From NCBI GenBank assembly GCA_027459745.1, contig DAIDHL010000001.1, positions 168,290-232,289 on the forward strand: a stretch of 64,000 bases of DNA. Reading direction: 5' to 3'. Source of the stretch: Candidatus Levyibacteriota bacterium. Lineage in GTDB: Bacteria > Patescibacteriota > Microgenomatia > Levybacterales > UBA12049. Under the pieces are notes generated by a model. That model saw only the letters and a program-made list of their open reading frames with translations, was not told the DNA's origin and did no database searches. The position numbers were made by a program, and so were the translations under genes. Positions 1 through 64,000 of the stretch are shown in pieces (position 1 is the first letter of the stretch; each line of letters opens with the position of its first letter).

Positions 1-163
1 TTCTAGTAATCAATATACGGTGCAAAAGGGAGATAATTTATGGAATATAGCGGTTAGAGCTTACAACAATGGATATATGTGGACAAAAATTGCTCAATCG
101 AATCGGCTTGCAAATCCAAGTATTATTCATTCCGGTAATGTCCTGGTTATCCCCCGAAATTAA
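1..163 (+). CDS. LysM domain protein, C-terminal fragment (5' part outside window)
   Basis: Frame-2 translation ...YTVQKGDNLWNIAVRAYNNGYMWTKIAQSNRLANPSIIHSGNVLVIPRN* is a textbook LysM motif; stop TAA 161-163. Confidence 0.6.
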   Translation, partial: SSNQYTVQKGDNLWNIAVRAYNNGYMWTKIAQSNRLANPSIIHSGNVLVIPRN

Positions 164-225
164 TTTCTATAATAAACTCGTTGTATTTTTCTTCTATCCG
201 GCTATAATAAGCAATTAGAAGTCTT

Positions 226-296
226 GCGGGATTAGTACACCGGTAGTATGATTCCTTCCCAAGGAATAGAAGCGAGTTCGACTCTCGTATCCCGCT
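226..296 (+). tRNA. tRNA-Gly (anticodon CCC), no encoded CCA
   Basis: Hand-folded cloverleaf: acceptor GCGGGAT/ATCCCGC, D-stem GTAC/GTAT, anticodon stem ATTCC/GGAAT with loop TTCCCAA (U33, anticodon CCC, A37), 4-nt variable loop, T-stem GCGAG/CTCGT with T-loop TTCGACT, discriminator T. Confidence 0.75.
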
Positions 297-457
297 CATA
301 ATCAAATTACTTTTTTTTCATCTAACATCTAGCGTTTTTTCTGTAGGGGAGAAGGGATGTAATTTTAGAATGTTCAGTCCTCATAAATAATTGGTCAGAA
401 GTTTGATATGTACTTATATATTTTACTAAAGATGCTTAAAATACACGAATTTGTCTA

Positions 458-486
458 TTGACGACCTAATATTTATTTGTTAGTAT
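458..486 (+). promoter_or_regulatory. sigma70-like promoter candidate upstream of pyrG (TTGACG-17-TAGTAT)
   Basis: TTGACG at 458-463, 17-nt spacer, TAGTAT at 481-486; the GTG at 492 would give a near-leaderless transcript. Confidence 0.25.
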
Positions 487-491
487 AAATC

Positions 492-2171
492 GTGCCCCGC
501 AATAATTTAAAAAATAAAAAAACTAAATATATATTTATTTCAGGTGGCGTAATATCCGGTATTGGTAAAGGCCTCACTTCAGCTTCCATAGCTTTACTTT
601 TAAAATCAGCAGGTTATAAAGTTGTTCCTCTAAAGTTTGAGAACTATTTAAATGTAGACGCTGGCACAATTAACCCTATCGAGCATGGTGATCCTTTCTT
701 GTGCGAAGATGGCACAGAGGGTGATATGGACATGGGAACGTATGAAAAGTTTTTGGATATGGATATGGGGAAAGATAATTTCATTACTATTGGACGTATC
801 TATCAAACAGTTATCGATAGAGAACGACGATTTGAATATAACGGAGAAGATGTAGAAGCGATTCCTCATATTACTGATGAAATTCAGGCTCGTATTTTTC
901 ACTTGGCAAAAAAAACAGATGCCGATATTGTATTAATAGAGTTGGGAGGTACAGCTGGAGAGTATCAAAATGTCCTCTATTATGAAGCATCACGCATTTT
1001 GACATTGCGTAATCCGGGTGATGTGATTCATATACACGTTAGCTATATGCCCACACCAAGTCATTTGGGTGAACCGAAGACTAAGCCTACTCAATTATCT
1101 GTTAGAACTCTTAATGGTATGGGTATCCAACCTGATTTTATCGTTGCACGTTCTGAATCTCATTTGGATAAGCGCCGTCGTGACAGATTTGCGCTTTTCT
1201 GCAATATGCATGCAGATGATATTATCTCCAATCCTGATGTAGATACAGTTTATGAAATTCCTTTGATCTTGCATGAGCAAGGAATTGATAAAAGAATTCA
1301 ACAAAAACTGGGTTTTAAAGTAAAAGAGCCTAAATTGGATGCCTGGAAAGAGCATATTAAAAAAATCAAAGCTACAAAAACAAAAGAAATTACTATTGCT
1401 ATTGTAGGGAAATATTTTGGTACTGGCTCATATCAGTTAAGAGATTCTTACGCTGCGTTGTTTGATGCTATCTCTCATGCTGCGACAGAAAATGGAGTTA
1501 AAGTTAATACTATGTGGGTAGATGCAGAAAAAGTCGAGAAAGAAGGAGCCAAAAAAATCATTGGCCATCCAGACGGTATTATTGTACCTATCGGATGGGG
1601 AGAACGGGGAAGTGAAGGTATGATTGCTTCAGCTATTTATGCTCGTCGCGAAAAAATTCCTTACTTAGGATTGTGTTTTGGCATGCAGTTGGCAGTTGTG
1701 GCATTTGCTCGTGATGTTTTGGGTTGGAAGGATGCAAATACTGAAGAAATAAACCCTAAATCCAAACATAAAGTAATCCATTTCATCGAAGCACAAAAAG
1801 AATTAATTGCCCGTCGGGCTTATGGAGGGACGATGAGATTGGGAGGTTGGGAAGCTTTTGTCAAACAGGGTACACGGGCTTTTGAGATATATAAGAAATA
1901 TAACTCATTTATTGACGAAAAGACAGGTTTGACCAGTGAAAGACATCGACATCGCTATGAATTTAATAATGATTTCGCACAGGATTTTGAAAAAGCGGGA
2001 TTGGTAATATCAGCCAGGTCAGTTAAAGAAAACTTGGTTGAAATAGTTGAACTGCCCAAATCTGAGCATCCTTTCTTTTTAGGAACCCAAGGTCATCCCG
2101 AATACAAGAGTCGTCCTTTGCATCCGCATCCCATTTTTATTGAGTTCATCAAGGCATGCGCGAAGAAATAA
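492..2171 (+). CDS. pyrG: CTP synthase
   Basis: N-terminal KYIFISGGVISGIGKG...NVDAGTINPIEHGD synthetase domain and C-terminal class-I glutamine amidotransferase (LGLCFGMQ, GTQGHPE); GTG start in ORF track. Confidence 0.9.
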   Translation: MPRNNLKNKKTKYIFISGGVISGIGKGLTSASIALLLKSAGYKVVPLKFENYLNVDAGTINPIEHGDPFLCEDGTEGDMDMGTYEKFLDMDMGKDNFITIGRIYQTVIDRERRFEYNGEDVEAIPHITDEIQARIFHLAKKTDADIVLIELGGTAGEYQNVLYYEASRILTLRNPGDVIHIHVSYMPTPSHLGEPKTKPTQLSVRTLNGMGIQPDFIVARSESHLDKRRRDRFALFCNMHADDIISNPDVDTVYEIPLILHEQGIDKRIQQKLGFKVKEPKLDAWKEHIKKIKATKTKEITIAIVGKYFGTGSYQLRDSYAALFDAISHAATENGVKVNTMWVDAEKVEKEGAKKIIGHPDGIIVPIGWGERGSEGMIASAIYARREKIPYLGLCFGMQLAVVAFARDVLGWKDANTEEINPKSKHKVIHFIEAQKELIARRAYGGTMRLGGWEAFVKQGTRAFEIYKKYNSFIDEKTGLTSERHRHRYEFNNDFAQDFEKAGLVISARSVKENLVEIVELPKSEHPFFLGTQGHPEYKSRPLHPHPIFIEFIKACAKK

Positions 2172-2237
2172 TCTAGCCACTTATTGATTTTAGCAAGGGA
2201 TCTTGAGGAATTTTAGAATTTCCGCTATAATACCACT

Positions 2238-2522
2238 ATGCAACAGATAAATTTTGCAGCCGGAGACAGAATTAGAGTTCATCAGAAGATTCAGGAAGGC
2301 GATAAATCTCGCATTCAGGTCTTTGAAGGGATAGTTTTATCCATCAAAGGACGAGGTATAAATAAGACCCTTCAGGTTCAAAAAATGGTTGGGGATATTG
2401 CTGTAGAAAGAATTTGGCCTTTAGCCTCTCCTAATATTGAAAAAATTGAATTAAGAGAAAAATCTAAAAAGAAAATTAGACGAGCCCACTTAAATTATCT
2501 GCGTCTTCCAAAAATTAGTTAA
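2238..2522 (+). CDS. rplS: 50S ribosomal protein L19
   Basis: [26 protein letters not shown]...[11 protein letters not shown]...[16 protein letters not shown] matches the L19 consensus. Confidence 0.85.
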
Positions 2523-2537
2523 TTTTTATAGATTCCT

Positions 2538-2849
2538 TTGTTTTTTATGAAAGAGTCTTTTCCGATACCCTCGTATTCGCAACCTAAAATTCGTAGTTTA
2601 AGACAACAGCTTCTTGATACTGAGCTTTATCCAGACTCAAATAGTCCATCCAGAACAAGAGGACTTATGAGGAGTATTATCGTTATTATGAGTGAGGAAC
2701 ATCCTAAAATTACTCATACGAGTCAAAAATTAGCAAGATTAGCTATACTTAAAAATGCAAGAAGTAATTGGAGTTCGAGAAATCAAGATGTTTTACCTCA
2801 TTTGGACAAGATAATAAACATTATTCAAAGAGACTTACAAAGGGTATAA
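2538..2849 (+). CDS. hypothetical protein
   Basis: 103-aa ORF between rplS and the YraN-like gene; no motif recognised. Confidence 0.3.
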   Translation: MFFMKESFPIPSYSQPKIRSLRQQLLDTELYPDSNSPSRTRGLMRSIIVIMSEEHPKITHTSQKLARLAILKNARSNWSSRNQDVLPHLDKIINIIQRDLQRV

Positions 2850-2856
2850 TAAGCTC

Positions 2857-3228
2857 ATGAATAAATTAGGAGTATTAGGAGAGATGTACGCTACGAGCTA
2901 TCTTAAGAAAAATAATTATAGAATCATGGCTCGTAACTTCCGCTTGCGTAATGGAGAAATAGATATTATTGGCATTGAGAACCCGGATAGTTTGAAAAAC
3001 AACACTTTAGTATTTTTTGAGGTGAAAACACGCACAACCGAAGAATTTGGTACTCCTCTGGAATCAATCACTTATTTCAAAATCAAAGCATTAACTAGAT
3101 CAGCTGAGGTCTATAAAGCGTCTCATCACAATTTGCCCGATGCTATGCGCATTGATGCTATAGCTGTTATTCTTACCCCACTTGGAGAATTAGTTAATAT
3201 AGAGCACGTGAAGAATATATCAGGTTGA
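2857..3228 (+). CDS. YraN/UPF0102 family endonuclease-like protein
   Basis: GEMYATSYLKKNNYRIMARNFR...GEIDIIG...LVFFEVKTR pattern typical of UPF0102. Confidence 0.65.
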   Translation: MNKLGVLGEMYATSYLKKNNYRIMARNFRLRNGEIDIIGIENPDSLKNNTLVFFEVKTRTTEEFGTPLESITYFKIKALTRSAEVYKASHHNLPDAMRIDAIAVILTPLGELVNIEHVKNISG

Positions 3229-3379
3229 ATAATATCAAATTTTTATATCTAAACAGATCTCTAACCGGCGGCAGGTAGGAAAATGTTTATACTTAAAATA
3301 CAAAAATGAACTCGTTTCACTAGTTATTTTGAGCTTAAATATGTTGAGGATTTAAGTATTGGGGTGCAGAAATTACTAA

Positions 3380-5374
3380 TTAGTTGAGTTTTTTAATCTG
3401 GTCGCGGATTTTCATGGCTGTTTCAAAATCCAGGTGGTCAGCAGCGATTCTCATTTCTTTTCTAAGTTTACTCAGTAAATCTTTCTTTTCATCAGGCAAC
3501 AATACTTCTTTCTGTCCCAGCTGGATCAGAGTATCTAAGGTTTCGACTTCCTCGTCTTCGATTATACGATCTATAAGTTTAGCTCTGACCGCTTTTTCAA
3601 TAGTTGTAGGTGTAATATCATGATCTTTGTTGTACTGAATTTGAATTTTTCTTCTTCTTTCGACTTCTTCCATAGCTGCCTTCATTGAATCAGTCATTCT
3701 ATCTGCATAAAGTATGACTTGGGCATCTACATTACGTGCTGCTCTTCCCATAGTTTGAATCAATGAGCTGCGACTACGCAAAAACCCTTCCTTGTCTGCA
3801 TCAAGTATTATAACCAGCGAAACTTCTGGTAAATCCAAACCTTCACGCAAAAGATTTATGCCCACCAATACATCAAATTCACCCAAACGCAAACTATCTA
3901 ACAGGTCTTGTCGATCAAGAGTTTCTACATCAGAGTGAATATAGGCAACCTTAACTTGCTTTTCCTGTAAATAACTAGTGAGTTCTTCCGCCATGCGTTT
4001 GGTCAAAGTTGTAATTAAAACACGTTGTTTCTTACTAACTCTTTTTTCTATTTCTTTAAGTACATCCGGAATTTGTCCTTCTGTGGGACGTACAAACACT
4101 TCCGGATCTACTAACCCTGTTGGTCGAATAAGTTGTTCTACTACTCCATGCTCAGTCTCTTGAGCCAAGGAAAGCTCATATTCATTGGGGGTGGCGCTAA
4201 CGAATACCATCTGGTGGGCTTTACGCATAAATTCATCATACTTTAGAGGACGATTGTCTAGTGCGGATGGTAGACGGAAACCATAATCAATCAACACACT
4301 TTTTCGAGATTGATCCCCATTGTACATACCACGAATTTGTGGCAAAGTAATGTGGGATTCATCGACGATTAATAACCAATCTTTACTTGCATGTTCAAAA
4401 TAATCAATCAAAGTGTAAGGTGGAGTACCTTTGGCACGATTTTCAAAGTATATAGAATAATTTTCTATTCCGTTAACATAGCCAACTTCGCGGATCATTT
4501 CCAAGTCAAAATTAGTTCTTTGAGCTAATCTCTGAGCTTCCAGTAATTTATCCTGAGATCTTAACTCTCCAACTCTTTTGTCCAAATCTGCTTTGATGCG
4601 TTTAAATGCATCATCATAGGTACGCGGATCAGTCATGTAATGTTTGGCGGGATAAATCACGGTTTTATGAATAATTTCTATCACGTCCCCACTCAAAGGA
4701 TCAAATCTTTGCATCGAGGATAATGAATTTTCATTAATTTCCATGCGGATGCCGTCGTCCATATAAGCAGGGAATAGTTCAATTGAGCCTCCCCTGACAC
4801 GAAATGTGCCGCGTTTGAATTCATAATCATTACGGTCATATTGCAGGTCGGTCAAGCGAACTAGAATATCACGTTGTTCGATCTTCATACCCTCCATTAA
4901 CTCAAGAACAAATTTGCCATATTCAACAGGAGAGCCAAGATTATAAATACATGAGACGGATGCGACTACTATGACATCCTTGCGGGTTAACAGATTCGTA
5001 GTAGCAGACAAACGTAGTTTATCAATTTCATCATTAATTTCAGCTTCTTTCTCTATATAGGTATCACTGCGCGGGACATAAGCCTCAGGTTGATAATAAT
5101 CGTAATAAGAAACAAAATAAGACACAGCATTGTCAGGAAAAAAATCTCTAAATTCTTGGTAAAGTTGTCCAGCCAATGTTTTATTATGCGAAATAATTAA
5201 GGTAGGTCGTTGTAGTTTTTGAATTACATTGGCCATTGTAAAAGTTTTTCCACTGCCTGTAACTCCGAGTAAAACTTGATGTTTAGCATTATGTTCAAGG
5301 TTTTCGGTAAGTAGTTTAATGGCCTGGGGTTGATCTCCAGTTGGCTTAAATTTCGAGGCTAATTTGAACTGCAT
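3380..5374 (-). CDS. uvrB: excinuclease ABC subunit B
   Basis: FKPTGDQPQAI..L......QVLLGVTGSGKTFTMANVI helicase motifs, UvrB interaction domain and C-terminal UVR motif (DFETAMKIRDQIKKL). Confidence 0.92.
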   Translation of the reverse strand: MQFKLASKFKPTGDQPQAIKLLTENLEHNAKHQVLLGVTGSGKTFTMANVIQKLQRPTLIISHNKTLAGQLYQEFRDFFPDNAVSYFVSYYDYYQPEAYVPRSDTYIEKEAEINDEIDKLRLSATTNLLTRKDVIVVASVSCIYNLGSPVEYGKFVLELMEGMKIEQRDILVRLTDLQYDRNDYEFKRGTFRVRGGSIELFPAYMDDGIRMEINENSLSSMQRFDPLSGDVIEIIHKTVIYPAKHYMTDPRTYDDAFKRIKADLDKRVGELRSQDKLLEAQRLAQRTNFDLEMIREVGYVNGIENYSIYFENRAKGTPPYTLIDYFEHASKDWLLIVDESHITLPQIRGMYNGDQSRKSVLIDYGFRLPSALDNRPLKYDEFMRKAHQMVFVSATPNEYELSLAQETEHGVVEQLIRPTGLVDPEVFVRPTEGQIPDVLKEIEKRVSKKQRVLITTLTKRMAEELTSYLQEKQVKVAYIHSDVETLDRQDLLDSLRLGEFDVLVGINLLREGLDLPEVSLVIILDADKEGFLRSRSSLIQTMGRAARNVDAQVILYADRMTDSMKAAMEEVERRRKIQIQYNKDHDITPTTIEKAVRAKLIDRIIEDEEVETLDTLIQLGQKEVLLPDEKKDLLSKLRKEMRIAADHLDFETAMKIRDQIKKLN

Positions 5375-5476
5375 CGTCCTGACAGTATAGCATATTAAGT
5401 AAAAAGTGGAATATTGCCAGAACGAATTTGAGAGCTAATGCATATTTCACTTCTCATCATTTTAAGTTGAAGTCTC

Positions 5477-6217
5477 TTATGAAGTATAGGGCAAAATAGG
5501 ACCCGAAGGTAGAGTGGATGGGGGTGCGGGTATGGTTGTGGATGACTCTATAATTGTTTTTAGGCGGGAGAGCGCTCCTAAAGCTTCTTCTAACGAGGTG
5601 AAGCGCGAATTTTTATCTGCTTGCTCTAAATTATGCTGAGTAGACTCTCGATTAATGTGATGAGTTGTTCTGATCGGACTTATTTGAGGGCTGCTCTTTT
5701 TTTTCAAAAAAACTAATAAACTTTGTTTAGTTTGATCTGGGGCTTCATGGAAAAAAATATCAATACTTTTTAAAAAGGCATATGAATCCTTATCGTCATC
5801 TGAAAATGATCTTTGTGGAAGTAATAACGATGTCCTGCTTCCCATCAATCTTATAAGCATAACACGCATACGATCTTTCATTTCTTGAATAGACCATTCT
5901 TCGCTAGATTGATTATGTGAATTTGAGAACGAAGTAAATTTAATCGCTATGGTGGGCCCAGAATGACTTTTATTCATTTTAAGATGCGTTAGAACATTTA
6001 AATTATTAAAAACAGTCTCACCATTCCAAGACGAGAATTTGAATCTCCCACTAGCTAAATCTACGGGGGGGACGAATAGTCGGTTAAGATACTCTTGAGT
6101 AATTAAGGCATTAGATGGAATGAAATAAGAAATGTTATCTTGGGTGGGTTCGGGGGCAGGAACTGTTCGCTGCAACAATGCCCAAAGCCCTTTTATATTT
6201 GGTTTTTCATTTGACAC
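5477..6217 (-). CDS. hypothetical protein (divergent from lexA)
   Basis: 246-aa ORF with no recognisable motif; shares an intergenic region with lexA. Confidence 0.35.
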   Translation of the reverse strand: MSNEKPNIKGLWALLQRTVPAPEPTQDNISYFIPSNALITQEYLNRLFVPPVDLASGRFKFSSWNGETVFNNLNVLTHLKMNKSHSGPTIAIKFTSFSNSHNQSSEEWSIQEMKDRMRVMLIRLMGSRTSLLLPQRSFSDDDKDSYAFLKSIDIFFHEAPDQTKQSLLVFLKKKSSPQISPIRTTHHINRESTQHNLEQADKNSRFTSLEEALGALSRLKTIIESSTTIPAPPSTLPSGPILPYTS

Positions 6218-6295
6218 TCTGAAATTTTAGAACAATCCAGCCATAATGGCAAGTTTAACAATAAATTTTGACTATCTTTGTATCACTTTGTCTGA

Positions 6296-6325
6296 TTGAC
6301 GAAATTATACGAAATGTCGTATATT
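6296..6325 (+). promoter_or_regulatory. lexA promoter (TTGACG-18-TATATT) with embedded 16-bp palindrome ATACGAAATGTCGTAT at 6307-6322, candidate LexA operator
   Basis: Perfect inverted repeat ATACGA-AATG-TCGTAT overlapping the spacer/-10 directly upstream of the probable lexA start. Confidence 0.5.
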
Positions 6326-6334
6326 TTACTAACT

Positions 6335-6961
6335 ATGCCGGGTGTACTATATCGCAAGGAACGTGAATTATTAACATTTTTAGCCCAGTTTCAAAAACAA
6401 TACGGTTATTCTCCAACTCTTAAGGAAATGGCACAAGCAACCGGACATAGCAGTGTTTCTACTGTGCATACCATTATTCGTAATTTAGTTGACAAAGGAT
6501 ATATAAAAAAAGACGAAGGGAATACACGTGCTTTAAGAATCTTGCCAGATGCATTTGCTGTCCCTGAAGCCGGAGTAGTGCGTTCTATTGAGCTTCCTTT
6601 GATGGGTTATATTGCTGCAGGCAGACCTTTAGAACCCCATACTGATCCTAATGCTACCTTTCACGTTTCAGCATCTATGATTTCCGGACATAAGACAGCT
6701 TATGTTTTACAAGTTAAGGGTGAGTCGATGATTGAAGATGGTATTATGGATGGAGACTATGTGGTTATTGAGCGAGTTGCGGATGCAACTAATGGCGAAA
6801 TTGTTGTTGCATTGGTGGATGACAACTTAGCAACCTTAAAAAGATTTTATAAAGAGGGTGGTAAGGTCATTTTGCGACCGGCCAATTCAACTATGGAACC
6901 TATTTACCCTAACACCTGTAAAATTCAAGGTAAAGTAGTGGGGTTAGTTCGCAGATTTTAA
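6335..6961 (+). CDS. lexA: LexA repressor (S24 peptidase)
   Basis: N-terminal winged HTH (ERELLTFLAQFQKQYGYSPTLKEMAQATGHSSVSTVHTIIRNLVDKGYI), Ala-Gly cleavage site (IAAGRP), catalytic GESMIEDGI...LKRF; ORF track opens at TTG 6296 but ATG 6335 fits LexA N-termini. Confidence 0.85.
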   Translation: MPGVLYRKERELLTFLAQFQKQYGYSPTLKEMAQATGHSSVSTVHTIIRNLVDKGYIKKDEGNTRALRILPDAFAVPEAGVVRSIELPLMGYIAAGRPLEPHTDPNATFHVSASMISGHKTAYVLQVKGESMIEDGIMDGDYVVIERVADATNGEIVVALVDDNLATLKRFYKEGGKVILRPANSTMEPIYPNTCKIQGKVVGLVRRF

Positions 6962-6962
6962 T

Positions 6963-7880
6963 CTACTTATTTAATTGTTGCTGCAGGAAAGGGAAAACCA
7001 CTTTTCTATATTGTTCTGGATGGAGTTTATAAGTTTCAATATGGTTACCTCCATAAAATATTTCTAACTTACTTTGTGGGTTGGCTTTAGCCAGTAACGC
7101 CCTTGCATCATTTACAGGTATGGTCGTATCACCATTAGATTGCAAGAATAAGAAAACTCGATTAGGAACCATGGCAACATGGTCGATAGGGTTTATCTGA
7201 TTTACATCAACATGATAAATATATTTCATGGCCATAAAAGTACCAGGCACAAAAATAGGCCAAACTCCGTTTTGTTGTATTAAAACATTAGCAATAATTG
7301 GTTTCATTCTAGCGGCTGAGCTATCTATAACTAAAGCTCCTATATCTTGTAATTTATCGGCTGCCATCAGAATAGAGATTGCCCCCATAGAGTCGCCGAT
7401 AATGCCTATATCTTTGCCTAAAAATCCTTTTTGTTTGGCAAAATTGGCTACCGCTACTACATCCTGACTTTCCAAGAGACCCTGAGTAACGTTACCCGTA
7501 GATTCACCATGCCCGCGGCTGTCATACATAATTAAAGCATATCCCTGTGCATTTAATTCCCTTGCCAAATCAACACCAAAGTAATCTACATTAGCACGAA
7601 TCTGTTTTATACCTGTTACTAAAATGATCAATTTCCCATTAGTACCTGGGAAAAACCAACCTTTAAGTACTGCTCCTTGCGCACCATTAACTGTGATATC
7701 TTCATGAGTTGGAGCTACAAGGTCTGCAGAAACATTAATTTTTTGTGGATAAGATGCTAACACACGTGAGGCAAGATAGACAGAAAAAGCTGTATATATT
7801 ACTACAATTATTAAAACAATTACCAAAATCATAAATATTCTGGACATTTTACTTTTTGAAGAGTTTTTTACGAATCTCAA
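6963..7880 (-). CDS. alpha/beta hydrolase with N-terminal TM anchor (dienelactone hydrolase/S9-like)
   Basis: N-terminal hydrophobic segment; nucleophile elbow GDSMGA; hydrolase fold pattern. Confidence 0.6.
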   Translation of the reverse strand: MRFVKNSSKSKMSRIFMILVIVLIIVVIYTAFSVYLASRVLASYPQKINVSADLVAPTHEDITVNGAQGAVLKGWFFPGTNGKLIILVTGIKQIRANVDYFGVDLARELNAQGYALIMYDSRGHGESTGNVTQGLLESQDVVAVANFAKQKGFLGKDIGIIGDSMGAISILMAADKLQDIGALVIDSSAARMKPIIANVLIQQNGVWPIFVPGTFMAMKYIYHVDVNQINPIDHVAMVPNRVFLFLQSNGDTTIPVNDARALLAKANPQSKLEIFYGGNHIETYKLHPEQYRKVVFPFLQQQLNK

Positions 7881-8478
7881 GTTTATGATCTAGGTACCAA
7901 ATAACAGCCAGAACCAATAGAATAACGATGACTAGCTCTAGTTGACGAAACAAGCCGCTTAATGATTGCCACTTGGTACCCAAATAAACACCAATAAAAG
8001 TTAACAATGAACTATATATTATAGAACCAATAGCAGCATAGGTTATAAACTTCCATACATTCATTTCAAATACTCCTGCAGGAAGAGAAATAATCCAGCG
8101 TACCCCAGGTAACAATTTGCCTATCAAAACCATCTTGTCGCCGTATTTTTTAAACCAGTTAGCAGCATGTTCATACTCGCGATCACTTAGAAGTACATAT
8201 TTGCCATGCTTTTTGATTAAATTTAAAATCACTTTCTCTTCGAGAAAGAAACCAATAAAATATGGCACAAGTGAGCCTAAAACATCAGCGATTACTGCAA
8301 TAGGCACCACAATAAAATAGTTTAACTTTCCTGAAAAAACCAAAAAGCCTGAAAAGGGTAAAACTATTTCTGAAGGAATAGGAAAGACGGATGAACCAAT
8401 CGCTACTAGGGCAAAAATTCCACCATAGCCTCCCGCTTGAATAAAATGTATAATAAACCCTGATAACATCTCGAGCAT
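7849..8478 (-). CDS. DedA/TVP38 family membrane protein
   Basis: YGGIFALVAIGSSVFPIPSEIVLPFSGFL ... KYGDKMVLIGKLLPGVRWIISLPAGV is the DedA signature. Confidence 0.7.
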   Translation of the reverse strand: MLEMLSGFIIHFIQAGGYGGIFALVAIGSSVFPIPSEIVLPFSGFLVFSGKLNYFIVVPIAVIADVLGSLVPYFIGFFLEEKVILNLIKKHGKYVLLSDREYEHAANWFKKYGDKMVLIGKLLPGVRWIISLPAGVFEMNVWKFITYAAIGSIIYSSLLTFIGVYLGTKWQSLSGLFRQLELVIVILLVLAVIWYLDHKLEIRKKLFKK

Positions 8479-9189
8479 ATGGGGATATTGTACATTGTTC
8501 CAACACCAATTGGCAATCTGGAAGATATAACAATTCGCAGTTTGAATTTGTTATTTTCTGCACAATATATAGCTTGTGAAGATACCAGGAAAACCGGTCA
8601 GTTGTTAAAATTACTTAAAGAAAAGTTTTCTACTAATCCAGAAGAAAAAGTAGATCAGCCTCAACTTATTTCATATTACGAACAAAATGAATTTGTACGA
8701 ATACCTGGAATAGTGAACGTATTAAAAAACGATTTTGATGTAGTATTGGTATCCGACGCAGGAACTCCGCTGGTTTCTGATCCGGGTTTTCGTTTGGTCA
8801 AGGCGTGTTATGAAAATAATATAAAAGTGGTATCTCTTCCTGGGCCCAGTGCAGTGACTACGGCTCTAGCTGCATCCGGATTACCCTCAGATAAATTTAC
8901 TTTTCTGGGTTATCCCCCCCATAAACCAGGTCATCGAAAAACATTTTATGAGAATATTAAGCAATCAGCTGAAATTATTTCTTCTACGTTTATCATATTT
9001 GAAGCGCCACATAAGCTTCGCAAAACACTAGAAGAAATTAGCGAAACTTTAGGTGACATTGAAATCGTAATTGCGAGAGAGTTGAGCAAGGTTCATGAGG
9101 AAGTTAGTAAAAAAACTATTAGTCAATATTTATTGTATTATAAAAAACGTGAACCTAAAGGAGAGATAGTGTTACTTTTTCATATATGA
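8479..9189 (+). CDS. rsmI: 16S rRNA (cytidine1402-2'-O)-methyltransferase
   Basis: GILYIVPTPIGNLEDITIRSL..L......IACEDTRKTGQLL tetrapyrrole-methylase-fold signature of RsmI. Confidence 0.85.
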   Translation: MGILYIVPTPIGNLEDITIRSLNLLFSAQYIACEDTRKTGQLLKLLKEKFSTNPEEKVDQPQLISYYEQNEFVRIPGIVNVLKNDFDVVLVSDAGTPLVSDPGFRLVKACYENNIKVVSLPGPSAVTTALAASGLPSDKFTFLGYPPHKPGHRKTFYENIKQSAEIISSTFIIFEAPHKLRKTLEEISETLGDIEIVIARELSKVHEEVSKKTISQYLLYYKKREPKGEIVLLFHI

Positions 9190-9713
9190 CAGAAATTGAA
9201 TTAGAAAAAACTTATTTAGCAAAATATATCCCAGATGATCTGACATCATTTCCTTATGTAGATTTGGTCGATATTTATATGCCCAAAAATACTCCACATC
9301 CACATTTAAGGTTAAGAAAAAGAGGTGAGCAATATTCAATCACTCGTAAGACTCAAACGCAGGAACAAGATGCAAGTAAGCATATAGAAGAAACAATTGT
9401 TTTAACAGAAGATGAATTTGCTGCTTTATCAGTGGTCGAAGGTTTTAAAACCCACAAAGCGCGTTATAAATATAAATGGCAAGGTCAAGAGTTTGAGATT
9501 GATGTGTTTTTGGACAATTTGGCTGGCTTAGTTTTGGTTGATAAAGAATTTAATACAGAAAAAGAATTAAATAACTTTCAAATACCTGAGTTTTGTTTGG
9601 ACGACGTAACCGATGAAGAACTTCTAGCTGGGGGGATGTTAGCGGGCAAAAAATATTTAGAAATTTCTAACTTACTTGATAAATTTAATTATAAACCACT
9701 ACGCTTAGAATAA
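9186..9713 (+). CDS. CYTH-domain protein (triphosphate tunnel metalloenzyme-like)
   Basis: N-terminal EIELEKTYL (ExExK-like) and size/acidic pattern of CYTH domain. Confidence 0.45.
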   Translation: MTEIELEKTYLAKYIPDDLTSFPYVDLVDIYMPKNTPHPHLRLRKRGEQYSITRKTQTQEQDASKHIEETIVLTEDEFAALSVVEGFKTHKARYKYKWQGQEFEIDVFLDNLAGLVLVDKEFNTEKELNNFQIPEFCLDDVTDEELLAGGMLAGKKYLEISNLLDKFNYKPLRLE

Positions 9714-9716
9714 AAC

Positions 9717-10094
9717 TTATCGAGGTTTATGAGGAGAAAAAGGCATAAGATATCTTTTTTTATATCGGTCAAGTCCATTAGCAATGTCGAAAATATCAGA
9801 GTTATAAGATTCAATTATTGCTTTTGTTATGCCTACTTTGCTTAGGTATACTGTCCGTGCATCCATTTGCACATCTTCACTGTTTAACAAAAAATCTTCA
9901 ACTTTAAATAAGAAACTTTCTTCGTAATGTGGCTGATTACTTATTCTTCTTCGTAATATATCTAAAGGGACTACAGTATATGATCCGTTAATTCCGGGTT
10001 GTTTATTAATTGCATCAAATGTAATTGCGCTTTGTTTGGCATTTACAAAAAGGTTAGACCCCATAACTGTTTCATATAGATCTGGTTTTAACAT
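9717..10094 (-). CDS. hypothetical protein
   Basis: 125-aa ORF packed downstream of the acyl-CoA synthetase; no motif recognised. Confidence 0.35.
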   Translation of the reverse strand: MLKPDLYETVMGSNLFVNAKQSAITFDAINKQPGINGSYTVVPLDILRRRISNQPHYEESFLFKVEDFLLNSEDVQMDARTVYLSKVGITKAIIESYNSDIFDIANGLDRYKKRYLMPFSPHKPR

Positions 10095-10097
10095 AAT

Positions 10098-11747
10098 TTA
10101 ATAATCTTCCAAAGTTGAAATATCTCCGATTGGCTGGCCTAATTCTTTGGCACGTAAGATTCTGCGCATAATTTTACCGCTTCTGGTTTTAGGCAGACGA
10201 TCTATAAACTCTATTTCGCGAGGATATGCATGACCGGCTAAATGAGTCTTAACGAAGTCTGCTAACTCAGATTTAAGTTTTTCGGAGGCCAGTGACTCGT
10301 CTTTCAAAACTACAAAGGCTTTAATAATTTCACCACGAACAACGTCAGGTTTACCAATCACTCCTGCTTCAACCACATCTGGATGTTCAATCAACACACT
10401 TTCAACTTCGAAGGGACCAATGCGTTCTCCAGATGTTTTGATCAAATCGTCTGCCCGCCCTATAAACCAAAAATAGCCTTTCTCGTCCTTTTTGGCTTTG
10501 TCACCCGAAATATACCATTCATCTTTAAAATATGATTTATATTTCTCCTCGTCTTGCCAAATTGTTCGCATAATAGACGGCCAATAGGGTTTGAGACACA
10601 AATTGCCTTCTTCATTGACTACCACCTCTTCCATATTATCATCCATTATTTTTGCTTCTACCCAGGGCAAAGGTTTGCCCATTGATCCGGGATGAATACC
10701 TAGTGAGGGAGTATTGGCAATCATGATAGAACCAGTTTCGGTTTGCCACCAGGTATCATGAAAAAATTTACCAAATACTTTGTTACCCCAAAGGATTGCT
10801 TCAGGATTAAGTGGCTCGCCAACTGAGGCCAAAAAACGTAAACTTGATAGGTCATGTTTTTGTACTAATTCTTCACCTTTAGCCATCAACATGCGGATGG
10901 CTGTAGGAGCTGTATACCATACAGTAACTTTGTGTTTGGCAATTATTTCATACCATTTCTCAGCCTCAAATTTACCACCGTACACGACGGTGGTTATTCC
11001 CAGTGCCCAGTTGCTCAAGATGGAGTAAACAATACCGGTAATCCAGCCGGGATCAGCGGTGCACCAATATACATCATTTGGCTGCAGGTCTAAACATAAT
11101 TTGGCACTGGCAATTTGTTGAATAATTGCATAATGTGCATGTACGATGCCTTTTGGTTTTCCGGTTGTACCCGATGTATAAAGCATAAAAGCATAATCTT
11201 CAGCTTGTGTGTGGGCTGTTTCAAAACTGTCTGATTGAGACTCATATTCAGCTATAAATTCTTCGTTGTCTACAACTAATATAGAACTTAATTCGGATAA
11301 ATCATTTTTAATTTTTTCAACTCTTGGCAATAAATTTTTATTAGTGAAGACAATCTTGCTGCCTGAGTTACTCAATCTATCTTTTAGAGCTTCAGATTCA
11401 AAGGCAGAAAAATATACACTGGCAATAGCTCCAGTTTTCATGATTCCTAAGAAAATATAAAACAACTCGGGGATTCTGGGTAGAAAAATAGAGACTCGAT
11501 CTCCTTTTTTAATACCAATTTGATGTAGATAATTCGCAATTCTATTACTTTTTCTGACCAAACTGAAAAAAGTAATCTCGGTGGTCGTTCCATCTTCTGC
11601 TTCATAAATCAAAGCTGTTTTATTGCCATTGCCTTTTTCAATGTTATGATCCAAGACATTGTAGGCCATATTAAGGCTGCCGTCTTCAAACCAAACTAGC
11701 GAGTCTGGAAGGTTTTGAAAATATTCGGAAGTATATTTATTATCCAT
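10098..11747 (-). CDS. AMP-forming acyl-CoA synthetase (acetyl-CoA synthetase family, short form)
   Basis: YTSGTTGKPKG AMP-binding motif and WWQTETG motif shared with Acs. Confidence 0.8.
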   Translation of the reverse strand: MDNKYTSEYFQNLPDSLVWFEDGSLNMAYNVLDHNIEKGNGNKTALIYEAEDGTTTEITFFSLVRKSNRIANYLHQIGIKKGDRVSIFLPRIPELFYIFLGIMKTGAIASVYFSAFESEALKDRLSNSGSKIVFTNKNLLPRVEKIKNDLSELSSILVVDNEEFIAEYESQSDSFETAHTQAEDYAFMLYTSGTTGKPKGIVHAHYAIIQQIASAKLCLDLQPNDVYWCTADPGWITGIVYSILSNWALGITTVVYGGKFEAEKWYEIIAKHKVTVWYTAPTAIRMLMAKGEELVQKHDLSSLRFLASVGEPLNPEAILWGNKVFGKFFHDTWWQTETGSIMIANTPSLGIHPGSMGKPLPWVEAKIMDDNMEEVVVNEEGNLCLKPYWPSIMRTIWQDEEKYKSYFKDEWYISGDKAKKDEKGYFWFIGRADDLIKTSGERIGPFEVESVLIEHPDVVEAGVIGKPDVVRGEIIKAFVVLKDESLASEKLKSELADFVKTHLAGHAYPREIEFIDRLPKTRSGKIMRRILRAKELGQPIGDISTLEDY

Positions 11748-11802
11748 TGGACTTAAATAGCATAAGTCATTTATAAGTAGTTATGCAAGGTTTTCTTTTT
11801 AT

Positions 11803-11830
11803 TTGACAAATATAATATATATCCTATAAT
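11803..11830 (+). promoter_or_regulatory. near-consensus sigma70 promoter TTGACA-16-TATAAT
   Basis: TTGACA 11803-11808, TATAAT 11825-11830, about 35 nt upstream of the ORF at 11868. Confidence 0.5.
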
Positions 11831-11867
11831 ACCTATTATCTCAGAAAGAATTGAACCAATTGACCCA

Positions 11868-12236
11868 ATGCAAAACGAAATGGCTGGCAGGCCAGTAGTA
11901 AATAATAACTTAAAGCAAGATAAGTTATATCCCTTACATGGAACAGTTTATAGAGTTAGAAGTCCCTTAAAGACTAAAGTACAGGAACTTGCATATGATG
12001 GTGTAGATACAGCCTTGGACATTGCTAATGGTTCTTGGCAAATATCGAAAAATTTATATACAAAATATCCTTATTCTTCATCTATTCTAATTCCACCTGT
12101 AGCAGGAGGAGTAACGGACGCTTTAATCGAAGGCAATCCTGTAAAAGGTTTAGTGGCAGGGGTGGTTGCAGGTGTCGGATTAGTTATGAGACACTGGAAG
12201 CGAAAAACCGATTTGCGAACAATAAAGTTTGATTAA
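11868..12236 (+). CDS. small protein with C-terminal Gly-zipper hydrophobic segment
   Basis: 122-aa ORF preceded by a strong promoter; C-terminal GLVAGVVAGVGLV. Confidence 0.45.
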   Translation: MQNEMAGRPVVNNNLKQDKLYPLHGTVYRVRSPLKTKVQELAYDGVDTALDIANGSWQISKNLYTKYPYSSSILIPPVAGGVTDALIEGNPVKGLVAGVVAGVGLVMRHWKRKTDLRTIKFD

Positions 12237-14545
12237 AGGTTACTTTCTATACGAGCAATTTGTTCTCTTGCCGATTCCACCAGATCAGGCGAAATAGAAA
12301 TACTGCTAATTCCCCAACGGACTAATTTTTCTAACATATCCGGATATAAACTTGGTGCTTGTCCACAAATCGATGAACTCACACTATGTTTTTTACAAAT
12401 TTTTAAGACATGCTCAAATGCCCAAAGCATAGCTTCATTTCGTTCGTCAAATTCATGTGCTACCTCACTATTATCCCTATCAGTGCCAAGCATTAGAGTT
12501 GTTAAATTATCGGAACCAATTGAAACCCCATCTAGTCCAACCTCGATAAATTTTTCTAATAAAATCACATTACTTGGAATCTCACACATCATGTAGAGTT
12601 TAAAACTCGGGCTCCTATATAATCCGGCTGAGGCTATTATCTTTTTAACTTCTATCAGTTCACGTACATTCCGCACAAAAGGTACCATAAGCCAAAGATT
12701 TTTTAAGCCCATTTTATTACGCACAATTTTTATTGCTTCCAATTCCATATAGAAAACTTGGGGATCATGAATATAGCGAAAAGCTCCTCGATAGCCAATT
12801 AAGGGGTTTTCTTCTGTTAGTTCATAAGTTTTACCTCCAATTAAATTTCTATATTCATTGCTTTTAAAATCACTAGCCTTATATATTACTGGCCTTTGTC
12901 CAAAATTTCGACAGACATTTTCTAGCTGCCCCGCCAATTTAGCAATATACTCCTTTTGAGTGCCATCTTGAAGAATTTTTTTTGGGTGAATCCCTATACT
13001 TGTTATCATGGATTCTGCTTTTAACAATCCAACTCCGTCTACATCTTTCTGTGCAACTTTATCCGAATTCACTGTTTCTGATAGATTTACATAAACTTTG
13101 GTGGCAGTTTGGAGATGCTTTGGAGTAAGCAGCTCTTTTTTTTGATCTCCGTTGATAAATCCTCCAGAATAAACTTCTCCTAGCGTGCCGTTTACGGTTA
13201 CGACTTGTCCATTTTTCAAGGTTTTTATTGCATTTTCTATACCTGTAATGGCAGGAATGCCTATTTCTTTTGAAACAATAGATGCGAGAGAAGTGTGACC
13301 ACCGATTTGGCTAACAATCGCGTTAGCTTTTTTCATAGCACGCGAATAATCTTGATTCGTATGGTTGACCACTAATACTTCACCTGGTGTGACACTTGAA
13401 ACGTCATGAGAATTTTGTAATATTTTTACTGGACCAGAAGCTATGCCTGGAGAAGCAGGCGCTCCTTTAAGTAATAATCCACCATGCCGCACAGAAGGCT
13501 CATTTGCTTTTTCACTTTTGGCTTTAGAGAATGTTGTAATGGGGCGTGTTTGCACAATGTAAATTTTTCCATCTTCAATAGCCCATTCGCATTCTTGCGG
13601 GAAATAGTAATGATGTTCAAGCTTTTTACCAATTTCAGCCAGTTGGATAATTTCTTCATCTGTTATTTTTTGCTGATTTCCGATAGGAGTAGTTAACTTA
13701 ATTATTCTATTCTCAAAGCTAACTTTTTTTAACATTTTGTCCTGAATTTGAACTTTTTTTTGTAGAATGTAGTAATTCTTTTTATCTATTTCGTAATGAT
13801 CGGGTGTGATTTGTCCTTGTGTGATCATTCCACCCAAACCATAAATCGCTTCAATAACAATTTTATTTTTGTCGTTGGTGATTGGATCAACTGTAAACAT
13901 GTGACCAGATTTATCTGACTCAATCATGTGCTGAACAATAACAGCCATACCTATGCGAAAGTGATCAAAATTCTTTTCATGACGATAAAATATAGTTCTA
14001 GCATCAAATAATGAGGCCCAGCATTCCTTTATTTTTAACAACACATTACTATATCCTTTGATATTTAAATAAGTATTCTGCTGACCTGCCAGTGAAGCTA
14101 AGGGTAAGTCTTTGGTTGTTGCCGAAGAGCGAACTGCAACTTGTTTTTGTTTAAAGAGTCCGCTTAACTTAGAGTAAGACTGTGTAATATCTTCAATCAA
14201 TTCTTTAGATTGTTGAGCTTCTAAAATAAGCTTTTTGATATGTTCAGAGACTTGGGCAGTTGATTCAGGGCGATCATAGTTAATTGTCGACAGTAAGTGT
14301 TTAATTTTTTCAGATAATCGATTTTCTCGCAAAAAATTGAAATAAGCATGAGAGGAAACGATAAAGCCATTAGGTACTGAAAAGCCTGCTGAAGTAATTT
14401 CCCCTAAATTTGCGCCTTTTTCCCCGACTAAATAAACATCTTCTTTATCAACTTCCGAAAACCATAGTACAAGATTAGTCGAATGGGCAGACATGTCTCT
14501 ATTATTACTGTATGTGCCTTGAGTTGCAAGTATTTTTATTGACAT
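12233..14545 (-). CDS. ppsA: phosphoenolpyruvate synthase / pyruvate, water dikinase
   Basis: N-terminal PEP/pyruvate-binding domain, central phosphohistidine swivel domain GGHTSLASIVSKEIGIPAITG, C-terminal PEP-utilising TIM-barrel. Confidence 0.85.
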   Translation of the reverse strand: MSIKILATQGTYSNNRDMSAHSTNLVLWFSEVDKEDVYLVGEKGANLGEITSAGFSVPNGFIVSSHAYFNFLRENRLSEKIKHLLSTINYDRPESTAQVSEHIKKLILEAQQSKELIEDITQSYSKLSGLFKQKQVAVRSSATTKDLPLASLAGQQNTYLNIKGYSNVLLKIKECWASLFDARTIFYRHEKNFDHFRIGMAVIVQHMIESDKSGHMFTVDPITNDKNKIVIEAIYGLGGMITQGQITPDHYEIDKKNYYILQKKVQIQDKMLKKVSFENRIIKLTTPIGNQQKITDEEIIQLAEIGKKLEHHYYFPQECEWAIEDGKIYIVQTRPITTFSKAKSEKANEPSVRHGGLLLKGAPASPGIASGPVKILQNSHDVSSVTPGEVLVVNHTNQDYSRAMKKANAIVSQIGGHTSLASIVSKEIGIPAITGIENAIKTLKNGQVVTVNGTLGEVYSGGFINGDQKKELLTPKHLQTATKVYVNLSETVNSDKVAQKDVDGVGLLKAESMITSIGIHPKKILQDGTQKEYIAKLAGQLENVCRNFGQRPVIYKASDFKSNEYRNLIGGKTYELTEENPLIGYRGAFRYIHDPQVFYMELEAIKIVRNKMGLKNLWLMVPFVRNVRELIEVKKIIASAGLYRSPSFKLYMMCEIPSNVILLEKFIEVGLDGVSIGSDNLTTLMLGTDRDNSEVAHEFDERNEAMLWAFEHVLKICKKHSVSSSICGQAPSLYPDMLEKLVRWGISSISISPDLVESAREQIARIESNL

Positions 14546-14578
14546 AAAGTCTAATGAAGTTTATAGTATGTAGAGTTT

Positions 14579-15331
14579 ATGGACGAGCAGACCAAACAAA
14601 AATATCATCAGCTTTTCCTTCAATCAGCCAAGCAATATTTATTCAGTTTTAATACTAATCTAGAAAATTATTTACGTAGTCAGACAGAACAAGCTGCTGT
14701 CGAGCAAATGTTTATTGCAGTGCATTCTATCAGAAGCCAATGCAACGTAATGGGATATCGTGATTTAGGCAACGAGTGCGCTGAGGTTGAGCAAATGCTA
14801 AGACCGCTTAGGGATTCTTCTACCCCGTTGACTTCTGAACAACTGAATTATCTACAGGATAGAGGTAAAAAAATCAATTTGATGTTAGGATCAATTGCCA
14901 TACCAAATACTGAGGTCTTAGTAAATGACCAACAACAAGGCCAGGAATCTCCAGTACAAAATAAAAAAATACTACTGGTTGAAGATGATCATTTTTTTCA
15001 ACAGTTCTATGCTTATAAGTTAAAGCAGAGTGGTTTTATAGTAGAAGAGGCCGCTAACGGTGATGAAGGAATAAAAAAACTAACTACTTTTTTGCCTAAT
15101 ATAGTTTTGTTGGATTTGATTATGCCTGTGAAAGATGGCTTCGAGTTTTTAGCTGAGAAGAAACAGTCTGAATCACAACAAATTGTAAATATTCCAGTGA
15201 TTATTTTTTCAACTCTAGGACAGGAAAAGGATATTCAAAGAGCTAAAGATTTAGGAGCCAATGACTATGTAAATAAGAGTTTTTTTGATTACTCCACACT
15301 TATTCAAAAAGTCCAGCAATTTTTAGGTTAA
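14579..15331 (+). CDS. Hpt-like / receiver (REC) domain response regulator
   Basis: C-terminal REC (KKILLVEDD...LLDLIMPVKDGFEFL...ANDYVNK); N-terminal 110 aa has an Hpt-like AVHSIRSQ (HxxKG-like) helix. Confidence 0.65.
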   Translation: MDEQTKQKYHQLFLQSAKQYLFSFNTNLENYLRSQTEQAAVEQMFIAVHSIRSQCNVMGYRDLGNECAEVEQMLRPLRDSSTPLTSEQLNYLQDRGKKINLMLGSIAIPNTEVLVNDQQQGQESPVQNKKILLVEDDHFFQQFYAYKLKQSGFIVEEAANGDEGIKKLTTFLPNIVLLDLIMPVKDGFEFLAEKKQSESQQIVNIPVIIFSTLGQEKDIQRAKDLGANDYVNKSFFDYSTLIQKVQQFLG

Positions 15332-15440
15332 GATAGATATTGGGTTAGAGTTCAGCCTTCTTTAAACACCTTGTATATACTCTTTTATATTTACTTATTA
15401 TTTAGATCTCCTCTGGTGACAATTTCAGCAATTTGTTATT

Positions 15441-17150
15441 ATGAATATAGCTTTATCAAACCTGCCTATGATCATAAGTGATGTTACGCTTAAAGAAATC
15501 ATTCTGCAAACCAAACTGTTAGATGAGAAAAAAATTGATGAGATGCTGGATTTTGCTAAAAATACACATATCAGTTTGGCAGATGCATTAGTAGAAAAAG
15601 ACTTAATTTCAGATGAGAATCTGGGAATCCTTATTTCTGATGCGCTTAAAATTCCATTCATCGTTTTGTCCAAAATAGTATTAGATCCACAAGTAGCCCG
15701 AATTATCCCTGAACGTATAGCTCTCAAACATCATACCATTCCCTTTGCCATCGAAAATCAAACGGTTAAGATCGCTATGTCTGACCCATCAGATAAAGGT
15801 ATCCAGGACATCATTGCAAGAAAAACCAACATGCAGGTGATAGCATATTTAGCCACAGAAAGAGATATTTATGCCTCACTGCGTATTTATCAGAAAAATT
15901 TGCAAAAGTCGTTTGACGAATTAATCGAAGACGAAGTTAGAAAAAGTGGCCATGTAAAAAATGACGCGCCTATAGCTAAGATTGTTGACTTAGTTATTCG
16001 CTATGCCTATCAGGATCGCGCGTCGGATATCCATATTGAACCGGAAGAGTTAAATTCTTTAGTTCGTTTTCGTGTCGATGGCATTTTACATGATGTCTTG
16101 TTTTTACCTAAATCTTTACATGACCAGGTTATCAGTAGAATTAAAGTATTATCACGTTTAAGGACTGATGAGCATTTAGGTCCGCAAGACGGGAAAATGC
16201 GAGCTAAGTTAGAAGAGGAAGATTTAGATATTCGTGTATCTATCCTTCCAGTCGTAGATGGTGAAAAAGCTGTTTTGCGTTTACTTGCCTCGAGATTTCG
16301 CAACTTTTCTTTGCTTGATTTAGGCATGACGGAAGAAGATTTAAAAATTGTCACTGATGGATTCAATAAGTCATTTGGTATGGTTTTATCTACTGGACCT
16401 ACGGGTTCAGGTAAAACGACATCTATTTACTCTATTTTAAAGATTTTAAATATTCGAGAGAAAAATATTACAACCATTGAGGATCCTGTGGAGTATCGTA
16501 TCAAAGGTGTAAATCAAATTCACGTAAATCCGAAATCGGGTTTAACTTTTGCCGATGGATTACGTTCTATTTTGCGTCAAGATCCCAATATCGTTTTTGT
16601 CGGTGAAATTCGTGACAATGAAACTGCGGAAATCGCGGTAAATGCAGCTTTAACCGGACATCTAGTTCTTTCTACACTTCACACCAATGATGCCGCAACT
16701 ACCTTACCTCGTTTGACAGACATGGGAGTTGAACCTTTCCTAGTAGCCTCAACTGTAAATGTGATTTTTGCACAAAGGTTGGTGCGTAAAATTTGTGAAA
16801 TGTGTAAAACGTCTGTTACAGTTGAAAGAAAGAAGCTTATAGAACATATTTCTGAGGGAGAAATTTCCAAGTTTTTCCCTGCCAATCAGCAGATCATGCT
16901 TTATCAAGGAGCAGGCTGTAAGGTTTGTCATAATACTGGGTATGAAGGAAGAATTGGAGTGTTTGAAGTTTTAAAAGTAACAAAAAACATTCGTGATTAT
17001 ATTTCGCAAAAAAAAGATGCCGATTTTATTCAACGTGTAGCCGTTGAAGAGGGTATGAGAACCATGCTAGAAGATGGGTTGTCCAAAGTAGCTAGAGGTT
17101 TAACTACAATTGAAGAAGTATTACGCGTAACCAAGGTTGAATCAGAATGA
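15441..17150 (+). CDS. pilB: type IV pilus assembly ATPase PilB (GspE family)
   Basis: GspE-N domain, Walker A GPTGSGKTTS, tetracysteine motif CEMCK...CKVCHNTGYEGRIGVFEV. Confidence 0.9.
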   Translation: MNIALSNLPMIISDVTLKEIILQTKLLDEKKIDEMLDFAKNTHISLADALVEKDLISDENLGILISDALKIPFIVLSKIVLDPQVARIIPERIALKHHTIPFAIENQTVKIAMSDPSDKGIQDIIARKTNMQVIAYLATERDIYASLRIYQKNLQKSFDELIEDEVRKSGHVKNDAPIAKIVDLVIRYAYQDRASDIHIEPEELNSLVRFRVDGILHDVLFLPKSLHDQVISRIKVLSRLRTDEHLGPQDGKMRAKLEEEDLDIRVSILPVVDGEKAVLRLLASRFRNFSLLDLGMTEEDLKIVTDGFNKSFGMVLSTGPTGSGKTTSIYSILKILNIREKNITTIEDPVEYRIKGVNQIHVNPKSGLTFADGLRSILRQDPNIVFVGEIRDNETAEIAVNAALTGHLVLSTLHTNDAATTLPRLTDMGVEPFLVASTVNVIFAQRLVRKICEMCKTSVTVERKKLIEHISEGEISKFFPANQQIMLYQGAGCKVCHNTGYEGRIGVFEVLKVTKNIRDYISQKKDADFIQRVAVEEGMRTMLEDGLSKVARGLTTIEEVLRVTKVESE

Positions 17151-18202
17151 AACTAGCAGATATATCAATATCAACAAATGAAGAGATAAATTTAATTAGC
17201 AACATGTCTACCATGTTGAAGGCTGGTATTCCGATTATAGAAGTCATAGACTCGCTTTTAGAAGATTCAAAAGGACATCTCAAAATTGTTTTAGAAACAC
17301 TGCGTGCTGATTTGATGCAGGGTAAAAGAATTTATACATCTTTCTCCAAATTCCCTAAGATCTTCGATAGTGTAACAATTAATCTTATTCGTGCAAGTGA
17401 AGAAGCTGGGACGCTAGATGTTTCTTTGGAAGATTTAAAAATAAACATTCAAAAACAAATGGAATTTAATGATCAGATAAGAGGGGCTATGATTTATCCT
17501 GTTTTTATTATATTTGTCTTTTTTAGCGTGATGATAGTGATATTAATTGTAGTTATCCCTAAAATTTCCACCGTATTTTCTAGTTTGGGGGCTACCTTGC
17601 CTTTGCCAACGCAGATTATGATTACAGCCTCAAATTTTTTGCTTAAAAATACGCTTGAAGCTGTTACTAGCGCTGTTTTAATAACAGCTTTTATTCTTTA
17701 TATGATTCGTAAACAGAAAAAATTCTTAATAAGAATGCTCTTAAGTCTTCCTGTTATCTCCAAACTTGGTAAAGAAATAGATATTGCCCGTTTTACCCGG
17801 AGTTTGTATTTGTTACTTAATTCTGGTTTACCCATAGGCAGTGCTTTAGCGTTGGCAGGTTCAGTGGTAAATAAAAAAGATGTTGCACTGGCCATTGAGC
17901 ATTCCAGACAAGTTGTTTTAGCGGGTAAAAATTTATCCGAAGGGTTTAAATCTCATAAAGATATTTTTCCCAGTATGATTATTAAAATTACTGAGGCAGG
18001 GGAGAGAAGTGGTTCCTTAGATAAATCTATGCAGGATGCCTCGATTTATCTGGATTATCAAGTTTCACAGACCCTGAAAACAGTAACAGCATTAATAGAG
18101 CCTGTGATGTTGGTAGTAGTTGGTTTGTTAATTGGTGGCATGATGTTAGCGATCATTGCGCCAATGTACGGAATGATCAGCCAGATCAGCAACCCGCAGT
18201 AA
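17147..18202 (+). CDS. pilC: type IV pilus platform protein PilC (GspF family)
   Basis: Two GspF-like repeats, polytopic membrane protein, coupled to the pilB stop. Confidence 0.8.
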   Translation: MKLADISISTNEEINLISNMSTMLKAGIPIIEVIDSLLEDSKGHLKIVLETLRADLMQGKRIYTSFSKFPKIFDSVTINLIRASEEAGTLDVSLEDLKINIQKQMEFNDQIRGAMIYPVFIIFVFFSVMIVILIVVIPKISTVFSSLGATLPLPTQIMITASNFLLKNTLEAVTSAVLITAFILYMIRKQKKFLIRMLLSLPVISKLGKEIDIARFTRSLYLLLNSGLPIGSALALAGSVVNKKDVALAIEHSRQVVLAGKNLSEGFKSHKDIFPSMIIKITEAGERSGSLDKSMQDASIYLDYQVSQTLKTVTALIEPVMLVVVGLLIGGMMLAIIAPMYGMISQISNPQ

Positions 18203-18213
18203 TCCTTAAATTT

Positions 18214-18699
18214 ATGACAAGGAATGTACAAAAAGGTTTTACTATTATCGAACTAGTTGTTGTAGTAGTTCTTTTTATAACAATTTCCGCTTTTGTTACG
18301 ACTAATTTAATTGGTGCGCAGCATAGTGCAAGTCTTTCAACTGCCATGTCCATTTTGGTGGCAGATATTAAAAATCAACAAAGTTTGGCTTTGACGGGCA
18401 AGAATAGTTTGGGTTCGAATGGTAATTACTTTGGAGTTCATTTTGATACTAATTCTTATACATTGTTTAGTGGATCTGTCTATAATCCTTCAGGTTCTAA
18501 TAATCAAACAATAAATTTAGATCCTGAGTTTCAGTTCACCAATATTACGCTTACCAATGATAATCTGATTTTTATTCCATTAAATGGTGAAGTATATGGT
18601 TACAGCTCTAACACAAACTCAGTTGAGTTACTGGATACTGTAAGTAATCAACAAAAAATTCTGCAGTTTAATTATTTAGGAGTAATTACAAATGATTAA
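18214..18699 (+). CDS. prepilin-type N-terminal cleavage/methylation domain protein (minor pilin)
   Basis: QKG|FTIIELVVVVVLFITI class-III signal peptide with Glu+5. Confidence 0.7.
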   Translation: MTRNVQKGFTIIELVVVVVLFITISAFVTTNLIGAQHSASLSTAMSILVADIKNQQSLALTGKNSLGSNGNYFGVHFDTNSYTLFSGSVYNPSGSNNQTINLDPEFQFTNITLTNDNLIFIPLNGEVYGYSSNTNSVELLDTVSNQQKILQFNYLGVITND

Positions 18700-20698
18700 A
18701 ATGAAAGGACAAACTTTAGTCGAATTATTAGTCACAATCGGCTTGGCAGCTATTTTGTTGCCAGCACTACTTGTTGGATCTTATGCATCCAACAGTGGTC
18801 GTGCACAAAATGAGCAACATATTCAGGCTTACACCATGATTCAGGCTATGGAGGAAGAAATGCGGAGTATTCGTGAGGGCAGCTGGTCAGCTATAGCAAA
18901 TGATGGAACTTATTATATAAAAAATGCCGGAACAACCTGGACTTTAGCTTCTGGTACACTCACTGCTAACGGCTTTACCCAGCAGGTAGTAATAGGAGAT
19001 GTATACCGTAATAGCTCAGGTAATATTACCACGTCGGGTGGAACGATAGATCCTTCGACTAAGTCCATAACAATTACAGTTTCTTGGAATTATCCTTATC
19101 CTTCTTCAAGCTCAGAAACATTTTACCTAACTCGATATCTTAATAATTATTCTAAAATTGATACGAGTGTCACCGATTTTAATGTCGGTACTTTGATAGG
19201 TACTGCAGTTACTAATACCAATGGTGGTGAAGTCACTTTGGGTAATGGAGGAAATGCGGACTGGTGCAAACCACAAGATTCCCTGATAAACACTTTAACT
19301 ATGCCCAAACAAGCTAATACCATTATGGCACTCCCTGGAGAAGCATACGTAGGAACAGGGGACGGAACTTCAGGGGTAACATTCGTTAATGTCGGCATCA
19401 CACAACCTTTGCCTCCAGCTACACCTTCAGCTTCGATTGTAGGGACGTATTCAAGTAGCTACAAAACAAATGCTATCTTTTCAGACGGAAGATATGTTTA
19501 CTTAGCTACAGATGGATCTGCTCAACAGGTATTGATTTTGGATACTTCTTCTACCCCGTATAGCGTAATTGGAACTATATCAGTTCCAAGTGGAGTAGGG
19601 GCAAATGGTGTATATGTTTATAATAATACAGCTTATGTTACTAGTTCCAACAAGCTGTATACTTTTGATGTTACTACCAAAACAGGTGCCCATACTACCC
19701 CTTTGACATCCATAACAATGTATTTTAGCTTTTTTAGTCCTAATCCATTGGCAAAGCAGGTTGTAGTGTCTAATGGGTATGCTTTCGTAGGAACGGCAAA
19801 CACTCTATTTGGGTTGCAGAAATTTAAAATAATTAACAATGGTTCGTCTTTAGGTTTAGTTGGGGTATCTAATTTCACATGGAATCAATCATCTGAGGGA
19901 TTGGCTGTCAACAGTGACGGAACAAGAGCTTATATAGCTTTTGACAAAGGTAGCGGCTTTGGTGCATTATTTCCAGATGGCTTTTTTATAGTCGATACTT
20001 CCTATCCGGATCAAGGCTCTTGGTGGTCCCAGTTTTTTCCTAATTTTTATAACATAATTGGAACCTATAATTCAGGAGCTACCGATCCGGATGGCATGGC
20101 AATTGCCGCATCAAACAGAGCCATATTAGTAGGAAATGGCGGATCACAACAATATCAGGTTATAGATACATCCAATGAAGCTCATCCTGTTTTATGTGGA
20201 GGTATGAGTTTTTCACAAGGAATATTTGGTGTTTCTACCGTATTACAGTCTAATGGTTATGCGTACTCTTACATAATTTCAGGTGAAAGTAAAGATCAGT
20301 TTAAAATTATCGAAGGAGGAGTAGGAGGATCATATTCAGATTCTGGCACTTACGAATCTAAAACTTTTGATGCTAGTGCGCAGGCAGCATTTAATAGTGT
20401 GTACGTAGATATTAGCCAGCCTCCTTTAACTCAAATAAAAATGCAGGTTGGTGTAACAAATCCTGTGAGCGGAAGCTGCGGCAATGTTCCTTCTTTTACA
20501 TATGTAGGGCCAAATGGAGACCCAACACAGTATTTTACCTCATCTTCCTCAGCTATCATGGCACCCATACCGATTGGTTCATATGGAGCAAATTATGCTA
20601 ATCCAGGTCAGTGTTATCGTTATAAACTTTGGCTTTCAACTAATAGTCTGACTCAATTACCAGTAGTTTACGATGTGTCGACTAATTACTCACTATGA
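18692..20698 (+). CDS. large (668 aa) prepilin-like protein, putative pilus-tip/adhesin subunit
   Basis: MKG|QTLVELLVTIGLAAILL prepilin N-terminus followed by about 630 aa of S/T/G/N/Y-rich sequence. Confidence 0.6.
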   Translation: MIKMKGQTLVELLVTIGLAAILLPALLVGSYASNSGRAQNEQHIQAYTMIQAMEEEMRSIREGSWSAIANDGTYYIKNAGTTWTLASGTLTANGFTQQVVIGDVYRNSSGNITTSGGTIDPSTKSITITVSWNYPYPSSSSETFYLTRYLNNYSKIDTSVTDFNVGTLIGTAVTNTNGGEVTLGNGGNADWCKPQDSLINTLTMPKQANTIMALPGEAYVGTGDGTSGVTFVNVGITQPLPPATPSASIVGTYSSSYKTNAIFSDGRYVYLATDGSAQQVLILDTSSTPYSVIGTISVPSGVGANGVYVYNNTAYVTSSNKLYTFDVTTKTGAHTTPLTSITMYFSFFSPNPLAKQVVVSNGYAFVGTANTLFGLQKFKIINNGSSLGLVGVSNFTWNQSSEGLAVNSDGTRAYIAFDKGSGFGALFPDGFFIVDTSYPDQGSWWSQFFPNFYNIIGTYNSGATDPDGMAIAASNRAILVGNGGSQQYQVIDTSNEAHPVLCGGMSFSQGIFGVSTVLQSNGYAYSYIISGESKDQFKIIEGGVGGSYSDSGTYESKTFDASAQAAFNSVYVDISQPPLTQIKMQVGVTNPVSGSCGNVPSFTYVGPNGDPTQYFTSSSSAIMAPIPIGSYGANYANPGQCYRYKLWLSTNSLTQLPVVYDVSTNYSL

Positions 20699-21216
20699 AG
20701 AAAAAAATTTCCAAACTATATCTAATGTTAAAAAATCCTAAAGGTTTTACTTTGGTAGAGATGTTGCTATATATGGCTATTTTTTCGATATTGATGGGAG
20801 TACTGATACAGATATTTTTTTCAGCAATTGATACTCAGTTGACGTCTAAAGCAACTTCTAGCGTAGACCAGGACGGAGCATATATCTTATCCAGATTAAA
20901 TTATGATATCTCCCGCGCACAAGCTGTAACATCTCCCAGCAGTTATGGAGTTGGTGCTAGCTCATTGTCTTTACAAATAGGAGGAGCTTCATATACATAT
21001 TCTTTAGATTCTAACGAAAATTTAGTTCTAAACAATACTTATGGCATAAATCAATTAAATAGTGTGGACACTGTATTGAGTAACCTTTCCTTTACCAGAA
21101 TAGGTAATCCGGGCGGTAAAGATACAATTCAGCTTAATTTTCAGCTCAAAAGTACGACTCAAAGAAACACTGGTTATGAATTAAGAAATTTTACTACAAC
21201 AGTAAGTTTGCGTTAA
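20695..21216 (+). CDS. minor pilin / pseudopilin
   Basis: KG|FTLVEMLLYMAIFSIL with extended leader. Confidence 0.65.
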   Translation: MKKKISKLYLMLKNPKGFTLVEMLLYMAIFSILMGVLIQIFFSAIDTQLTSKATSSVDQDGAYILSRLNYDISRAQAVTSPSSYGVGASSLSLQIGGASYTYSLDSNENLVLNNTYGINQLNSVDTVLSNLSFTRIGNPGGKDTIQLNFQLKSTTQRNTGYELRNFTTTVSLR

Positions 21217-21217
21217 T

Positions 21218-21598
21218 ATGAAGCACTTAACTCAAAAAGGACAAGCATTGATAACTTTACTATTATTTGTAATTATTTCTGTTACGATTACGAGTGGTGC
21301 AATTATAGTTATTTTATTAAACTCACGCAATGTAACACAAATTTCTCAGGCTGGAACTTGTAAAGTTATTGCGGAAACAGGAGCAGAAAATGCATTGTTG
21401 CGCATCTTGCGAGATCCAAGTTATACTGGAGAAGTAATGTCCTTGGATGGTGGCTCAACTACCGTGCAAGTGGCTAGTAGTGGAGGAACCTTCACCATTA
21501 CATCGTCAGCTACACTTGATTCATATCATAGTACTATTCAAGTAGTAGCTAATGAAACTAATGATGTGATGAGTGTATCTTCCTGGAAGGAGTTATAA
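21218..21598 (+). CDS. minor pilin-like (Glu+5 missing, PilX/GspK-like)
   Basis: KG|QALITLLLFVIISV; Thr replaces Glu+5. Confidence 0.55.
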   Translation: MKHLTQKGQALITLLLFVIISVTITSGAIIVILLNSRNVTQISQAGTCKVIAETGAENALLRILRDPSYTGEVMSLDGGSTTVQVASSGGTFTITSSATLDSYHSTIQVVANETNDVMSVSSWKEL

Positions 21599-21599
21599 T

Positions 21600-22763
21600 A
21601 TGCCAGAAAATAAAACATTTGCCGTAATATACTTAGATACACAATATTTCGATTATTATGCCCTTCATTTTCAAACACCTTTAAGATTTACTTTCACTAC
21701 AGACACTGTGGGACATATGGATGTCTTGTCGATAGATAAATTAACTGGTCAATTGACCAGCTTTATAACCAATTATAAATTGCCGTCTGCCTCTATCCTT
21801 TTGATACTTTCTGATCGTATGTTATTTTGCAAAGAATTTAACCTTATAGCTCCAGATTCGTCAGAAAATGAAGATATCAAGAATTTTTTAGACATGGTGC
21901 CTTTTGAACACGTGCTCAGTAAAGTATACAAACTTGATCGGAAGATAATTGTTGCCGCCACAAATCAGGATTTTATAAACGTATTTACTAGGGCATTTAA
22001 AGTCAGTAGTCAGATAGATGTATGTATCCCTAGTTTTCTACTTGGCAAAGAATTTAATTTAGATAAAGGATTGTCAAATGAATATGCAAGACTGCTGATA
22101 GAAAAACTTGGCAGTATAAAAATGTGGTCTTTACCTCTTGATCATGATTATGTTGCCCCTGTTTTACCTAAAAGTAGGACTGTTAATAATGCACATAGTG
22201 ACAATTTAAAAGATAGTACTGATTTACAACCGGAAGATCAACCTAAATTGAATAAACCTAACAATACTAGAATTTTTGCTATGGTTGGGATATTTCTATT
22301 GCTCATAGGTATTTTGGTTTTTATGTTTATACAACAATCAATACAAAATAATAAGGCTGATGCATTAGCCAAAGCAAATAATCAAGCTAAGCTTAAACAA
22401 CAGCAAGCTAATGCAAATAATAATTCTATTACTCCGAATACTGTTTTACCCACCGGAGAACCAGCAACGGCTTTTACTGCCACAACAGAAGAACAAAACT
22501 TAACAGTTTCAGTGCAATACACTACAAATTATGCTTCTCAAGCTGCGCAGATTGTGAATAATTTAAACGGCTTCGGCATCAAAAATGTTAGTAGCTTGCC
22601 AATCAGTAGCTCTTCTAATAAACAAATTGTAGTTTTAACATCTGACAAACTTTCAGCTGCGTCTCGACAAAGAATTTTGTCTCAAGTACAAAAGGTAGAA
22701 TCTAATGCTATCTTAGGCTCTAACTCTCAATTATCCGTGGATGTATTAATATTGCTACAGTAG
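21600..22763 (+). CDS. pilus assembly protein, possible PilM-like cytoplasmic domain fused to PilN/O-like bitopic C-terminus
   Basis: About 235-aa cytoplasmic N-domain, one TM (IFAMVGIFLLLIGILVFMFI), Q/N-rich periplasmic coil; operon position between pseudopilins and major pilin; ATG at 21600 chosen over the overlapping 21573 start. Confidence 0.35.
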   Translation: MPENKTFAVIYLDTQYFDYYALHFQTPLRFTFTTDTVGHMDVLSIDKLTGQLTSFITNYKLPSASILLILSDRMLFCKEFNLIAPDSSENEDIKNFLDMVPFEHVLSKVYKLDRKIIVAATNQDFINVFTRAFKVSSQIDVCIPSFLLGKEFNLDKGLSNEYARLLIEKLGSIKMWSLPLDHDYVAPVLPKSRTVNNAHSDNLKDSTDLQPEDQPKLNKPNNTRIFAMVGIFLLLIGILVFMFIQQSIQNNKADALAKANNQAKLKQQQANANNNSITPNTVLPTGEPATAFTATTEEQNLTVSVQYTTNYASQAAQIVNNLNGFGIKNVSSLPISSSSNKQIVVLTSDKLSAASRQRILSQVQKVESNAILGSNSQLSVDVLILLQ

Positions 22764-22767
22764 AAAC

Positions 22768-23232
22768 ATGAGTAGTGCAAAAAGTCTTAAATTTCAAAAA
22801 GGGTTTACGTTAATCGAGCTTTTGATGGTTATTGGAATCTTATCTGTTTTAGTTGGCATTGTATTAGTAGCGATTAACCCTTCTAATCAATTTAAGCAAG
22901 CGAATGACACGAAGAGACAAAATGATGTAGTGGCAATTCTTGGAGCAATCGGACAATATCAGGCAGATCATAATGATGCTCTTCCAGCTGGTTTATCATC
23001 TAATATGTCGTCTACAGAACTTTCCAGTAATGGAGCTAATATTTGTGCTAGTCTTGTCCCAGCTTATATAGCAGCTTTACCTGAAGACCCATTAATATCT
23101 GGTGGAGTAGGAATTACTAACTGTAGTAGTAATTATGATACAGGTTATACCATCGCAATTTCAGCTACAAATACAATTACAATTGCGGGCACAGCTGAAA
23201 TGCCAGGAGTGACTATATCAGTAAGTAGGTGA
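22768..23232 (+). CDS. type IV major pilin
   Basis: FQKG|FTLIELLMVIGILSVLVGIVLVAI with Glu+5 and ANDTKRQNDV hinge typical of T4a pilins/GspG. Confidence 0.75.
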   Translation: MSSAKSLKFQKGFTLIELLMVIGILSVLVGIVLVAINPSNQFKQANDTKRQNDVVAILGAIGQYQADHNDALPAGLSSNMSSTELSSNGANICASLVPAYIAALPEDPLISGGVGITNCSSNYDTGYTIAISATNTITIAGTAEMPGVTISVSR

Positions 23233-23269
23233 GGGGTTGGTTGATTGTAGGTTAACTGATTTACTAAAT

Positions 23270-23707
23270 TTATTTCTCCTCACGTTCTTTTTTTCTTTGA
23301 TCTTCGGTTTCATCAGGACGTTTATAATCATCTTCAAGTCTGTATGTTGTGCCGATTTCAGGTGTAGAAACCTCAATGACGTCACAGTCCGTAATGCCTA
23401 CTAGGCGGTGTTTCTGACCCAGAGCACAGGTATAACCAACATTTGCTTGAAGTTCGGTCTCCATTAATTCACCTAGATTGTTTTCCCAGACGACCTTGGC
23501 ACGTCCATTCGTGAGTAACCAGCTCTCTTGTTTTTTGTCATGTACTTGTAGACTTAAGCGGCTGCCAGCATTGATATGAATGATTTTACCCATGTAGGGG
23601 ACATTTGCAGGTACCCAGTGCAATTCATAACCCCATGGTTTTTCAATTTTTCTGACATAAGAATCATTAGAAAACTTGGATTTATCAATTTTATTAAGAT
23701 CAAACAT
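23270..23707 (-). CDS. cupin domain protein (mannose-6-phosphate isomerase type II cupin-like)
   Basis: KPWGYELHW...GSRLSLQVHDKKQESWLLTNGRAKV cupin motifs. Confidence 0.6.
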   Translation of the reverse strand: MFDLNKIDKSKFSNDSYVRKIEKPWGYELHWVPANVPYMGKIIHINAGSRLSLQVHDKKQESWLLTNGRAKVVWENNLGELMETELQANVGYTCALGQKHRLVGITDCDVIEVSTPEIGTTYRLEDDYKRPDETEDQRKKEREEK

Positions 23708-23721
23708 ACTATATTTTGAGG

Positions 23722-25089
23722 TTATGCCATCGAGTTAATTAAATCTACTAATTCTTTGGTTTTTTCTTTTTCTACTTTCTCTGAACGAGCCTCAACATTT
23801 ATGCGCAATAGTGGTTCGGTATTTGACTTACGTAGATTAAATCTCCATTGATCATATTCAACTGATAAACCATCAACAAACTCTTGTTTTCCGTCATTAT
23901 ATTTCTCTTTTATGGCCTCAATTATTTTATCTTTATTTTCAGTTTCAAAATTAATCTCGCCAGAAATAAAATATTTACTTGTATAAGGAGACACCAACTG
24001 TGATAATGTTTGGGAATACTTGGACATCATCTCCCAAATTAAGAAGAAAGGAATCATGCCATTGTCACGTCCATAGTTTTCTTTGAAGTAAAAATGAGAA
24101 GACATTTCTCCGCCGAAGATGGCGTTTTCAGTTTTCATATTACCAGCGATAATTGTCATACCAGGAGGACTAATAAAAGGTGTGCCTCCATTGGAAGTAA
24201 TAGCTTCAGTGGTAGCCCAAGTTAAACGTGGATCAATAATTACAGTTGATCCGGGACTTTTCTTTAATAACTCAACTGACATTACTGCCGTCATGAAATA
24301 ACCTTCAATAAAATTAGCTGTTTCATCAGCAAAAAAACATCTATCTCCATCTGCATCCCAAGAGACTCCCAAATCAGCTTTTTCTTCAGAAATTGCGGCT
24401 AGTAATTCTTTTCTGTTACCGGGAAGTAATGGGTTGGGTGGACCTTTAGGGAAAGTGCCATCTGGTCGGTCGTTAAGAGGAACAATTGTCAAAGGTAAAT
24501 TAAATATCTCTACGGCTCTTTTTAACATAATTACGTCCACTCCAAAGTTAGCATTAGCGACCACTTTAATTGGTTTAAGCTGTTTATAATCTACAAATTC
24601 TACGGCTTTTTTTAAAAAGTCATCTAAAACATCTTTTTCTTCTACCGTGCCTTTAGCATCTGACTTTAGTGGCTCAAAACCCTTATCTACCAAATCTCTA
24701 ATATCAAATAAACCTGTTTTGGAAGAAATAGGTTCAGCACCTCTTTTGCAAATATTCATGCCATTATATTCACGTGGGTTATGTGAGGCTGAAATAGTAA
24801 TACCACCATCCACTGGCAATTCACCTACCGCAAAATAGAAGACATCTGTAGAAACTACTCCAATGTTTATAACATTTACACCTGCATCCAAAAAGCCATT
24901 TAAAGCAGCATTAAACAACGATTCACCCGACTCTCTGACATCTCTACCTAAAACTACAATTTTAGGGTTATATAATTTAACATAGGCTTGAGCTACTTGA
25001 TAAGCTATTTCTTCATTAAAGTCTGTGGGGTATATTCCGCGGATGTCGTAAGACTTAAATATAGATGGGTTTAGTGCCATATCCCACAT
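23722..25089 (-). CDS. phosphomannomutase/phosphoglucomutase
   Basis: Active-site loop TISASHNPREYNG and four-domain PGM/PMM architecture. Confidence 0.85.
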   Translation of the reverse strand: MWDMALNPSIFKSYDIRGIYPTDFNEEIAYQVAQAYVKLYNPKIVVLGRDVRESGESLFNAALNGFLDAGVNVINIGVVSTDVFYFAVGELPVDGGITISASHNPREYNGMNICKRGAEPISSKTGLFDIRDLVDKGFEPLKSDAKGTVEEKDVLDDFLKKAVEFVDYKQLKPIKVVANANFGVDVIMLKRAVEIFNLPLTIVPLNDRPDGTFPKGPPNPLLPGNRKELLAAISEEKADLGVSWDADGDRCFFADETANFIEGYFMTAVMSVELLKKSPGSTVIIDPRLTWATTEAITSNGGTPFISPPGMTIIAGNMKTENAIFGGEMSSHFYFKENYGRDNGMIPFFLIWEMMSKYSQTLSQLVSPYTSKYFISGEINFETENKDKIIEAIKEKYNDGKQEFVDGLSVEYDQWRFNLRKSNTEPLLRINVEARSEKVEKEKTKELVDLINSMA

Positions 25090-25090
25090 A

Positions 25091-25777
25091 TTAAATCTCA
25101 GCTAAAAAAAAGTCAAGGGTATCAGGTAAGGGTTGTGTAAGATTGCCTGTCTTGTATTGCCAGTCAAAATTAAATAATTTTTCATGTAGGATTAGTAACT
25201 TTTTAGTTGAAAAAAGCTTGCTTTGTTTTATCAACTTGGGTTTTTGCCACTGCATCATATTAATTTCAGAGATGCTGGTAAGTGAGTTTTCTTTTAGGGC
25301 TAAAAGTAAACGTATTTGTTTGCCAATCATAAATAGAATTATTTCCGGTTCTATATTTTGCAAGGTTTGGTGATAAAGAAAAATTAATCGTTTGCTATTT
25401 TCAGGTGCTAATGCATCAAGCAATTGAAAAAGAGTTTGTGGGTAAGAAAATTCTCTAAATACTGCTCCGGCCAGTTTTTTCTGTTGTGGTTTTGAGAGCT
25501 GTTTCTGTTCCCATAATGCAATGTTGCCTTTATTATGTTTATGTAAAAAATCAATTAAAATATCCAGTTCCTTTCCGGCATGTTTTTTACTTAAAAGGTT
25601 TTCTATAAAGACGTCTTTATTTTCCACAAATAAACCATTTCCTTCAACAGCTTCTGTTAAATCAGTCAAAGTCATTTTATCACCCTGCAATGTAATCGCA
25701 TCAAGTGTGCTTTGTTTAAGCTGAAAATAAAAGTTACGAGAATCTTTTAAATTATCACCGTGAATAATAGTTAACAT
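25091..25777 (-). CDS. possible DNA polymerase III delta subunit (HolA-like, short)
   Basis: Weak pattern match (N-terminal IIHGDN, C-terminal LxxxLxxD..KTG); low confidence. Confidence 0.3.
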   Translation of the reverse strand: MLTIIHGDNLKDSRNFYFQLKQSTLDAITLQGDKMTLTDLTEAVEGNGLFVENKDVFIENLLSKKHAGKELDILIDFLHKHNKGNIALWEQKQLSKPQQKKLAGAVFREFSYPQTLFQLLDALAPENSKRLIFLYHQTLQNIEPEIILFMIGKQIRLLLALKENSLTSISEINMMQWQKPKLIKQSKLFSTKKLLILHEKLFNFDWQYKTGNLTQPLPDTLDFFLAEI

Positions 25778-25815
25778 AGTTTAATAATCCAACAAACACA
25801 TATTCTAATATTTAA

Positions 25816-26196
25816 CTATTCATTTATTCTTTTTTTGTACTCTTTAAATAATTTACCTACTGATTGACCGATATTTTGGTGTCGAGTTTTATGAGGAACT
25901 AATGCACCAGAAAAATTCTTAGGTATATGTAACAATTCATGAATTAAAACCTTGGTTTTTTTCTCATCGTCCAGCTTGTCATAATATTTTGATAGAACTT
26001 CAATCACGTATGCCGGCTCAACCTCCAGAGCCTGTTGAAAAATTTTAGGAAATGCCCAGGTGCGGGCATAAGCACGGGATTTTGAGCCATAAGTACGATA
26101 ACAAAAAACTCTATTCAAATTAATGTATGGTAAATCGAGAACTTTTATTATTTGTTCTAATTTTTTTTTGATATCTTCAGCTATTTCCCAATCCAT
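25816..26196 (-). CDS. small HExxH protein, putative Zn-metallopeptidase-like (SprT/DUF45-like)
   Basis: LIHELLHIP HExxH motif in a 126-aa protein. Confidence 0.4.
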   Translation of the reverse strand: MDWEIAEDIKKKLEQIIKVLDLPYINLNRVFCYRTYGSKSRAYARTWAFPKIFQQALEVEPAYVIEVLSKYYDKLDDEKKTKVLIHELLHIPKNFSGALVPHKTRHQNIGQSVGKLFKEYKKRINE

Positions 26197-26362
26197 AAAA
26201 TGATAAACCTTAAATCTAAATTTTCAGAAGACTAGGAATACTCAGTTAATCTGAAAATTAGACTTCCAGTGAATCAGATTTTCAAATATATACTGACTTT
26301 TCTAAAATTCGGATCTACCGAAACTCTGAGTGTTCAAAGTTTTCTGAATATCGAATTCAATT

Positions 26363-27544
26363 TTAGATTTTCAATAGCCATTTTAACAAAATTTTAACAG
26401 ATGTTGGTAAGATAAATTTAGGTTGGGTGGTATTTATGACATTGGGGAAATTTTTGGTGGGAGGGTTGAATGTTTTTACTGTAGCAGCAGCTAGAACCTG
26501 GGAACTATTTAATACAGGTTTGCCCTTAGTTTTAGATATGTTTTTTAAGAATTTATATTCATTTGTTTGACTATTGTCAGGTTTTATCAATGAGAAAGGT
26601 TGGAATGGTCCAGCTGCTGCATCTAAGAGAAAAGGGGTGATTGCAACAATACTAGGGTCGTTCCATACGTTATTAAAGGCTTGTTGATAATAACCAACGA
26701 TAGTATTGTCGCTTACAATATCATCCTCCCAACCTGTTTCCGTAATAAATACAGGCAACTTTTTACCTCCTAATTGTTGTAATAGATTTTGTTCGTAGTG
26801 AAAACTGTAAATACTTTCAGTTGTATTAACACTGGGGGGTTGAATAAAGCCTGGATTGGGGTAGGAGTGGCTAGAAAATCCGTCAATCTCAGAAAAAATA
26901 TTCGGTACTGCTTGTGCCATCGCCTCGTAGTACTGATATTCATTCATATATTGATTGCCTTGAGTAGGTGCAGCATTATCCATGCCTGCACTTATCATAA
27001 AAAAATCTGGATTTACAAATTTAAACTCTTTAACAGCATAATCCAGCAGTTGTGCATAGCCTGCTGGATCGACTGATCCTCCCCATTCGTCAGCTCTATT
27101 TACCTCGTTATATACAATTATATATCGATTTCTAGTAGGCCAATTCAATGAATTTAAAAAATTAGCGAAATCTATGATGTCGTTATAATCAGGCTTACTC
27201 CAGTCTTGTGTATTAAAATAATCACCAGTAGTGGCCAATCTAATAATGGGAATAATGTGATCTTTTTTACACTCATCCATAAAATTTTGCCATTTTACCA
27301 GATCTTTATCATCAGACTGAATGGGAATGGTGACGTACCCCCAGTCACCTCCATTGCCATTAACTAAACCAGCAGCGTTATCTACCTCACTAGGGAAAAG
27401 AATATGTATGCCAATTTTGTTATTTGGTACGGACAGGGGGTTTTCTATGGCATAAATTTGTTTTACGGGGAAGAGAATAAAAACAAGAAGGAATAGTATA
27501 TAAATAAAAAGTTTTTTCATCCAATTAATTATATCACTTGACAT
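26363..27544 (-). CDS. secreted/membrane-anchored protein, possible TIM-barrel glycoside hydrolase-like
   Basis: N-terminal signal/TM; IIVYNEVNRADEWGG resembles a GH clan-A NEP strand; weak. Confidence 0.3.
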   Translation of the reverse strand: MSSDIINWMKKLFIYILFLLVFILFPVKQIYAIENPLSVPNNKIGIHILFPSEVDNAAGLVNGNGGDWGYVTIPIQSDDKDLVKWQNFMDECKKDHIIPIIRLATTGDYFNTQDWSKPDYNDIIDFANFLNSLNWPTRNRYIIVYNEVNRADEWGGSVDPAGYAQLLDYAVKEFKFVNPDFFMISAGMDNAAPTQGNQYMNEYQYYEAMAQAVPNIFSEIDGFSSHSYPNPGFIQPPSVNTTESIYSFHYEQNLLQQLGGKKLPVFITETGWEDDIVSDNTIVGYYQQAFNNVWNDPSIVAITPFLLDAAAGPFQPFSLIKPDNSQTNEYKFLKNISKTKGKPVLNSSQVLAAATVKTFNPPTKNFPNVINTTQPKFILPTSVKILLKWLLKI

Positions 27545-27628
27545 TAGATTAAATAAATCTTATAGTATTGCGATATTTTAATTTTAACATAATCCAGGCA
27601 CGAATCTATCTACTTGGAATAATTAACT

Positions 27629-28318
27629 ATGAAAAAGGAGTTTATAATAGATTCAAGAATAATAAATAATCTTGATGCTGCATCAGATGGGAAACAAAGT
27701 AAAGGGCAACATCCTTTAAGAAATCCTCTTATCAGGAGGATTTTTGATTCATTGATTGTTAACGGAATGGAGTATTTCTCAGTTCATGATACATTAAATA
27801 TAAACGGTGAAACAACTTTCTGTTTGCAAGCTTTTCCATATGTGAATGAAATCAAAGATGTTGAGACTTTTCTGGATAAAGTAGGTCAATTATATAAATG
27901 GTTAACTATGTTTACAGATGCAAAGTGGACTGAAAAACCTTTTGAAGTTGGGCATACAAGCGCAGAGAGTTTATATTTAGGTTCTTTGGAGACTACAAAT
28001 TATTTTCCAGTTTCAGAAAAGTATAGAGCCTCATATCATGATGTATTAAGAGAATATACGAGAACGCATAAACGAAATGCGAGGTTTTGGCGAAAATTAA
28101 ATGAGTGGTACTTAGAACGTTTGGCTGTCGAAGCAAATAGAGAGTATTATAAAACAAATATTCAGGTCATCCCATATCCAGCAAGAAGATTTGCAGAGGC
28201 AGGAAGAATGTCATCTTTAAGAAAAGGGCAAGCGAGAGTAAGTCATCAAATGGTTATTCAGTCCACAAGAAATCCGGGACTTAACAATGCGCAGTTTATA
28301 TCATTATTGAATGAGTAA
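27629..28318 (+). CDS. hypothetical protein
   Basis: 229-aa ORF, no motif recognised. Confidence 0.4.
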   Translation: MKKEFIIDSRIINNLDAASDGKQSKGQHPLRNPLIRRIFDSLIVNGMEYFSVHDTLNINGETTFCLQAFPYVNEIKDVETFLDKVGQLYKWLTMFTDAKWTEKPFEVGHTSAESLYLGSLETTNYFPVSEKYRASYHDVLREYTRTHKRNARFWRKLNEWYLERLAVEANREYYKTNIQVIPYPARRFAEAGRMSSLRKGQARVSHQMVIQSTRNPGLNNAQFISLLNE

Positions 28319-28345
28319 ATAATATACAATAGATAATTAAATCTA

Positions 28346-29314
28346 ATGAAAAATAATAATTTCTGGAAAGATTTACCAAGACCATTTTCAGCATTGGCTC
28401 CTATGGATGGAGTAACTGATGCTGTTTTCCGACAAATTATTGTAGAAACAGGCAAACCTGATGTATTGTTCACTGAATTTACCAATTGTGACGGGTTACT
28501 ATCTAGTGGAAAGGATAAAGTTATTCAAAGATTGAAGTTTAAGTCAAATGAACATTTTATAGTCGCACAGATTTGGGGAAACGATCCTAAAACTTTTTAT
28601 GAATCTGCCAAGATTTGCGTAGATTTAGGTTTCGATGGAATTGATATAAATATGGGTTGTCCAGTGCGAGACATCACACAGCATGGAGCATGTTCTGCTT
28701 TGATTGATAATCCTAAATTGGCGGGAGAGATTATTCAGGCTACTAAAGACGGAGCAGGAAAATTACCAGTAAGTGTAAAAACTCGTGTAGGGAGAAAAAT
28801 GGAAATTATTGATCAGTGGATAAGGTTTTTACTTCAGCAGGACTTGCCTGCATTAACTATACATCTGCGGACAGTAGCCGAAATGTCAAAAGTGCCCGCT
28901 CACTGGGAATACATGGCCAAAATAGTTAAATTGCGAAACGAGATTGCACCCCAAACATTACTGGTTGGGAATGGCGATGTACAAAATTTAGTAGATGGAG
29001 AAGAAAAGACACAAGTATATAGAATTGAGGGGATAATGTATGGAAGAGCTGTTTTTAGTGATCCTTGGTTATTTAATAAATCAATAGATAAAACAACAAT
29101 TACAGTTAAGCAACGGCTAGTACTTTTTCAACAACATTTAGATTTATTTAGAAGTGAGTATGGAGAAACGACAAATTATGCCATCCTTAAAAAATATTGT
29201 AAAATATACATGAATAGTTTTTCCAATGCAGCTGAGTTGAGAGAGAAAATCATGTTAACGAAAAGCTTAACCGAAATGGAACAAGTCACTAAAGATATGA
29301 TAAAGAGCTTATAA
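28346..29314 (+). CDS. tRNA-dihydrouridine synthase
   Basis: ALAPMDGVTDAVFRQI...VAQIWGNDPKTF...GFDGIDINMGCPV Dus signature with catalytic Cys. Confidence 0.85.
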   Translation: MKNNNFWKDLPRPFSALAPMDGVTDAVFRQIIVETGKPDVLFTEFTNCDGLLSSGKDKVIQRLKFKSNEHFIVAQIWGNDPKTFYESAKICVDLGFDGIDINMGCPVRDITQHGACSALIDNPKLAGEIIQATKDGAGKLPVSVKTRVGRKMEIIDQWIRFLLQQDLPALTIHLRTVAEMSKVPAHWEYMAKIVKLRNEIAPQTLLVGNGDVQNLVDGEEKTQVYRIEGIMYGRAVFSDPWLFNKSIDKTTITVKQRLVLFQQHLDLFRSEYGETTNYAILKKYCKIYMNSFSNAAELREKIMLTKSLTEMEQVTKDMIKSL

Positions 29315-29366
29315 TATATAAAGTAATTGCTTGTCTGAAAGTTCCTATTATGTATAATAAACATAT

Positions 29367-30077
29367 ATGAATACTAAATTAAGTGTTATTATTCCAACCT
29401 TTAATGAAGAGGAGTTCTTGCCTAATTTACTGGATTCATTAAAAAAACAAACTTTCCGTCCCGAAGAAATTATAGTAAGTGATGCATTTTCAACTGATAA
29501 TACTCGTAATATAGCTGCGTTGTACGGATGTAAAGTCATTGACGGAGGACGTCCTGCTCATGCTAGAAACAAAGGAGCAAGCGTGGCAAAGGGGGAGATC
29601 TTACTATTTTTAGATGCAGATGTAGTTTTGCCTAAAAATTTCCTTAAAGATACGATTTCTGAATTCGAGAAGCGTAAGTTAGATATTGCTTCCTGTTTTG
29701 TAACCCCTTTGTCCAATTTGACGGTGGATCACATGCTCCATTCACTGGTGAATTATTATATTAAACTCACATCGGAATTCTACCCTCATTTACCAGGTTT
29801 TTGTGTTTTTGTAAGAAAAAGTACACATAATAAAATTAAGGGTTTTGACGAAGAATTATTATTAGCAGAAGATCATGATTATGTGCAGCGAGCTAAGCAA
29901 TTTGGTAAGTTTGCCTTTTTAAATGCTTATAAAGTTCCTGTATCAGTGAGGAGATTATCAGAAGAAGGTAGATTCAAAATCGCTCTTAAATATGTTGCAA
30001 TTGAGATCCATTTATTCTTGCTGGGGCATATTAAAGAGAATATATTTGAATACAATTTCGGCAAACATCATAAATAG
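29367..30077 (+). CDS. family 2 glycosyltransferase
   Basis: LSVIIPTFNEEEFLPNLLDSLKKQ...EIIVSDAFSTD and DAD motif (LFLDADV). Confidence 0.8.
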   Translation: MNTKLSVIIPTFNEEEFLPNLLDSLKKQTFRPEEIIVSDAFSTDNTRNIAALYGCKVIDGGRPAHARNKGASVAKGEILLFLDADVVLPKNFLKDTISEFEKRKLDIASCFVTPLSNLTVDHMLHSLVNYYIKLTSEFYPHLPGFCVFVRKSTHNKIKGFDEELLLAEDHDYVQRAKQFGKFAFLNAYKVPVSVRRLSEEGRFKIALKYVAIEIHLFLLGHIKENIFEYNFGKHHK

Positions 30078-30080
30078 TCG

Positions 30081-30920
30081 ATGATATATAGTAGAATTAC
30101 CAAAAAAAGTTTCTCTCCTGAGCCAAATGTGACAGATTACTACTGGGTATGCGGTAACGAGTCTAATCCAGCTTTATTGTTTCTTCCTGGATACACAGGT
30201 ACTCATAAAGATCTTTTAGAAATGTCTGAAATTCTCAAAGAAGAATATTTTGTTTTGATTCCGGACTTACCAGGCTGGGGAGATTCGCAGCCCTTATATG
30301 AACGCTTAACCTTAACTAACTATGCCGATTATCTGGAAAAATTGCTTAATTCAATAGCGCTACAAAGACTTATTGTATGTGGCCATTGTATGGGAGCTAC
30401 TTTAGCTATAGAGCTAGCTCATAAATATCCTGATTTGGTTAAAGAATTGTTTTTAATAAGTACACCCTATATACATAATACCTTAAGTGAAACTATGTTT
30501 TTGCACTTGGCTGATTTAAGCGAACATTCTCCAAGGCCATTTAAAAGTTTTTTCTTCTTGTGGAGAAGTAGAATTTTTAGCGTCCCTTTAAGCCTTTTTA
30601 TTTTAAAATTCCGTAGTTTTAGAAAGATGTTAAAAATTACATTTAAAACAGCGTTTTCGCAAACTAAACAAGACGAAAAAGCTGTAGAGGAAAACTGGAT
30701 TAGCTTGATTCATTTTGATTATAAAAAGATTCTTAATTTAAACATTCCCATTTATTTAATTTATGGAGATGAGGACCTGATCATAAACAAGAAACAGGCA
30801 TATAAGTTTCATTCTTTACGACCCTCAGTGCCATTACACTTTATTCCTCATGCTGGGCATTTACCTCCCGTAGAAACACCTGGTAGTCTAGCTAACTATA
30901 TAAAGAGCCTTACGGCATAG
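30081..30920 (+). CDS. alpha/beta hydrolase with Cys in the nucleophile elbow (GHCMG)
   Basis: LIVCGHCMGATLAIELA at the GxSxG position; C-terminal HAGH. Confidence 0.6.
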   Translation: MIYSRITKKSFSPEPNVTDYYWVCGNESNPALLFLPGYTGTHKDLLEMSEILKEEYFVLIPDLPGWGDSQPLYERLTLTNYADYLEKLLNSIALQRLIVCGHCMGATLAIELAHKYPDLVKELFLISTPYIHNTLSETMFLHLADLSEHSPRPFKSFFFLWRSRIFSVPLSLFILKFRSFRKMLKITFKTAFSQTKQDEKAVEENWISLIHFDYKKILNLNIPIYLIYGDEDLIINKKQAYKFHSLRPSVPLHFIPHAGHLPPVETPGSLANYIKSLTA

Positions 30921-31004
30921 TTTTCTACAAAATCTGTTATCAAAATCCTTCAATCTAAATAAGATTTTGCGAATGATTTAGCGCATAAATGCGACTTACA
31001 TTAT

Positions 31005-31778
31005 GTGAGACGAGAATTATTGTGTCTGAAATTAGGTGGATCTATAATCACAAATAAAGCAAAACCATATACTGCCGATATCACAAATATAGAGTCTATT
31101 GTTAGTTTACTGCAGAGTATAAAAATACCTTTGGTGATAGTACATGGCAGTGGAAGTTTCGGACATGTGTCGGCTAAGAAATATGGAGGAATACATGGTT
31201 ATTCATCTGCTAAAGGTATAGCTAAAGTAGCTTATGATGCTTCACATATAAACCAAATTTTAATGGAGGTATTTATTAAATATAAAATGCCTGTAATCTC
31301 ATTTAGTCCTCGTAGTTTTTTGTTAGCAAGTGACGGAAAACTTAAAGAAGCTTTTTTGCGTCCGATTGAGCAGGCATTAGATCAAAGCTTAATTCCTGTT
31401 ACCTTTGGAGATGTAATTTGGGATGAATCATGGAATAGTACGATATTTTCTGGAGAAGAAACATTAAATATTATGTACCGTTTTTTGTGCAAGAAGTATT
31501 TTTTTACAAAAATCATCGAGCTTACTGATGTTAATGGCGTATTAGACTCTTATGGGAATATTATACCGTTGATAAACGCACAGAATTGGCAAGAGGTAAA
31601 AACATACTTTCATAGCTCTAAAAATCCAGACGTTACAGGGGGTATGCGACATAAAGTGGAAAAAGCACTGGAAATGGCTAAATCAGGAGTAAAGACTTTA
31701 ATTATAAATGGCAAGGACCAATCAGCAGTTAAAAAGGCTTTAAATGGTGGTCAAGTAGGAACATTAATTTCAAATTAA
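31005..31778 (+). CDS. isopentenyl phosphate kinase (amino-acid kinase family)
   Basis: LKLGGS, VHGSGSFGH, FSGEE, TDVNGV and DVTGGM motifs line up with archaeal IPK. Confidence 0.75.
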   Translation: MRRELLCLKLGGSIITNKAKPYTADITNIESIVSLLQSIKIPLVIVHGSGSFGHVSAKKYGGIHGYSSAKGIAKVAYDASHINQILMEVFIKYKMPVISFSPRSFLLASDGKLKEAFLRPIEQALDQSLIPVTFGDVIWDESWNSTIFSGEETLNIMYRFLCKKYFFTKIIELTDVNGVLDSYGNIIPLINAQNWQEVKTYFHSSKNPDVTGGMRHKVEKALEMAKSGVKTLIINGKDQSAVKKALNGGQVGTLISN

Positions 31779-31781
31779 ATT

Positions 31782-32411
31782 ATGGAACGGATTGTATTGT
31801 CAAATCAAGAACAGAAAGAAATGAGTCGTCCGGTAATAGGGATGGCTGCCGTTATTATTAATGCCAGTACGGGGGAAATATGGTCAGTTGAAGAGCAAGT
31901 ATCCAAAGCACTTACGGGCCGGCAAGCCGGACAGCTATCAATTCCACTTGAGACGAGAAAAATAGGAGAAAGTATAATGAGCAATTTAGAAGGAGCTATG
32001 GCAGAAGCATCGAGTGATAAAGATAGCGTGGGTAATGATGTAAGAGAGCAGGTTATAGGAAATCTATTCCATTTTAATACAATTCCTCAAGGCGTAGTAA
32101 TTGTACCAGTGGGTAGTAGAATGATCAGATGCGACTTGTCAGTTTTATTATATGGTGGTATGGATACACTACCTCAACCTTATTCGACGGAAGTAATCAA
32201 TGCTCGTTGGATTGACCCTGTAAAATTATTAGAAGGAAATGTAAGGCCTTTAGCTAGGGATGTTGTAAATTATACTTTAGATTCAGGGCTTTATGTCAAA
32301 AGTTTGTCCCATTTCAGACAAGAACCCTGGAGAGCGCAAAAAACATTTTCACCTAATTTTTCTATAATTTCAAATCATACAAGACGAGAATTGTTACCTG
32401 ATTGTAGCTAG
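31782..32411 (+). CDS. hypothetical protein (degenerate Nudix-like G..E..GE stretch)
   Basis: 209-aa ORF; GRQAGQLSIPLETRKIGES only loosely Nudix-like. Confidence 0.35.
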   Translation: MERIVLSNQEQKEMSRPVIGMAAVIINASTGEIWSVEEQVSKALTGRQAGQLSIPLETRKIGESIMSNLEGAMAEASSDKDSVGNDVREQVIGNLFHFNTIPQGVVIVPVGSRMIRCDLSVLLYGGMDTLPQPYSTEVINARWIDPVKLLEGNVRPLARDVVNYTLDSGLYVKSLSHFRQEPWRAQKTFSPNFSIISNHTRRELLPDCS

Positions 32412-32457
32412 ATTATACTTATAAGTATAATAAAATTTTTTACGGAAAGATTAATCA

Positions 32458-33351
32458 TTAAGACTGATGAATATTAAGAAGTACTTTTCCATCTTGTATA
32501 CCTAAAGTGCTATTTGGATGAGTACTCACATAAGCATTAAGAGTATTGGCAAGCCTTTGCTTCATGGTCTTTATAGATCCTTCTACTCCCGATTCTAAAG
32601 TTCTCTTTCGTAATGATTCAGAAATTCTTTGTTTACTGTCACGTTCGTATAAGATTCCACCCATCTCTTCATAGGGAGATTGTAAGAGGTATTCTCTTAG
32701 CGAACGAAACATATGATCATATTCTGCAATTCCAGTAGAATGTCCTTCTAAACCAAAGTAGCATAAGTAGCTTAAATGAGGATCTTTATATGGGGAATAA
32801 CGTTCTGTGCCATCGGTTTCCATGTTTTTTCTAATTCTTTCAGAATAGCCTGTTGCGAATTGTTCGTCTCTTTCTATAAGATATACAGCTATTTTTGAGA
32901 GTACTTGTGAAGGAACATTCGGCTCCAATTGTTTATCTGTATCTTCCTCAGTATCTGGCGTCTCTCCATTAAAATAAGCCATCATATTTTTAATTTCCAT
33001 CTGAGTATCATTTTCGATTGTTTCAACACTAAACGGCATTTCAGTATCAGGATCGGGGTTATGTAATGATATTTTTTTTGTCAGCGTAGTGCTGCTGTCT
33101 TGTTCACCCGGATTTAGAAAATTTATGAGAACTTTTTTACTAGATTCAAAGAGTTCTGCAGCAAAAGTCTCGTCTATTTTCCATTCAGGATGAAGTTGAT
33201 GAATATATTGAAAAAACAAGTCTTGCAAATCAGGATAACCTTGTGAAAATCGGAAAGAAGAGAACAATAGTTTGGTGGCATACTGAATGGATAATTCTCC
33301 TTTTTGTCGTTCATCTGAAGAACTACCGTCAATCTGAGCTTCGCCTGGCAT
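32458..33351 (-). CDS. hypothetical acidic protein
   Basis: 297-aa ORF, no motif recognised. Confidence 0.4.
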   Translation of the reverse strand: MPGEAQIDGSSSDERQKGELSIQYATKLLFSSFRFSQGYPDLQDLFFQYIHQLHPEWKIDETFAAELFESSKKVLINFLNPGEQDSSTTLTKKISLHNPDPDTEMPFSVETIENDTQMEIKNMMAYFNGETPDTEEDTDKQLEPNVPSQVLSKIAVYLIERDEQFATGYSERIRKNMETDGTERYSPYKDPHLSYLCYFGLEGHSTGIAEYDHMFRSLREYLLQSPYEEMGGILYERDSKQRISESLRKRTLESGVEGSIKTMKQRLANTLNAYVSTHPNSTLGIQDGKVLLNIHQS

Positions 33352-33399
33352 ACGTAAATATTATAATATTATTGATAGTATATCAACAATTCAAAAATT

Positions 33400-33567
33400 T
33401 CGGTCAAACTTACATAGATCCTAAGCCGGGGGTTCTTCGTGTGCTGCTTGGTTCGATATGTCCCGCTGGGTTGGCATGGTCATATTCTGGCTTATCGAAT
33501 CGCGAGTTTAACAAGCAATATCAGGCTATTCTTGATATAGGAAGTGGTAATTTTGCAATGAGTACCC
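33400..33567 (+). repeat. direct repeat copy A (168 bp; 164/168 identical to 39820-39987, last 131 bp perfect)
   Basis: Direct sequence comparison; mismatches only in the first 40 bp. Confidence 0.9.
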
Positions 33568-33656
33568 TCAATGCAAATACCATCGAACCGCTTTTGCTTT
33601 GGATCTTTAACTTAATGCATGTTTTTGGGTATAAAGAAAGAGCCTATCGTGTATAA
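33400..33656 (+). pseudogene. 3' remnant of a large serine recombinase gene (no start codon)
   Basis: Encodes ...GQTYIDPKPGVLRVLLGSICPAGLAWSYSGLSNREFNKQYQAILDIGSGNFAMST..., nearly identical to the C-terminus of the recombinase at 38484-40016; upstream part of ORF 33243-33656 overlaps the opposite-strand gene. Confidence 0.6.
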
Positions 33657-33668
33657 TACCATTAGTAT

Positions 33669-33992
33669 ATGAGTACCAAGGCAGATAATGAGATATTGCC
33701 AGAAGATAAGATACAACTCAATCAGGATCAAGAAAATTTGATTACGTTGGCCTTCGCAAAACAGATACCAGTTGACGATGCTGAATTCATTGAAAAGATA
33801 CAAAAACAGGACAGGCCATCAACTGGTGCTTATATTGAGATTGAGGAGTATTTTACAAAGAAATATGGCGAAGAATTTGGGAGAATCTTTCTTGCTACAA
33901 TTACTGGTGGAGAAGCAAGCTACAAAAATACAATAGAGAAGCTTGAGAAAGAACGAGCTCAGAAAAGAATACGTCTTGGAAATAGTAATTAG
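33669..33992 (+). CDS. hypothetical protein
   Basis: 107-aa acidic ORF inside the element. Confidence 0.4.
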   Translation: MSTKADNEILPEDKIQLNQDQENLITLAFAKQIPVDDAEFIEKIQKQDRPSTGAYIEIEEYFTKKYGEEFGRIFLATITGGEASYKNTIEKLEKERAQKRIRLGNSN

Positions 33993-34213
33993 TCAGGAAA
34001 AATATCTGATGCTTTCACCTTTAATGCCTTAATCACTCTATAGATGTTCTGGAAGGTTGTATTGATCTCTCCCCGTTCAATTTTTGCGTAATAATTACCT
34101 TTCATGCCAATCGCCTTAGCCACTTCCTCTTGAGTAAAGTTACCATTTACTCTTGCGTGACGTATCTTTTCGCCGAATTCTTTTTGAGCTTTATGATTAA
34201 CCTTGGTTGCCAT
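33989..34213 (-). CDS. XRE-family HTH transcriptional regulator
   Basis: FGEKIRHARVNGNFTQEEVAKAIGMKGNYYAKIERGE helix-turn-helix. Confidence 0.8.
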   Translation of the reverse strand: MATKVNHKAQKEFGEKIRHARVNGNFTQEEVAKAIGMKGNYYAKIERGEINTTFQNIYRVIKALKVKASDIFPD

Positions 34214-34240
34214 AGATAAAGTATAACAAAAATGGCCTCT

Positions 34241-34265
34241 CAGTGATACATTCAGCAGTGATACA
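34241..34265 (+). promoter_or_regulatory. two direct CAGTGATACA repeats between the XRE gene and divergent ORF
   Basis: CAGTGATACA at 34241-34250 and 34256-34265 in the 60-bp divergent intergenic region. Confidence 0.35.
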
Positions 34266-34273
34266 ATGAGCTT

Positions 34274-34678
34274 GTGGATACGAGTACACTATCTGAATCA
34301 TTTAAGCAAAAAGTACACAAGGCAATGGAGAAACCATATGTATGGCAAGAAGTTGAAGATCTCCAGACTAACGAACAGCTACTCGCACAGAAATATTTGT
34401 ATGGGAAGTTAAGTGGCAGAGAATTTGATCGTCGACTTACACGAATTCAATCGCAAGTTCCTTCACTTATTATTAAATCTCTCGATGAACTGGAAGCAGT
34501 TATGGATATATTGAATATTGGAGAAGAAATAAAAAGGAAAACGCTTCAAGATATGTCTTTTCAATATGAAAAAGCTGTAAAACAAGGATACTTATGTCGT
34601 TTTAGCGTTTGGTTTTATGAAACTATATATAAAGGAACTGCGATGTATTGCGCAACACAAATATATATAAGTAAATAA
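34274..34678 (+). CDS. hypothetical protein
   Basis: 134-aa ORF (GTG start) divergent from the XRE gene. Confidence 0.4.
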   Translation: MDTSTLSESFKQKVHKAMEKPYVWQEVEDLQTNEQLLAQKYLYGKLSGREFDRRLTRIQSQVPSLIIKSLDELEAVMDILNIGEEIKRKTLQDMSFQYEKAVKQGYLCRFSVWFYETIYKGTAMYCATQIYISK

Positions 34679-34695
34679 AAGTAATGTTCCCAAAC

Positions 34696-37131
34696 CTAAA
34701 AAATTTCAGATATTTTTTTTGCTGATTGAAGTAGCTCATATTTTGTATATCGTGGACTTTGTAGATTAATTCTGGGATTGTCTAAATGTATTGGGTTAAT
34801 TTGATAGATATCAGACAAAAATAGTTTAAATTTGCCGGTTTTCTCGTAAGGTTCTATGTTCTTAATTTTACCCATCCATCTTATTACTTTATTTGGTGCT
34901 ACTTCATATAATGCAAGATATTTGAGCTTCTTTTTTGCCTCGGGAGATAGTTTAACTGCCCACCAGGCATGCTGTTCAATAAATGCTCGGCTAAGACCGT
35001 CATTTTTTGTTGCGCAAATGATAGTATCATAATCTTTATCTATAGATTTAGCTACCCTAAAAACCTTCTTTTCAGGAATATGATCTTTTTGTACAATCTC
35101 AACTGGTTGTTTTGATTTTTCTAGTCTAGAGAATATTCTATCAAACCATTCGATCGCAGATTCCCCGTCTTTTCTAATCAACGGATCGCTATCTTTTGCA
35201 TGAGCTATATCATTACGATATTCCCTTAAATCAGTAAGCCTTTTTTGTAATTCTTCCTTAGAGCCGAAAATTGCTTCAAATAGATTCCAGTTTTTTAGTA
35301 TAATCTTTTGATAATCTCCCACATCACAATAATTCAGATAATCTCTTGTAGAAAAGTCAGTAAGATTTTTATATGGATTACGCTTAAGCTCTGAAGCTAT
35401 TTTAATACTTACATTAACCTTAGTATCCTCAGGTATAGATGTATTCCAATAACCTTGATTTACTGATAATGCTGTTTGTATTGTATCTCTTAGTCTTACC
35501 TCAATCATATCTATCGCTTTTTTAGGATCATTTGATAGTAGCTGCATAATTCTGCCTCCAGTTACTTTTTTAAATTCTTCAAAAATATAATTGGCTCGTT
35601 CTAGGATGAATTGTTCATATCGATTATTTTCAACTGCTTGGCTATAAGGAATCATTTGCACTTTTAGTGTTTCTCCAAAATTTGGATTTTCCTTGCTATA
35701 AGTACTAAAATAATCGCTAGGCGCTTGTTTGGAAATCTCTTTATTAAGTTCTGCAGGGATGAAACAGAAGTTAGCGATTGAGTATTCACTATACTTTATA
35801 CCTTTTGATCTTGATTTTAGGAATTCTTTAGGAAATATATGATGTCTCTCAGCAAGGTTTATGCTTGCACATATGGAATCATCTAAAATAATATTATTAT
35901 TGTTTTTAAAATGCTTGGGACTTTTGCTGGCTAAAAGACAAAAGAAAACATTTCTAAGTGAGGATTTCGTTGTTATTTTTGTTTCGATAATTTCTTCTGG
36001 GGTAAGCGTAATTGGATAGTTAATTTCTACGTTGTCCTTTCCTTCAATAAAGCTGTCAAATATATCTTTTCGATCTTCCCACATGTGTGTATCACGTTGA
36101 CTACCGTATCTTTCGCTTAAGGAAGCTTTCCAAAACCATTCCTGAACTTTTTTGGTTACATTTTGGTTGAATGATGCTTTTGGATATTTATAATAAAGAT
36201 ATATAAGAAGAGAGAGAATTGCAGGGTATGGTAAAAATTCATATGTTTTTACTCCTAAATTTGCAGTAAGATGATCCACAGCTTTTTCTACAGATTGGCA
36301 TACTTTAGGCCATGCTGATTTAATCTCTTCTTTTTTAAGTTCAAATAAATATTTTTGGTTACAATATCCTTTAATAATTAACGCAATAGCTAATAATACT
36401 GGTTCTATTGGAATTTCTCCAAAAGATTTTTTGTCATTTATACTCTTACTTAAGGCCTCATACTTCTCTCGTATGTCAAAATCATCTCCCCACGTACTTG
36501 CGACAACGAGGTCAAAAACTGATAGTTTTTTGCCTCCTTGATTAATTCTTTCAAATATTTCAATCGCATCAGCGAGTTCTTTCTCTTTTACGCTAATTAC
36601 AGATAAAGGGTAATTAGCAAAAATTCCAGTCAGTTTTTGAAATATCTTTTTTCTTTCATCAGTCAAGTTCTTAAATATTTCTAAGGATGTTTCCTGACTA
36701 AAGATATCTCTTACAGAAGCAAAATGATTATCTTTTGTCTCTTCCTCGAAAAAAACCTCATCATCAAAATTAAAGCAGATATTACCATAATTAATGGTAT
36801 CTACTGTTAATCCATTAAACGTAACAAATAAAGCAGTCGCTCTTTGTTGTCCATCAAGAATGTATCTCAAATCTGAGTGGCCGTCTGGTTTTGGTAAATT
36901 TAATTCAGGGAAATCCTTATAAAAAAGATTATATTGTCTATCTGCGTCCCAAACAAAAAAACTTCCTATTGGATACTCTCTATATATTGAGTCTAGCAAG
37001 TCAATAATTTTTTTACGTCCCCACACGAATTTTCTCTGAAAACGCGGTATGCGGAGTGTTCCATTTGATATATCGTAAAGAAGATTAGATAATTTGTAAT
37101 TTGATTTTATTTCAATCTTAGATATTTCCAT
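34696..37131 (-). CDS. GmrSD-like nuclease: DUF262 (ParB-like) + DUF1524 (HNH/His-Me) + C-terminal HEPN-like RNx3H domain + unknown C-terminal module
   Basis: RIPRFQRKFVW...YPIGSFF...LDGQQRATAL (DUF262); ERHHIFPKEFL...NFCFIPAELNK (DUF1524); EYRNDIAHAKD (Rx4H); final 150 aa unassigned. Confidence 0.7.
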   Translation of the reverse strand: MEISKIEIKSNYKLSNLLYDISNGTLRIPRFQRKFVWGRKKIIDLLDSIYREYPIGSFFVWDADRQYNLFYKDFPELNLPKPDGHSDLRYILDGQQRATALFVTFNGLTVDTINYGNICFNFDDEVFFEEETKDNHFASVRDIFSQETSLEIFKNLTDERKKIFQKLTGIFANYPLSVISVKEKELADAIEIFERINQGGKKLSVFDLVVASTWGDDFDIREKYEALSKSINDKKSFGEIPIEPVLLAIALIIKGYCNQKYLFELKKEEIKSAWPKVCQSVEKAVDHLTANLGVKTYEFLPYPAILSLLIYLYYKYPKASFNQNVTKKVQEWFWKASLSERYGSQRDTHMWEDRKDIFDSFIEGKDNVEINYPITLTPEEIIETKITTKSSLRNVFFCLLASKSPKHFKNNNNIILDDSICASINLAERHHIFPKEFLKSRSKGIKYSEYSIANFCFIPAELNKEISKQAPSDYFSTYSKENPNFGETLKVQMIPYSQAVENNRYEQFILERANYIFEEFKKVTGGRIMQLLSNDPKKAIDMIEVRLRDTIQTALSVNQGYWNTSIPEDTKVNVSIKIASELKRNPYKNLTDFSTRDYLNYCDVGDYQKIILKNWNLFEAIFGSKEELQKRLTDLREYRNDIAHAKDSDPLIRKDGESAIEWFDRIFSRLEKSKQPVEIVQKDHIPEKKVFRVAKSIDKDYDTIICATKNDGLSRAFIEQHAWWAVKLSPEAKKKLKYLALYEVAPNKVIRWMGKIKNIEPYEKTGKFKLFLSDIYQINPIHLDNPRINLQSPRYTKYELLQSAKKISEIF

Positions 37132-37178
37132 ATTTGGATTATATCAAACACAACAACAAGTAAACAGCTTTAGAACAT

Positions 37179-37958
37179 CTACTCATCCACAATCTTCATC
37201 CAGTTTCCCCACGTATGCTTTGTACCAATCAAGGTATCTTTTGTAGTCACATAGATGCTAACTTCTCCCCATTCCTCTCGTAACACAGTACGAGCGCACC
37301 GCATCACTTTTTTCTGTTCATAGGAAGTCTGTGTAACAAGCAGAAGTGTAGGGAATGCTATCTTCATGACGTCTTCATCCCAAGTATCCGCACAAGTGAA
37401 ATATCTTCGAATTTTACTTTTAATAAATCGTTTAGGTATCTTTTCATCAAACAGTTCAAGAAAATAATATTTAGTCTTTGTCCCTTGCTTCGTTACAGAG
37501 AAATAGCCATCAGCTGGGGGTTGCGGAAGATCAACATAACTCGTGAGTTCTATCTTACTAAAAAATGAGACGTCTTTGTCTTGCTCCTTGTAATACTGCT
37601 TTAAAGAGTAAGCAATCTTAGCAATATCACAACAATGGATTTGAAACCGTTGACTCCGTTGCTTTTCTCGATACAGTTGTGACAATATATATGCCTCACA
37701 GTCCTTTTGTGATTTCAAAATCTTCGCTGCTTTACTGGATAAACAATATATTGCCGGCTTAGTACGATTGATAAATGAAGCTTTATCATAAAACTGAACA
37801 ATATATCCTTTATCTACTAAATCTTTAAGCCATTGCTGAATACGAGTAGGGAGTTTATGTTTTAAATAGAGTTGAATAGTTGGTGTATCTAAGAATCTGA
37901 ATTGGTAGAGTAAAAGCATGATAGCTAATTGTTTTTTTGTTATTTTAAATTCTGGCAT
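37179..37958 (-). CDS. Replic_Relax-like winged-helix protein (putative relaxase/replication-relaxation family), paralog of 61670-62434
   Basis: LYQFRFLDTPTIQLYL...IQQWLKDLVDKGYI N-terminus and clear similarity to the second copy (FVTTKD, YYFLELFDE/RYFLDYFDE). Confidence 0.5.
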   Translation of the reverse strand: MPEFKITKKQLAIMLLLYQFRFLDTPTIQLYLKHKLPTRIQQWLKDLVDKGYIVQFYDKASFINRTKPAIYCLSSKAAKILKSQKDCEAYILSQLYREKQRSQRFQIHCCDIAKIAYSLKQYYKEQDKDVSFFSKIELTSYVDLPQPPADGYFSVTKQGTKTKYYFLELFDEKIPKRFIKSKIRRYFTCADTWDEDVMKIAFPTLLLVTQTSYEQKKVMRCARTVLREEWGEVSIYVTTKDTLIGTKHTWGNWMKIVDE

Positions 37959-38142
37959 AATAAAACCTCACAACACATACTATTTATATATAAATAGAAA
38001 GATGTGGTACATTATATCTTACTCAGCCGTAAACGCAAGCATTTTTTGCATGCACGCTACACGCAAGATTCTTAACGAGCAAAAACGTAAACTGAAGGGT
38101 GCACATTGGCTAAATACTTGGGGAATTAGCCATTATTCCGCT

Positions 38143-38187
38143 TGACAAGCACTTAATTAATTTATATACTGTCTATATATAGACAGT
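38143..38187 (+). promoter_or_regulatory. promoter TTGACA-17-TATACT overlapped by perfect 20-bp palindrome ACTGTCTATATATAGACAGT (38168-38187)
   Basis: Palindrome sits at the predicted +1 of the 92-aa ORF / serine recombinase operon. Confidence 0.5.
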
Positions 38188-38203
38188 CATTATTTATCCT
38201 GCA

Positions 38204-38482
38204 ATGATTGACAATTCAGAAAAGAAATCTCGACAATTTAATCTAAATTATTTTCCTCAGTCATCCATTTTTGCTAACTCACTAAATGAAATGTTCCCAG
38301 AACAGCAACATGAAGATAAAACTGTCAAGAAAGCAAGAGAAGTTCTAGGAGAAAATTATACTTTAGAACAAACAAAAGAGCTGATGGCTTCTTATGAGTT
38401 TATTATTCAAAAGTGGCTGGAAGAATATGAGAAAAGCATTTTTAACAATAAAACATTAAAAGAGCTACTTCAAAAAAATTAA
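38204..38482 (+). CDS. hypothetical protein co-transcribed with the serine recombinase (possible accessory/RDF)
   Basis: 92-aa ORF ending 2 nt before the recombinase start. Confidence 0.4.
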   Translation: MIDNSEKKSRQFNLNYFPQSSIFANSLNEMFPEQQHEDKTVKKAREVLGENYTLEQTKELMASYEFIIQKWLEEYEKSIFNNKTLKELLQKN

Positions 38483-38483
38483 T

Positions 38484-40016
38484 ATGGCTGGAGCTGAACT
38501 AACTAAACAAGCAATTATTTACATCCGAGTCTCAAGCGAAGAACAGGTTGAAAATTTTTCATTGGATACACAAGATGATATTTGCAGAAAAGAAGCAACT
38601 AGGCGAGGTTTTCAAATAATTGAAATCTTTCGGGAAGAAGGAAAGTCTGCAAAAACTATAACGGGCAGACCAGAGTTGATGAAGCTATTAGATTATTGTC
38701 GAAGAAACCGCAGACATGTTGATGCAGTATTTGTATACAGACTTGATCGTATATCTCGACAAACATCTGACTACTTAGCTATTCGAAAACGCTTGGCAGA
38801 TTATGGCATTTCCTTAATTTCAGCTAATGAACCTACTGGAAACTCCCCAACAGAGAAATTATTGGAAACAATTATTGCCAGTTTTGCTCAACATGATAAT
38901 GATGTTCGTTCAGAACGAACAAAAAATGGCTTACGCACAAGATTTCTTGCTGGTATGTGCACGGGCAAAGTGCCAATAGGATACGTTATGGAAGGCGGTT
39001 ATGCAGTAAAAGATAAAAATTTTGAAAATATGAAGAAAGCTTGGAATCTTATGGCAACAGGAACAAAGAGTCTTTCAGAAATGGCTGCGATTATGAATGA
39101 ATGGGGAATACGAAAAGTTGTTGCTGGTAAAGAGCATAAACTACGAATGCAAACAGTCGGTAGATTATTTAGACATAAATTTTATATGGGTGTTCTGACC
39201 TCTACAAAATATCCAGAAGAGATTCGAGGACAACATGAGGCAATGGTAACGGAAGAGCAATTTTATAAAGTACAAGCAATTATAGATGGCAGGAATGTCA
39301 GTGGGATGACTATTGGTAAGCGACTCAATGAGAACCCAGATTTTCCTTTACGACGAGTAATTAAATGTGGAAAATGTGGAGGAGTTTTATCCGGCGCTTG
39401 GAGTAAGGGGAGATCAAAACGATATGCTTACTATATCTGTAAAAACCGTTGTGGTGCTCCATCTATTGCTGTTAAAAAATTGGACGACTCACTCATACAA
39501 TACTTCCAAGATATTACGCCTACTAAAGATCAACTAGATGTATTTCTGATTGTGTTAAGAAAAATGTTTTATCAAAGCCTATCGGGGCTTCAAGCAAAAC
39601 GAGTGATAGCTCAAGAAGAAATATATAAGCTAAAACAAATGAGACAAAAGCTTGTAGAAAAAAATTTGGCAGGGGTCTATTCAGATGAGATATTTAAAGA
39701 GCAAAGGGTTATTATTGAAGACAAAATTGCTACTGCTGAAAGTATTTTAGGACAGACAATTTTTGATAAATACAATTTTGATGATGTCGAGAAATTTATG
39801 CGTGCAAAATTTAAGGATCTCGGTCAAACTTACATAGATTCTGAGCCTGGGGTTCGTCGTGTGCTGCTTGGTTCGATATGTCCCGCTGGGTTGGCATGGT
39901 CATATTCTGGCTTATCGAATCGCGAGTTTAACAAGCAATATCAGGCTATTCTTGATATAGGAAGTGGTAATTTTGCAATGAGTACCCCATCTGGGACGAT
40001 GTTCGTACCTATCTAG
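38484..40016 (+). CDS. large serine recombinase (resolvase/invertase N-domain + recombinase domain + zinc ribbon)
   Basis: AIIYIRVSSEEQ catalytic Ser motif, ...VYRLDRISR; CGKCGG...C zinc ribbon; 510 aa. Confidence 0.85.
   Translation: MAGAELTKQAIIYIRVSSEEQVENFSLDTQDDICRKEATRRGFQIIEIFREEGKSAKTITGRPELMKLLDYCRRNRRHVDAVFVYRLDRISRQTSDYLAIRKRLADYGISLISANEPTGNSPTEKLLETIIASFAQHDNDVRSERTKNGLRTRFLAGMCTGKVPIGYVMEGGYAVKDKNFENMKKAWNLMATGTKSLSEMAAIMNEWGIRKVVAGKEHKLRMQTVGRLFRHKFYMGVLTSTKYPEEIRGQHEAMVTEEQFYKVQAIIDGRNVSGMTIGKRLNENPDFPLRRVIKCGKCGGVLSGAWSKGRSKRYAYYICKNRCGAPSIAVKKLDDSLIQYFQDITPTKDQLDVFLIVLRKMFYQSLSGLQAKRVIAQEEIYKLKQMRQKLVEKNLAGVYSDEIFKEQRVIIEDKIATAESILGQTIFDKYNFDDVEKFMRAKFKDLGQTYIDSEPGVRRVLLGSICPAGLAWSYSGLSNREFNKQYQAILDIGSGNFAMSTPSGTMFVPI
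39820..39987 (+). repeat. direct repeat copy B (inside the 3' end of the serine recombinase gene)
   Basis: See copy A. Confidence 0.9.
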
Positions 40017-40086
40017 CTTCACTTGATAAAAAAGAAAAAGAAGTCCTTAAATTGATGTTTTCCTCAAAAAGTAAGGAGGAAACACA

Positions 40087-40578
40087 ATGTTAGATTTCTG
40101 GAAACGAAAACAAACAAAGGTTGTTTCAGTTTTGCTTACCTCAATTCTACATGATGAAACAACATTTTATCAAGCATTCTTAAAAGATTTACAAGCTGCA
40201 AAAAGAGAGGTCATCATTGAGAGTCCGTATATTACGAGTTATCGAATGCGGATGCTTTACCCAATCTTTGCAAAATTACTTCATCGAGGGATAAAAGTAT
40301 TTATCATAACTCGTCCTCCACAAGAGCATGACAGCGAAAAGATGCGTGCACAAGCAGAGATAGAAATTCGTCGCTTTGAACAAATTGGCATTCAAGCACT
40401 CCTTTGTGTTGGTAGTCATCATAGAAAGCTTGCAATGATTGATCGGAATATTTTATGGGAAGGTAGCTTAAATATTCTCTCTCAGTCATACAGTCGGGAA
40501 TATATGCGAAGAATTGCCAGTCACCAAATCACACAGGATACCTTTATATTTTTAAAATTTGATAAGATTATTTATTGA
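40087..40578 (+). CDS. PLD-family (single HKD) nuclease, Nuc-like
   Basis: GSHHRKLAMIDRNILWEGSLN contains HxKx4D; 163 aa as in plasmid Nuc endonucleases; strong RBS AAGGAGG. Confidence 0.7.
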   Translation: MLDFWKRKQTKVVSVLLTSILHDETTFYQAFLKDLQAAKREVIIESPYITSYRMRMLYPIFAKLLHRGIKVFIITRPPQEHDSEKMRAQAEIEIRRFEQIGIQALLCVGSHHRKLAMIDRNILWEGSLNILSQSYSREYMRRIASHQITQDTFIFLKFDKIIY

Positions 40579-40640
40579 GAGTATAAAAATTGTAGTTTAT
40601 GTTTGCGAAAACAGAAAATATGTGGTAGAAAGGAGGTACT

Positions 40641-40877
40641 ATGGACGATAAAAATGTTGCTATTGAAAAATTTGGACTGGTTATTGATGCATTAACGTAT
40701 GCACATGAGAATAATCTGGATATTAACAGCAAGGAAGATGTTAAAAAAATATTACTTGCACTTGAGCATGATCAGGTAAATGATGAGGAAGTTGACGAGT
40801 TTATGCTTTTGCTTCAAGCAGGGAATATGTTTATAGAAAAAGATGCCCAAAAGCGAAAAACATCAATGCTTAATTGA
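40641..40877 (+). CDS. small acidic hypothetical protein
   Basis: 78-aa D/E-rich ORF with RBS GGAGG. Confidence 0.4.
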   Translation: MDDKNVAIEKFGLVIDALTYAHENNLDINSKEDVKKILLALEHDQVNDEEVDEFMLLLQAGNMFIEKDAQKRKTSMLN

Positions 40878-40889
40878 CATAAACGTGCC

Positions 40890-41201
40890 CTACGAGTACT
40901 TCATCCCAAAAGAAGCATCCGACATGAGAAGGTAAATAATCCCTTCGAAAAAACCAATGATGCCTGGAATACCTGTCCAGCAGAAAAACAGATAAATAAC
41001 TCCTTGAATTGGTCTGCCTAAATAGAATTTATGGATACCAATGTCACCTAGAAATATAGCAAGCAAAGCAGCAGTAATTCTGCTTTTCGTTGTTCTCATT
41101 TCCATTTGCGAAGTGAGATTAGTACGCACTTGTCGTCTGTATGCTTCTTCCTCTTCAATTTTCTTTTTTTCTGCTTCAGTGAGTGCCATAAGTGGCAACA
41201 C
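40890..41201 (-). CDS. TM2 domain protein
   Basis: LAIFLGDIGIHKFYLGRPIQGVIYLFFCWTGIPGIIGFFEGIIYL is the TM2 two-helix signature. Confidence 0.65.
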   Translation of the reverse strand: MLPLMALTEAEKKKIEEEEAYRRQVRTNLTSQMEMRTTKSRITAALLAIFLGDIGIHKFYLGRPIQGVIYLFFCWTGIPGIIGFFEGIIYLLMSDASFGMKYS

Positions 41202-41297
41202 TATATCAAATTGTTGAGCTTATTGCTAGATGCTAGAGATACTGGGAGTTAGCAACTTCCGCTTTGGTGGCACGAGCTCTTCTGCTATAATTCAGCC

Positions 41298-42305
41298 ATG
41301 GCAGATAGTATTCCAGTCAACAAATATATAGGGTATTTACGCTATACAGGAGATTTAGTATCGGATGGCATACTCGATGCAAAACAAGCATCAGATGCAC
41401 TTCGTGGTTTTGACGAGATTTTAAGATTTTTTATAACTCGAGAAAATTCTCAGTTACAAACAGTACCTTTTGAGATTCCTGTATTAATACAAAAAGGTAG
41501 TTGGGAAGCTGTCATTCCGGAGATAGTTAGTAAGATATTGAGTCCAACAGGTATCGCTGAAGCAACTAGTGCAACATATTTAACTGTTAGCGCTAAAAAA
41601 GCTGCAACCGATGGTTTTCTTGAGACAGGAGCTGCGAAAGATATAGCAAAAACATTTAAAGCGGGAATAAGGAGTGCTCAGTGGGTTATTAAAATTGCCA
41701 CGCATCTAAAATCGATTTCACGTAAGGATTTGAATCCGAAAATCATTCGGGACGGAAAGGAAATATTTATCGAAATACCAAATGAAGATGGCAAAACGTT
41801 CATTGTGCCTAAAAAATATTATGATCTCTTTATGATATCGCCGGTAAAATTATTTTCTAATCCAGTTCGTCTTGTTGAAAAAGGTAGAATATTCGAATTA
41901 GGAGTATACGACAACGGAAAGGAAGAAAAAGTAACTATATCCGAAGATGAAAAAGGAATATTTTATTCTGGAGAGGAAGAAGAAGTCCTATTTCCTGAAT
42001 TAAAACACGGCCAATCAGTTGAACTTGAAGGTACTATAACAAAAGGCAATGAAAAATCCAATACGATAGGATTCGAATATTTAGGTCATATATTAACTGC
42101 AAAGCCAGCAGAAGGTAGTATTGTTAACTATAAAAATAGAATAGTTTCCTCTAGTGAAGACCATATTTTCCCACGAGTCAAAATTTCAGGCGTTATCGAT
42201 AGAGCTTATGATTTAAAAGAAGGTGAATTACAAAAAAAACGTCCAATGATAGTTTTTATAAAAATAACTCCGATAGATATCCAAAACGAACAACAGCATA
42301 TTTAA
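41298..42305 (+). CDS. hypothetical protein (335 aa, soluble, no recognised domain)
   Basis: ORF with TTGGTG-16-TATAAT promoter-like upstream; no motif recognised. Confidence 0.45.
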   Translation: MADSIPVNKYIGYLRYTGDLVSDGILDAKQASDALRGFDEILRFFITRENSQLQTVPFEIPVLIQKGSWEAVIPEIVSKILSPTGIAEATSATYLTVSAKKAATDGFLETGAAKDIAKTFKAGIRSAQWVIKIATHLKSISRKDLNPKIIRDGKEIFIEIPNEDGKTFIVPKKYYDLFMISPVKLFSNPVRLVEKGRIFELGVYDNGKEEKVTISEDEKGIFYSGEEEEVLFPELKHGQSVELEGTITKGNEKSNTIGFEYLGHILTAKPAEGSIVNYKNRIVSSSEDHIFPRVKISGVIDRAYDLKEGELQKKRPMIVFIKITPIDIQNEQQHI

Positions 42306-42314
42306 CCTGTTCGT

Positions 42315-42926
42315 TTAAGGATCACCTTGTAAAAACGTCCTCGGATTCACAGGAATCCCATACACATTTATTTGGAAATGGACATGCGGCCCCGTTGCAT
42401 TCCCCGTTTCTCCTTCATACCCAATAACATCACCTGTATCAACAGTTGCTCCCACTTTCGTATTCAGTGCTTCCATGTGTCCATAAAGACTCGTGACATG
42501 ATCACCGTTGTCTATAATCACATGTATACCATACCCCGAGTTATCCTCTCCTGCATAAATCACCGTGCCTTTCGCGAATGGATGAATCGGGTCACCTTGT
42601 TCTCCGTTTGGGTCTGCAATATCAATGCCCGTATGCAGAATTTGGTACGGCGGATCCGGTTGTCCAAACTCCAATGTTACGACTCCCTGCATCGGCCACG
42701 CCATTGCAGCAGTGAAATCTGTAATAGTTCCATCAAGATTATGAATCTCAACCGTATTTGTCTTTGTATCAAGAGTAACGAGTTTATCCGATACAGATTG
42801 AAAACCGAAGCTGGTTATTACGATGATGCCAATAAGCGGAAGCAGGAGAATAAAGAGGAACATACCGGCAACAATTTTTAATTCATTGCGAAAGGAGAAA
42901 AGGGTAAAAGCAGCAAAAGGTAGCAT
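42315..42926 (-). CDS. M23 family (LytM) peptidase with N-terminal TM, likely T4SS-associated cell-wall hydrolase
   Basis: HTGIDIA...GTVIYAG...GYGIHVIIDNGDHVTSLYGHM...GETGNATGPHVHFQI. Confidence 0.8.
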   Translation of the reverse strand: MLPFAAFTLFSFRNELKIVAGMFLFILLLPLIGIIVITSFGFQSVSDKLVTLDTKTNTVEIHNLDGTITDFTAAMAWPMQGVVTLEFGQPDPPYQILHTGIDIADPNGEQGDPIHPFAKGTVIYAGEDNSGYGIHVIIDNGDHVTSLYGHMEALNTKVGATVDTGDVIGYEGETGNATGPHVHFQINVYGIPVNPRTFLQGDP

Positions 42927-42929
42927 TGG

Positions 42930-44762
42930 TTAGAGATATATCTCCTTTGGATCTGTTGTCAGCAACGGATGTTCTTTTTCGCTTGCGACTACTTTGACAG
43001 CCACATGATTTTGGTCGGCAATAATCAGTGCCTCGCCTCTATCGCAGGTAAGGAGGAATTGTTGTTCATATTCACTTAAATGAAATTCTTCAGTCACTTT
43101 TTTTATTGTGGTTGTGTCCTGACGCATCAGAATGCGCAAAGAGGACTGTGACGCAATCGCTCGTCCATAATCTTGTCTGAGAAAATCTTGGGCTTGCTGG
43201 GAGATAATTGTAACACCAAGATAATATTTTCTGGCGCGCCGAACCAATCCAGCGATAAATCGTGCACTTTCTTCATGTTCAAGTAACATCCATCCTTCAT
43301 CAATGACGAGAAGGCGTTTCTGCGGATGAGACTTCACTTGAGCATCAACAAAGTTTGCAATCACCACCATCATAATTTGCCGTATGGATTCATGCAGGTC
43401 TTTAATATCAAAAATAACCAATCGGTTATCAAGCTGAATATTGGTTTGTTCATTAAAAACGTTTGCGAGTGAACCTTTGACAAACCGCTCGAGCCGATGA
43501 CAAATATCTTTTTGTTTCATAACTCGAAGTGTCTGGTATAAATCCTCAATAAGTGGGAAATCTTCTTTGGCTTTTCCTTTTTTCTTCTCACTCATGGTAT
43601 ATCCAAAGTTTTTGTATGTTTGTAATATTGCCTTATCCATCACGGCTCGTTCTTCAGGTGATAAACTCCCAACCATTAACGAAATAATTTCAGTGAGATT
43701 TTGGATGTGTTCTGCCAGGGCATTGTCGCCAGTAAATGACACAGTTGAAAAATCAAACGGATTTATCTTTTCTTTACTGGAACTGGATAATTTGATGAAT
43801 GTTCCTTTCACAGATTTTGCCAGTTGTTTATATTCTCCCTCGGGGTCAATGACAATCACTTTCGTCCCCTGCATGAGATGACGAAGGATTTCTACTTTTG
43901 TGGTATAACTTTTCCCACTGCCAGATTGAGCAAAGATTATAGAGTTTGCGTTATTAAGAGAGAAACGATCAACAATAACGAGTGAGTTATTTGATTTATT
44001 TATCCCATACAAAATACCTGACTCTTGAACGAGTTCTGAAGAAACAAACGGAAACGTAAGTGCTGCACTGGAACTATCTAGGTTTCGTCTCTGCATCAAT
44101 ATATTTTCCCCTCGCGGCAAAATAGATTGAATTCCTTCAAGCTGTTGAAACGTTGCAGTTTTGATGTAGAACAAACGACTGGACATAACTGTTTCAAGAA
44201 TTTTAGTGATTTTATTCAACTCCGCTAACGAATCGGCGGTGATTGCCATGTAAATAGAAATTTGAAATAGTTTCTCTTTGCCGCGTTGAATGTTATCTTT
44301 CAACTGAATTGCAGAATCTAATGGGTCAGTGATTTCAGATCCAACAATTCTACCGTTTTTAATCATTGCCCGTTTTGTTGCTTCAAGTTCGGTGATCTTG
44401 CGGTTTAATTTTGGCAAAGCCAGTAGGGGATCAACTTGTTCAATATGGTATGAGATATCTATGTTGTAATTGAAGTTGATCAGCATGTTCAGCCAGCCAG
44501 TACCTGCAACATACGGATAGCCTGAGATAAAAAGTGTACGAATATATGTATCACCCATTTGAATGTATGATGAACTTTCTTCAAGTCCTGAGTACGACAG
44601 GAGATCAATTTGGTCTTGCTCGCCAAAATTAAATTGGAAGGACTTCTTGAGCAACTCCTTCTTCTTGTTTTTTCGTTTTAGCTTCTTACGCAATTGCTTT
44701 GCAAGTTTTTGCATATCAACTGTGGGTAATTTTTGTAATGGTAGTTGGGATAAGTTAAACAT
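42930..44762 (-). CDS. VirB4-family conjugation ATPase, C-terminal 610-aa portion
   Basis: Walker A IFAQSGSGKSYTTK, Walker B RLLVIDEGW; starts with ATG overlapping the stop of the upstream ORF by 8 nt. Confidence 0.8.
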   Translation of the reverse strand: MFNLSQLPLQKLPTVDMQKLAKQLRKKLKRKNKKKELLKKSFQFNFGEQDQIDLLSYSGLEESSSYIQMGDTYIRTLFISGYPYVAGTGWLNMLINFNYNIDISYHIEQVDPLLALPKLNRKITELEATKRAMIKNGRIVGSEITDPLDSAIQLKDNIQRGKEKLFQISIYMAITADSLAELNKITKILETVMSSRLFYIKTATFQQLEGIQSILPRGENILMQRRNLDSSSAALTFPFVSSELVQESGILYGINKSNNSLVIVDRFSLNNANSIIFAQSGSGKSYTTKVEILRHLMQGTKVIVIDPEGEYKQLAKSVKGTFIKLSSSSKEKINPFDFSTVSFTGDNALAEHIQNLTEIISLMVGSLSPEERAVMDKAILQTYKNFGYTMSEKKKGKAKEDFPLIEDLYQTLRVMKQKDICHRLERFVKGSLANVFNEQTNIQLDNRLVIFDIKDLHESIRQIMMVVIANFVDAQVKSHPQKRLLVIDEGWMLLEHEESARFIAGLVRRARKYYLGVTIISQQAQDFLRQDYGRAIASQSSLRILMRQDTTTIKKVTEEFHLSEYEQQFLLTCDRGEALIIADQNHVAVKVVASEKEHPLLTTDPKEIYL

Positions 44763-45348
44763 AGGTATTTGCTAAGAGCATATCAATTGTTTGACCTTTC
44801 AATGCCTGTGTTTTGATTTGAGATGGATTGTAAAAGGAATAAAAAAGATCGAGTAATTCAAGACTTGTTACTTGTCGTGCTTTCATCCCTAATTTTTCTA
44901 TTCCTTTACTCACAATATCTCGTTGCAAGTGAAGATGCTCTTTGACTGTTGCAAAATCGTTCTGTTTTCCGATGTGACGATAAGGAATAACGACGTAAAA
45001 TCGGCGGGAAAGAATTTTATTGCCGGACACCATTTGTTTGATAAAGGAACAATAGGTATCAATTTGCTCTTTGTACATTGTTTCTTTCTCCTGTAATTTT
45101 TTGGCTTTAATCTGTTCCACATAGGAATCAATATCAACTTCACGAACTCTGATTAGCATTTGCAAAGGACAAGGCAATGAGTTTAAAAAGTTTTGAAAGC
45201 TATCAATCAGCACATCTTGCTCTTCCTCACTTTTTAATTCAAAATTAATACTCGATGTTTCAAGCACCAAACGATATTCATTATTTGGTAATACTAAGAT
45301 ATTATCCTTTACTTCTTTAATCTGAATTTGTCGGCGGCTGCTCGCCAT
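44755..45348 (-). pseudogene. VirB4 N-terminal (CagE/TrbE/VirB-type) domain as a separate 197-216-aa ORF, so split or frameshifted virB4
   Basis: YRLVLETSSINFELKSEEEQDVLIDSFQNFLNSLP...RRFYVVIPY aligns to the first 200 aa of VirB4 proteins; combined length 826 aa equals intact VirB4. Confidence 0.5.
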
Positions 45349-45349
45349 C

Positions 45350-45865
45350 TTATTTGATTTGTTCAAGACCAACATCGAGTCCTCCTTTCTTATTTGTTTT
45401 GACAAAAAATGTAAACGCAGGATTTTGCAATACAGTTTCCAGTCGTATCATGTCTGCCCCTTCTAATACGGGAACTACCGTTTTCTCTTTGGCGGTTGAC
45501 CTCATCTTCTTAAAAATTTTGAATGGTTTCTTTTCAATTTTCGGCAGATACATCTCACGTAAGTAGGTCTCATTTTTATTCAGCACATACCATCTTGGTC
45601 GAAGATTATATCGAAGTAAAATACCTGCCCAATTCAAGACAACCTTTCCTTTTATCCGCAGCGAAAGAGTGACACAAATGATCGCAACAATAAACGCGAT
45701 AACAATTTTTATCACACTCACATGGAGTTTCGGTGGAAGAAGAATAAATTCGACTGTTGTCCAGAAGACAGGAACCATTAATAAAAGAAGTTGTGTCAGA
45801 TTTAAACTCCCTGCAATTCGGTCTTCAACTGTCGTAATTTGAGCTGGAATCACTCTTGTTCTCAT
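45350..45865 (-). CDS. small two-TM membrane protein, VirB3-like (putative)
   Basis: Position immediately upstream of virB4, hydrophobic hairpin LLLLMVPVFWTTVEFILL...VIKIVIAFIVAIICV. Confidence 0.35.
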   Translation of the reverse strand: MRTRVIPAQITTVEDRIAGSLNLTQLLLLMVPVFWTTVEFILLPPKLHVSVIKIVIAFIVAIICVTLSLRIKGKVVLNWAGILLRYNLRPRWYVLNKNETYLREMYLPKIEKKPFKIFKKMRSTAKEKTVVPVLEGADMIRLETVLQNPAFTFFVKTNKKGGLDVGLEQIK

Positions 45866-47157
45866 GCGTTGATATACCTCCGTTTTAGTTTCGCTTCAGC
45901 ATTGTCATCTTCGGTATACCCAGCGTTTGACCCCTCTTGTTTGTGTGTCGTCATCGTGTTGACCATCTGACTTCCCATATGAATAAGAGCGCTCAGTCGG
46001 GATGTATAAAACATCATTTGAAACATCCAGGTAGGAATTCGCAGAAGTGTCAAGAAAAGCCCGATTGCAATAACTATTGAAAGAAGAGAACTATCGGGAT
46101 TATCTGGCAACGCGAGGAAAGAGGACGCAAGTTGAATCACAACGACATGAACAAAGATCATGAAAACAGTGACAACGTATCCTTTGACCGCTGCTTCGGC
46201 GAAATCTGAGGTTTTCGGTATTGCCCACATCAGAAATATGAAAGGAGAAAGCACACCGGCAAGGGCAACAAGAATGAGGCGGACGATGTACATAAATAAC
46301 AATATGATGGCCACAATGAGAAAGATAACGAAAAAGATAAGCGTAATTAATTTTGTATTGCCTGTTAAGAGACTCACGGGATTAATTGCATTGACCACCC
46401 ATGCATGATCCAACCCTCCGGTTGTATTAATAACTTCCTTGACAAGAGCATTACATGTTGTGATGACGTAATCACAAAGAAACAAAGAGACATTCGCACC
46501 AAGGAAGGATAATCCAATTCTCGGCAATAAATGTTTGAGTTCTATTTCCTCAAACCCAAAGGTTGATGCAGACATGAAATGTAATCCAAGTAGTGCAACA
46601 ACGACAACAAAGAGTGAATCAACAATTCCTAGACTAATTGCCCAGAAATGAAAGACAACAGAATTTGTGAGAAGACTTGGTGTCGTGGTGAGATAGCTAA
46701 TGATTGCATTCACAATAGGTTGTGTAGCGCTTTGTACTACATCCTGCAATAAGCCAATGACGGCGTTAATAAGGACTTGCGCGACTCCATCGTTGGGTGT
46801 TTGCGTAGCAAGTGGTGAGAGCGTAAGTGCTTGCGTTGTGGTACTTGCAGTGGGGCTAAGTAATGCGCCTTGCAGAAGGGAGATAACAACATTTGCTCCA
46901 AGAACAAGAGCTAATCCGATGACGGCATTTCTGATCGTTTTCTTGGCGTTTTCTAACGCTTCCGGATGACCGGTTGAGGTCATGTAGTGATAGCCGCCTT
47001 TGATTAAAAAAAATGCCGCCGAAGCGGACGCGAGAAGAGTAATCAGTTGCAACGTATCATTCGTGTAGTTGCTCATATCCGTTCCTACTGCAAACACAGG
47101 AGGAACGACCATAAGATATGTAATAGCTCCGAAAAGAGCATAGAAAGTCTTTTTCAT
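45862..47157 (-). CDS. polytopic membrane protein: N-terminal VirB2/TrbC-like pilin domain fused to VirB6/TrbL-like domain
   Basis: Signal peptide MKKTFYALFGAITYLMVVPPVFA; GGYHYMTSTGHPEALENAKKTIRNAVIGLALVLGANVV paralogous to the adjacent pilin-like gene; more than 6 further TM segments; start moved to MKK at 47157 (RBS GGAG). Confidence 0.55.
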   Translation of the reverse strand: MKKTFYALFGAITYLMVVPPVFAVGTDMSNYTNDTLQLITLLASASAAFFLIKGGYHYMTSTGHPEALENAKKTIRNAVIGLALVLGANVVISLLQGALLSPTASTTTQALTLSPLATQTPNDGVAQVLINAVIGLLQDVVQSATQPIVNAIISYLTTTPSLLTNSVVFHFWAISLGIVDSLFVVVVALLGLHFMSASTFGFEEIELKHLLPRIGLSFLGANVSLFLCDYVITTCNALVKEVINTTGGLDHAWVVNAINPVSLLTGNTKLITLIFFVIFLIVAIILLFMYIVRLILVALAGVLSPFIFLMWAIPKTSDFAEAAVKGYVVTVFMIFVHVVVIQLASSFLALPDNPDSSLLSIVIAIGLFLTLLRIPTWMFQMMFYTSRLSALIHMGSQMVNTMTTHKQEGSNAGYTEDDNAEAKLKRRYINA

Positions 47158-47170
47158 ACTATAAATACTC

Positions 47171-47512
47171 CTACTGAGCAGCCTGTGCTGTACCAAAGGC
47201 AGTCGTTGCAAGATCTGAAACGATGTGCGAGAGTACAAATGCACCAAGCACAACAGCTAAACCAACAGCTGAGTACATAATTGTTTTTTTTGATCGATCG
47301 AGCTGTTCAGGATTTCCTGAACTTGTAATGTAGCCAATTCCTCCCATGACGAAGAACCCGACTGAGATAGCAGCTGCAAGAGAAACGAGTACTTGCACAA
47401 TACTTTGAATAAATGTCTGAATTTTTGTGACATCTGCAGAAGCTGCAAAGGCTGGAGTTACAACGATAAGAGAAGTTATTAGAACTGCTTGTAGGTAGAT
47501 AATTTTTCTCAT
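47171..47512 (-). CDS. VirB2/TrbC-like conjugative pilin
   Basis: Signal peptide, then GGIGYITSSGNPEQLDRSKKTIMYSAVGLAVVLGAFVL two-helix pilin architecture. Confidence 0.6.
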   Translation of the reverse strand: MRKIIYLQAVLITSLIVVTPAFAASADVTKIQTFIQSIVQVLVSLAAAISVGFFVMGGIGYITSSGNPEQLDRSKKTIMYSAVGLAVVLGAFVLSHIVSDLATTAFGTAQAAQ

Positions 47513-47689
47513 AGTCCTCCTTTCTGTAAAGTTTTAGACAAAAAAAGCCGCCCGTCTGAGCAGCCGTAATTTATGAAATATGTATATCAAAAATTTATAC
47601 GAATTGCAATACTCAGCAGTAAGCAAAAATGATAACAAGAACAAAATAGGATAAGAATTCCTGGCAATTATCTAAGAGTTTAGTATAGA

Positions 47690-48883
47690 ATGGTAGAAGA
47701 AATTATTATGCGGCGAAAATTTCTCATCTTTCTTGCTATTGTATTCCTTTTTGGTTTATTTGTATTACCCAAGAGGACACTCGCGCAAAACACAAACACT
47801 CTCCCAGCAGTTATTCCAGACACGTATGTGAAAGGACAAGTTGCACAAATTGTAGCATCAGGATATACAACATCATACGGAACAAAAAGTTATTATGAAA
47901 AACTACAGATTCAAATTATTGAAGGAAAAGAAAAGGGGAAAATTGTTAATATAAATTTTCAAGGCGATTCAATGTTTGGCGATATACAAAAGCTCTCTGA
48001 TGGAGAACAAGTGGTTATTGATGAAAAACCAGATCCATCCGGAAAAATAACATACAGTATTTATGAAGCATACCGTCTAGGAAATTTTTGGTGGCTACTC
48101 GCAGCATTTTGTCTTTTTATTATTTTTGTCGCTGGAAAAAAAGGTGTTGGTGCATTGATCGGACTTTCGATTAGTATTGCGGTCATTACGCTTTATATTA
48201 TTCCACAAATTGTGAAAGGGGTTGATCCGCTAAGCGTTTGTATCAATGGCGCACTTGTTATTCTATTTTTTACGACGTATATTGCACATGGTGTGTCAGT
48301 AAAGACAACCGTAGCAATTATTGGTACTGGTTTATCTCTGCTTATTGCCGTTAACTTATCAACCGCACTGATGCCATTTTTACATCTTATTGGTTTGGGT
48401 AATATGGATGTTTACGACCTCCAGCTTGGAACAGGGAGTAAAGTAAATCCGCAGAGTCTTCTCTTAGGGGGTATTCTTATTGGAACATTGGGCGCACTAA
48501 ATGATATAACCACAACACAATCACTCACGATTTTTACCTTTGTTCGAGAGAATCCAACGCAAAAATTTTATCCTTTATTTCGCAAGGGCATGGAAATTGG
48601 AAAAGAACACATTGCCTCATTAATCAATACACTTATTCTGGCCTATGTAGGCGCAACCTTTGGCGCATTTATTTATATTGCCTTAAACCCTCAGAAAACG
48701 CCATTATGGGTCATACTTAATAATGAGACAACAATTGAAGATATGTTTCGAGCACTCATCAGTAGTAGTGCACTTATTCTGGCTGTTCCCATTACCACTG
48801 CACTTGCTTGTTTTATTTCGTTACGTGGAAAACATTATTTTTCCTCTATCTACTCTTTTATTTTCGCACTTATCCGTTCATAA
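47690..48883 (+). CDS. YibE/F family membrane protein
   Basis: N-terminal signal, then multiple TM with YibE/F-like pattern (GALIGLSISIAVITLYIIPQI...). Confidence 0.55.
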   Translation: MVEEIIMRRKFLIFLAIVFLFGLFVLPKRTLAQNTNTLPAVIPDTYVKGQVAQIVASGYTTSYGTKSYYEKLQIQIIEGKEKGKIVNINFQGDSMFGDIQKLSDGEQVVIDEKPDPSGKITYSIYEAYRLGNFWWLLAAFCLFIIFVAGKKGVGALIGLSISIAVITLYIIPQIVKGVDPLSVCINGALVILFFTTYIAHGVSVKTTVAIIGTGLSLLIAVNLSTALMPFLHLIGLGNMDVYDLQLGTGSKVNPQSLLLGGILIGTLGALNDITTTQSLTIFTFVRENPTQKFYPLFRKGMEIGKEHIASLINTLILAYVGATFGAFIYIALNPQKTPLWVILNNETTIEDMFRALISSSALILAVPITTALACFISLRGKHYFSSIYSFIFALIRS

Positions 48884-48915
48884 CGATTAAGCTCTAAAAT
48901 CTTCTTCAGATCTCT

Positions 48916-48980
48916 TGACAATATGCTCATTACATCGTATTATATCCCTATAAGGGGGATATGCCCGCAAGGGGCATAAA
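48916..48980 (+). promoter_or_regulatory. promoter TTGACA-17-TATTAT with two adjacent GC-tract inverted repeats (ATATCCCtataaGGGGGATAT; TATGCCCgcaaGGGGCATA), CsoR-type operators (coordinates approximate)
   Basis: CCC-N-GGG pseudo-palindromes resembling known CsoR operators, immediately upstream of the CsoR-like gene. Confidence 0.5.
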
Positions 48981-48983
48981 TAT

Positions 48984-49259
48984 ATGGCATATCGACCAAA
49001 AGACACTGAGGAAAGAATAACTCATCGTCTCAAAATAGCTCGCGGTCATTTAGATAAAGTTATTTCCATGATGGAAAATGATACCTATTGCATTGATGTA
49101 CTTCATCAAATTCAGGCAGTTGAGGGTGGATTAAAAGAAACCGGAAACCTCGTTCTAGAAAATCATTTAAAGTCTTGTGTAGCTGATGCTATTAGTAAAG
49201 GGAAAACAGAAGAAACAATTGCAGAGGTAATGGAAGTTTTTAGGAGAAAACAATCATGA
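48984..49259 (+). CDS. CsoR/RcnR/FrmR family metal-sensing repressor
   Basis: RLKIARGHLDKVISMMEND.YCIDVLHQIQAVEGGL...HL..C with C-H-C metal ligands. Confidence 0.75.
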   Translation: MAYRPKDTEERITHRLKIARGHLDKVISMMENDTYCIDVLHQIQAVEGGLKETGNLVLENHLKSCVADAISKGKTEETIAEVMEVFRRKQS

Positions 49260-50416
49260 ACATTATTTTCCATATACTAGAAGCATTAAAAATATCCCTT
49301 TATATGTTTTGGGAAGTATTATGGCCTCTTGTTTTAGGTTTTGCGCTTTCTGGAATTGTACAGGCTGTTGTATCTCATAAATCAATAGCAAAGCTACTGG
49401 GTAATGATTCACCAAAAAGTATTACCGTTGCTACACTGTTGGGTACAGCTTCAAGTTCTTGTTCATATGCTGCAATTGCTCTTGCACGGTCAATCTTTCA
49501 AAAAGGAGCAAGCTTTACATCTGCAATGGTATTTGAGCTTGCTTCAACAAATTTAGTTATTGAACTTGGAATTATTTTAGTCGTTTTGTTTGGATGGCAA
49601 TTTATGGCTGCCGAGTTTGTAGGCGGCATAATTATGGTAATTTTAATAGCCTTGATTTTCCGTTTTACTTTATCCCGACACTTAGTAGAAATAGCAAAGA
49701 AACAAGCTGAAAAAGGTTTGCAAGGAAGAATGGAAGGTCATGCTGCAATGGATATGAGCATAGAGTGGAAGGGCTCATTTATTTCAAAAATACTCAGTAA
49801 AAATGGCTTTACAACAGTTAGCCACTTTTACGTTATGGATTGGGCATCTGTCTGGACCGATATTGCACTTGGATTTTTGATTGCAGGGGCACTTGCTGCA
49901 TGGGTTCCACAATCTTTTTGGCAAGCATTTTTCTTAAAAGGTAACCCAACACTTGCAACAATTGAAGGACCTCTCGTTGGGCCATTGGTTGCTATTATTT
50001 CTTTTGTCTGTTCAGTTGGGAATGTACCTCTTGCAGCAGTGCTATGGAAAGGTGGAATAAGTTTTGGTGGGGTGGTAAGCTTTATTTTTGCTGATTTAAT
50101 TGTACTACCAGTGTTAGATATTTATCGCAAATATTATGGATGGAAGGTAATGAGCTATATTCTCATTACTTTTTACATCACTATGGCAGCTGCAGGATAT
50201 ATTATTGAATTCTTATTTAGCGCATTGCATGTTATCCCAACGGATCGAAATGTTGCTTTGATAACCCAAGGAGTTCACTGGAACTATACATCAATTCTTA
50301 ACATTATCTCCTTAATCATATCAGCTATTTTTATCTATCGCTTTTTTAAGACGAATGGAACTGCTATGCTTAAAATGATGAATATGTCTCTAAAGCAGAT
50401 GGAGCATCACCATTAA
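49256..50416 (+). CDS. DUF318/ArsP-like permease
   Basis: Polytopic; TLLGTASSSCSYAAIALA resembles the Cys-containing motif of this permease family. Confidence 0.55.
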   Translation: MNIIFHILEALKISLYMFWEVLWPLVLGFALSGIVQAVVSHKSIAKLLGNDSPKSITVATLLGTASSSCSYAAIALARSIFQKGASFTSAMVFELASTNLVIELGIILVVLFGWQFMAAEFVGGIIMVILIALIFRFTLSRHLVEIAKKQAEKGLQGRMEGHAAMDMSIEWKGSFISKILSKNGFTTVSHFYVMDWASVWTDIALGFLIAGALAAWVPQSFWQAFFLKGNPTLATIEGPLVGPLVAIISFVCSVGNVPLAAVLWKGGISFGGVVSFIFADLIVLPVLDIYRKYYGWKVMSYILITFYITMAAAGYIIEFLFSALHVIPTDRNVALITQGVHWNYTSILNIISLIISAIFIYRFFKTNGTAMLKMMNMSLKQMEHHH

Positions 50417-50454
50417 CTTAAAGGATTATAAAAGAATACTAAAGAAAATAATAT

Positions 50455-51498
50455 ATGAACCATTACAACATGCTTCTTAGTCATCTTGGTCTGGGCAAGT
50501 CTATGAATTCTATGGAGAAAGCATCATTCGAAGTTGCTTTGAAAGGTAAAAAACAAATAGCAGAAGGAATATATGAATTCGTTTTTGAAAAACCTAAGAA
50601 TTTTCATTTTAATGCAGGTCAGCATGTACGTATGACTCTTCTTAATCCTTCGGAAACTGATAAGAAGGGTAATAGCAGATTTCTAACACTAGCAAATACT
50701 CCACAAGATAAAGACCTTATTGTTGCTATGAGAATGACAGATTCGGCATTTAAGAGAGTTTTAGGAGAGATGCAAGTTGGAGAAAAAGTACTTATTCAAA
50801 TATTACTGCATAGTCCACATGGATCATTTGTAATATATGATGATCCCTCAATTCCTGCAGTATTTTTGGTAGGTGGAATTGGTATCGTTCCTGCTTACTC
50901 TATGATTAAAGACGCAATAGAAAGAAAGCTACAACACAAGATTTTCCTGTTCTATTCCAATAGACGACCAGAGGATGCTCCATATTTAGAAGAACTCCAA
51001 AATTTGGCAAAGCAAAATCCAAATTTCAAATTGATTGCAACTATGACAGAGCCGGAAAAATCAGCAAAATCATGGCAAGGACAAACGGGATATATAGATC
51101 AAGCCATGCTAAAGAATCATCTAAGTGATCTTAAATCTCCAATATACTATGAAGCTGGATTGACAAATATGGTAAATGCAATGAAAAAACTGCTTAAAGA
51201 TATAGGAATAAACGAAGACAGCATACATTCGGAAGATTTTTCTGGGCTTAAAATGGGGCTTATTAACATGACTAATAGTCCAACAGGAAATAAGAACCAT
51301 ATTTTGCTCATAGTAATCGCCTTGGTTTTACTAATCGTTATCGGTATACATGTTAGTATTGCTCTTTCAGTATATAAATCAATTTCTTTTAAAAGTATTT
51401 CTTATATTACGATAGGATTAATCCTTATCATTGTTATGTTTAAGGTCTTTGCTATATTCAAGTTCAAGCAGCATTTGTTAGATAGAAAGAATATATAA
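50455..51498 (+). CDS. FAD/NAD(P)-binding oxidoreductase (ferredoxin-NADP reductase-like) with C-terminal TM anchor
   Basis: FAD-binding beta-barrel (GQHVRMTL...SRFLTLAN), NAD-binding FLVGGIGIVPAYSMI, hydrophobic C-terminus. Confidence 0.6.
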   Translation: MNHYNMLLSHLGLGKSMNSMEKASFEVALKGKKQIAEGIYEFVFEKPKNFHFNAGQHVRMTLLNPSETDKKGNSRFLTLANTPQDKDLIVAMRMTDSAFKRVLGEMQVGEKVLIQILLHSPHGSFVIYDDPSIPAVFLVGGIGIVPAYSMIKDAIERKLQHKIFLFYSNRRPEDAPYLEELQNLAKQNPNFKLIATMTEPEKSAKSWQGQTGYIDQAMLKNHLSDLKSPIYYEAGLTNMVNAMKKLLKDIGINEDSIHSEDFSGLKMGLINMTNSPTGNKNHILLIVIALVLLIVIGIHVSIALSVYKSISFKSISYITIGLILIIVMFKVFAIFKFKQHLLDRKNI

Positions 51499-51504
51499 AA
51501 ATAT

Positions 51505-52128
51505 ATGATTACATATACTTGCCCTATGCATCCTGAAGTGCAGCAGGATCATCAAGGGAATTGTCCGAAATGCGGTATGAAGCTCGCGTCAAAAGGTCAA
51601 GCTGCAACAATGCAAATGGATCATTCTTCTGAAACACAGAATAGTTACAAGCCGCTTTTTATTATTATTGGTCTCATACTACTAACAACTATGGCTCTCG
51701 GTTTGAGAAGTTTATTGACAGAGCAGTTTAGTTGGTCTGTTGTCATGATTAATTTTATGGCTGGATTTTTCTTGGTGTTTAGTGGATTTAAACTGATTAA
51801 TATTACAGGTTTTGCAGAAGGATATTCAACATATGATTTACTTGCAAAAAGGGTATTTGCCTATGGATATATTTATCCATTTCTTGAGCTAATGCTTGGG
51901 CTTTTGTATGCCATGCATATTACACCACCACTAGTTAATCTTTTTACTTTTATTCTGATGGCATTTAGTGGCATAGGAGTTGCAATAAAAGTTGCAAAAC
52001 ATGAGAAATTCCAATGTGCATGCCTTGGTACATTTTTAAAAGTTCCACTTACTAAAGTAACTCTGATTGAGGATTTTGGTATGGCAGCAATGGCGCTCGT
52101 AATGGTTGTCCTACTTTTTAGACACTAA
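51505..52128 (+). CDS. heavy-metal-binding domain (YTCPMHPE...CPKCGM) fused to MauE/DoxX-like membrane domain
   Basis: N-terminal TCPMHPEVQQDHQGNCPKCGMKL HMBD; membrane domain with QCACLGTF. Confidence 0.6.
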   Translation: MITYTCPMHPEVQQDHQGNCPKCGMKLASKGQAATMQMDHSSETQNSYKPLFIIIGLILLTTMALGLRSLLTEQFSWSVVMINFMAGFFLVFSGFKLINITGFAEGYSTYDLLAKRVFAYGYIYPFLELMLGLLYAMHITPPLVNLFTFILMAFSGIGVAIKVAKHEKFQCACLGTFLKVPLTKVTLIEDFGMAAMALVMVVLLFRH

Positions 52129-52593
52129 AATTGAGATAGCATCTCCGGGTTTTAAAATATAATTCTCGTAGAGATTATTTGCTTTCCCATTGACTATCAC
52201 TTTCATGCTATATCGGTTGCCTATAAAATAAGCAGCAAACTGTGTCTTGTTAAATATTATTCCCCAAGTTGTAAATATATCACCGAGTGTAAAGGGAAAT
52301 GGTTTTAAATAATGGACATGTATTTGTCCGCTATGCCCATCATGAACTTGTATGGGATGTAAGCATCCATCTTCAATTCCGATAGTATCGGGAAGGCCAT
52401 ATTGAATTCCCAGTATGACTATTTTTAACATTACCATATAATGCAGCGTTGCCTTCTCCTCATCAATACATTGTGTAAGTACTGAAAGATGATCATTTTG
52501 ATATTGAGCAGATGAAGTTTTGGAAGAAAGATAGAAATCTCGTGCAAGGATTCCAATAAGGGCAAAGAACAAAATTACACAAATGTATTTCAT
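52111..52593 (-). CDS. secreted His-rich hypothetical protein
   Basis: Signal peptide; HPIQVHDGHSGQIHVHY. Confidence 0.4.
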   Translation of the reverse strand: MKYICVILFFALIGILARDFYLSSKTSSAQYQNDHLSVLTQCIDEEKATLHYMVMLKIVILGIQYGLPDTIGIEDGCLHPIQVHDGHSGQIHVHYLKPFPFTLGDIFTTWGIIFNKTQFAAYFIGNRYSMKVIVNGKANNLYENYILKPGDAISILVSKK

Positions 52594-52628
52594 ATTCTAA
52601 CTTTTATTATTGCACTTTTAAAAGGATT

Positions 52629-52645
52629 TTCCTACAATATGTAGG
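52629..52645 (+). promoter_or_regulatory. palindrome TCCTACAATATGTAGGA abutting the blaI/copY-like start (TACA/TGTA-type box, coordinates approximate)
   Basis: 17-bp inverted repeat containing TACA...TGTA half-sites typical of BlaI/MecI/CopY operators. Confidence 0.45.
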
Positions 52646-53026
52646 ATGAAACAAAAAGAGTTAAGCCACTTAGAGCAAGAGGTCATGGATATAGTGTGGG
52701 AGTTAAAGCAAGCTTCTATCCGGGATGTTCTCAATAAAATTAGCAAGGATAGGCAGCTTGCTTACAATACTATTGGCACAATTCTTACTAGGCTAGAGAA
52801 TAAAGGGTTAGTAATAAAGAAAGAAGGTGACGGTTCTTACCTTTATAAGCCAAAAATTTCAAAAGAATCATATGGTAAAGCGATTATTGATGGTTTTATG
52901 CAGAGAGTGATACATTCATTTGGTAAAACCGCTATTTCCTCATTTGCAGAAAGTATTGATAAACTTCCTGTTGAGGAACGTGAGGAATTGTTACGAATGC
53001 TTGAAAAACATGATACAAATAAATAA
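52646..53026 (+). CDS. BlaI/MecI/CopY family repressor
   Basis: LSHLEQEVMDIVWELKQASIRDVLNKI...YNTIGTILTRLENKGLV winged helix. Confidence 0.75.
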   Translation: MKQKELSHLEQEVMDIVWELKQASIRDVLNKISKDRQLAYNTIGTILTRLENKGLVIKKEGDGSYLYKPKISKESYGKAIIDGFMQRVIHSFGKTAISSFAESIDKLPVEEREELLRMLEKHDTNK

Positions 53027-54002
53027 GAATCTACTCATTTTTCTCAGTCTTGCTGTTGGACTTGGAGTGGGTGTCTTAGCTGTTCTTACTAAATTTATCC
53101 CACTCTTTATAGATCACACCGTTTACTACTGCCAGCATCTCGTTGGCTTCTTTTCAATGGAATTTCCTCACCAGATTAGTTTAATTGTCATAGGATTTTT
53201 TAGTATTATACTTTTCGTAACAATACTGAGGATGAGTTGGCTATTTATTGAAGTACACTTATTAAAACGCCAATTGATACAATATAGCAGTAAAAAATTT
53301 CAATTAAATAGGTTGTTACAGCAATATAACTTACAAAATAAAGTCTATCTGATCGAAAATAACCGAACATTTGCCTTCTGCTTTGGTATTCTTAATCCTA
53401 AAATTTATATTTCAACAAATTTACTTTCACTGATGAATGAGAAAGAAATAGAAGCGGTACTACTGCATGAGAAATACCACTTAAAACATAGAGATAGTTT
53501 AACAATGCTCATTGCAACAGTATTACAACACCTTTTTCCATTTTTCCCATTATTTTCTGACTTAATCAGAAACTATAAAATTGAAAGAGAGATTGCAGCA
53601 GATCAACAGGCAATACAAACACTTGGTACAGCACAACCAGTAACCGCAGTATTAAAGAAATTATTATGCATTCCCACTCTTACACTTCCAACAGTTTCAG
53701 CTCTTGCAGAGTATGAAACACTAAGGCCAAGAATTAAAGCAATTGTTGGTGAGCAGTATTCATATATTCGATTTAGTAAAGCAAAAATGCTTATTAGTTT
53801 TTCCGCAGTTGTCGTGATTATCAGTATGCTTGTCGTTCCAGTTCACGCAATGGAAATTCACAACCATAAACAAGATGTAATGATGGTATGTTTGCAAAGT
53901 GGAGGTTGTGTAACTGCATGTACAGATAAAAACGCAAGCACTCCTTATACTGTTCCTTACTCAACAGATAATGCTTCACATCCTTATTCAGTTGCAAAAT
54001 AA
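53010..54002 (+). CDS. BlaR1/MecR1-like M56 peptidase-domain membrane sensor
   Basis: TM segments then LLHEKYHLKHRD (HExxH of M56); start re-picked at MIQINK (53010). Confidence 0.65.
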   Translation: MIQINKNLLIFLSLAVGLGVGVLAVLTKFIPLFIDHTVYYCQHLVGFFSMEFPHQISLIVIGFFSIILFVTILRMSWLFIEVHLLKRQLIQYSSKKFQLNRLLQQYNLQNKVYLIENNRTFAFCFGILNPKIYISTNLLSLMNEKEIEAVLLHEKYHLKHRDSLTMLIATVLQHLFPFFPLFSDLIRNYKIEREIAADQQAIQTLGTAQPVTAVLKKLLCIPTLTLPTVSALAEYETLRPRIKAIVGEQYSYIRFSKAKMLISFSAVVVIISMLVVPVHAMEIHNHKQDVMMVCLQSGGCVTACTDKNASTPYTVPYSTDNASHPYSVAK

Positions 54003-54052
54003 TTTCTCCTCTTGACTTTTGTATTTATATACTCCTACAATAAGTAGGAGGT

Positions 54053-54853
54053 ATGAGAAAAGCAAAAGAAGAAGTTATTAGACATCCTGGTGTCATTGAT
54101 CCAATAGAACCCACGCGTTTCAATTTGCGTATTCCTCGAAATATCAAAACAACGCCAATACTTGTAGTATTACTTATTATCGCTGCTTTCTTTTTGGGAA
54201 TGCTTACTACGAAAGTACAATATTTAGAAAAAGGGAATACTACGGTTGCTGGTGCTATTGCTCCAACACAAGCTGTTCAGGCAGGAAACCAACAACCACA
54301 ACCTACTCTTGGTAAACAAAATGTTGATAATGGACATTTTCCAGTAAAAGGCGATCCAAATGCAAAAGTAACAGTTATAGAATTTGGCGATTTTCGCTGT
54401 CCATTTTGTAAGAGATTCTTCACTGATGTTGAACCACAATTGCAAAAAGATTATATAGACACAGGCAAAGTAAAATTCTACTTCCGGCAGTACGCATTTT
54501 TAGGACCAGCATCAACAGTTGCGGCCAATGCTGCAGAGTGTGCGAATGAACAAAACAAATTCTGGGATTTTCATGATTACTTATATAAAAACCAGCCATC
54601 CGAAACTGATACGTCAATATACACTACAGATAATTTAACACAAATTGTAGGCAACCTCGGTATGGATACAGATCAATTTAGAACATGCTTAGATGGTAAA
54701 AAGTATGACAAAAATGTCAGTGATGATTTAGCTGCAGGACAAAAAGTAGGTGTCAATGCAACGCCAACTTTTTATATTGATGGTAATCAGCTTGTCGGTG
54801 CACAGCCTTATTCAGCGTTTCAAACAATTATAGATCAAGAGTTGAAGAAATAA
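54053..54853 (+). CDS. DsbA-family thiol-disulfide oxidoreductase, membrane anchored
   Basis: VTVIEFGDFRCPFCKRFF CxxC thioredoxin fold. Confidence 0.8.
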   Translation: MRKAKEEVIRHPGVIDPIEPTRFNLRIPRNIKTTPILVVLLIIAAFFLGMLTTKVQYLEKGNTTVAGAIAPTQAVQAGNQQPQPTLGKQNVDNGHFPVKGDPNAKVTVIEFGDFRCPFCKRFFTDVEPQLQKDYIDTGKVKFYFRQYAFLGPASTVAANAAECANEQNKFWDFHDYLYKNQPSETDTSIYTTDNLTQIVGNLGMDTDQFRTCLDGKKYDKNVSDDLAAGQKVGVNATPTFYIDGNQLVGAQPYSAFQTIIDQELKK

Positions 54854-54858
54854 TATGT

Positions 54859-55368
54859 ATGGTATCAATTCGAAAAATATTCCTGCCCACTATCGTTATT
54901 TCAGTTTTTTATATTCTCCTTTTTACGTACTTTCGTAACTTCAATCTTGTTAATACAACACTCATAAATAATACACCGATTCTCTATAAAATAAAGCTGT
55001 TTTCTATCCTTATTGAAGGACTTTCCTCAACGATGACTCAAGTGGGTTTACTTTTAATGTTTCTGACCGGATTTCTAATAGGGTTAAATCTAACGCTGAT
55101 GTTTCAAAAAGTCGCATTTTTAAAACAAGCGGGATCTGTAAAGTTTGTTGCAGGTGGCAGTTCTTTTTTTGGAGTAATTAGCGGAGGCTGTGCATCTTGT
55201 GGGCTGCCTGTTCTATCTCTATTTGGATTAAGTGGCGCAGTTGCTTATCTTCCTTTTAAAGGTGTTGAATTACCATATATTTCTCTTATCCTCCTTTCTG
55301 CATCACTGTTTTTCTTATTACGAAATAAAACCCAACTGCAAGTCTGCGAAGTCAAAAAGACAAAATGA
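54859..55368 (+). CDS. membrane protein with GGCASCG motif
   Basis: 4 predicted TM helices; CxxC in a Gly-rich loop. Confidence 0.4.
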   Translation: MVSIRKIFLPTIVISVFYILLFTYFRNFNLVNTTLINNTPILYKIKLFSILIEGLSSTMTQVGLLLMFLTGFLIGLNLTLMFQKVAFLKQAGSVKFVAGGSSFFGVISGGCASCGLPVLSLFGLSGAVAYLPFKGVELPYISLILLSASLFFLLRNKTQLQVCEVKKTK

Positions 55369-56336
55369 AAAAACATTCAATTTTACTGCCTAAATCAAGA
55401 GTACGCTTAGTAGCGATAGTCTTTATTTTGCTACCACTCTTTATCGTTGGATTATATTATGTACGTTCAGCACCTTCTGTCCAAAAAACAGCAATAAATC
55501 TTGCTTATGATACAAGAAAAATTCCAGTTGTTGGACATCTCATTCCTCTTTCCTGGTTACCAAAACGAGATGTTGCCGAAGAGGTATTACCTAAAGAAGG
55601 ATTTCAAACACAAATTATACTTGGCGATGTCATTCCAAAAATGGTGAAAGTTGGTGTTATTGATCCAGCAAAGATTGAAGATTTGTACAAAAACGACAAG
55701 AGTACACAACAACAAATTAAGCAATTGCTTTCTCAATCATCAAATGCACCCCTTACAATTAACTCAAGTAATACCTTATGGTTATTAAATCTTCTCTGGC
55801 CGTTAGGACTTGCAAACAAAATGAAAGTGAATGAGCAAAGCCAAGTTGCTGGTGCAGACGTTAATAACTTTGCTTCAACTGGTGGGTGGACACTTGGAAA
55901 AGCAGACAGTGGCGGTGGATATTTTAATAAATACCAAATACTTCCATTAACTTCGCAGCAAGAACAAAGAGTAAAAACGATTGCTGATACAATTCATAGG
56001 CCATGTTGTAATAATTCTGCTTTTTTCCAAGACTGCAATCATGGTTCTGCAATGCTCGGACTTGTAGAGCTTGGAGTAAAAGAAGGATTATCAGATGAAG
56101 AGATCTACAAAACTGCGCTTGCATTTAACTCATTCTGGTTTCCGCAAAACTATATGGAAACGGCATTGTATTTTGAGAAAGTAAAAGGGCAAGATTGGGA
56201 AGAAATTGATTCCAAATTGATTTTATCAAAGCAATACTCGAGTATTAGTGGATGGATGGCAAATGTTGATACGGTTGCTCGAAAAACACCTGGTCTAATA
56301 CCAACTACACAAAATGGTGGTAGTTGTGCGGTATAG
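55365..56336 (+). CDS. membrane-anchored Cys-rich exported protein (PCCNNSAFFQDCNHG)
   Basis: N-terminal TM, extracytoplasmic domain with CC...C motifs; paralogous motifs in next gene. Confidence 0.45.
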   Translation: MKKHSILLPKSRVRLVAIVFILLPLFIVGLYYVRSAPSVQKTAINLAYDTRKIPVVGHLIPLSWLPKRDVAEEVLPKEGFQTQIILGDVIPKMVKVGVIDPAKIEDLYKNDKSTQQQIKQLLSQSSNAPLTINSSNTLWLLNLLWPLGLANKMKVNEQSQVAGADVNNFASTGGWTLGKADSGGGYFNKYQILPLTSQQEQRVKTIADTIHRPCCNNSAFFQDCNHGSAMLGLVELGVKEGLSDEEIYKTALAFNSFWFPQNYMETALYFEKVKGQDWEEIDSKLILSKQYSSISGWMANVDTVARKTPGLIPTTQNGGSCAV

Positions 56337-56367
56337 TTTTTCGGTATAATAACTGATGTAAAATTAC

Positions 56368-57063
56368 TTGTATATGAAACGTCAACAAATTCTTATAGGG
56401 ATTGTTCTAATTGCTACAGTAGCATTAGGATACTTTGTGCTTAATCCATCAGCACTTATTTCACTCATAAATCCAAATAATCCAGATGTGGTACATGCGC
56501 AATTACTTTCTACCTATAACTCAATTCCTACCTCATCTGGAAAGAACGCATTTTTGAAACAAAGTAATAATCTGACCACAAAAGTTGATACGGAATTAGC
56601 AGATTTAGATAGCGAAATTATTTCTTGTGACGCAAATGTTGATAATCTCATGTCTACTGGTAGTATTGGTGGCAGTTGTGTAGGTGGTGGTACAACGTTG
56701 CCAACTGCAAAAGGAAAGTTCTTAGGTGGACAATGCTGTGGAGCCATGACTACTACCAAAGATTATCATGCGCAACTACAGAAGTTGCAGGTATATAAAA
56801 ATATTCCAGATATGCCTCTAAATCCCTATAAAACGCCAGTAGAATTAGCAAAAAAATGGATTGATGTTGATAAATCAACAACCTTATCAGCAGACCAGCA
56901 AAAAGTCTTTAATCAAGCATTAAGCATGTCAAAGGAAGGGCCATGTTGCTGTAAGTGTTGGCATTATTATGTGAATGAAGGGATTGCAAAAAAGATGATT
57001 CAAGATAACGGGTGGACTGGACAACAAGTTGCACAATTTTGGGATAATTCTAGTATTTGCTAA
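56368..57063 (+). CDS. membrane-anchored Cys-rich exported protein (GQCCGAM; GPCCCKCWHYY)
   Basis: N-terminal TM, CC motifs similar to 55365-56336. Confidence 0.45.
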   Translation: MYMKRQQILIGIVLIATVALGYFVLNPSALISLINPNNPDVVHAQLLSTYNSIPTSSGKNAFLKQSNNLTTKVDTELADLDSEIISCDANVDNLMSTGSIGGSCVGGGTTLPTAKGKFLGGQCCGAMTTTKDYHAQLQKLQVYKNIPDMPLNPYKTPVELAKKWIDVDKSTTLSADQQKVFNQALSMSKEGPCCCKCWHYYVNEGIAKKMIQDNGWTGQQVAQFWDNSSIC

Positions 57064-57098
57064 AAATCTTTACTATACTACGTCTTGTAGGAACTGTT

Positions 57099-58055
57099 AT
57101 GAAAAAATCATTACCAATTATTGTTATCGTTGTTCTTGTAATCATTGGGATTATCTATATTACAACAAAAAATAGTAGTAATTCCAATATGCAAGGAATG
57201 CATATGATGAATGGCAGTAGCATGCAGGGTATGGATATGGGCGATAAGCAGTCAGCAGCCCAAAGCAATCGAACCTACACCTACACACTCCAATTAACAT
57301 CTTCAACAAGTAATTTACAACCGAATCAACAGACGACAATCACTTATAAAATTGTAGACGATCAAGGGAATATTTTAAAAGATTATGCTCTTGACCATAC
57401 AAAATTAATGCATTTTATTGTTGTGAGAAAAGATTTACAGGATTTTCAACATATTCATCCTGATTTCAATAAGAACACAGGTGAGTTTCGTATTCCTGTT
57501 ACCTTTCCGGAGATAGGGACATATCGGTTATTTGCCGATTTTACACCTGCAAATGGGCAAAAAGATGCACAAGGTGATATTTTAAGTGTTACGCCATATA
57601 AAGATGTAAATGTGGGAGACATCACAAAATATACACCGCAAGCAGTAACACCTGATACCCAGACAATAAAAACAGTAGGAGACTTTCAAATCACCTATAC
57701 GCTTCCACAACCGTTACAGGCAAACAAGTCCGCTACTATCACAGCTCACGTAACTAAAAACGGACAACCTGTTACTGATATGCAAGAATATTTAGGGGCA
57801 TTAGCACACGGTATTTTACTCAAACAAGACACATTAGATTTTGCTCATTTACACGATATGGGGCAAATGGGGAGTGGTAGTATGCAAGGAATGAGCATGC
57901 AGAACATGAATACAGGCAATGCTAAAATAACCAATACGGGTCCTAATATTACCTTTACCTATTCATTTCCTTCAAGTGGGGTATATAAACTCTTTACGCA
58001 ATTTGAAGAACAAGGTAACGTGATAACAACAGACTATACAATGCAGGTGCAATAA
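57099..58055 (+). CDS. Met/His-rich exported protein, putative Cu-binding
   Basis: Signal/TM MKKSLPIIVIVVLVII; MQGMHMMNGSSMQGMDMGD and HLHDMGQMGSGSMQGMSMQNM Met-motifs; start re-picked at 57099. Confidence 0.5.
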   Translation: MKKSLPIIVIVVLVIIGIIYITTKNSSNSNMQGMHMMNGSSMQGMDMGDKQSAAQSNRTYTYTLQLTSSTSNLQPNQQTTITYKIVDDQGNILKDYALDHTKLMHFIVVRKDLQDFQHIHPDFNKNTGEFRIPVTFPEIGTYRLFADFTPANGQKDAQGDILSVTPYKDVNVGDITKYTPQAVTPDTQTIKTVGDFQITYTLPQPLQANKSATITAHVTKNGQPVTDMQEYLGALAHGILLKQDTLDFAHLHDMGQMGSGSMQGMSMQNMNTGNAKITNTGPNITFTYSFPSSGVYKLFTQFEEQGNVITTDYTMQVQ

Positions 58056-58090
58056 TACTGATTGAAGTTATTGCAAAATATAAGTTTTTT

Positions 58091-58864
58091 ATGAACAAAT
58101 TTTCTTCTTCACCTGTCACGCATCACATTGCAACTAAAGTTCCAGAGATCACTCTCATCTTTTGGATTATTAAACTACTCTCTACTGCGATGGGTGAATC
58201 AACCACTGACTATTTTGTTTACCAATTTAATCCCTACATTATTGTAGTACTTGGATTTATTGGCTTGGCCGCTGCGCTTACATTACAATTTTTTAGACGT
58301 CGTTATATTGCATGGATTTATTGGTTAACAATTGTCATGGTTGCCATATTTGGAACAATGGCAGCAGATGTTGCACATATTGTCATAGGAGTGCCCTATT
58401 TTATATCGACACTATGTTTTTCACTAGTACTTGGTATCGTTTTCTTCTCTTGGTATTTCAGTGAAAAAACACTATCTATCCATAGTATCTATACACGCCG
58501 AAGAGAATTGTTTTATTGGGCAACGGTTATGGCAACATTTGCTCTTGGTACCGCTGCAGGTGATATGACTGCTTCAACGCTGCACTTAGGATACTTTTCA
58601 TCATTTATTATATTTGTCATATTGTTTGCTCTCCCCGCTGTAGCATATAAGCTATTTGGGTTAAATGAGATTATTGCTTTTTGGTTTGCCTATGTCATCA
58701 CCCGACCACTCGGTGCGACATTTGCCGATTGGTTAGGAAAATCAATTCTCGGTGGTCTTGGAATAGGTGATGGAAAAGTAGCTTTGGTATTGACGATATT
58801 AATTATTATTTTTGTTGGCTATGTGACAGTCACAAAAACTGATGTAGATAATATGAAACTATAG
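58091..58864 (+). CDS. polytopic membrane protein, function unknown
   Basis: About 7 hydrophobic segments with internal duplication. Confidence 0.45.
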   Translation: MNKFSSSPVTHHIATKVPEITLIFWIIKLLSTAMGESTTDYFVYQFNPYIIVVLGFIGLAAALTLQFFRRRYIAWIYWLTIVMVAIFGTMAADVAHIVIGVPYFISTLCFSLVLGIVFFSWYFSEKTLSIHSIYTRRRELFYWATVMATFALGTAAGDMTASTLHLGYFSSFIIFVILFALPAVAYKLFGLNEIIAFWFAYVITRPLGATFADWLGKSILGGLGIGDGKVALVLTILIIIFVGYVTVTKTDVDNMKL

Positions 58865-58879
58865 TCAAAAACCCAGTAC

Positions 58880-59884
58880 TTATTCTGTATTATTTATGAT
58901 TGTTTTCGCTCCAGAAATGTACCCATAAGAATTCCATGATATATTGAGATAATGCAATAATGCTTGTCCGGTCATATATCCAGGTCGCACACGAAAGAGA
59001 AAATACCTATTCTGCTGGTTTTGCTCATTTCCTGCAATTGTTGACGCTGCTGTCGTGAATCCTGCCTGCTTTACAACACTGAGTGTCTGTGCATCAAATG
59101 CACCATAAGGATAGGCAAAGGAATAGACATGGATATGATATTCTTGCTCAAGCATCGTTTTGCTGGTATCAACTTCCTCTTGTACATATGCGAGCGGTTT
59201 CCCTTTCAGTAATACGTGATGAACAGTATGCGCACCAATGTCCACCAGACCACTGTTAACAACGTCTTGGAGCTCTTTTGGAGTAAGGGAGTCAGAGTTC
59301 GTACCCACAAAGCCTGGGACGATATATGCCGTTACTTTTATATGGTATTTTTTCAAAATTGGTAGAACGTTTGTGTCTAAATCCCAATGTCCATCATCAA
59401 ATGTCAAAATTATTGGATTTTGGGGAAGTGGCATCTTTCCATCAAGGATATCTCCTAATTCTTTTGCAGTAATAAAGGTATATCCGGCTTGCAAAAGGGT
59501 TTGAATTTGCTCTTCAAAGACGTTTGGGTCAACATTTAAAAGTTGACGTTCTGTATCTTTGGTATTTTGTACGTACTCAACGTAATGGTACATAAGAATA
59601 GGCACATGCAGCGTTGCAGAGATACTTGCTGTGTGTGTTTGTTGCTGGAGGACTTTTCTCACATCGGATGGTATCTTTTTCAGAGAGTTTTTCTCAGTTT
59701 CAGGAACCATTTTTTGATGTAAAGACGATGTTCTATAGAACAAAAAGCCTCCAAGTAAAGTAAGGATTGCTATAGCAATAAGTAATGGTATATATCGTTT
59801 TTGATGCAATACTTCCCCAAGGAGACTTTTTTTAAGAATTATTTTATTTTTCTGACGACGTCTTTTACGTTGTTGCACTGGCAT
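58880..59884 (-). CDS. polysaccharide deacetylase (NodB homology), membrane anchored
   Basis: ILTFDDGHWD...HTVHH motifs of CE4. Confidence 0.75.
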   Translation of the reverse strand: MPVQQRKRRRQKNKIILKKSLLGEVLHQKRYIPLLIAIAILTLLGGFLFYRTSSLHQKMVPETEKNSLKKIPSDVRKVLQQQTHTASISATLHVPILMYHYVEYVQNTKDTERQLLNVDPNVFEEQIQTLLQAGYTFITAKELGDILDGKMPLPQNPIILTFDDGHWDLDTNVLPILKKYHIKVTAYIVPGFVGTNSDSLTPKELQDVVNSGLVDIGAHTVHHVLLKGKPLAYVQEEVDTSKTMLEQEYHIHVYSFAYPYGAFDAQTLSVVKQAGFTTAASTIAGNEQNQQNRYFLFRVRPGYMTGQALLHYLNISWNSYGYISGAKTIINNTE

Positions 59885-59970
59885 AGCTGGGATAAATGAA
59901 CACTAGGAATTTTAATTATAACATGAGTTTATAAAACAATGATTATCTTGGATAAAACAAAGGAGGAGGA

Positions 59971-60198
59971 TCAGAAGGGAATCAAGTCTTTTATCTTCAC
60001 TCCCAAAACTTGCGAAATCTTATACATCGTCTCAAAGGCAGGGAAGTTATATCCTGCTTCAATATATGCAATAGACGTTAAGGCTAATCCCGCTCTTTCT
60101 GCAAGCTGTTCTTGGGTTAACCCTTTCTCTTTTCTCAACTTCTGAATATGTCTTCCCAACGTTTGCCGCATATTATTTAGTTTAGTATCATTACTCAT
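59971..60198 (-). CDS. XRE-family HTH regulator
   Basis: LRKEKGLTQEQLAERAGLALTSIAYIEAG; C-terminus similar to the XRE at 33989-34213. Confidence 0.8.
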   Translation of the reverse strand: MSNDTKLNNMRQTLGRHIQKLRKEKGLTQEQLAERAGLALTSIAYIEAGYNFPAFETMYKISQVLGVKIKDLIPF

Positions 60199-60230
60199 AC
60201 TTACAGGCTAACATAATCAGCGGGAAAATC

Positions 60231-60303
60231 TATTAGTCTATGACTAATAATGCATCTTGACAACCTGCAAACTTTGAGGCAATATATTAGTCATAGACTA
60301 ATA
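60231..60303 (+). promoter_or_regulatory. divergent switch region: two 19-bp palindromes TATTAGTC-TAT-GACTAATA (60231-60249) and TATTAGTC-ATA-GACTAATA (60285-60303) flanking TTGACA (60257-60262) -35
   Basis: Both palindromes perfect; second overlaps the -10 of the rightward promoter. Confidence 0.6.
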
Positions 60304-60306
60304 AGT

Positions 60307-60651
60307 ATGGAGCTATATCTAGAAGATATTGTATGGGGGAATAGGCTGTACGTTAACGCACAGTTTACAGTTACATTTGTATCATTGCTTCAAAAGTATG
60401 CGCAAGGGAAAATTCCTCTCGCCTACTTCTTTTCTTATGCTCATGCTATAAAAATGCAACGAAAAATCATACTTTATAAAGATTTAGCCAGACAAATAGA
60501 TGAGATTACTACTCTTGAAGATCTCATTAAGACAGGAAAGGTAACTCTTCGTGATGTTCGTGTGATCCACTACATTATAAATCGGGTGTATATCCAGCTT
60601 ACAGGAGCCCCCTTAGACTTTGTAAGAACTTCTAACGATACATTATCTTAA
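60307..60651 (+). CDS. hypothetical protein (114 aa) downstream of the XRE-controlled promoter
   Basis: ORF track starts at 60250 but that overlaps the promoter; internal ATG 60307. Confidence 0.45.
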   Translation: MELYLEDIVWGNRLYVNAQFTVTFVSLLQKYAQGKIPLAYFFSYAHAIKMQRKIILYKDLARQIDEITTLEDLIKTGKVTLRDVRVIHYIINRVYIQLTGAPLDFVRTSNDTLS

Positions 60652-60681
60652 TCCCTACCTCTGTTAAGGGCTGCGCCCCTC

Positions 60682-60776
60682 TTTTGCAAGGGTATATAAA
60701 CGAAGTCGTTGCTTCGCCCTTGCAAAATTCACCCTGCTATTGCATCGCAGGTATAGGAAGCAGGCAGGCTGCTTCC
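60682..60776. other. GC-rich non-coding segment with three consecutive hairpins, candidate oriT or structured RNA
   Basis: TTTTGCAAGGG...(nested CGAAG/CTTCG)...CCCTTGCAAAA; CCTGC-9-GCAGG; GGAAGCAG-5-CTGCTTCC. Confidence 0.35.
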
Positions 60777-60821
60777 TAAAAAATATTTTCAAATATACGC
60801 AGCCAGAAAGGGGTGAATAAA

Positions 60822-61160
60822 ATGAATCCAGTAATTACAGCAGATTTCTCACAATTTGGTATACGAGAACTGACCTTTGCACAGCTATTACTCAAAGCAT
60901 ATGCAGAAAGAGGTGCCGATTTTTTAGGGTGTGGGTTAACAGTCAATTTCAATACACACAGTGGGTATGTTTTCTTATCGGATGAAGATTACAACGTTGG
61001 TGTACTCGATGAAACAGAAGAATACATCGTGCAATTTTACTCATGCCCACAATGTGGCTATGAAGGGACACAACAAGAAGCAGTGGATAATGGCTGTGAC
61101 TTCGTTAAAAACGACGGGTACTGTTCGAAAAAATGCTACGAGCGTGAGTGGAGTTGTTAA
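60822..61160 (+). CDS. Cys-rich small protein with zinc-ribbon-like CPQCG...C..C
   Basis: ATG 60822 after GGGG Shine-Dalgarno; ORF track starts at GTG 60813. Confidence 0.45.
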   Translation: MNPVITADFSQFGIRELTFAQLLLKAYAERGADFLGCGLTVNFNTHSGYVFLSDEDYNVGVLDETEEYIVQFYSCPQCGYEGTQQEAVDNGCDFVKNDGYCSKKCYEREWSC

Positions 61161-61669
61161 AAAAATTCTGCCCACCTGCCCATAATATTATTTGACAATC
61201 TACCAGCAGAACAATATACTGAGGTTATTATCATGGAGAATGGCGAACAATCAGAACAACGGCCACAACAATTTCAGGAATACGGAGACGTAAACCTCCT
61301 GATGACCAATGGAGTAATATAACTATTACTCGCCCACTACGTGGAGGCAAGACAGAACAGATAGAACTTCGGTTCCCTTTACGACTACAGAACTAGATAC
61401 CATAAATGCAGCCAGACAAGCGAGGGATACACTTGCGGATGAAGCATTAGCAGGAAGTGGTCATGTGCGAACTTTTTATACCCAGGAATCAATACCGCAA
61501 GGCTATTCACTGCAAGATAGATCAAGTGCAGTACAATCAATGCGAAAAGCCGCAATGTATGCAGCAACACTTCTTGATCGACCTGGCATTTCAAACCCAT
61601 CAAGGGCAACATTGACGACAGTAGTTGATACACTGCAGCCATTCCTTGCTCCTAAGAAGGGATAAATAG

Positions 61670-62434
61670 CTAGTCAACAGTTTCCCAAATATTTACATTA
61701 GATTGTGCAAAGCGAATTTTATCTTTGGTTGTCACAAAAAAGGAAATGTCAGCAAATGATTTCTCCAGTACCGCCTTTCCGTAATATACAATATGCTTTT
61801 TCATTCGCTCATTTGCACAAATAAATAATATAGTTGGAAACGGCGCATCATCTGTATTTGTACTCCAATCTCCTTCGTCAAGGTATTTCAAGTATCCTTG
61901 CAGTCGCCCCCGAATAACACGGGAAGGAGTCGCTTCGTCAAAATAGTCGAGAAAGTATCGCTCAACTTTGTCCTTTGCCAGTTCTGTAATATACGCATCA
62001 GGTAATGGCTCAGGAAAATAATCATACATCCATAATTCAGATTGGGTAAAATAGTCTACTAGTGTACTTTCTCCTTTCTGTTCACAAAAGAAAAAATAAA
62101 GGTCAGCAATAAAAAGATTTCGATTAATAAAATTTTTCGTCTTTGTTTTTTCTTTGTATAACCACCGAAGTAAATTGGGATTGCATGCTTCATTTTCTTT
62201 AAGAATATGTCGTGACTTACTCTCCAAATGAAAGATATATGGTTTTGTCACATTACTTTTATCTGATATACAACCAATATATCCTTTTTCTTTTAAATCT
62301 GTTACCCATGCTTTAATGCGATGGGGGTCTTTGTGATGAAAGAGTTTTTGGAGATGAGAAATAGTAAGAAAGCGGAATCGATAGAGTTGATATTGTAGTT
62401 CTTTTTCTTTTTTAGTGGTCGGTGGTAATACCAT
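61670..62434 (-). CDS. Replic_Relax-like protein, paralog of 37179-37958
   Basis: LYRFRFLTISHLQKLF...IKAWVTDLKEKGYI...FVTTKD. Confidence 0.5.
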   Translation of the reverse strand: MVLPPTTKKEKELQYQLYRFRFLTISHLQKLFHHKDPHRIKAWVTDLKEKGYIGCISDKSNVTKPYIFHLESKSRHILKENEACNPNLLRWLYKEKTKTKNFINRNLFIADLYFFFCEQKGESTLVDYFTQSELWMYDYFPEPLPDAYITELAKDKVERYFLDYFDEATPSRVIRGRLQGYLKYLDEGDWSTNTDDAPFPTILFICANERMKKHIVYYGKAVLEKSFADISFFVTTKDKIRFAQSNVNIWETVD

Positions 62435-62581
62435 AGAGTTTATTAAAATATATCTGTTTGTGAGTCCATTTCGATCCTCTTATATACTATATAAGAATAA
62501 GAAGGATGTATTTCTCATAAAAATAGATTCAAAACCAACAAATTTATGTACCCACACGTAGGTACAATTCGTCGGTACTAT

Positions 62582-64000
62582 TCATTGTCCTTTTTTGCGC
62601 TTGGGTAATCGGTTATTTGTTACAGATTCCTCCTTCGTTCCATTGTCTTCTTTGTTAGTCTTCTCATCATTTGTAAATGTAGGTTTGATTACTGCTTTTG
62701 TTATTTTTTTGACTATTTTCTTCACGTAAATAATCGCATAATTCTTCCTCGATGCTTCAATCAACCGTTGTATTCTTATCTGATCTTTAACAATTGCCTC
62801 TTTGATTGTTTCTCCTGAGAATGGTTCTTCTGATTCAAGGGCAGTAATTTTAATATAGAATCGAAAACGGGGAAGATTCATGATTTCTCCCTTTTGTAAG
62901 AACGGTGCAAATTGCGAAAGCAATAAGTCTTCATCAATGGGATTACCTGTTCGGAAACTGACAATGGTTGTGACATTAGCTAAGATAACGGGAACAATTG
63001 TTCTATCTTGTTGCTGAGACGTTGACTGCTCGGCAATGATTAACCGTAGTCCATATTTACGTCCCTCGGCAAGCAACTTGGTAAATGATTGGGTTGCAAA
63101 GTTTTGGAATTCATCAACATAGAGATAAAATGGTCTTCGTGTTTCTTCTGGAATGTTTGCCCGTTTGAGTGCTGCTTGTTGCAGTTTTGTTAGTATCGTT
63201 ATTCCTAACAGTCGTGATGTATCTTCACCGATGCGTTGTGAGAAATTACAGATGAGGATTTTCCCATTTAATATTTCATCAAAGTTAATGGTTGACTTTG
63301 GTTGTTCCAATATGCGTCTCGCAGTAGGCGATCGGAAGAATCGACTTACCTTTGCTGTGACACCTTGTGTCATTTTGACGACTTGGAAGTCACCTGCTTT
63401 GCCAAATTCATATTTCCAAAAGTCGAGTAATTCCTCATCGTCAGTTATTTTTTTGAGGACATCATTTCTGAATTTTGGGTTCGATAATATTTTATTCAAT
63501 GTGAATAATGTTGCGTCTTCGACATAAAATGCTGTATAAATCGTTTGTCGAAGGATATGCTCAATGCGATGGGCATTGGCATGTTCTTCTTTGGAGAAGA
63601 CTTTGCGAAAGAGCGAAACAACACCCTCTGTGACTGTTTCTTTTTCCAGTTCTGTCTCATCGTCATCTAATCCCTTGGTCAATTCCAATACGTTGATCCC
63701 AACTGGATATTTCAAATCGGCTGGATTAACGTACACAAGATCATTGATACGTTCTTCAGGGATCGTCGCGAGTAATTCTTGTGCCACATCACCATGCGGA
63801 TCAATAAAAGCAATCCCTCTGCCTTTTTGGATATCTTCCATTGCCATACGAAACATCATGGTTGTTTTCCCACTTCCGGTTCTTCCCAGAATATACATGT
63901 GCGTTGCCCGCTGCTCGTCAGTTAGACCAATTTCTGTTGTTATGCCTCCATAGGTATTTTTAGCAAAGACGACATCCAATTGTTTGCCTTGTTTAAGCGA
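62582..64000 (-). CDS. type IV coupling protein-like ATPase (TraG/VirD4/TcpA-like), N-terminus beyond window
   Basis: Walker A GRTGSGKTT, IDPHGD, Walker B YLYVDEFQNF; reading frame stays open to the window edge. Confidence 0.7.
   Translation of the reverse strand, partial: SLKQGKQLDVVFAKNTYGGITTEIGLTDEQRATHMYILGRTGSGKTTMMFRMAMEDIQKGRGIAFIDPHGDVAQELLATIPEERINDLVYVNPADLKYPVGINVLELTKGLDDDETELEKETVTEGVVSLFRKVFSKEEHANAHRIEHILRQTIYTAFYVEDATLFTLNKILSNPKFRNDVLKKITDDEELLDFWKYEFGKAGDFQVVKMTQGVTAKVSRFFRSPTARRILEQPKSTINFDEILNGKILICNFSQRIGEDTSRLLGITILTKLQQAALKRANIPEETRRPFYLYVDEFQNFATQSFTKLLAEGRKYGLRLIIAEQSTSQQQDRTIVPVILANVTTIVSFRTGNPIDEDLLLSQFAPFLQKGEIMNLPRFRFYIKITALESEEPFSGETIKEAIVKDQIRIQRLIEASRKNYAIIYVKKIVKKITKAVIKPTFTNDEKTNKEDNGTKEESVTNNRLPKRKKGQ

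What the first reader, a model, noticed from the sequence alone, without database searches (positions are those of the whole stretch)
54053..58055. Cluster of DsbA, a CxxC membrane protein, two paralogous Cys-cluster exported proteins and a Met/His-rich protein
A DsbA-like oxidoreductase (CPFC) is followed by a 4-TM protein with GGCASCG. Two membrane-anchored exported proteins follow, sharing unusual vicinal-cysteine motifs (RPCCNNSAFFQDCNHGSAM; GQCCGAMTT and GPCCCKCWHYY). After them comes a secreted protein with repeated MQGM/HxH Met-His motifs of the kind seen in Cu(I)-binding CopC/PcoC/CusF-like proteins. CC/CCC motifs in exported proteins are rare and suggest metal(loid) or thiol chemistry. 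The whole set sits downstream of CsoR- and CopY-like regulators. It may be an undescribed extracytoplasmic metal-handling or disulfide system.
Basis: partly seen in the sequence, partly recalled or inferred. Interest (0 to 1): 0.6.

Follow-up and report, generated by a model that had tools for sequence, protein, structure and literature searches.

The report
Thiol-rich copper/mercury envelope defence operon
A mobile-element operon encodes a DsbA-type oxidoreductase, a new four-helix membrane protein with a CxxC motif, and two new exported cysteine-cluster proteins. The same unannotated proteins recur in hundreds of microbial species inside copper and mercury resistance gene clusters, so they probably form an undescribed thiol-based system for handling these toxic metals outside the cell.

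Summary
The 4-TM protein, "Cys3" (55365-56336) and "Cys4" (56368-57063) match nothing in Pfam, NCBIfam or the PDB, yet each is a large conserved family. Cys3 relatives occur in 427 species-level genomes: Patescibacteria, Proteobacteria and archaea.

In 57 of 80 genomes the 4-TM module is fused to the Cys3 domain. Stand-alone 4-TM genes sit directly after DsbA, and Cys4 follows. Neighbours are CopA, CsoR, multicopper oxidase, SCO, CcdA and TlpA. In CPR genomes the order is ArsR-Cys4-[4TM-Cys3]-MerA. On rhizobial plasmids it is ScsC-CcdA-Cys4-like.

In the window a 15-nt palindrome precedes both blaI and dsbA. This places the genes under a BlaI/BlaR1-type pair whose sensor tail is Cys-rich.

Best reading: an Scs/CueP-like, redox-maintained set of thiolate proteins that bind Cu(I) or Hg(II) on the outer membrane face. 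The main rival is a Mer-like thiolate relay that imports metal.

- Paralogy holds at most for a C-terminal CC…Cx(H/R) module.
- The regulator is BlaI-like, not CopY.
- The Met/His protein is YtkA-like, not CopC/CusF.

No experiment exists, so function is inferred.

The parts
48984..49259 (+). CsoR/RicR-type metal-sensing repressor. It is the first gene of the neighbouring operon, which runs CsoR, ArsP_1 permease, FNR-like reductase, HMBD-MauE.
   Evidence: Pfam Trns_repr_metal E 1.1e-24. The best NCBIfam hit is RicR, below its cutoff. Cys, His and Cys are present at the Cu(I)-ligand positions by inspection. A strong promoter-like site lies at 48915-48943 (11 of 12 matches).
49256..52128 (+). 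The rest of the CsoR operon: ArsP_1/SO_0444-like permease (49256-50416), FNR-like NAD-binding reductase with C-terminal TM helices (50455-51498), and an HMBD-MauE membrane protein (51505-52128).
   Evidence: Pfam ArsP_1 E 1.2e-72, NAD_binding_1 E 2.4e-19, HMBD E 7e-14 plus MauE E 6e-12. NCBIfam SaoE and SO_0444 Cu/Zn efflux hits fall below their cutoffs.
52111..52593 (-). orf160: a membrane-anchored exported protein with His motifs. It belongs to an unannotated family that recurs next to Cys3 and Cys4.
   Evidence: No Pfam or NCBIfam hit. Homologues occur in 16 of 80 Cys3-anchored loci and 18 of 80 Cys4-anchored loci.
52631..52645 (.). Operator-like palindrome CCTACAATATGTAGG, immediately 5' of the blaI ATG.
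   Evidence: The pattern CCTACAATANGTAGG has two exact matches in the 64-kb window, this one and 54034-54048; both match the 15-nt pattern with 0 mismatches (they differ at its variable tenth base). Even allowing up to 2 mismatches, the chance expectation is 0.26.
52646..53026 (+). BlaI/MecI-family winged-helix repressor with no cysteine.
   Evidence: Pfam Penicillinase_R E 3.2e-26.
52920..54002 (+). BlaR1-like M56 membrane metalloprotease (HEKYH). A short extracellular Cys/His/Met tail replaces the penicillin-binding sensor domain. The real start is probably near 53007.
   Evidence: Pfam Peptidase_M56 E 4.5e-19. The tail motif M-x-C-x5-C-x3-C is invariant in the window, L001 and L011 proteins.
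54012..54048 (+). Promoter-like site TTGACT-18-TACAAT, overlapped at its -10 box by the second copy of the palindrome (54034-54048, CCTACAATAAGTAGG), 5' of dsbA.
54053..54853 (+). Membrane-anchored DsbA/BdbD-type thiol-disulfide oxidoreductase with CPFC.
   Evidence: Pfam Thioredoxin_4 and DSBA. The closest solved relative is B. subtilis BdbD (E 1.4e-29); ScsC-type proteins score 2e-8 to 2e-7. It has a single N-in TM anchor.
54859..55368 (+). 4-TM membrane protein of a new family. It has CxxC in TM3 near the outer face, an invariant Glu in the TM3-TM4 loop, and an invariant Cys at the cytoplasmic end of TM4.
   Evidence: No Pfam or NCBIfam hit. Invariant residues are C111, C114, E137 and C163. 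A profile search finds 1791 50%-identity clusters at E<=1e-3. It is fused to the Cys3 domain in 57 of 80 genomes and lies directly after DsbA in 25 of 48 cases.
55365..56336 (+). Cys3: a membrane-anchored exported protein of a new family. Invariant residues are C214, C215, C224, H226 and the near-C-terminal C321.
   Evidence: At least 1823 homologues, none annotated. Relatives occur in 427 species genomes. The AF2 model of the fused form has pLDDT 86.4, with a less confidently modelled C-terminal tail. No PDB fold match was found.
56368..57063 (+). Cys4: a membrane-anchored exported protein of a second new family, with QCC, PCCC-x-CW and a C-terminal Cys.
57057..58055 (+). Membrane-anchored tandem YtkA-like protein. 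It has conserved H-x4-H…H-x-H motifs and lineage-specific Met-rich inserts. The likely start is 57099.
   Evidence: Pfam YtkA scores 27.3 bits against a cutoff of 25.9, but no single stretch passes. The family has 377 or more members, all called hypothetical.
58091..58864 (+). DUF347 membrane protein, the last gene on this strand before a convergent polysaccharide deacetylase. Whether it belongs to the system is uncertain.
   Evidence: Pfam DUF347 E 3.2e-44. No homologue was found in the related loci.

Best explanation
**What it is.** This is the copper-type version of a widespread, horizontally mobile module that defends the cell envelope against soft metals.

**Shown.**
- The genes blaI, blaR1-like, dsbA, 4TM, cys3, cys4, the Met/His gene and DUF347 form one tight gene string.
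- The same palindromic operator precedes both blaI and dsbA.
- The 4-TM, Cys3 and Cys4 proteins are three conserved, unannotated families that travel together, and with DsbA, inside Cu and Hg resistance clusters.

**Inferred mechanism.**
- The BlaR1-like protease senses thiol-reactive metal or disulfide stress outside the cell through its Cys-rich tail. It then inactivates the BlaI repressor.
- The induced Cys3 and Cys4 proteins are anchored on the outer face of the membrane. They bind Cu(I), or Hg(II) in mer-linked relatives, through their vicinal-Cys / Cx(H/R) sites and their near-C-terminal Cys.
- The DsbA-type oxidoreductase and the 4-TM CxxC protein form the thiol-redox pair that keeps those cysteines in the working state. 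The 4-TM protein acts as the membrane conduit. It occupies the genomic place that CcdA/ScsB holds in rhizobial ScsC-CcdA-Cys4-like clusters, and it links a cytoplasmic Cys to the outer CxxC.
- The His-motif, Met-rich YtkA-like protein adds Cu binding.
- The adjacent CsoR operon deals with cytoplasmic copper.

**Closest functional parallel.** The logic matches the ScsB -> ScsC -> CueP axis.
For: - **Operon and operator:**
- **Sensor tail:** Cys motif conserved in three BlaR1-like proteins.
- **Fusion:** 4TM and Cys3 are one polypeptide in 57 of 80 species genomes. A second kind of CC…CxH domain is also fused to 4TM and is homologous to the Cys3 C-terminal module (hhalign probability 95.7%, E 8.9e-9).
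- **DsbA link:** the gene after DsbA is stand-alone 4TM in 25 of 48 cases and Cys4 in 11 of 48. DsbA-4TM-Cys4 triads also occur in an archaeal (Nitrosotalea) contig.
- **Copper context:**
  - CopA in 24/80 and 18/80 loci, plus CsoR, cupredoxin, MCO, TlpA and CcdA.
  - Hyphomicrobiaceae locus: MCO, DUF411, SCO, DoxX, cytochrome c, Cys3, DsbA.
  - Burkholderia and Paraburkholderia plasmid Cu islands.
  - Sinorhizobium plasmids: MCO, DUF411, SCO, DsbA-family protein with a Pfam ScsC_N domain, CcdA, Cys4-like.
- **Mercury context:** ArsR-Cys4-[4TM-Cys3]-MerA operons. MerA passes the TIGR02053 cutoff and ends in KLSCC.
- **Extracytoplasmic topology:**
- **Metal-binding hints:** the near-C-terminal Cys lies in a tail modelled with lower confidence, and mercury-linked Cys4 relatives end in His-rich tails.
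Against: - No experiment has been done, and no metal-binding or redox measurement exists.
- I could not read model coordinates, so which cysteines are close in space is unknown.
- The window's DsbA is nearest to the oxidase BdbD, not to the reductase/isomerase ScsC. An oxidising DsbA would tend to close metal-binding thiols.
- The 4-TM protein shares no detectable homology with CcdA, DsbB or VKOR. CcdA took the place of 4TM directly after DsbA only once among my 48 DsbA genes, although it does so on the rhizobial plasmids.
- Cys3 is about 50% identical across phyla, with many invariant polar and aromatic residues. That looks more like an enzyme than a passive binder.
- The window itself has no CopA or MerA.
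Confidence: 0.45

Rival explanations
1. **Mer-like metal relay (import).** Cys4 would play the part of MerP and 4TM(+Cys3) the part of MerT or MerC.

Hg(II) or Cu(I) would pass by thiolate ligand exchange along this route:
- from the exported Cys clusters and the near-C-terminal Cys tail,
- to the membrane CxxC,
- to the cytoplasmic Cys (and, in fused forms, the Cys pair and the N-terminal Cys4 zinc-ribbon-like domain),
- and on to MerA or cytoplasmic copper chaperones.
For: - In at least 7 CPR species genomes the two genes sit exactly where transport genes sit in a mer operon: ArsR-Cys4-[4TM-Cys3]-MerA, with gaps of -8, +2 and +46 to +63 nt.
- ArsR-type mer operons are reported to correlate inversely with all known mer transport genes (PMC3466566).
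- Vicinal Cys pairs and a C-terminal Cys arm resemble MerA. MerA's vicinal carboxy-terminal pair is described. The MerT and MerF pairs are from my own knowledge.
- A cytoplasmic Cys after TM4 is invariant, with CxxC or Cx4C in fused forms. Fused forms also carry an N-terminal CPxC…CxxWC domain.
Against: - Import makes little sense for copper-linked clusters, and the window has no MerA.
- DsbA adjacency and CcdA replacement point to electron transfer rather than metal transfer.
- Proteobacterial Cys3 and Cys4 homologues work without any 4TM.
- There is no homology to MerT, MerC, MerF or MerP.
Confidence: 0.25
2. **Generic oxidative protein folding.** DsbA plus the 4-TM protein would be a DsbA/DsbB-like (BdbD/BdbC-like) disulfide-forming pair. 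Cys3 and Cys4 would simply be disulfide-rich exported clients or structural proteins with no specific metal role.
For: - DsbA is BdbD-like.
- The 4-TM gene holds the position of bdbC or dsbB.
- It has 4 TM helices with a CxxC near the outer face.
Against: - There is no DsbB or VKOR homology, and the second extracytoplasmic Cys pair is absent.
- At least one genome with this module also has a bona fide DsbB elsewhere.
- The module is cargo of mobile elements, next to CopA, CsoR, MCO or MerA rather than housekeeping genes.
- It is placed under its own stress-type regulator.
- Vicinal CC/CCC motifs, Cx(H/R), His tails and a Cys near the C terminus are atypical for purely structural disulfides.
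Confidence: 0.1
3. **Cys3 as an extracytoplasmic enzyme.** Cys3 would be, for example, a Cu(II)/Cu(I) or Hg-thiol oxidoreductase, a sulfhydryl oxidase, or a persulfide- or sulfur-transfer enzyme. Its CC / C-x-H site would be catalytic, and electrons would be wired through the fused 4-TM CxxC module. Cys4 would be its substrate or a carrier.
For: - Conservation is very high, with many invariant Asn, Trp, Tyr and Gly motifs over about 250 residues.
- Cys224 sits at the N-terminus of a helix, and the near-C-terminal Cys lies in a tail modelled with lower confidence.
- Cytochrome c lies next to or fused with these genes in two cases.
- Rhodanese occurs in 17 of 80 loci.
Against: - No cofactor motif or fold relative was found.
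- Proteobacterial homologues lack the 4-TM partner.
- The cytochrome c fusion has an impossible topology and may be a gene-calling error.
Confidence: 0.12

Closest known systems
Scs copper-tolerance system and CueP (ScsB membrane reductant conduit -> ScsC DsbA-like protein -> Cys-containing periplasmic Cu protein)
   Same: - A DsbA-family protein, a membrane thiol protein and an exported Cys-bearing protein are encoded together in copper-resistance contexts.
- On Sinorhizobium plasmids a DsbA-family protein with the Pfam ScsC_N domain and a CcdA directly precede a true Cys4-family member.
- The window's DsbA matches solved ScsC proteins at E 2e-8 to 2e-7.
- Dependence of CueP on reduced cysteines is stated in the abstract of PMC4546943.
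   Different: - The membrane partner here is a 4-TM, 3-Cys protein unrelated in sequence to ScsB, DsbD or CcdA.
- The Cys proteins are unrelated to CueP.
- The window's DsbA is closer to the oxidase BdbD.
- Regulation is by BlaI/BlaR1, not CpxR/CueR.
Mercury transport proteins MerP / MerT / MerC / MerF
   Same: - The genes hold the same operon position between the regulator and merA in CPR genomes.
- They rely on Cys pairs in or at the membrane plus cytoplasmic Cys.
- MerC and MerH also have four TM helices (PMC3466566).
   Different: - No sequence similarity.
- The CxxC is in TM3, not TM1.
- The exported partners are 200-320 aa proteins with no fold relative in the PDB, not a 70-aa ferredoxin-like MerP.
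- Most family members are linked to copper genes, not to merA.
DsbA-DsbB / BdbD-BdbC / VKOR disulfide-forming pairs
   Same: - DsbA is followed by a small 4-TM protein with a CxxC near the outer face.
- The DsbA is BdbD-like.
   Different: - There is no DsbB or VKOR homology.
- The second external Cys pair is absent, and an invariant cytoplasmic Cys is present instead.
CcdA-TlpA-SCO pathway (periplasmic thioredoxins that keep copper-chaperone cysteines reduced)
   Same: CcdA, TlpA and SCO genes are recurrent neighbours of Cys3 and Cys4. The principle is the same: reductant is delivered to Cu-binding thiols.
   Different: Cys3 and Cys4 are not thioredoxin-fold or SCO proteins. The role of TlpA as reductant of ScoI is from my own knowledge and was not tested here.
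BlaI/BlaR1 (MecI/MecR1) signal transduction; CopY
   Same: - A winged-helix Penicillinase_R repressor is paired with an M56 HExxH membrane protease.
- A palindromic operator with TACA…TGTA-like half sites overlaps the -10 box.
   Different: - The sensor has no penicillin-binding domain. It has a tail of about 55 residues carrying a conserved M-x-C-x5-C-x3-C motif.
- The repressor lacks CopY's C-terminal CxC…CxC motif.
CopG (DUF411), a periplasmic Cu-cluster protein with a CxCC motif
   Same: It is an exported protein with vicinal cysteines in copper-resistance islands. DUF411 genes are neighbours of Cys3 and Cys4 in Proteobacteria.
   Different: There is no homology. The CopG cluster chemistry is recalled from the literature (my own knowledge) and was not tested here.

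Membership tests
DsbA / Thioredoxin_4 (gene 54053-54853) | Thioredoxin-fold DsbA domain above the Pfam threshold, with an active-site CxxC | tested here: met
   Thioredoxin_4 138.8 bits (cutoff 23.2) and DSBA 69.6 bits (cutoff 25.6). CPFC is present. BdbD E 1.4e-29.
ScsC (for the window's DsbA) | ScsC_N N-terminal domain, or closest similarity to ScsC | tested here: not met
   No ScsC_N hit for the window protein. ScsC structures rank far below BdbD. The rhizobial neighbour of Cys4-like does carry ScsC_N.
DsbB / VKOR (4-TM protein) | Pfam DsbB or VKOR match, and two extracytoplasmic Cys pairs (CxxC plus a loop pair) | tested here: not met
CcdA / DsbD_TM (4-TM protein) | Pfam DsbD_TM match. The expected 6 TM helices with single Cys in TM1 and TM4 are from my own knowledge. 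| tested here: not met
   No DsbD_TM hit. The protein has 4 TM helices. True CcdA genes in neighbouring loci do hit DsbD_TM.
MerT / MerC / MerF / MerP | Pfam MerT, MerC or HMA match. The expected Cys pair in TM1 is from my own knowledge. | tested here: not met
   No hits for the 4-TM, Cys3 or Cys4 proteins. A genuine MerT and an HMA protein in L001 are detected by the same resource.
CopC / PcoC / CusF (Met/His protein) | Pfam CopC or CusF domain match | tested here: not met
   Pfam lists only YtkA (27.3 bits) and a spurious tudor hit at E<=0.01. No PDB relative was found.
YtkA-like (Met/His protein) | Pfam PF13115 above the gathering score | tested here: inconclusive
   The whole-protein score is 27.3 against a cutoff of 25.9, but no single stretch passes. 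Homologues score between 18 and 28 bits.
CsoR | Trns_repr_metal domain plus Cys-His-Cys Cu(I) ligands | tested here: met
   Pfam 87 bits (cutoff 22.8). The C…H…C positions are present by inspection. The NCBIfam RicR equivalog cutoff is not reached (53 against 175), so the subtype is open.
CopY | BlaI-family DNA-binding domain plus a C-terminal CxCx4-5CxC metal site | tested here: not met
   The Penicillinase_R domain is present, but the protein contains no cysteine.
BlaR1 / MecR1 | M56 protease domain with HExxH, and a C-terminal penicillin-binding sensor domain | tested here: not met
   The M56 domain and HEKYH are present. The protein is 360 aa and has no transpeptidase domain. NCBIfam blaR1_generic scores 49.6 against a cutoff of 400. 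It is an M56 relative with a different sensor.
MerA (gene after 4TM-Cys3 in L043 and similar loci) | TIGR02053 equivalog score, a redox-active CxxxxC and a C-terminal vicinal Cys pair | tested here: met
   470.7 bits against a cutoff of 454.45. GGTCVNVGC and KLSCC[IV] are present. The criteria follow PMC3466566.
Cys3-Cys4 paralogy | Significant sequence or profile similarity between the two families | tested here: inconclusive
   Direct comparisons give BLASTP E 0.027 and hhalign E 0.093 and 0.037. Through a third 4TM-fused family, third versus Cys3 gives E 8.9e-9 and third versus Cys4 gives E 5e-4 with probability 32%. This covers the C-terminal module only.

The most novel reading that the evidence does not exclude
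The 4-TM CxxC protein, together with the CC…Cx(H/R) module proteins (Cys3, Cys4 and a third fused type), would be a previously unrecognised class of transmembrane thiol relay.

- It would work independently of DsbB, VKOR, CcdA and MerT.
- It would carry soft metals (Hg(II), Cu(I)) and/or reducing equivalents across the membrane.
- It would be the missing uptake or hand-off route of ArsR-type mer operons in CPR bacteria and archaea.
Probability: 0.3. Interest if true: 0.85.

Novelty: new variant of a known kind. Interest (0 to 1): 0.7.

Why it matters
- **Size of the gap.** Three protein families have no Pfam, NCBIfam or PDB counterpart and no mention in the literature I could search. Yet they are common: 427 species genomes for Cys3 and about 1800 50%-identity clusters for the 4-TM module.
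- **Where they sit.** They lie inside copper and mercury resistance islands of CPR bacteria, archaea and plant- or soil-associated Proteobacteria, often on mobile elements.
- **What they could explain.**
  - How organisms without known Mer transporters or Scs proteins protect or use their envelope thiols under metal stress.
  - How ArsR-type mer operons obtain Hg(II).
  - How small-genome CPR bacteria run extracytoplasmic thiol chemistry.
- **Testability.** Homologues exist on plasmids of culturable Burkholderia, Paraburkholderia and Sinorhizobium, so the question can be tested directly.

Tried and rejected
- **Sequence annotation.** Pfam and NCBIfam scans of the 4-TM, Cys3 and Cys4 proteins found nothing, including 16 family members of the 4-TM protein at E<=5.
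- **Solved structures by sequence.** Profile searches against PDB sequences found nothing meaningful.
- **Fold searches.**
  - Foldseek against the PDB gave no hit better than E 0.15.
  - The afdb50 library was not available.
- **Direct paralogy.** Tests between Cys3 and Cys4 were not significant.
- **Cop box.** The canonical CopY/BlaI box TACANNTGTA is not near the operon. The real palindrome has a 3-nt spacer. It is absent from all other fetched loci, so it cannot be generalised.
- **Look-ups that gave little.** The exact-sequence look-up of the window's own Cys3 returned no contig. Cluster look-up gave no names or organism. Contexts of two 4-TM representatives were on contigs too short to help.
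- **Cytochrome c - 4TM fusion (P0312).** I considered it as evidence for electron transfer, then discounted it because its topology is inconsistent.
- **CstR-type sensor.** I considered that CsoR might be a CstR-type persulfide sensor, given the rhodanese neighbours. I rejected this for the window protein because the Cu-type Cys-His-Cys positions are present by inspection.
- **Literature.** Searches found no description of these families.

Full report
**1. Observation**

The ORFs and motifs are exactly as described.
- DsbA (54053-54853) carries CPFC.
- A 169-aa protein (54859-55368) carries GGCASCG.
- Cys3 (55365-56336) carries RPCCNNSAFFQDCNHGSAM.
- Cys4 (56368-57063) carries GQCCGAM and GPCCCKCWHYY.
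- A Met/His-rich protein (57057-58055) follows, then DUF347 (58091-58864).

The genes are nearly contiguous. Cys3 overlaps the 4-TM gene by 4 nt.

Pfam confirms several assignments:
- DsbA: Thioredoxin_4, E 2.5e-40.
- A BlaI-family repressor (52646-53026).
- An M56 BlaR1-like protease (about 53007-54002).
- A CsoR (48984-49259), followed by an ArsP_1 permease, an FNR-like reductase and an HMBD-MauE protein.

The 4-TM, Cys3 and Cys4 proteins match no Pfam or NCBIfam family.

Hydropathy plus the positive-inside rule gives one N-in anchor for DsbA, Cys3, Cys4 and the Met/His protein. It gives four helices for the CxxC protein, with both ends inside. The cysteine motifs are therefore predicted to be extracytoplasmic. 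This is a heuristic, not a dedicated predictor.

**2. The three unknown proteins are real, large families**

*Cys3*
- At least 1823 relatives were found in the protein collection. Among the 120 best, which are the ones listed, none carries a Pfam domain and the only names given are "hypothetical".
- Relatives occur in 427 of the species-representative genomes scanned.
- Most are Patescibacteria/CPR. Others are Hyphomicrobiaceae, Geminicoccaceae, Acidiferrobacteraceae, Rhodothermia, Nanoarchaeia and a Methanobacteriota MAG.
- CC-x8-CxH is present in all 120 listed homologues, and nearly all also end in G-x-x-C-[GS]-x.
- In a 40-sequence alignment C214, C215, C224, H226 and C321 are invariant, along with many Asn, Trp, Tyr and Gly positions.

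*Cys4*
- At least 324 relatives were found.
- In the window's subfamily nine Cys and H199 are invariant.
- Across subfamilies, including rhizobial plasmid proteins, seven stay invariant: CC, CCC-x-C and the C-terminal Cys. The His is replaced by Arg, and the tail becomes GCGG…HHH.

*4-TM protein*
- C111 and C114 (the CxxC), E137 and C163 are invariant. C163 lies at the cytoplasmic end of TM4.
- A profile search over 1.84 billion representatives found 1791 clusters at E<=1e-3 and 801 at E<=1e-10. Most are stand-alone proteins of 150-220 aa.

*Structure*
- AlphaFold2 models are confident: pLDDT 86.4 and pTM 0.73 for a natural fusion (P0047), and pLDDT 93.2 for the window's Cys4.
- Neither model has a convincing fold relative in the PDB.
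- In the fusion model the CxxC sits at a helix break in TM3. Cys224 sits at the N-terminus of a helix. The near-C-terminal Cys lies in an unstructured tail where confidence falls to pLDDT 58-80.

**3. The parts belong together**

- Longer Cys3 homologues are fusions. They consist of a cytoplasmic CPxC…CxxWC zinc-ribbon-like domain, the 4-TM CxxC module, a cytoplasmic Cys pair, a fifth TM helix and the Cys3 domain.
- In 80 species genomes the Cys3 domain is fused to the 4-TM module in 57.
- The 4-TM module is also fused to a third kind of Cys domain, C-x2-CCG…CGC-x-HA…FFPKNMVETA. One member ends in …MVGGC.
  - This domain is homologous to the C-terminal module of Cys3: hhalign probability 95.7%, E 8.9e-9.
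  - It is marginally similar to that of Cys4: probability 32%, E 5e-4.
- Direct Cys3-Cys4 comparisons are not significant.
- "Paralogous" is therefore at best true for a short CC…Cx(H/R)-helix module. What is solid is that such modules are tied to the 4-TM CxxC protein.

**4. Gene neighbourhoods**

*Cys3-anchored genome loci*
- The commonest core is Cys4 immediately upstream of the fused 4TM-Cys3 gene. Cys4 is present in 36 of 80 loci.
- Recurrent neighbours:

| Neighbour | Loci (of 80) |
|---|---|
| CopA | 24 |
| Rhodanese | 17 |
| DsbA | 16 |
| orf160-like | 16 |
| Small "c10" membrane protein | 14 |
| CcdA | 13 |
| CsoR | 11 |
| ArsR | 10 |
| TlpA | 7 |
| Cupredoxin | 6 |
| MCO | 4 |

*Cys4-anchored metagenome loci*
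- The dominant order is c10-DsbA-4TM-Cys4(-orf160)…CopA.
- Counts over 80 loci: DsbA 40, 4TM 29, CopA 18, CsoR 6, MerA none.

*Both sets together.* The gene directly after a full-length DsbA is a stand-alone 4-TM gene in 25 of 48 cases and Cys4 in 11. Every stand-alone 4-TM gene in the genome set follows DsbA.

*Individual loci*
- An archaeal (Nitrosotalea) contig has CopA…DsbA-4TM-Cys4…YtkA.
- A Hyphomicrobiaceae contig has MCO, DUF411, SCO, DoxX, cytochrome c, Cys3 and DsbA.
- L001 and L011 repeat the window's BlaI-BlaR1-DsbA arrangement beside the Cys genes. L001 also has a classical merA-merT-HMA set next door.
- L149 shows ArsP_1 permease-BlaI-BlaR1-DsbA-4TM-Cys4, as in the window.

**5. 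Mercury-linked variant**

- In at least seven CPR species genomes the order is ArsR-Cys4-[4TM-Cys3]-MerA, with gaps of -8, +2 and +46 to +63 nt.
- The reductase passes the NCBIfam MerA equivalog cutoff (470.7 against 454.45) and ends in KLSCC[IV]. This meets the MerA criteria listed in PMC3466566.
- That paper also reports an inverse correlation between ArsR-type mer operons and all known transport genes.
- CPR MerA lineages are known (PMC8261052), but the text I read mentions no transport partners.
- The Cys4 proteins of these operons form the CWR…GCGG…EHHH subfamily. The window belongs to the CWH subfamily that travels with DsbA and copper genes.

**6. Cultured hosts and the Scs parallel**

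- Cys3 homologues (38-42% identity) lie on plasmids of Burkholderia thailandensis, B. contaminans and Paraburkholderia fungorum.
- There they sit in islands with DUF411, a DsbD-domain protein, CcdA, TlpA, SCO, cytochrome c, P-type ATPases, HMA proteins and MerR-type regulators.
- Cys4-family proteins lie on Sinorhizobium, Ensifer and Microvirga plasmids in the order MCO, DUF411, SCO, DsbA-family, CcdA, Cys4-like.
- That DsbA-family protein carries the Pfam ScsC_N domain (33.8 bits, cutoff 25.8), and the CcdA hits DsbD_TM.
- So where CPR bacteria and archaea have DsbA-4TM-Cys4, rhizobia have ScsC-CcdA-Cys4-like.
- I read this as non-orthologous replacement of a membrane thiol conduit. This is an inference, and it is the main reason I rank the redox-maintenance model first.

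**7. Regulation in the window**

- The 15-nt palindrome CCTACAATA(T/A)GTAGG occurs exactly twice in 64 kb. One copy abuts the blaI start codon (52631-52645). The other overlaps the -10 box of a TTGACT-18-TACAAT site before dsbA (54034-54048).
- The BlaI protein has no Cys, so it is not a CopY.
- The M56 partner has HEKYH and lacks a penicillin-binding domain. It ends in an extracellular tail whose M-x-C-x5-C-x3-C motif is invariant in the three examples compared.
- Inferred: this tail senses thiol-reactive metal or disulfide stress and triggers proteolytic derepression.
- The canonical cop box TACANNTGTA is not used.

**8. The Met/His protein**

- It belongs to a family of at least 377 unannotated proteins.
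- The family has two YtkA-like Ig-type domains with weak Pfam support.
- The conserved features are His motifs: H-x4-H…FQH-x-HP, and YLGA-x-x-H…H-x-H.
- The MQGM stretches fall in gaps in most homologues. They are a lineage-specific addition consistent with Cu(I) binding.
- The protein is not a CopC, PcoC or CusF member.
- It is only loosely associated with the Cys proteins elsewhere.

**9. Context**

- The cluster is cargo of a conjugative or integrative element.
- Flanking genes include a TraG P-loop/VirB4-like ATPase, a type IV coupling protein, a serine recombinase, an M23 peptidase and a GmrSD-like nuclease.
- Two Replic_Relax paralogues are present (33% identity, E 2e-40).
- The window contains no CopA or MerA.

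**10. Mechanism and ranking**

| Model | Confidence |
|---|---|
| Scs/CueP-like: DsbA and the 4-TM conduit keep the thiolate sites of Cys3 and Cys4 functional so they capture Cu(I) (or Hg(II) in relatives) on the outer membrane face, under BlaI/BlaR1-type control | 0.45 |
| Mer-like thiolate relay that moves metal inward, favoured by the ArsR…MerA operons and the cytoplasmic Cys features | 0.25 |
| Cys3 as a redox enzyme | 0.12 |
| Generic DsbA/DsbB-type folding pair | 0.10 |

The broader statement is that this is a thiol-based soft-metal envelope system built from three undescribed families. I hold that at about 0.75.

Nothing here is experimental. I could not inspect model coordinates, so the geometry of the Cys sites remains unknown.

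**11. Novelty**

- The components are not members of any family I could test (see the membership table).
- Five of the literature searches, plus reading two mer reviews, turned up no description.
- The working principle resembles known kinds (Scs, Mer transport, CcdA-TlpA-SCO). I therefore file it as a new variant of a known kind, with a 0.3 chance that it is a truly new class of transmembrane thiol relay.

Noticed in passing
window 34696-48883 and 59900-63979: The metal cluster is cargo of a conjugative or integrative element. Genes include GmrSD_N+HEPN nuclease, serine recombinase, PLDc_2, M23 peptidase, TraG P-loop/VirB4-like ATPase, a type IV coupling protein and YibE/F. Two Replic_Relax-type paralogues lie at 37179-37958 and 61670-62434 (33% identity, E 2e-40), which may mean two adjacent elements.
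   Followed up: partly
window 52111-52593 (- strand): orf160 is an exported protein with His motifs (…HPIQVHDGHSGQIHVH…). It belongs to an unannotated family that sits next to Cys3 or Cys4 in 16/80 and 18/80 related loci. Its 3' end overlaps the end of the HMBD-MauE gene by 18 nt.
   Followed up: partly
L043 6504-10388; also L036, L046, L049, L058, L073, L082: CPR genomes carry tight ArsR-Cys4-[4TM-Cys3]-MerA operons with no known mer transport gene. The Cys4 proteins there form a distinct subfamily (CCCKCWR…GCGG…EHHH).
   Followed up: yes
L061 5424-5837 and 13 other loci (family 'c10'): A small unannotated membrane protein opens many c10-DsbA-4TM-Cys4 clusters. It has the motif SCPF…MCxM…H…WQ and a C-terminal GILxPKIY. 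It is absent from the window, where BlaI-BlaR1 take that position.
   Followed up: no
proteins P0383, P0272, P0282; L088 107-1604: A third Cys domain (C-x2-CCG…CGC-x-HA) is fused to the 4-TM module. P0383 and the product of the gene after it both end in …MVGGC. Cys3 and Cys4 also have a conserved Cys within a few residues of the C terminus (…GGSCGx; …IC or …ICGx), so a Cys at or near the C terminus is a recurring, unexplained theme.
   Followed up: partly
L169 8925-9491, L170 7072-7689, L171 7421-8005: Methyltransferase genes sit beside the Cys proteins in cultured hosts. A class I SAM methyltransferase lies next to Cys3 on Burkholderia and Paraburkholderia plasmids. An ICMT-family (isoprenylcysteine carboxyl methyltransferase) gene lies next to Cys4-like on Sinorhizobium pSinB. 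A methyltransferase cluster also appears in 5 CPR loci. Any link to the conserved C-terminal Cys is speculation.
   Followed up: no
protein P0312: One ORF joins a cytochrome c domain to the 4-TM module. The predicted topology would put the haem domain in the cytoplasm, so it may be a miscalled fusion of adjacent genes. A cytochrome c gene also precedes Cys3 in L004.
   Followed up: partly
window 57077-57091: A third, weaker copy of the operator-like palindrome (2 mismatches) lies just 5' of the probable ATG (57099) of the Met/His protein. It may be chance.
   Followed up: no
window 57057-58055: The public gene call for this protein (P0394, 288 aa) starts after the TM anchor. Homologues of 296-324 aa cover the anchor, so the longer start at 57099 is more likely.
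   Followed up: partly
window 50455-52128: The CsoR operon holds two unusual architectures: an FNR-like NAD-binding reductase with two C-terminal TM helices, and a heavy-metal-binding domain (HMBD) fused to a MauE/DoxX-type membrane protein. HMBD-MauE homologues recur in 8 of 80 Cys3 loci.
   Followed up: no
L087 1-363: A stand-alone 4-TM gene in a short metagenome contig follows a gene that looks like DUF302 by eye, not a DsbA. The DsbA link is therefore not universal across the roughly 1800 4-TM clusters.
   Followed up: no
window 226-297: tRNA-Gly(CCC) is the only tRNA gene in the window. It lies far from the element, and its relation to any integration site was not examined.
   Followed up: no
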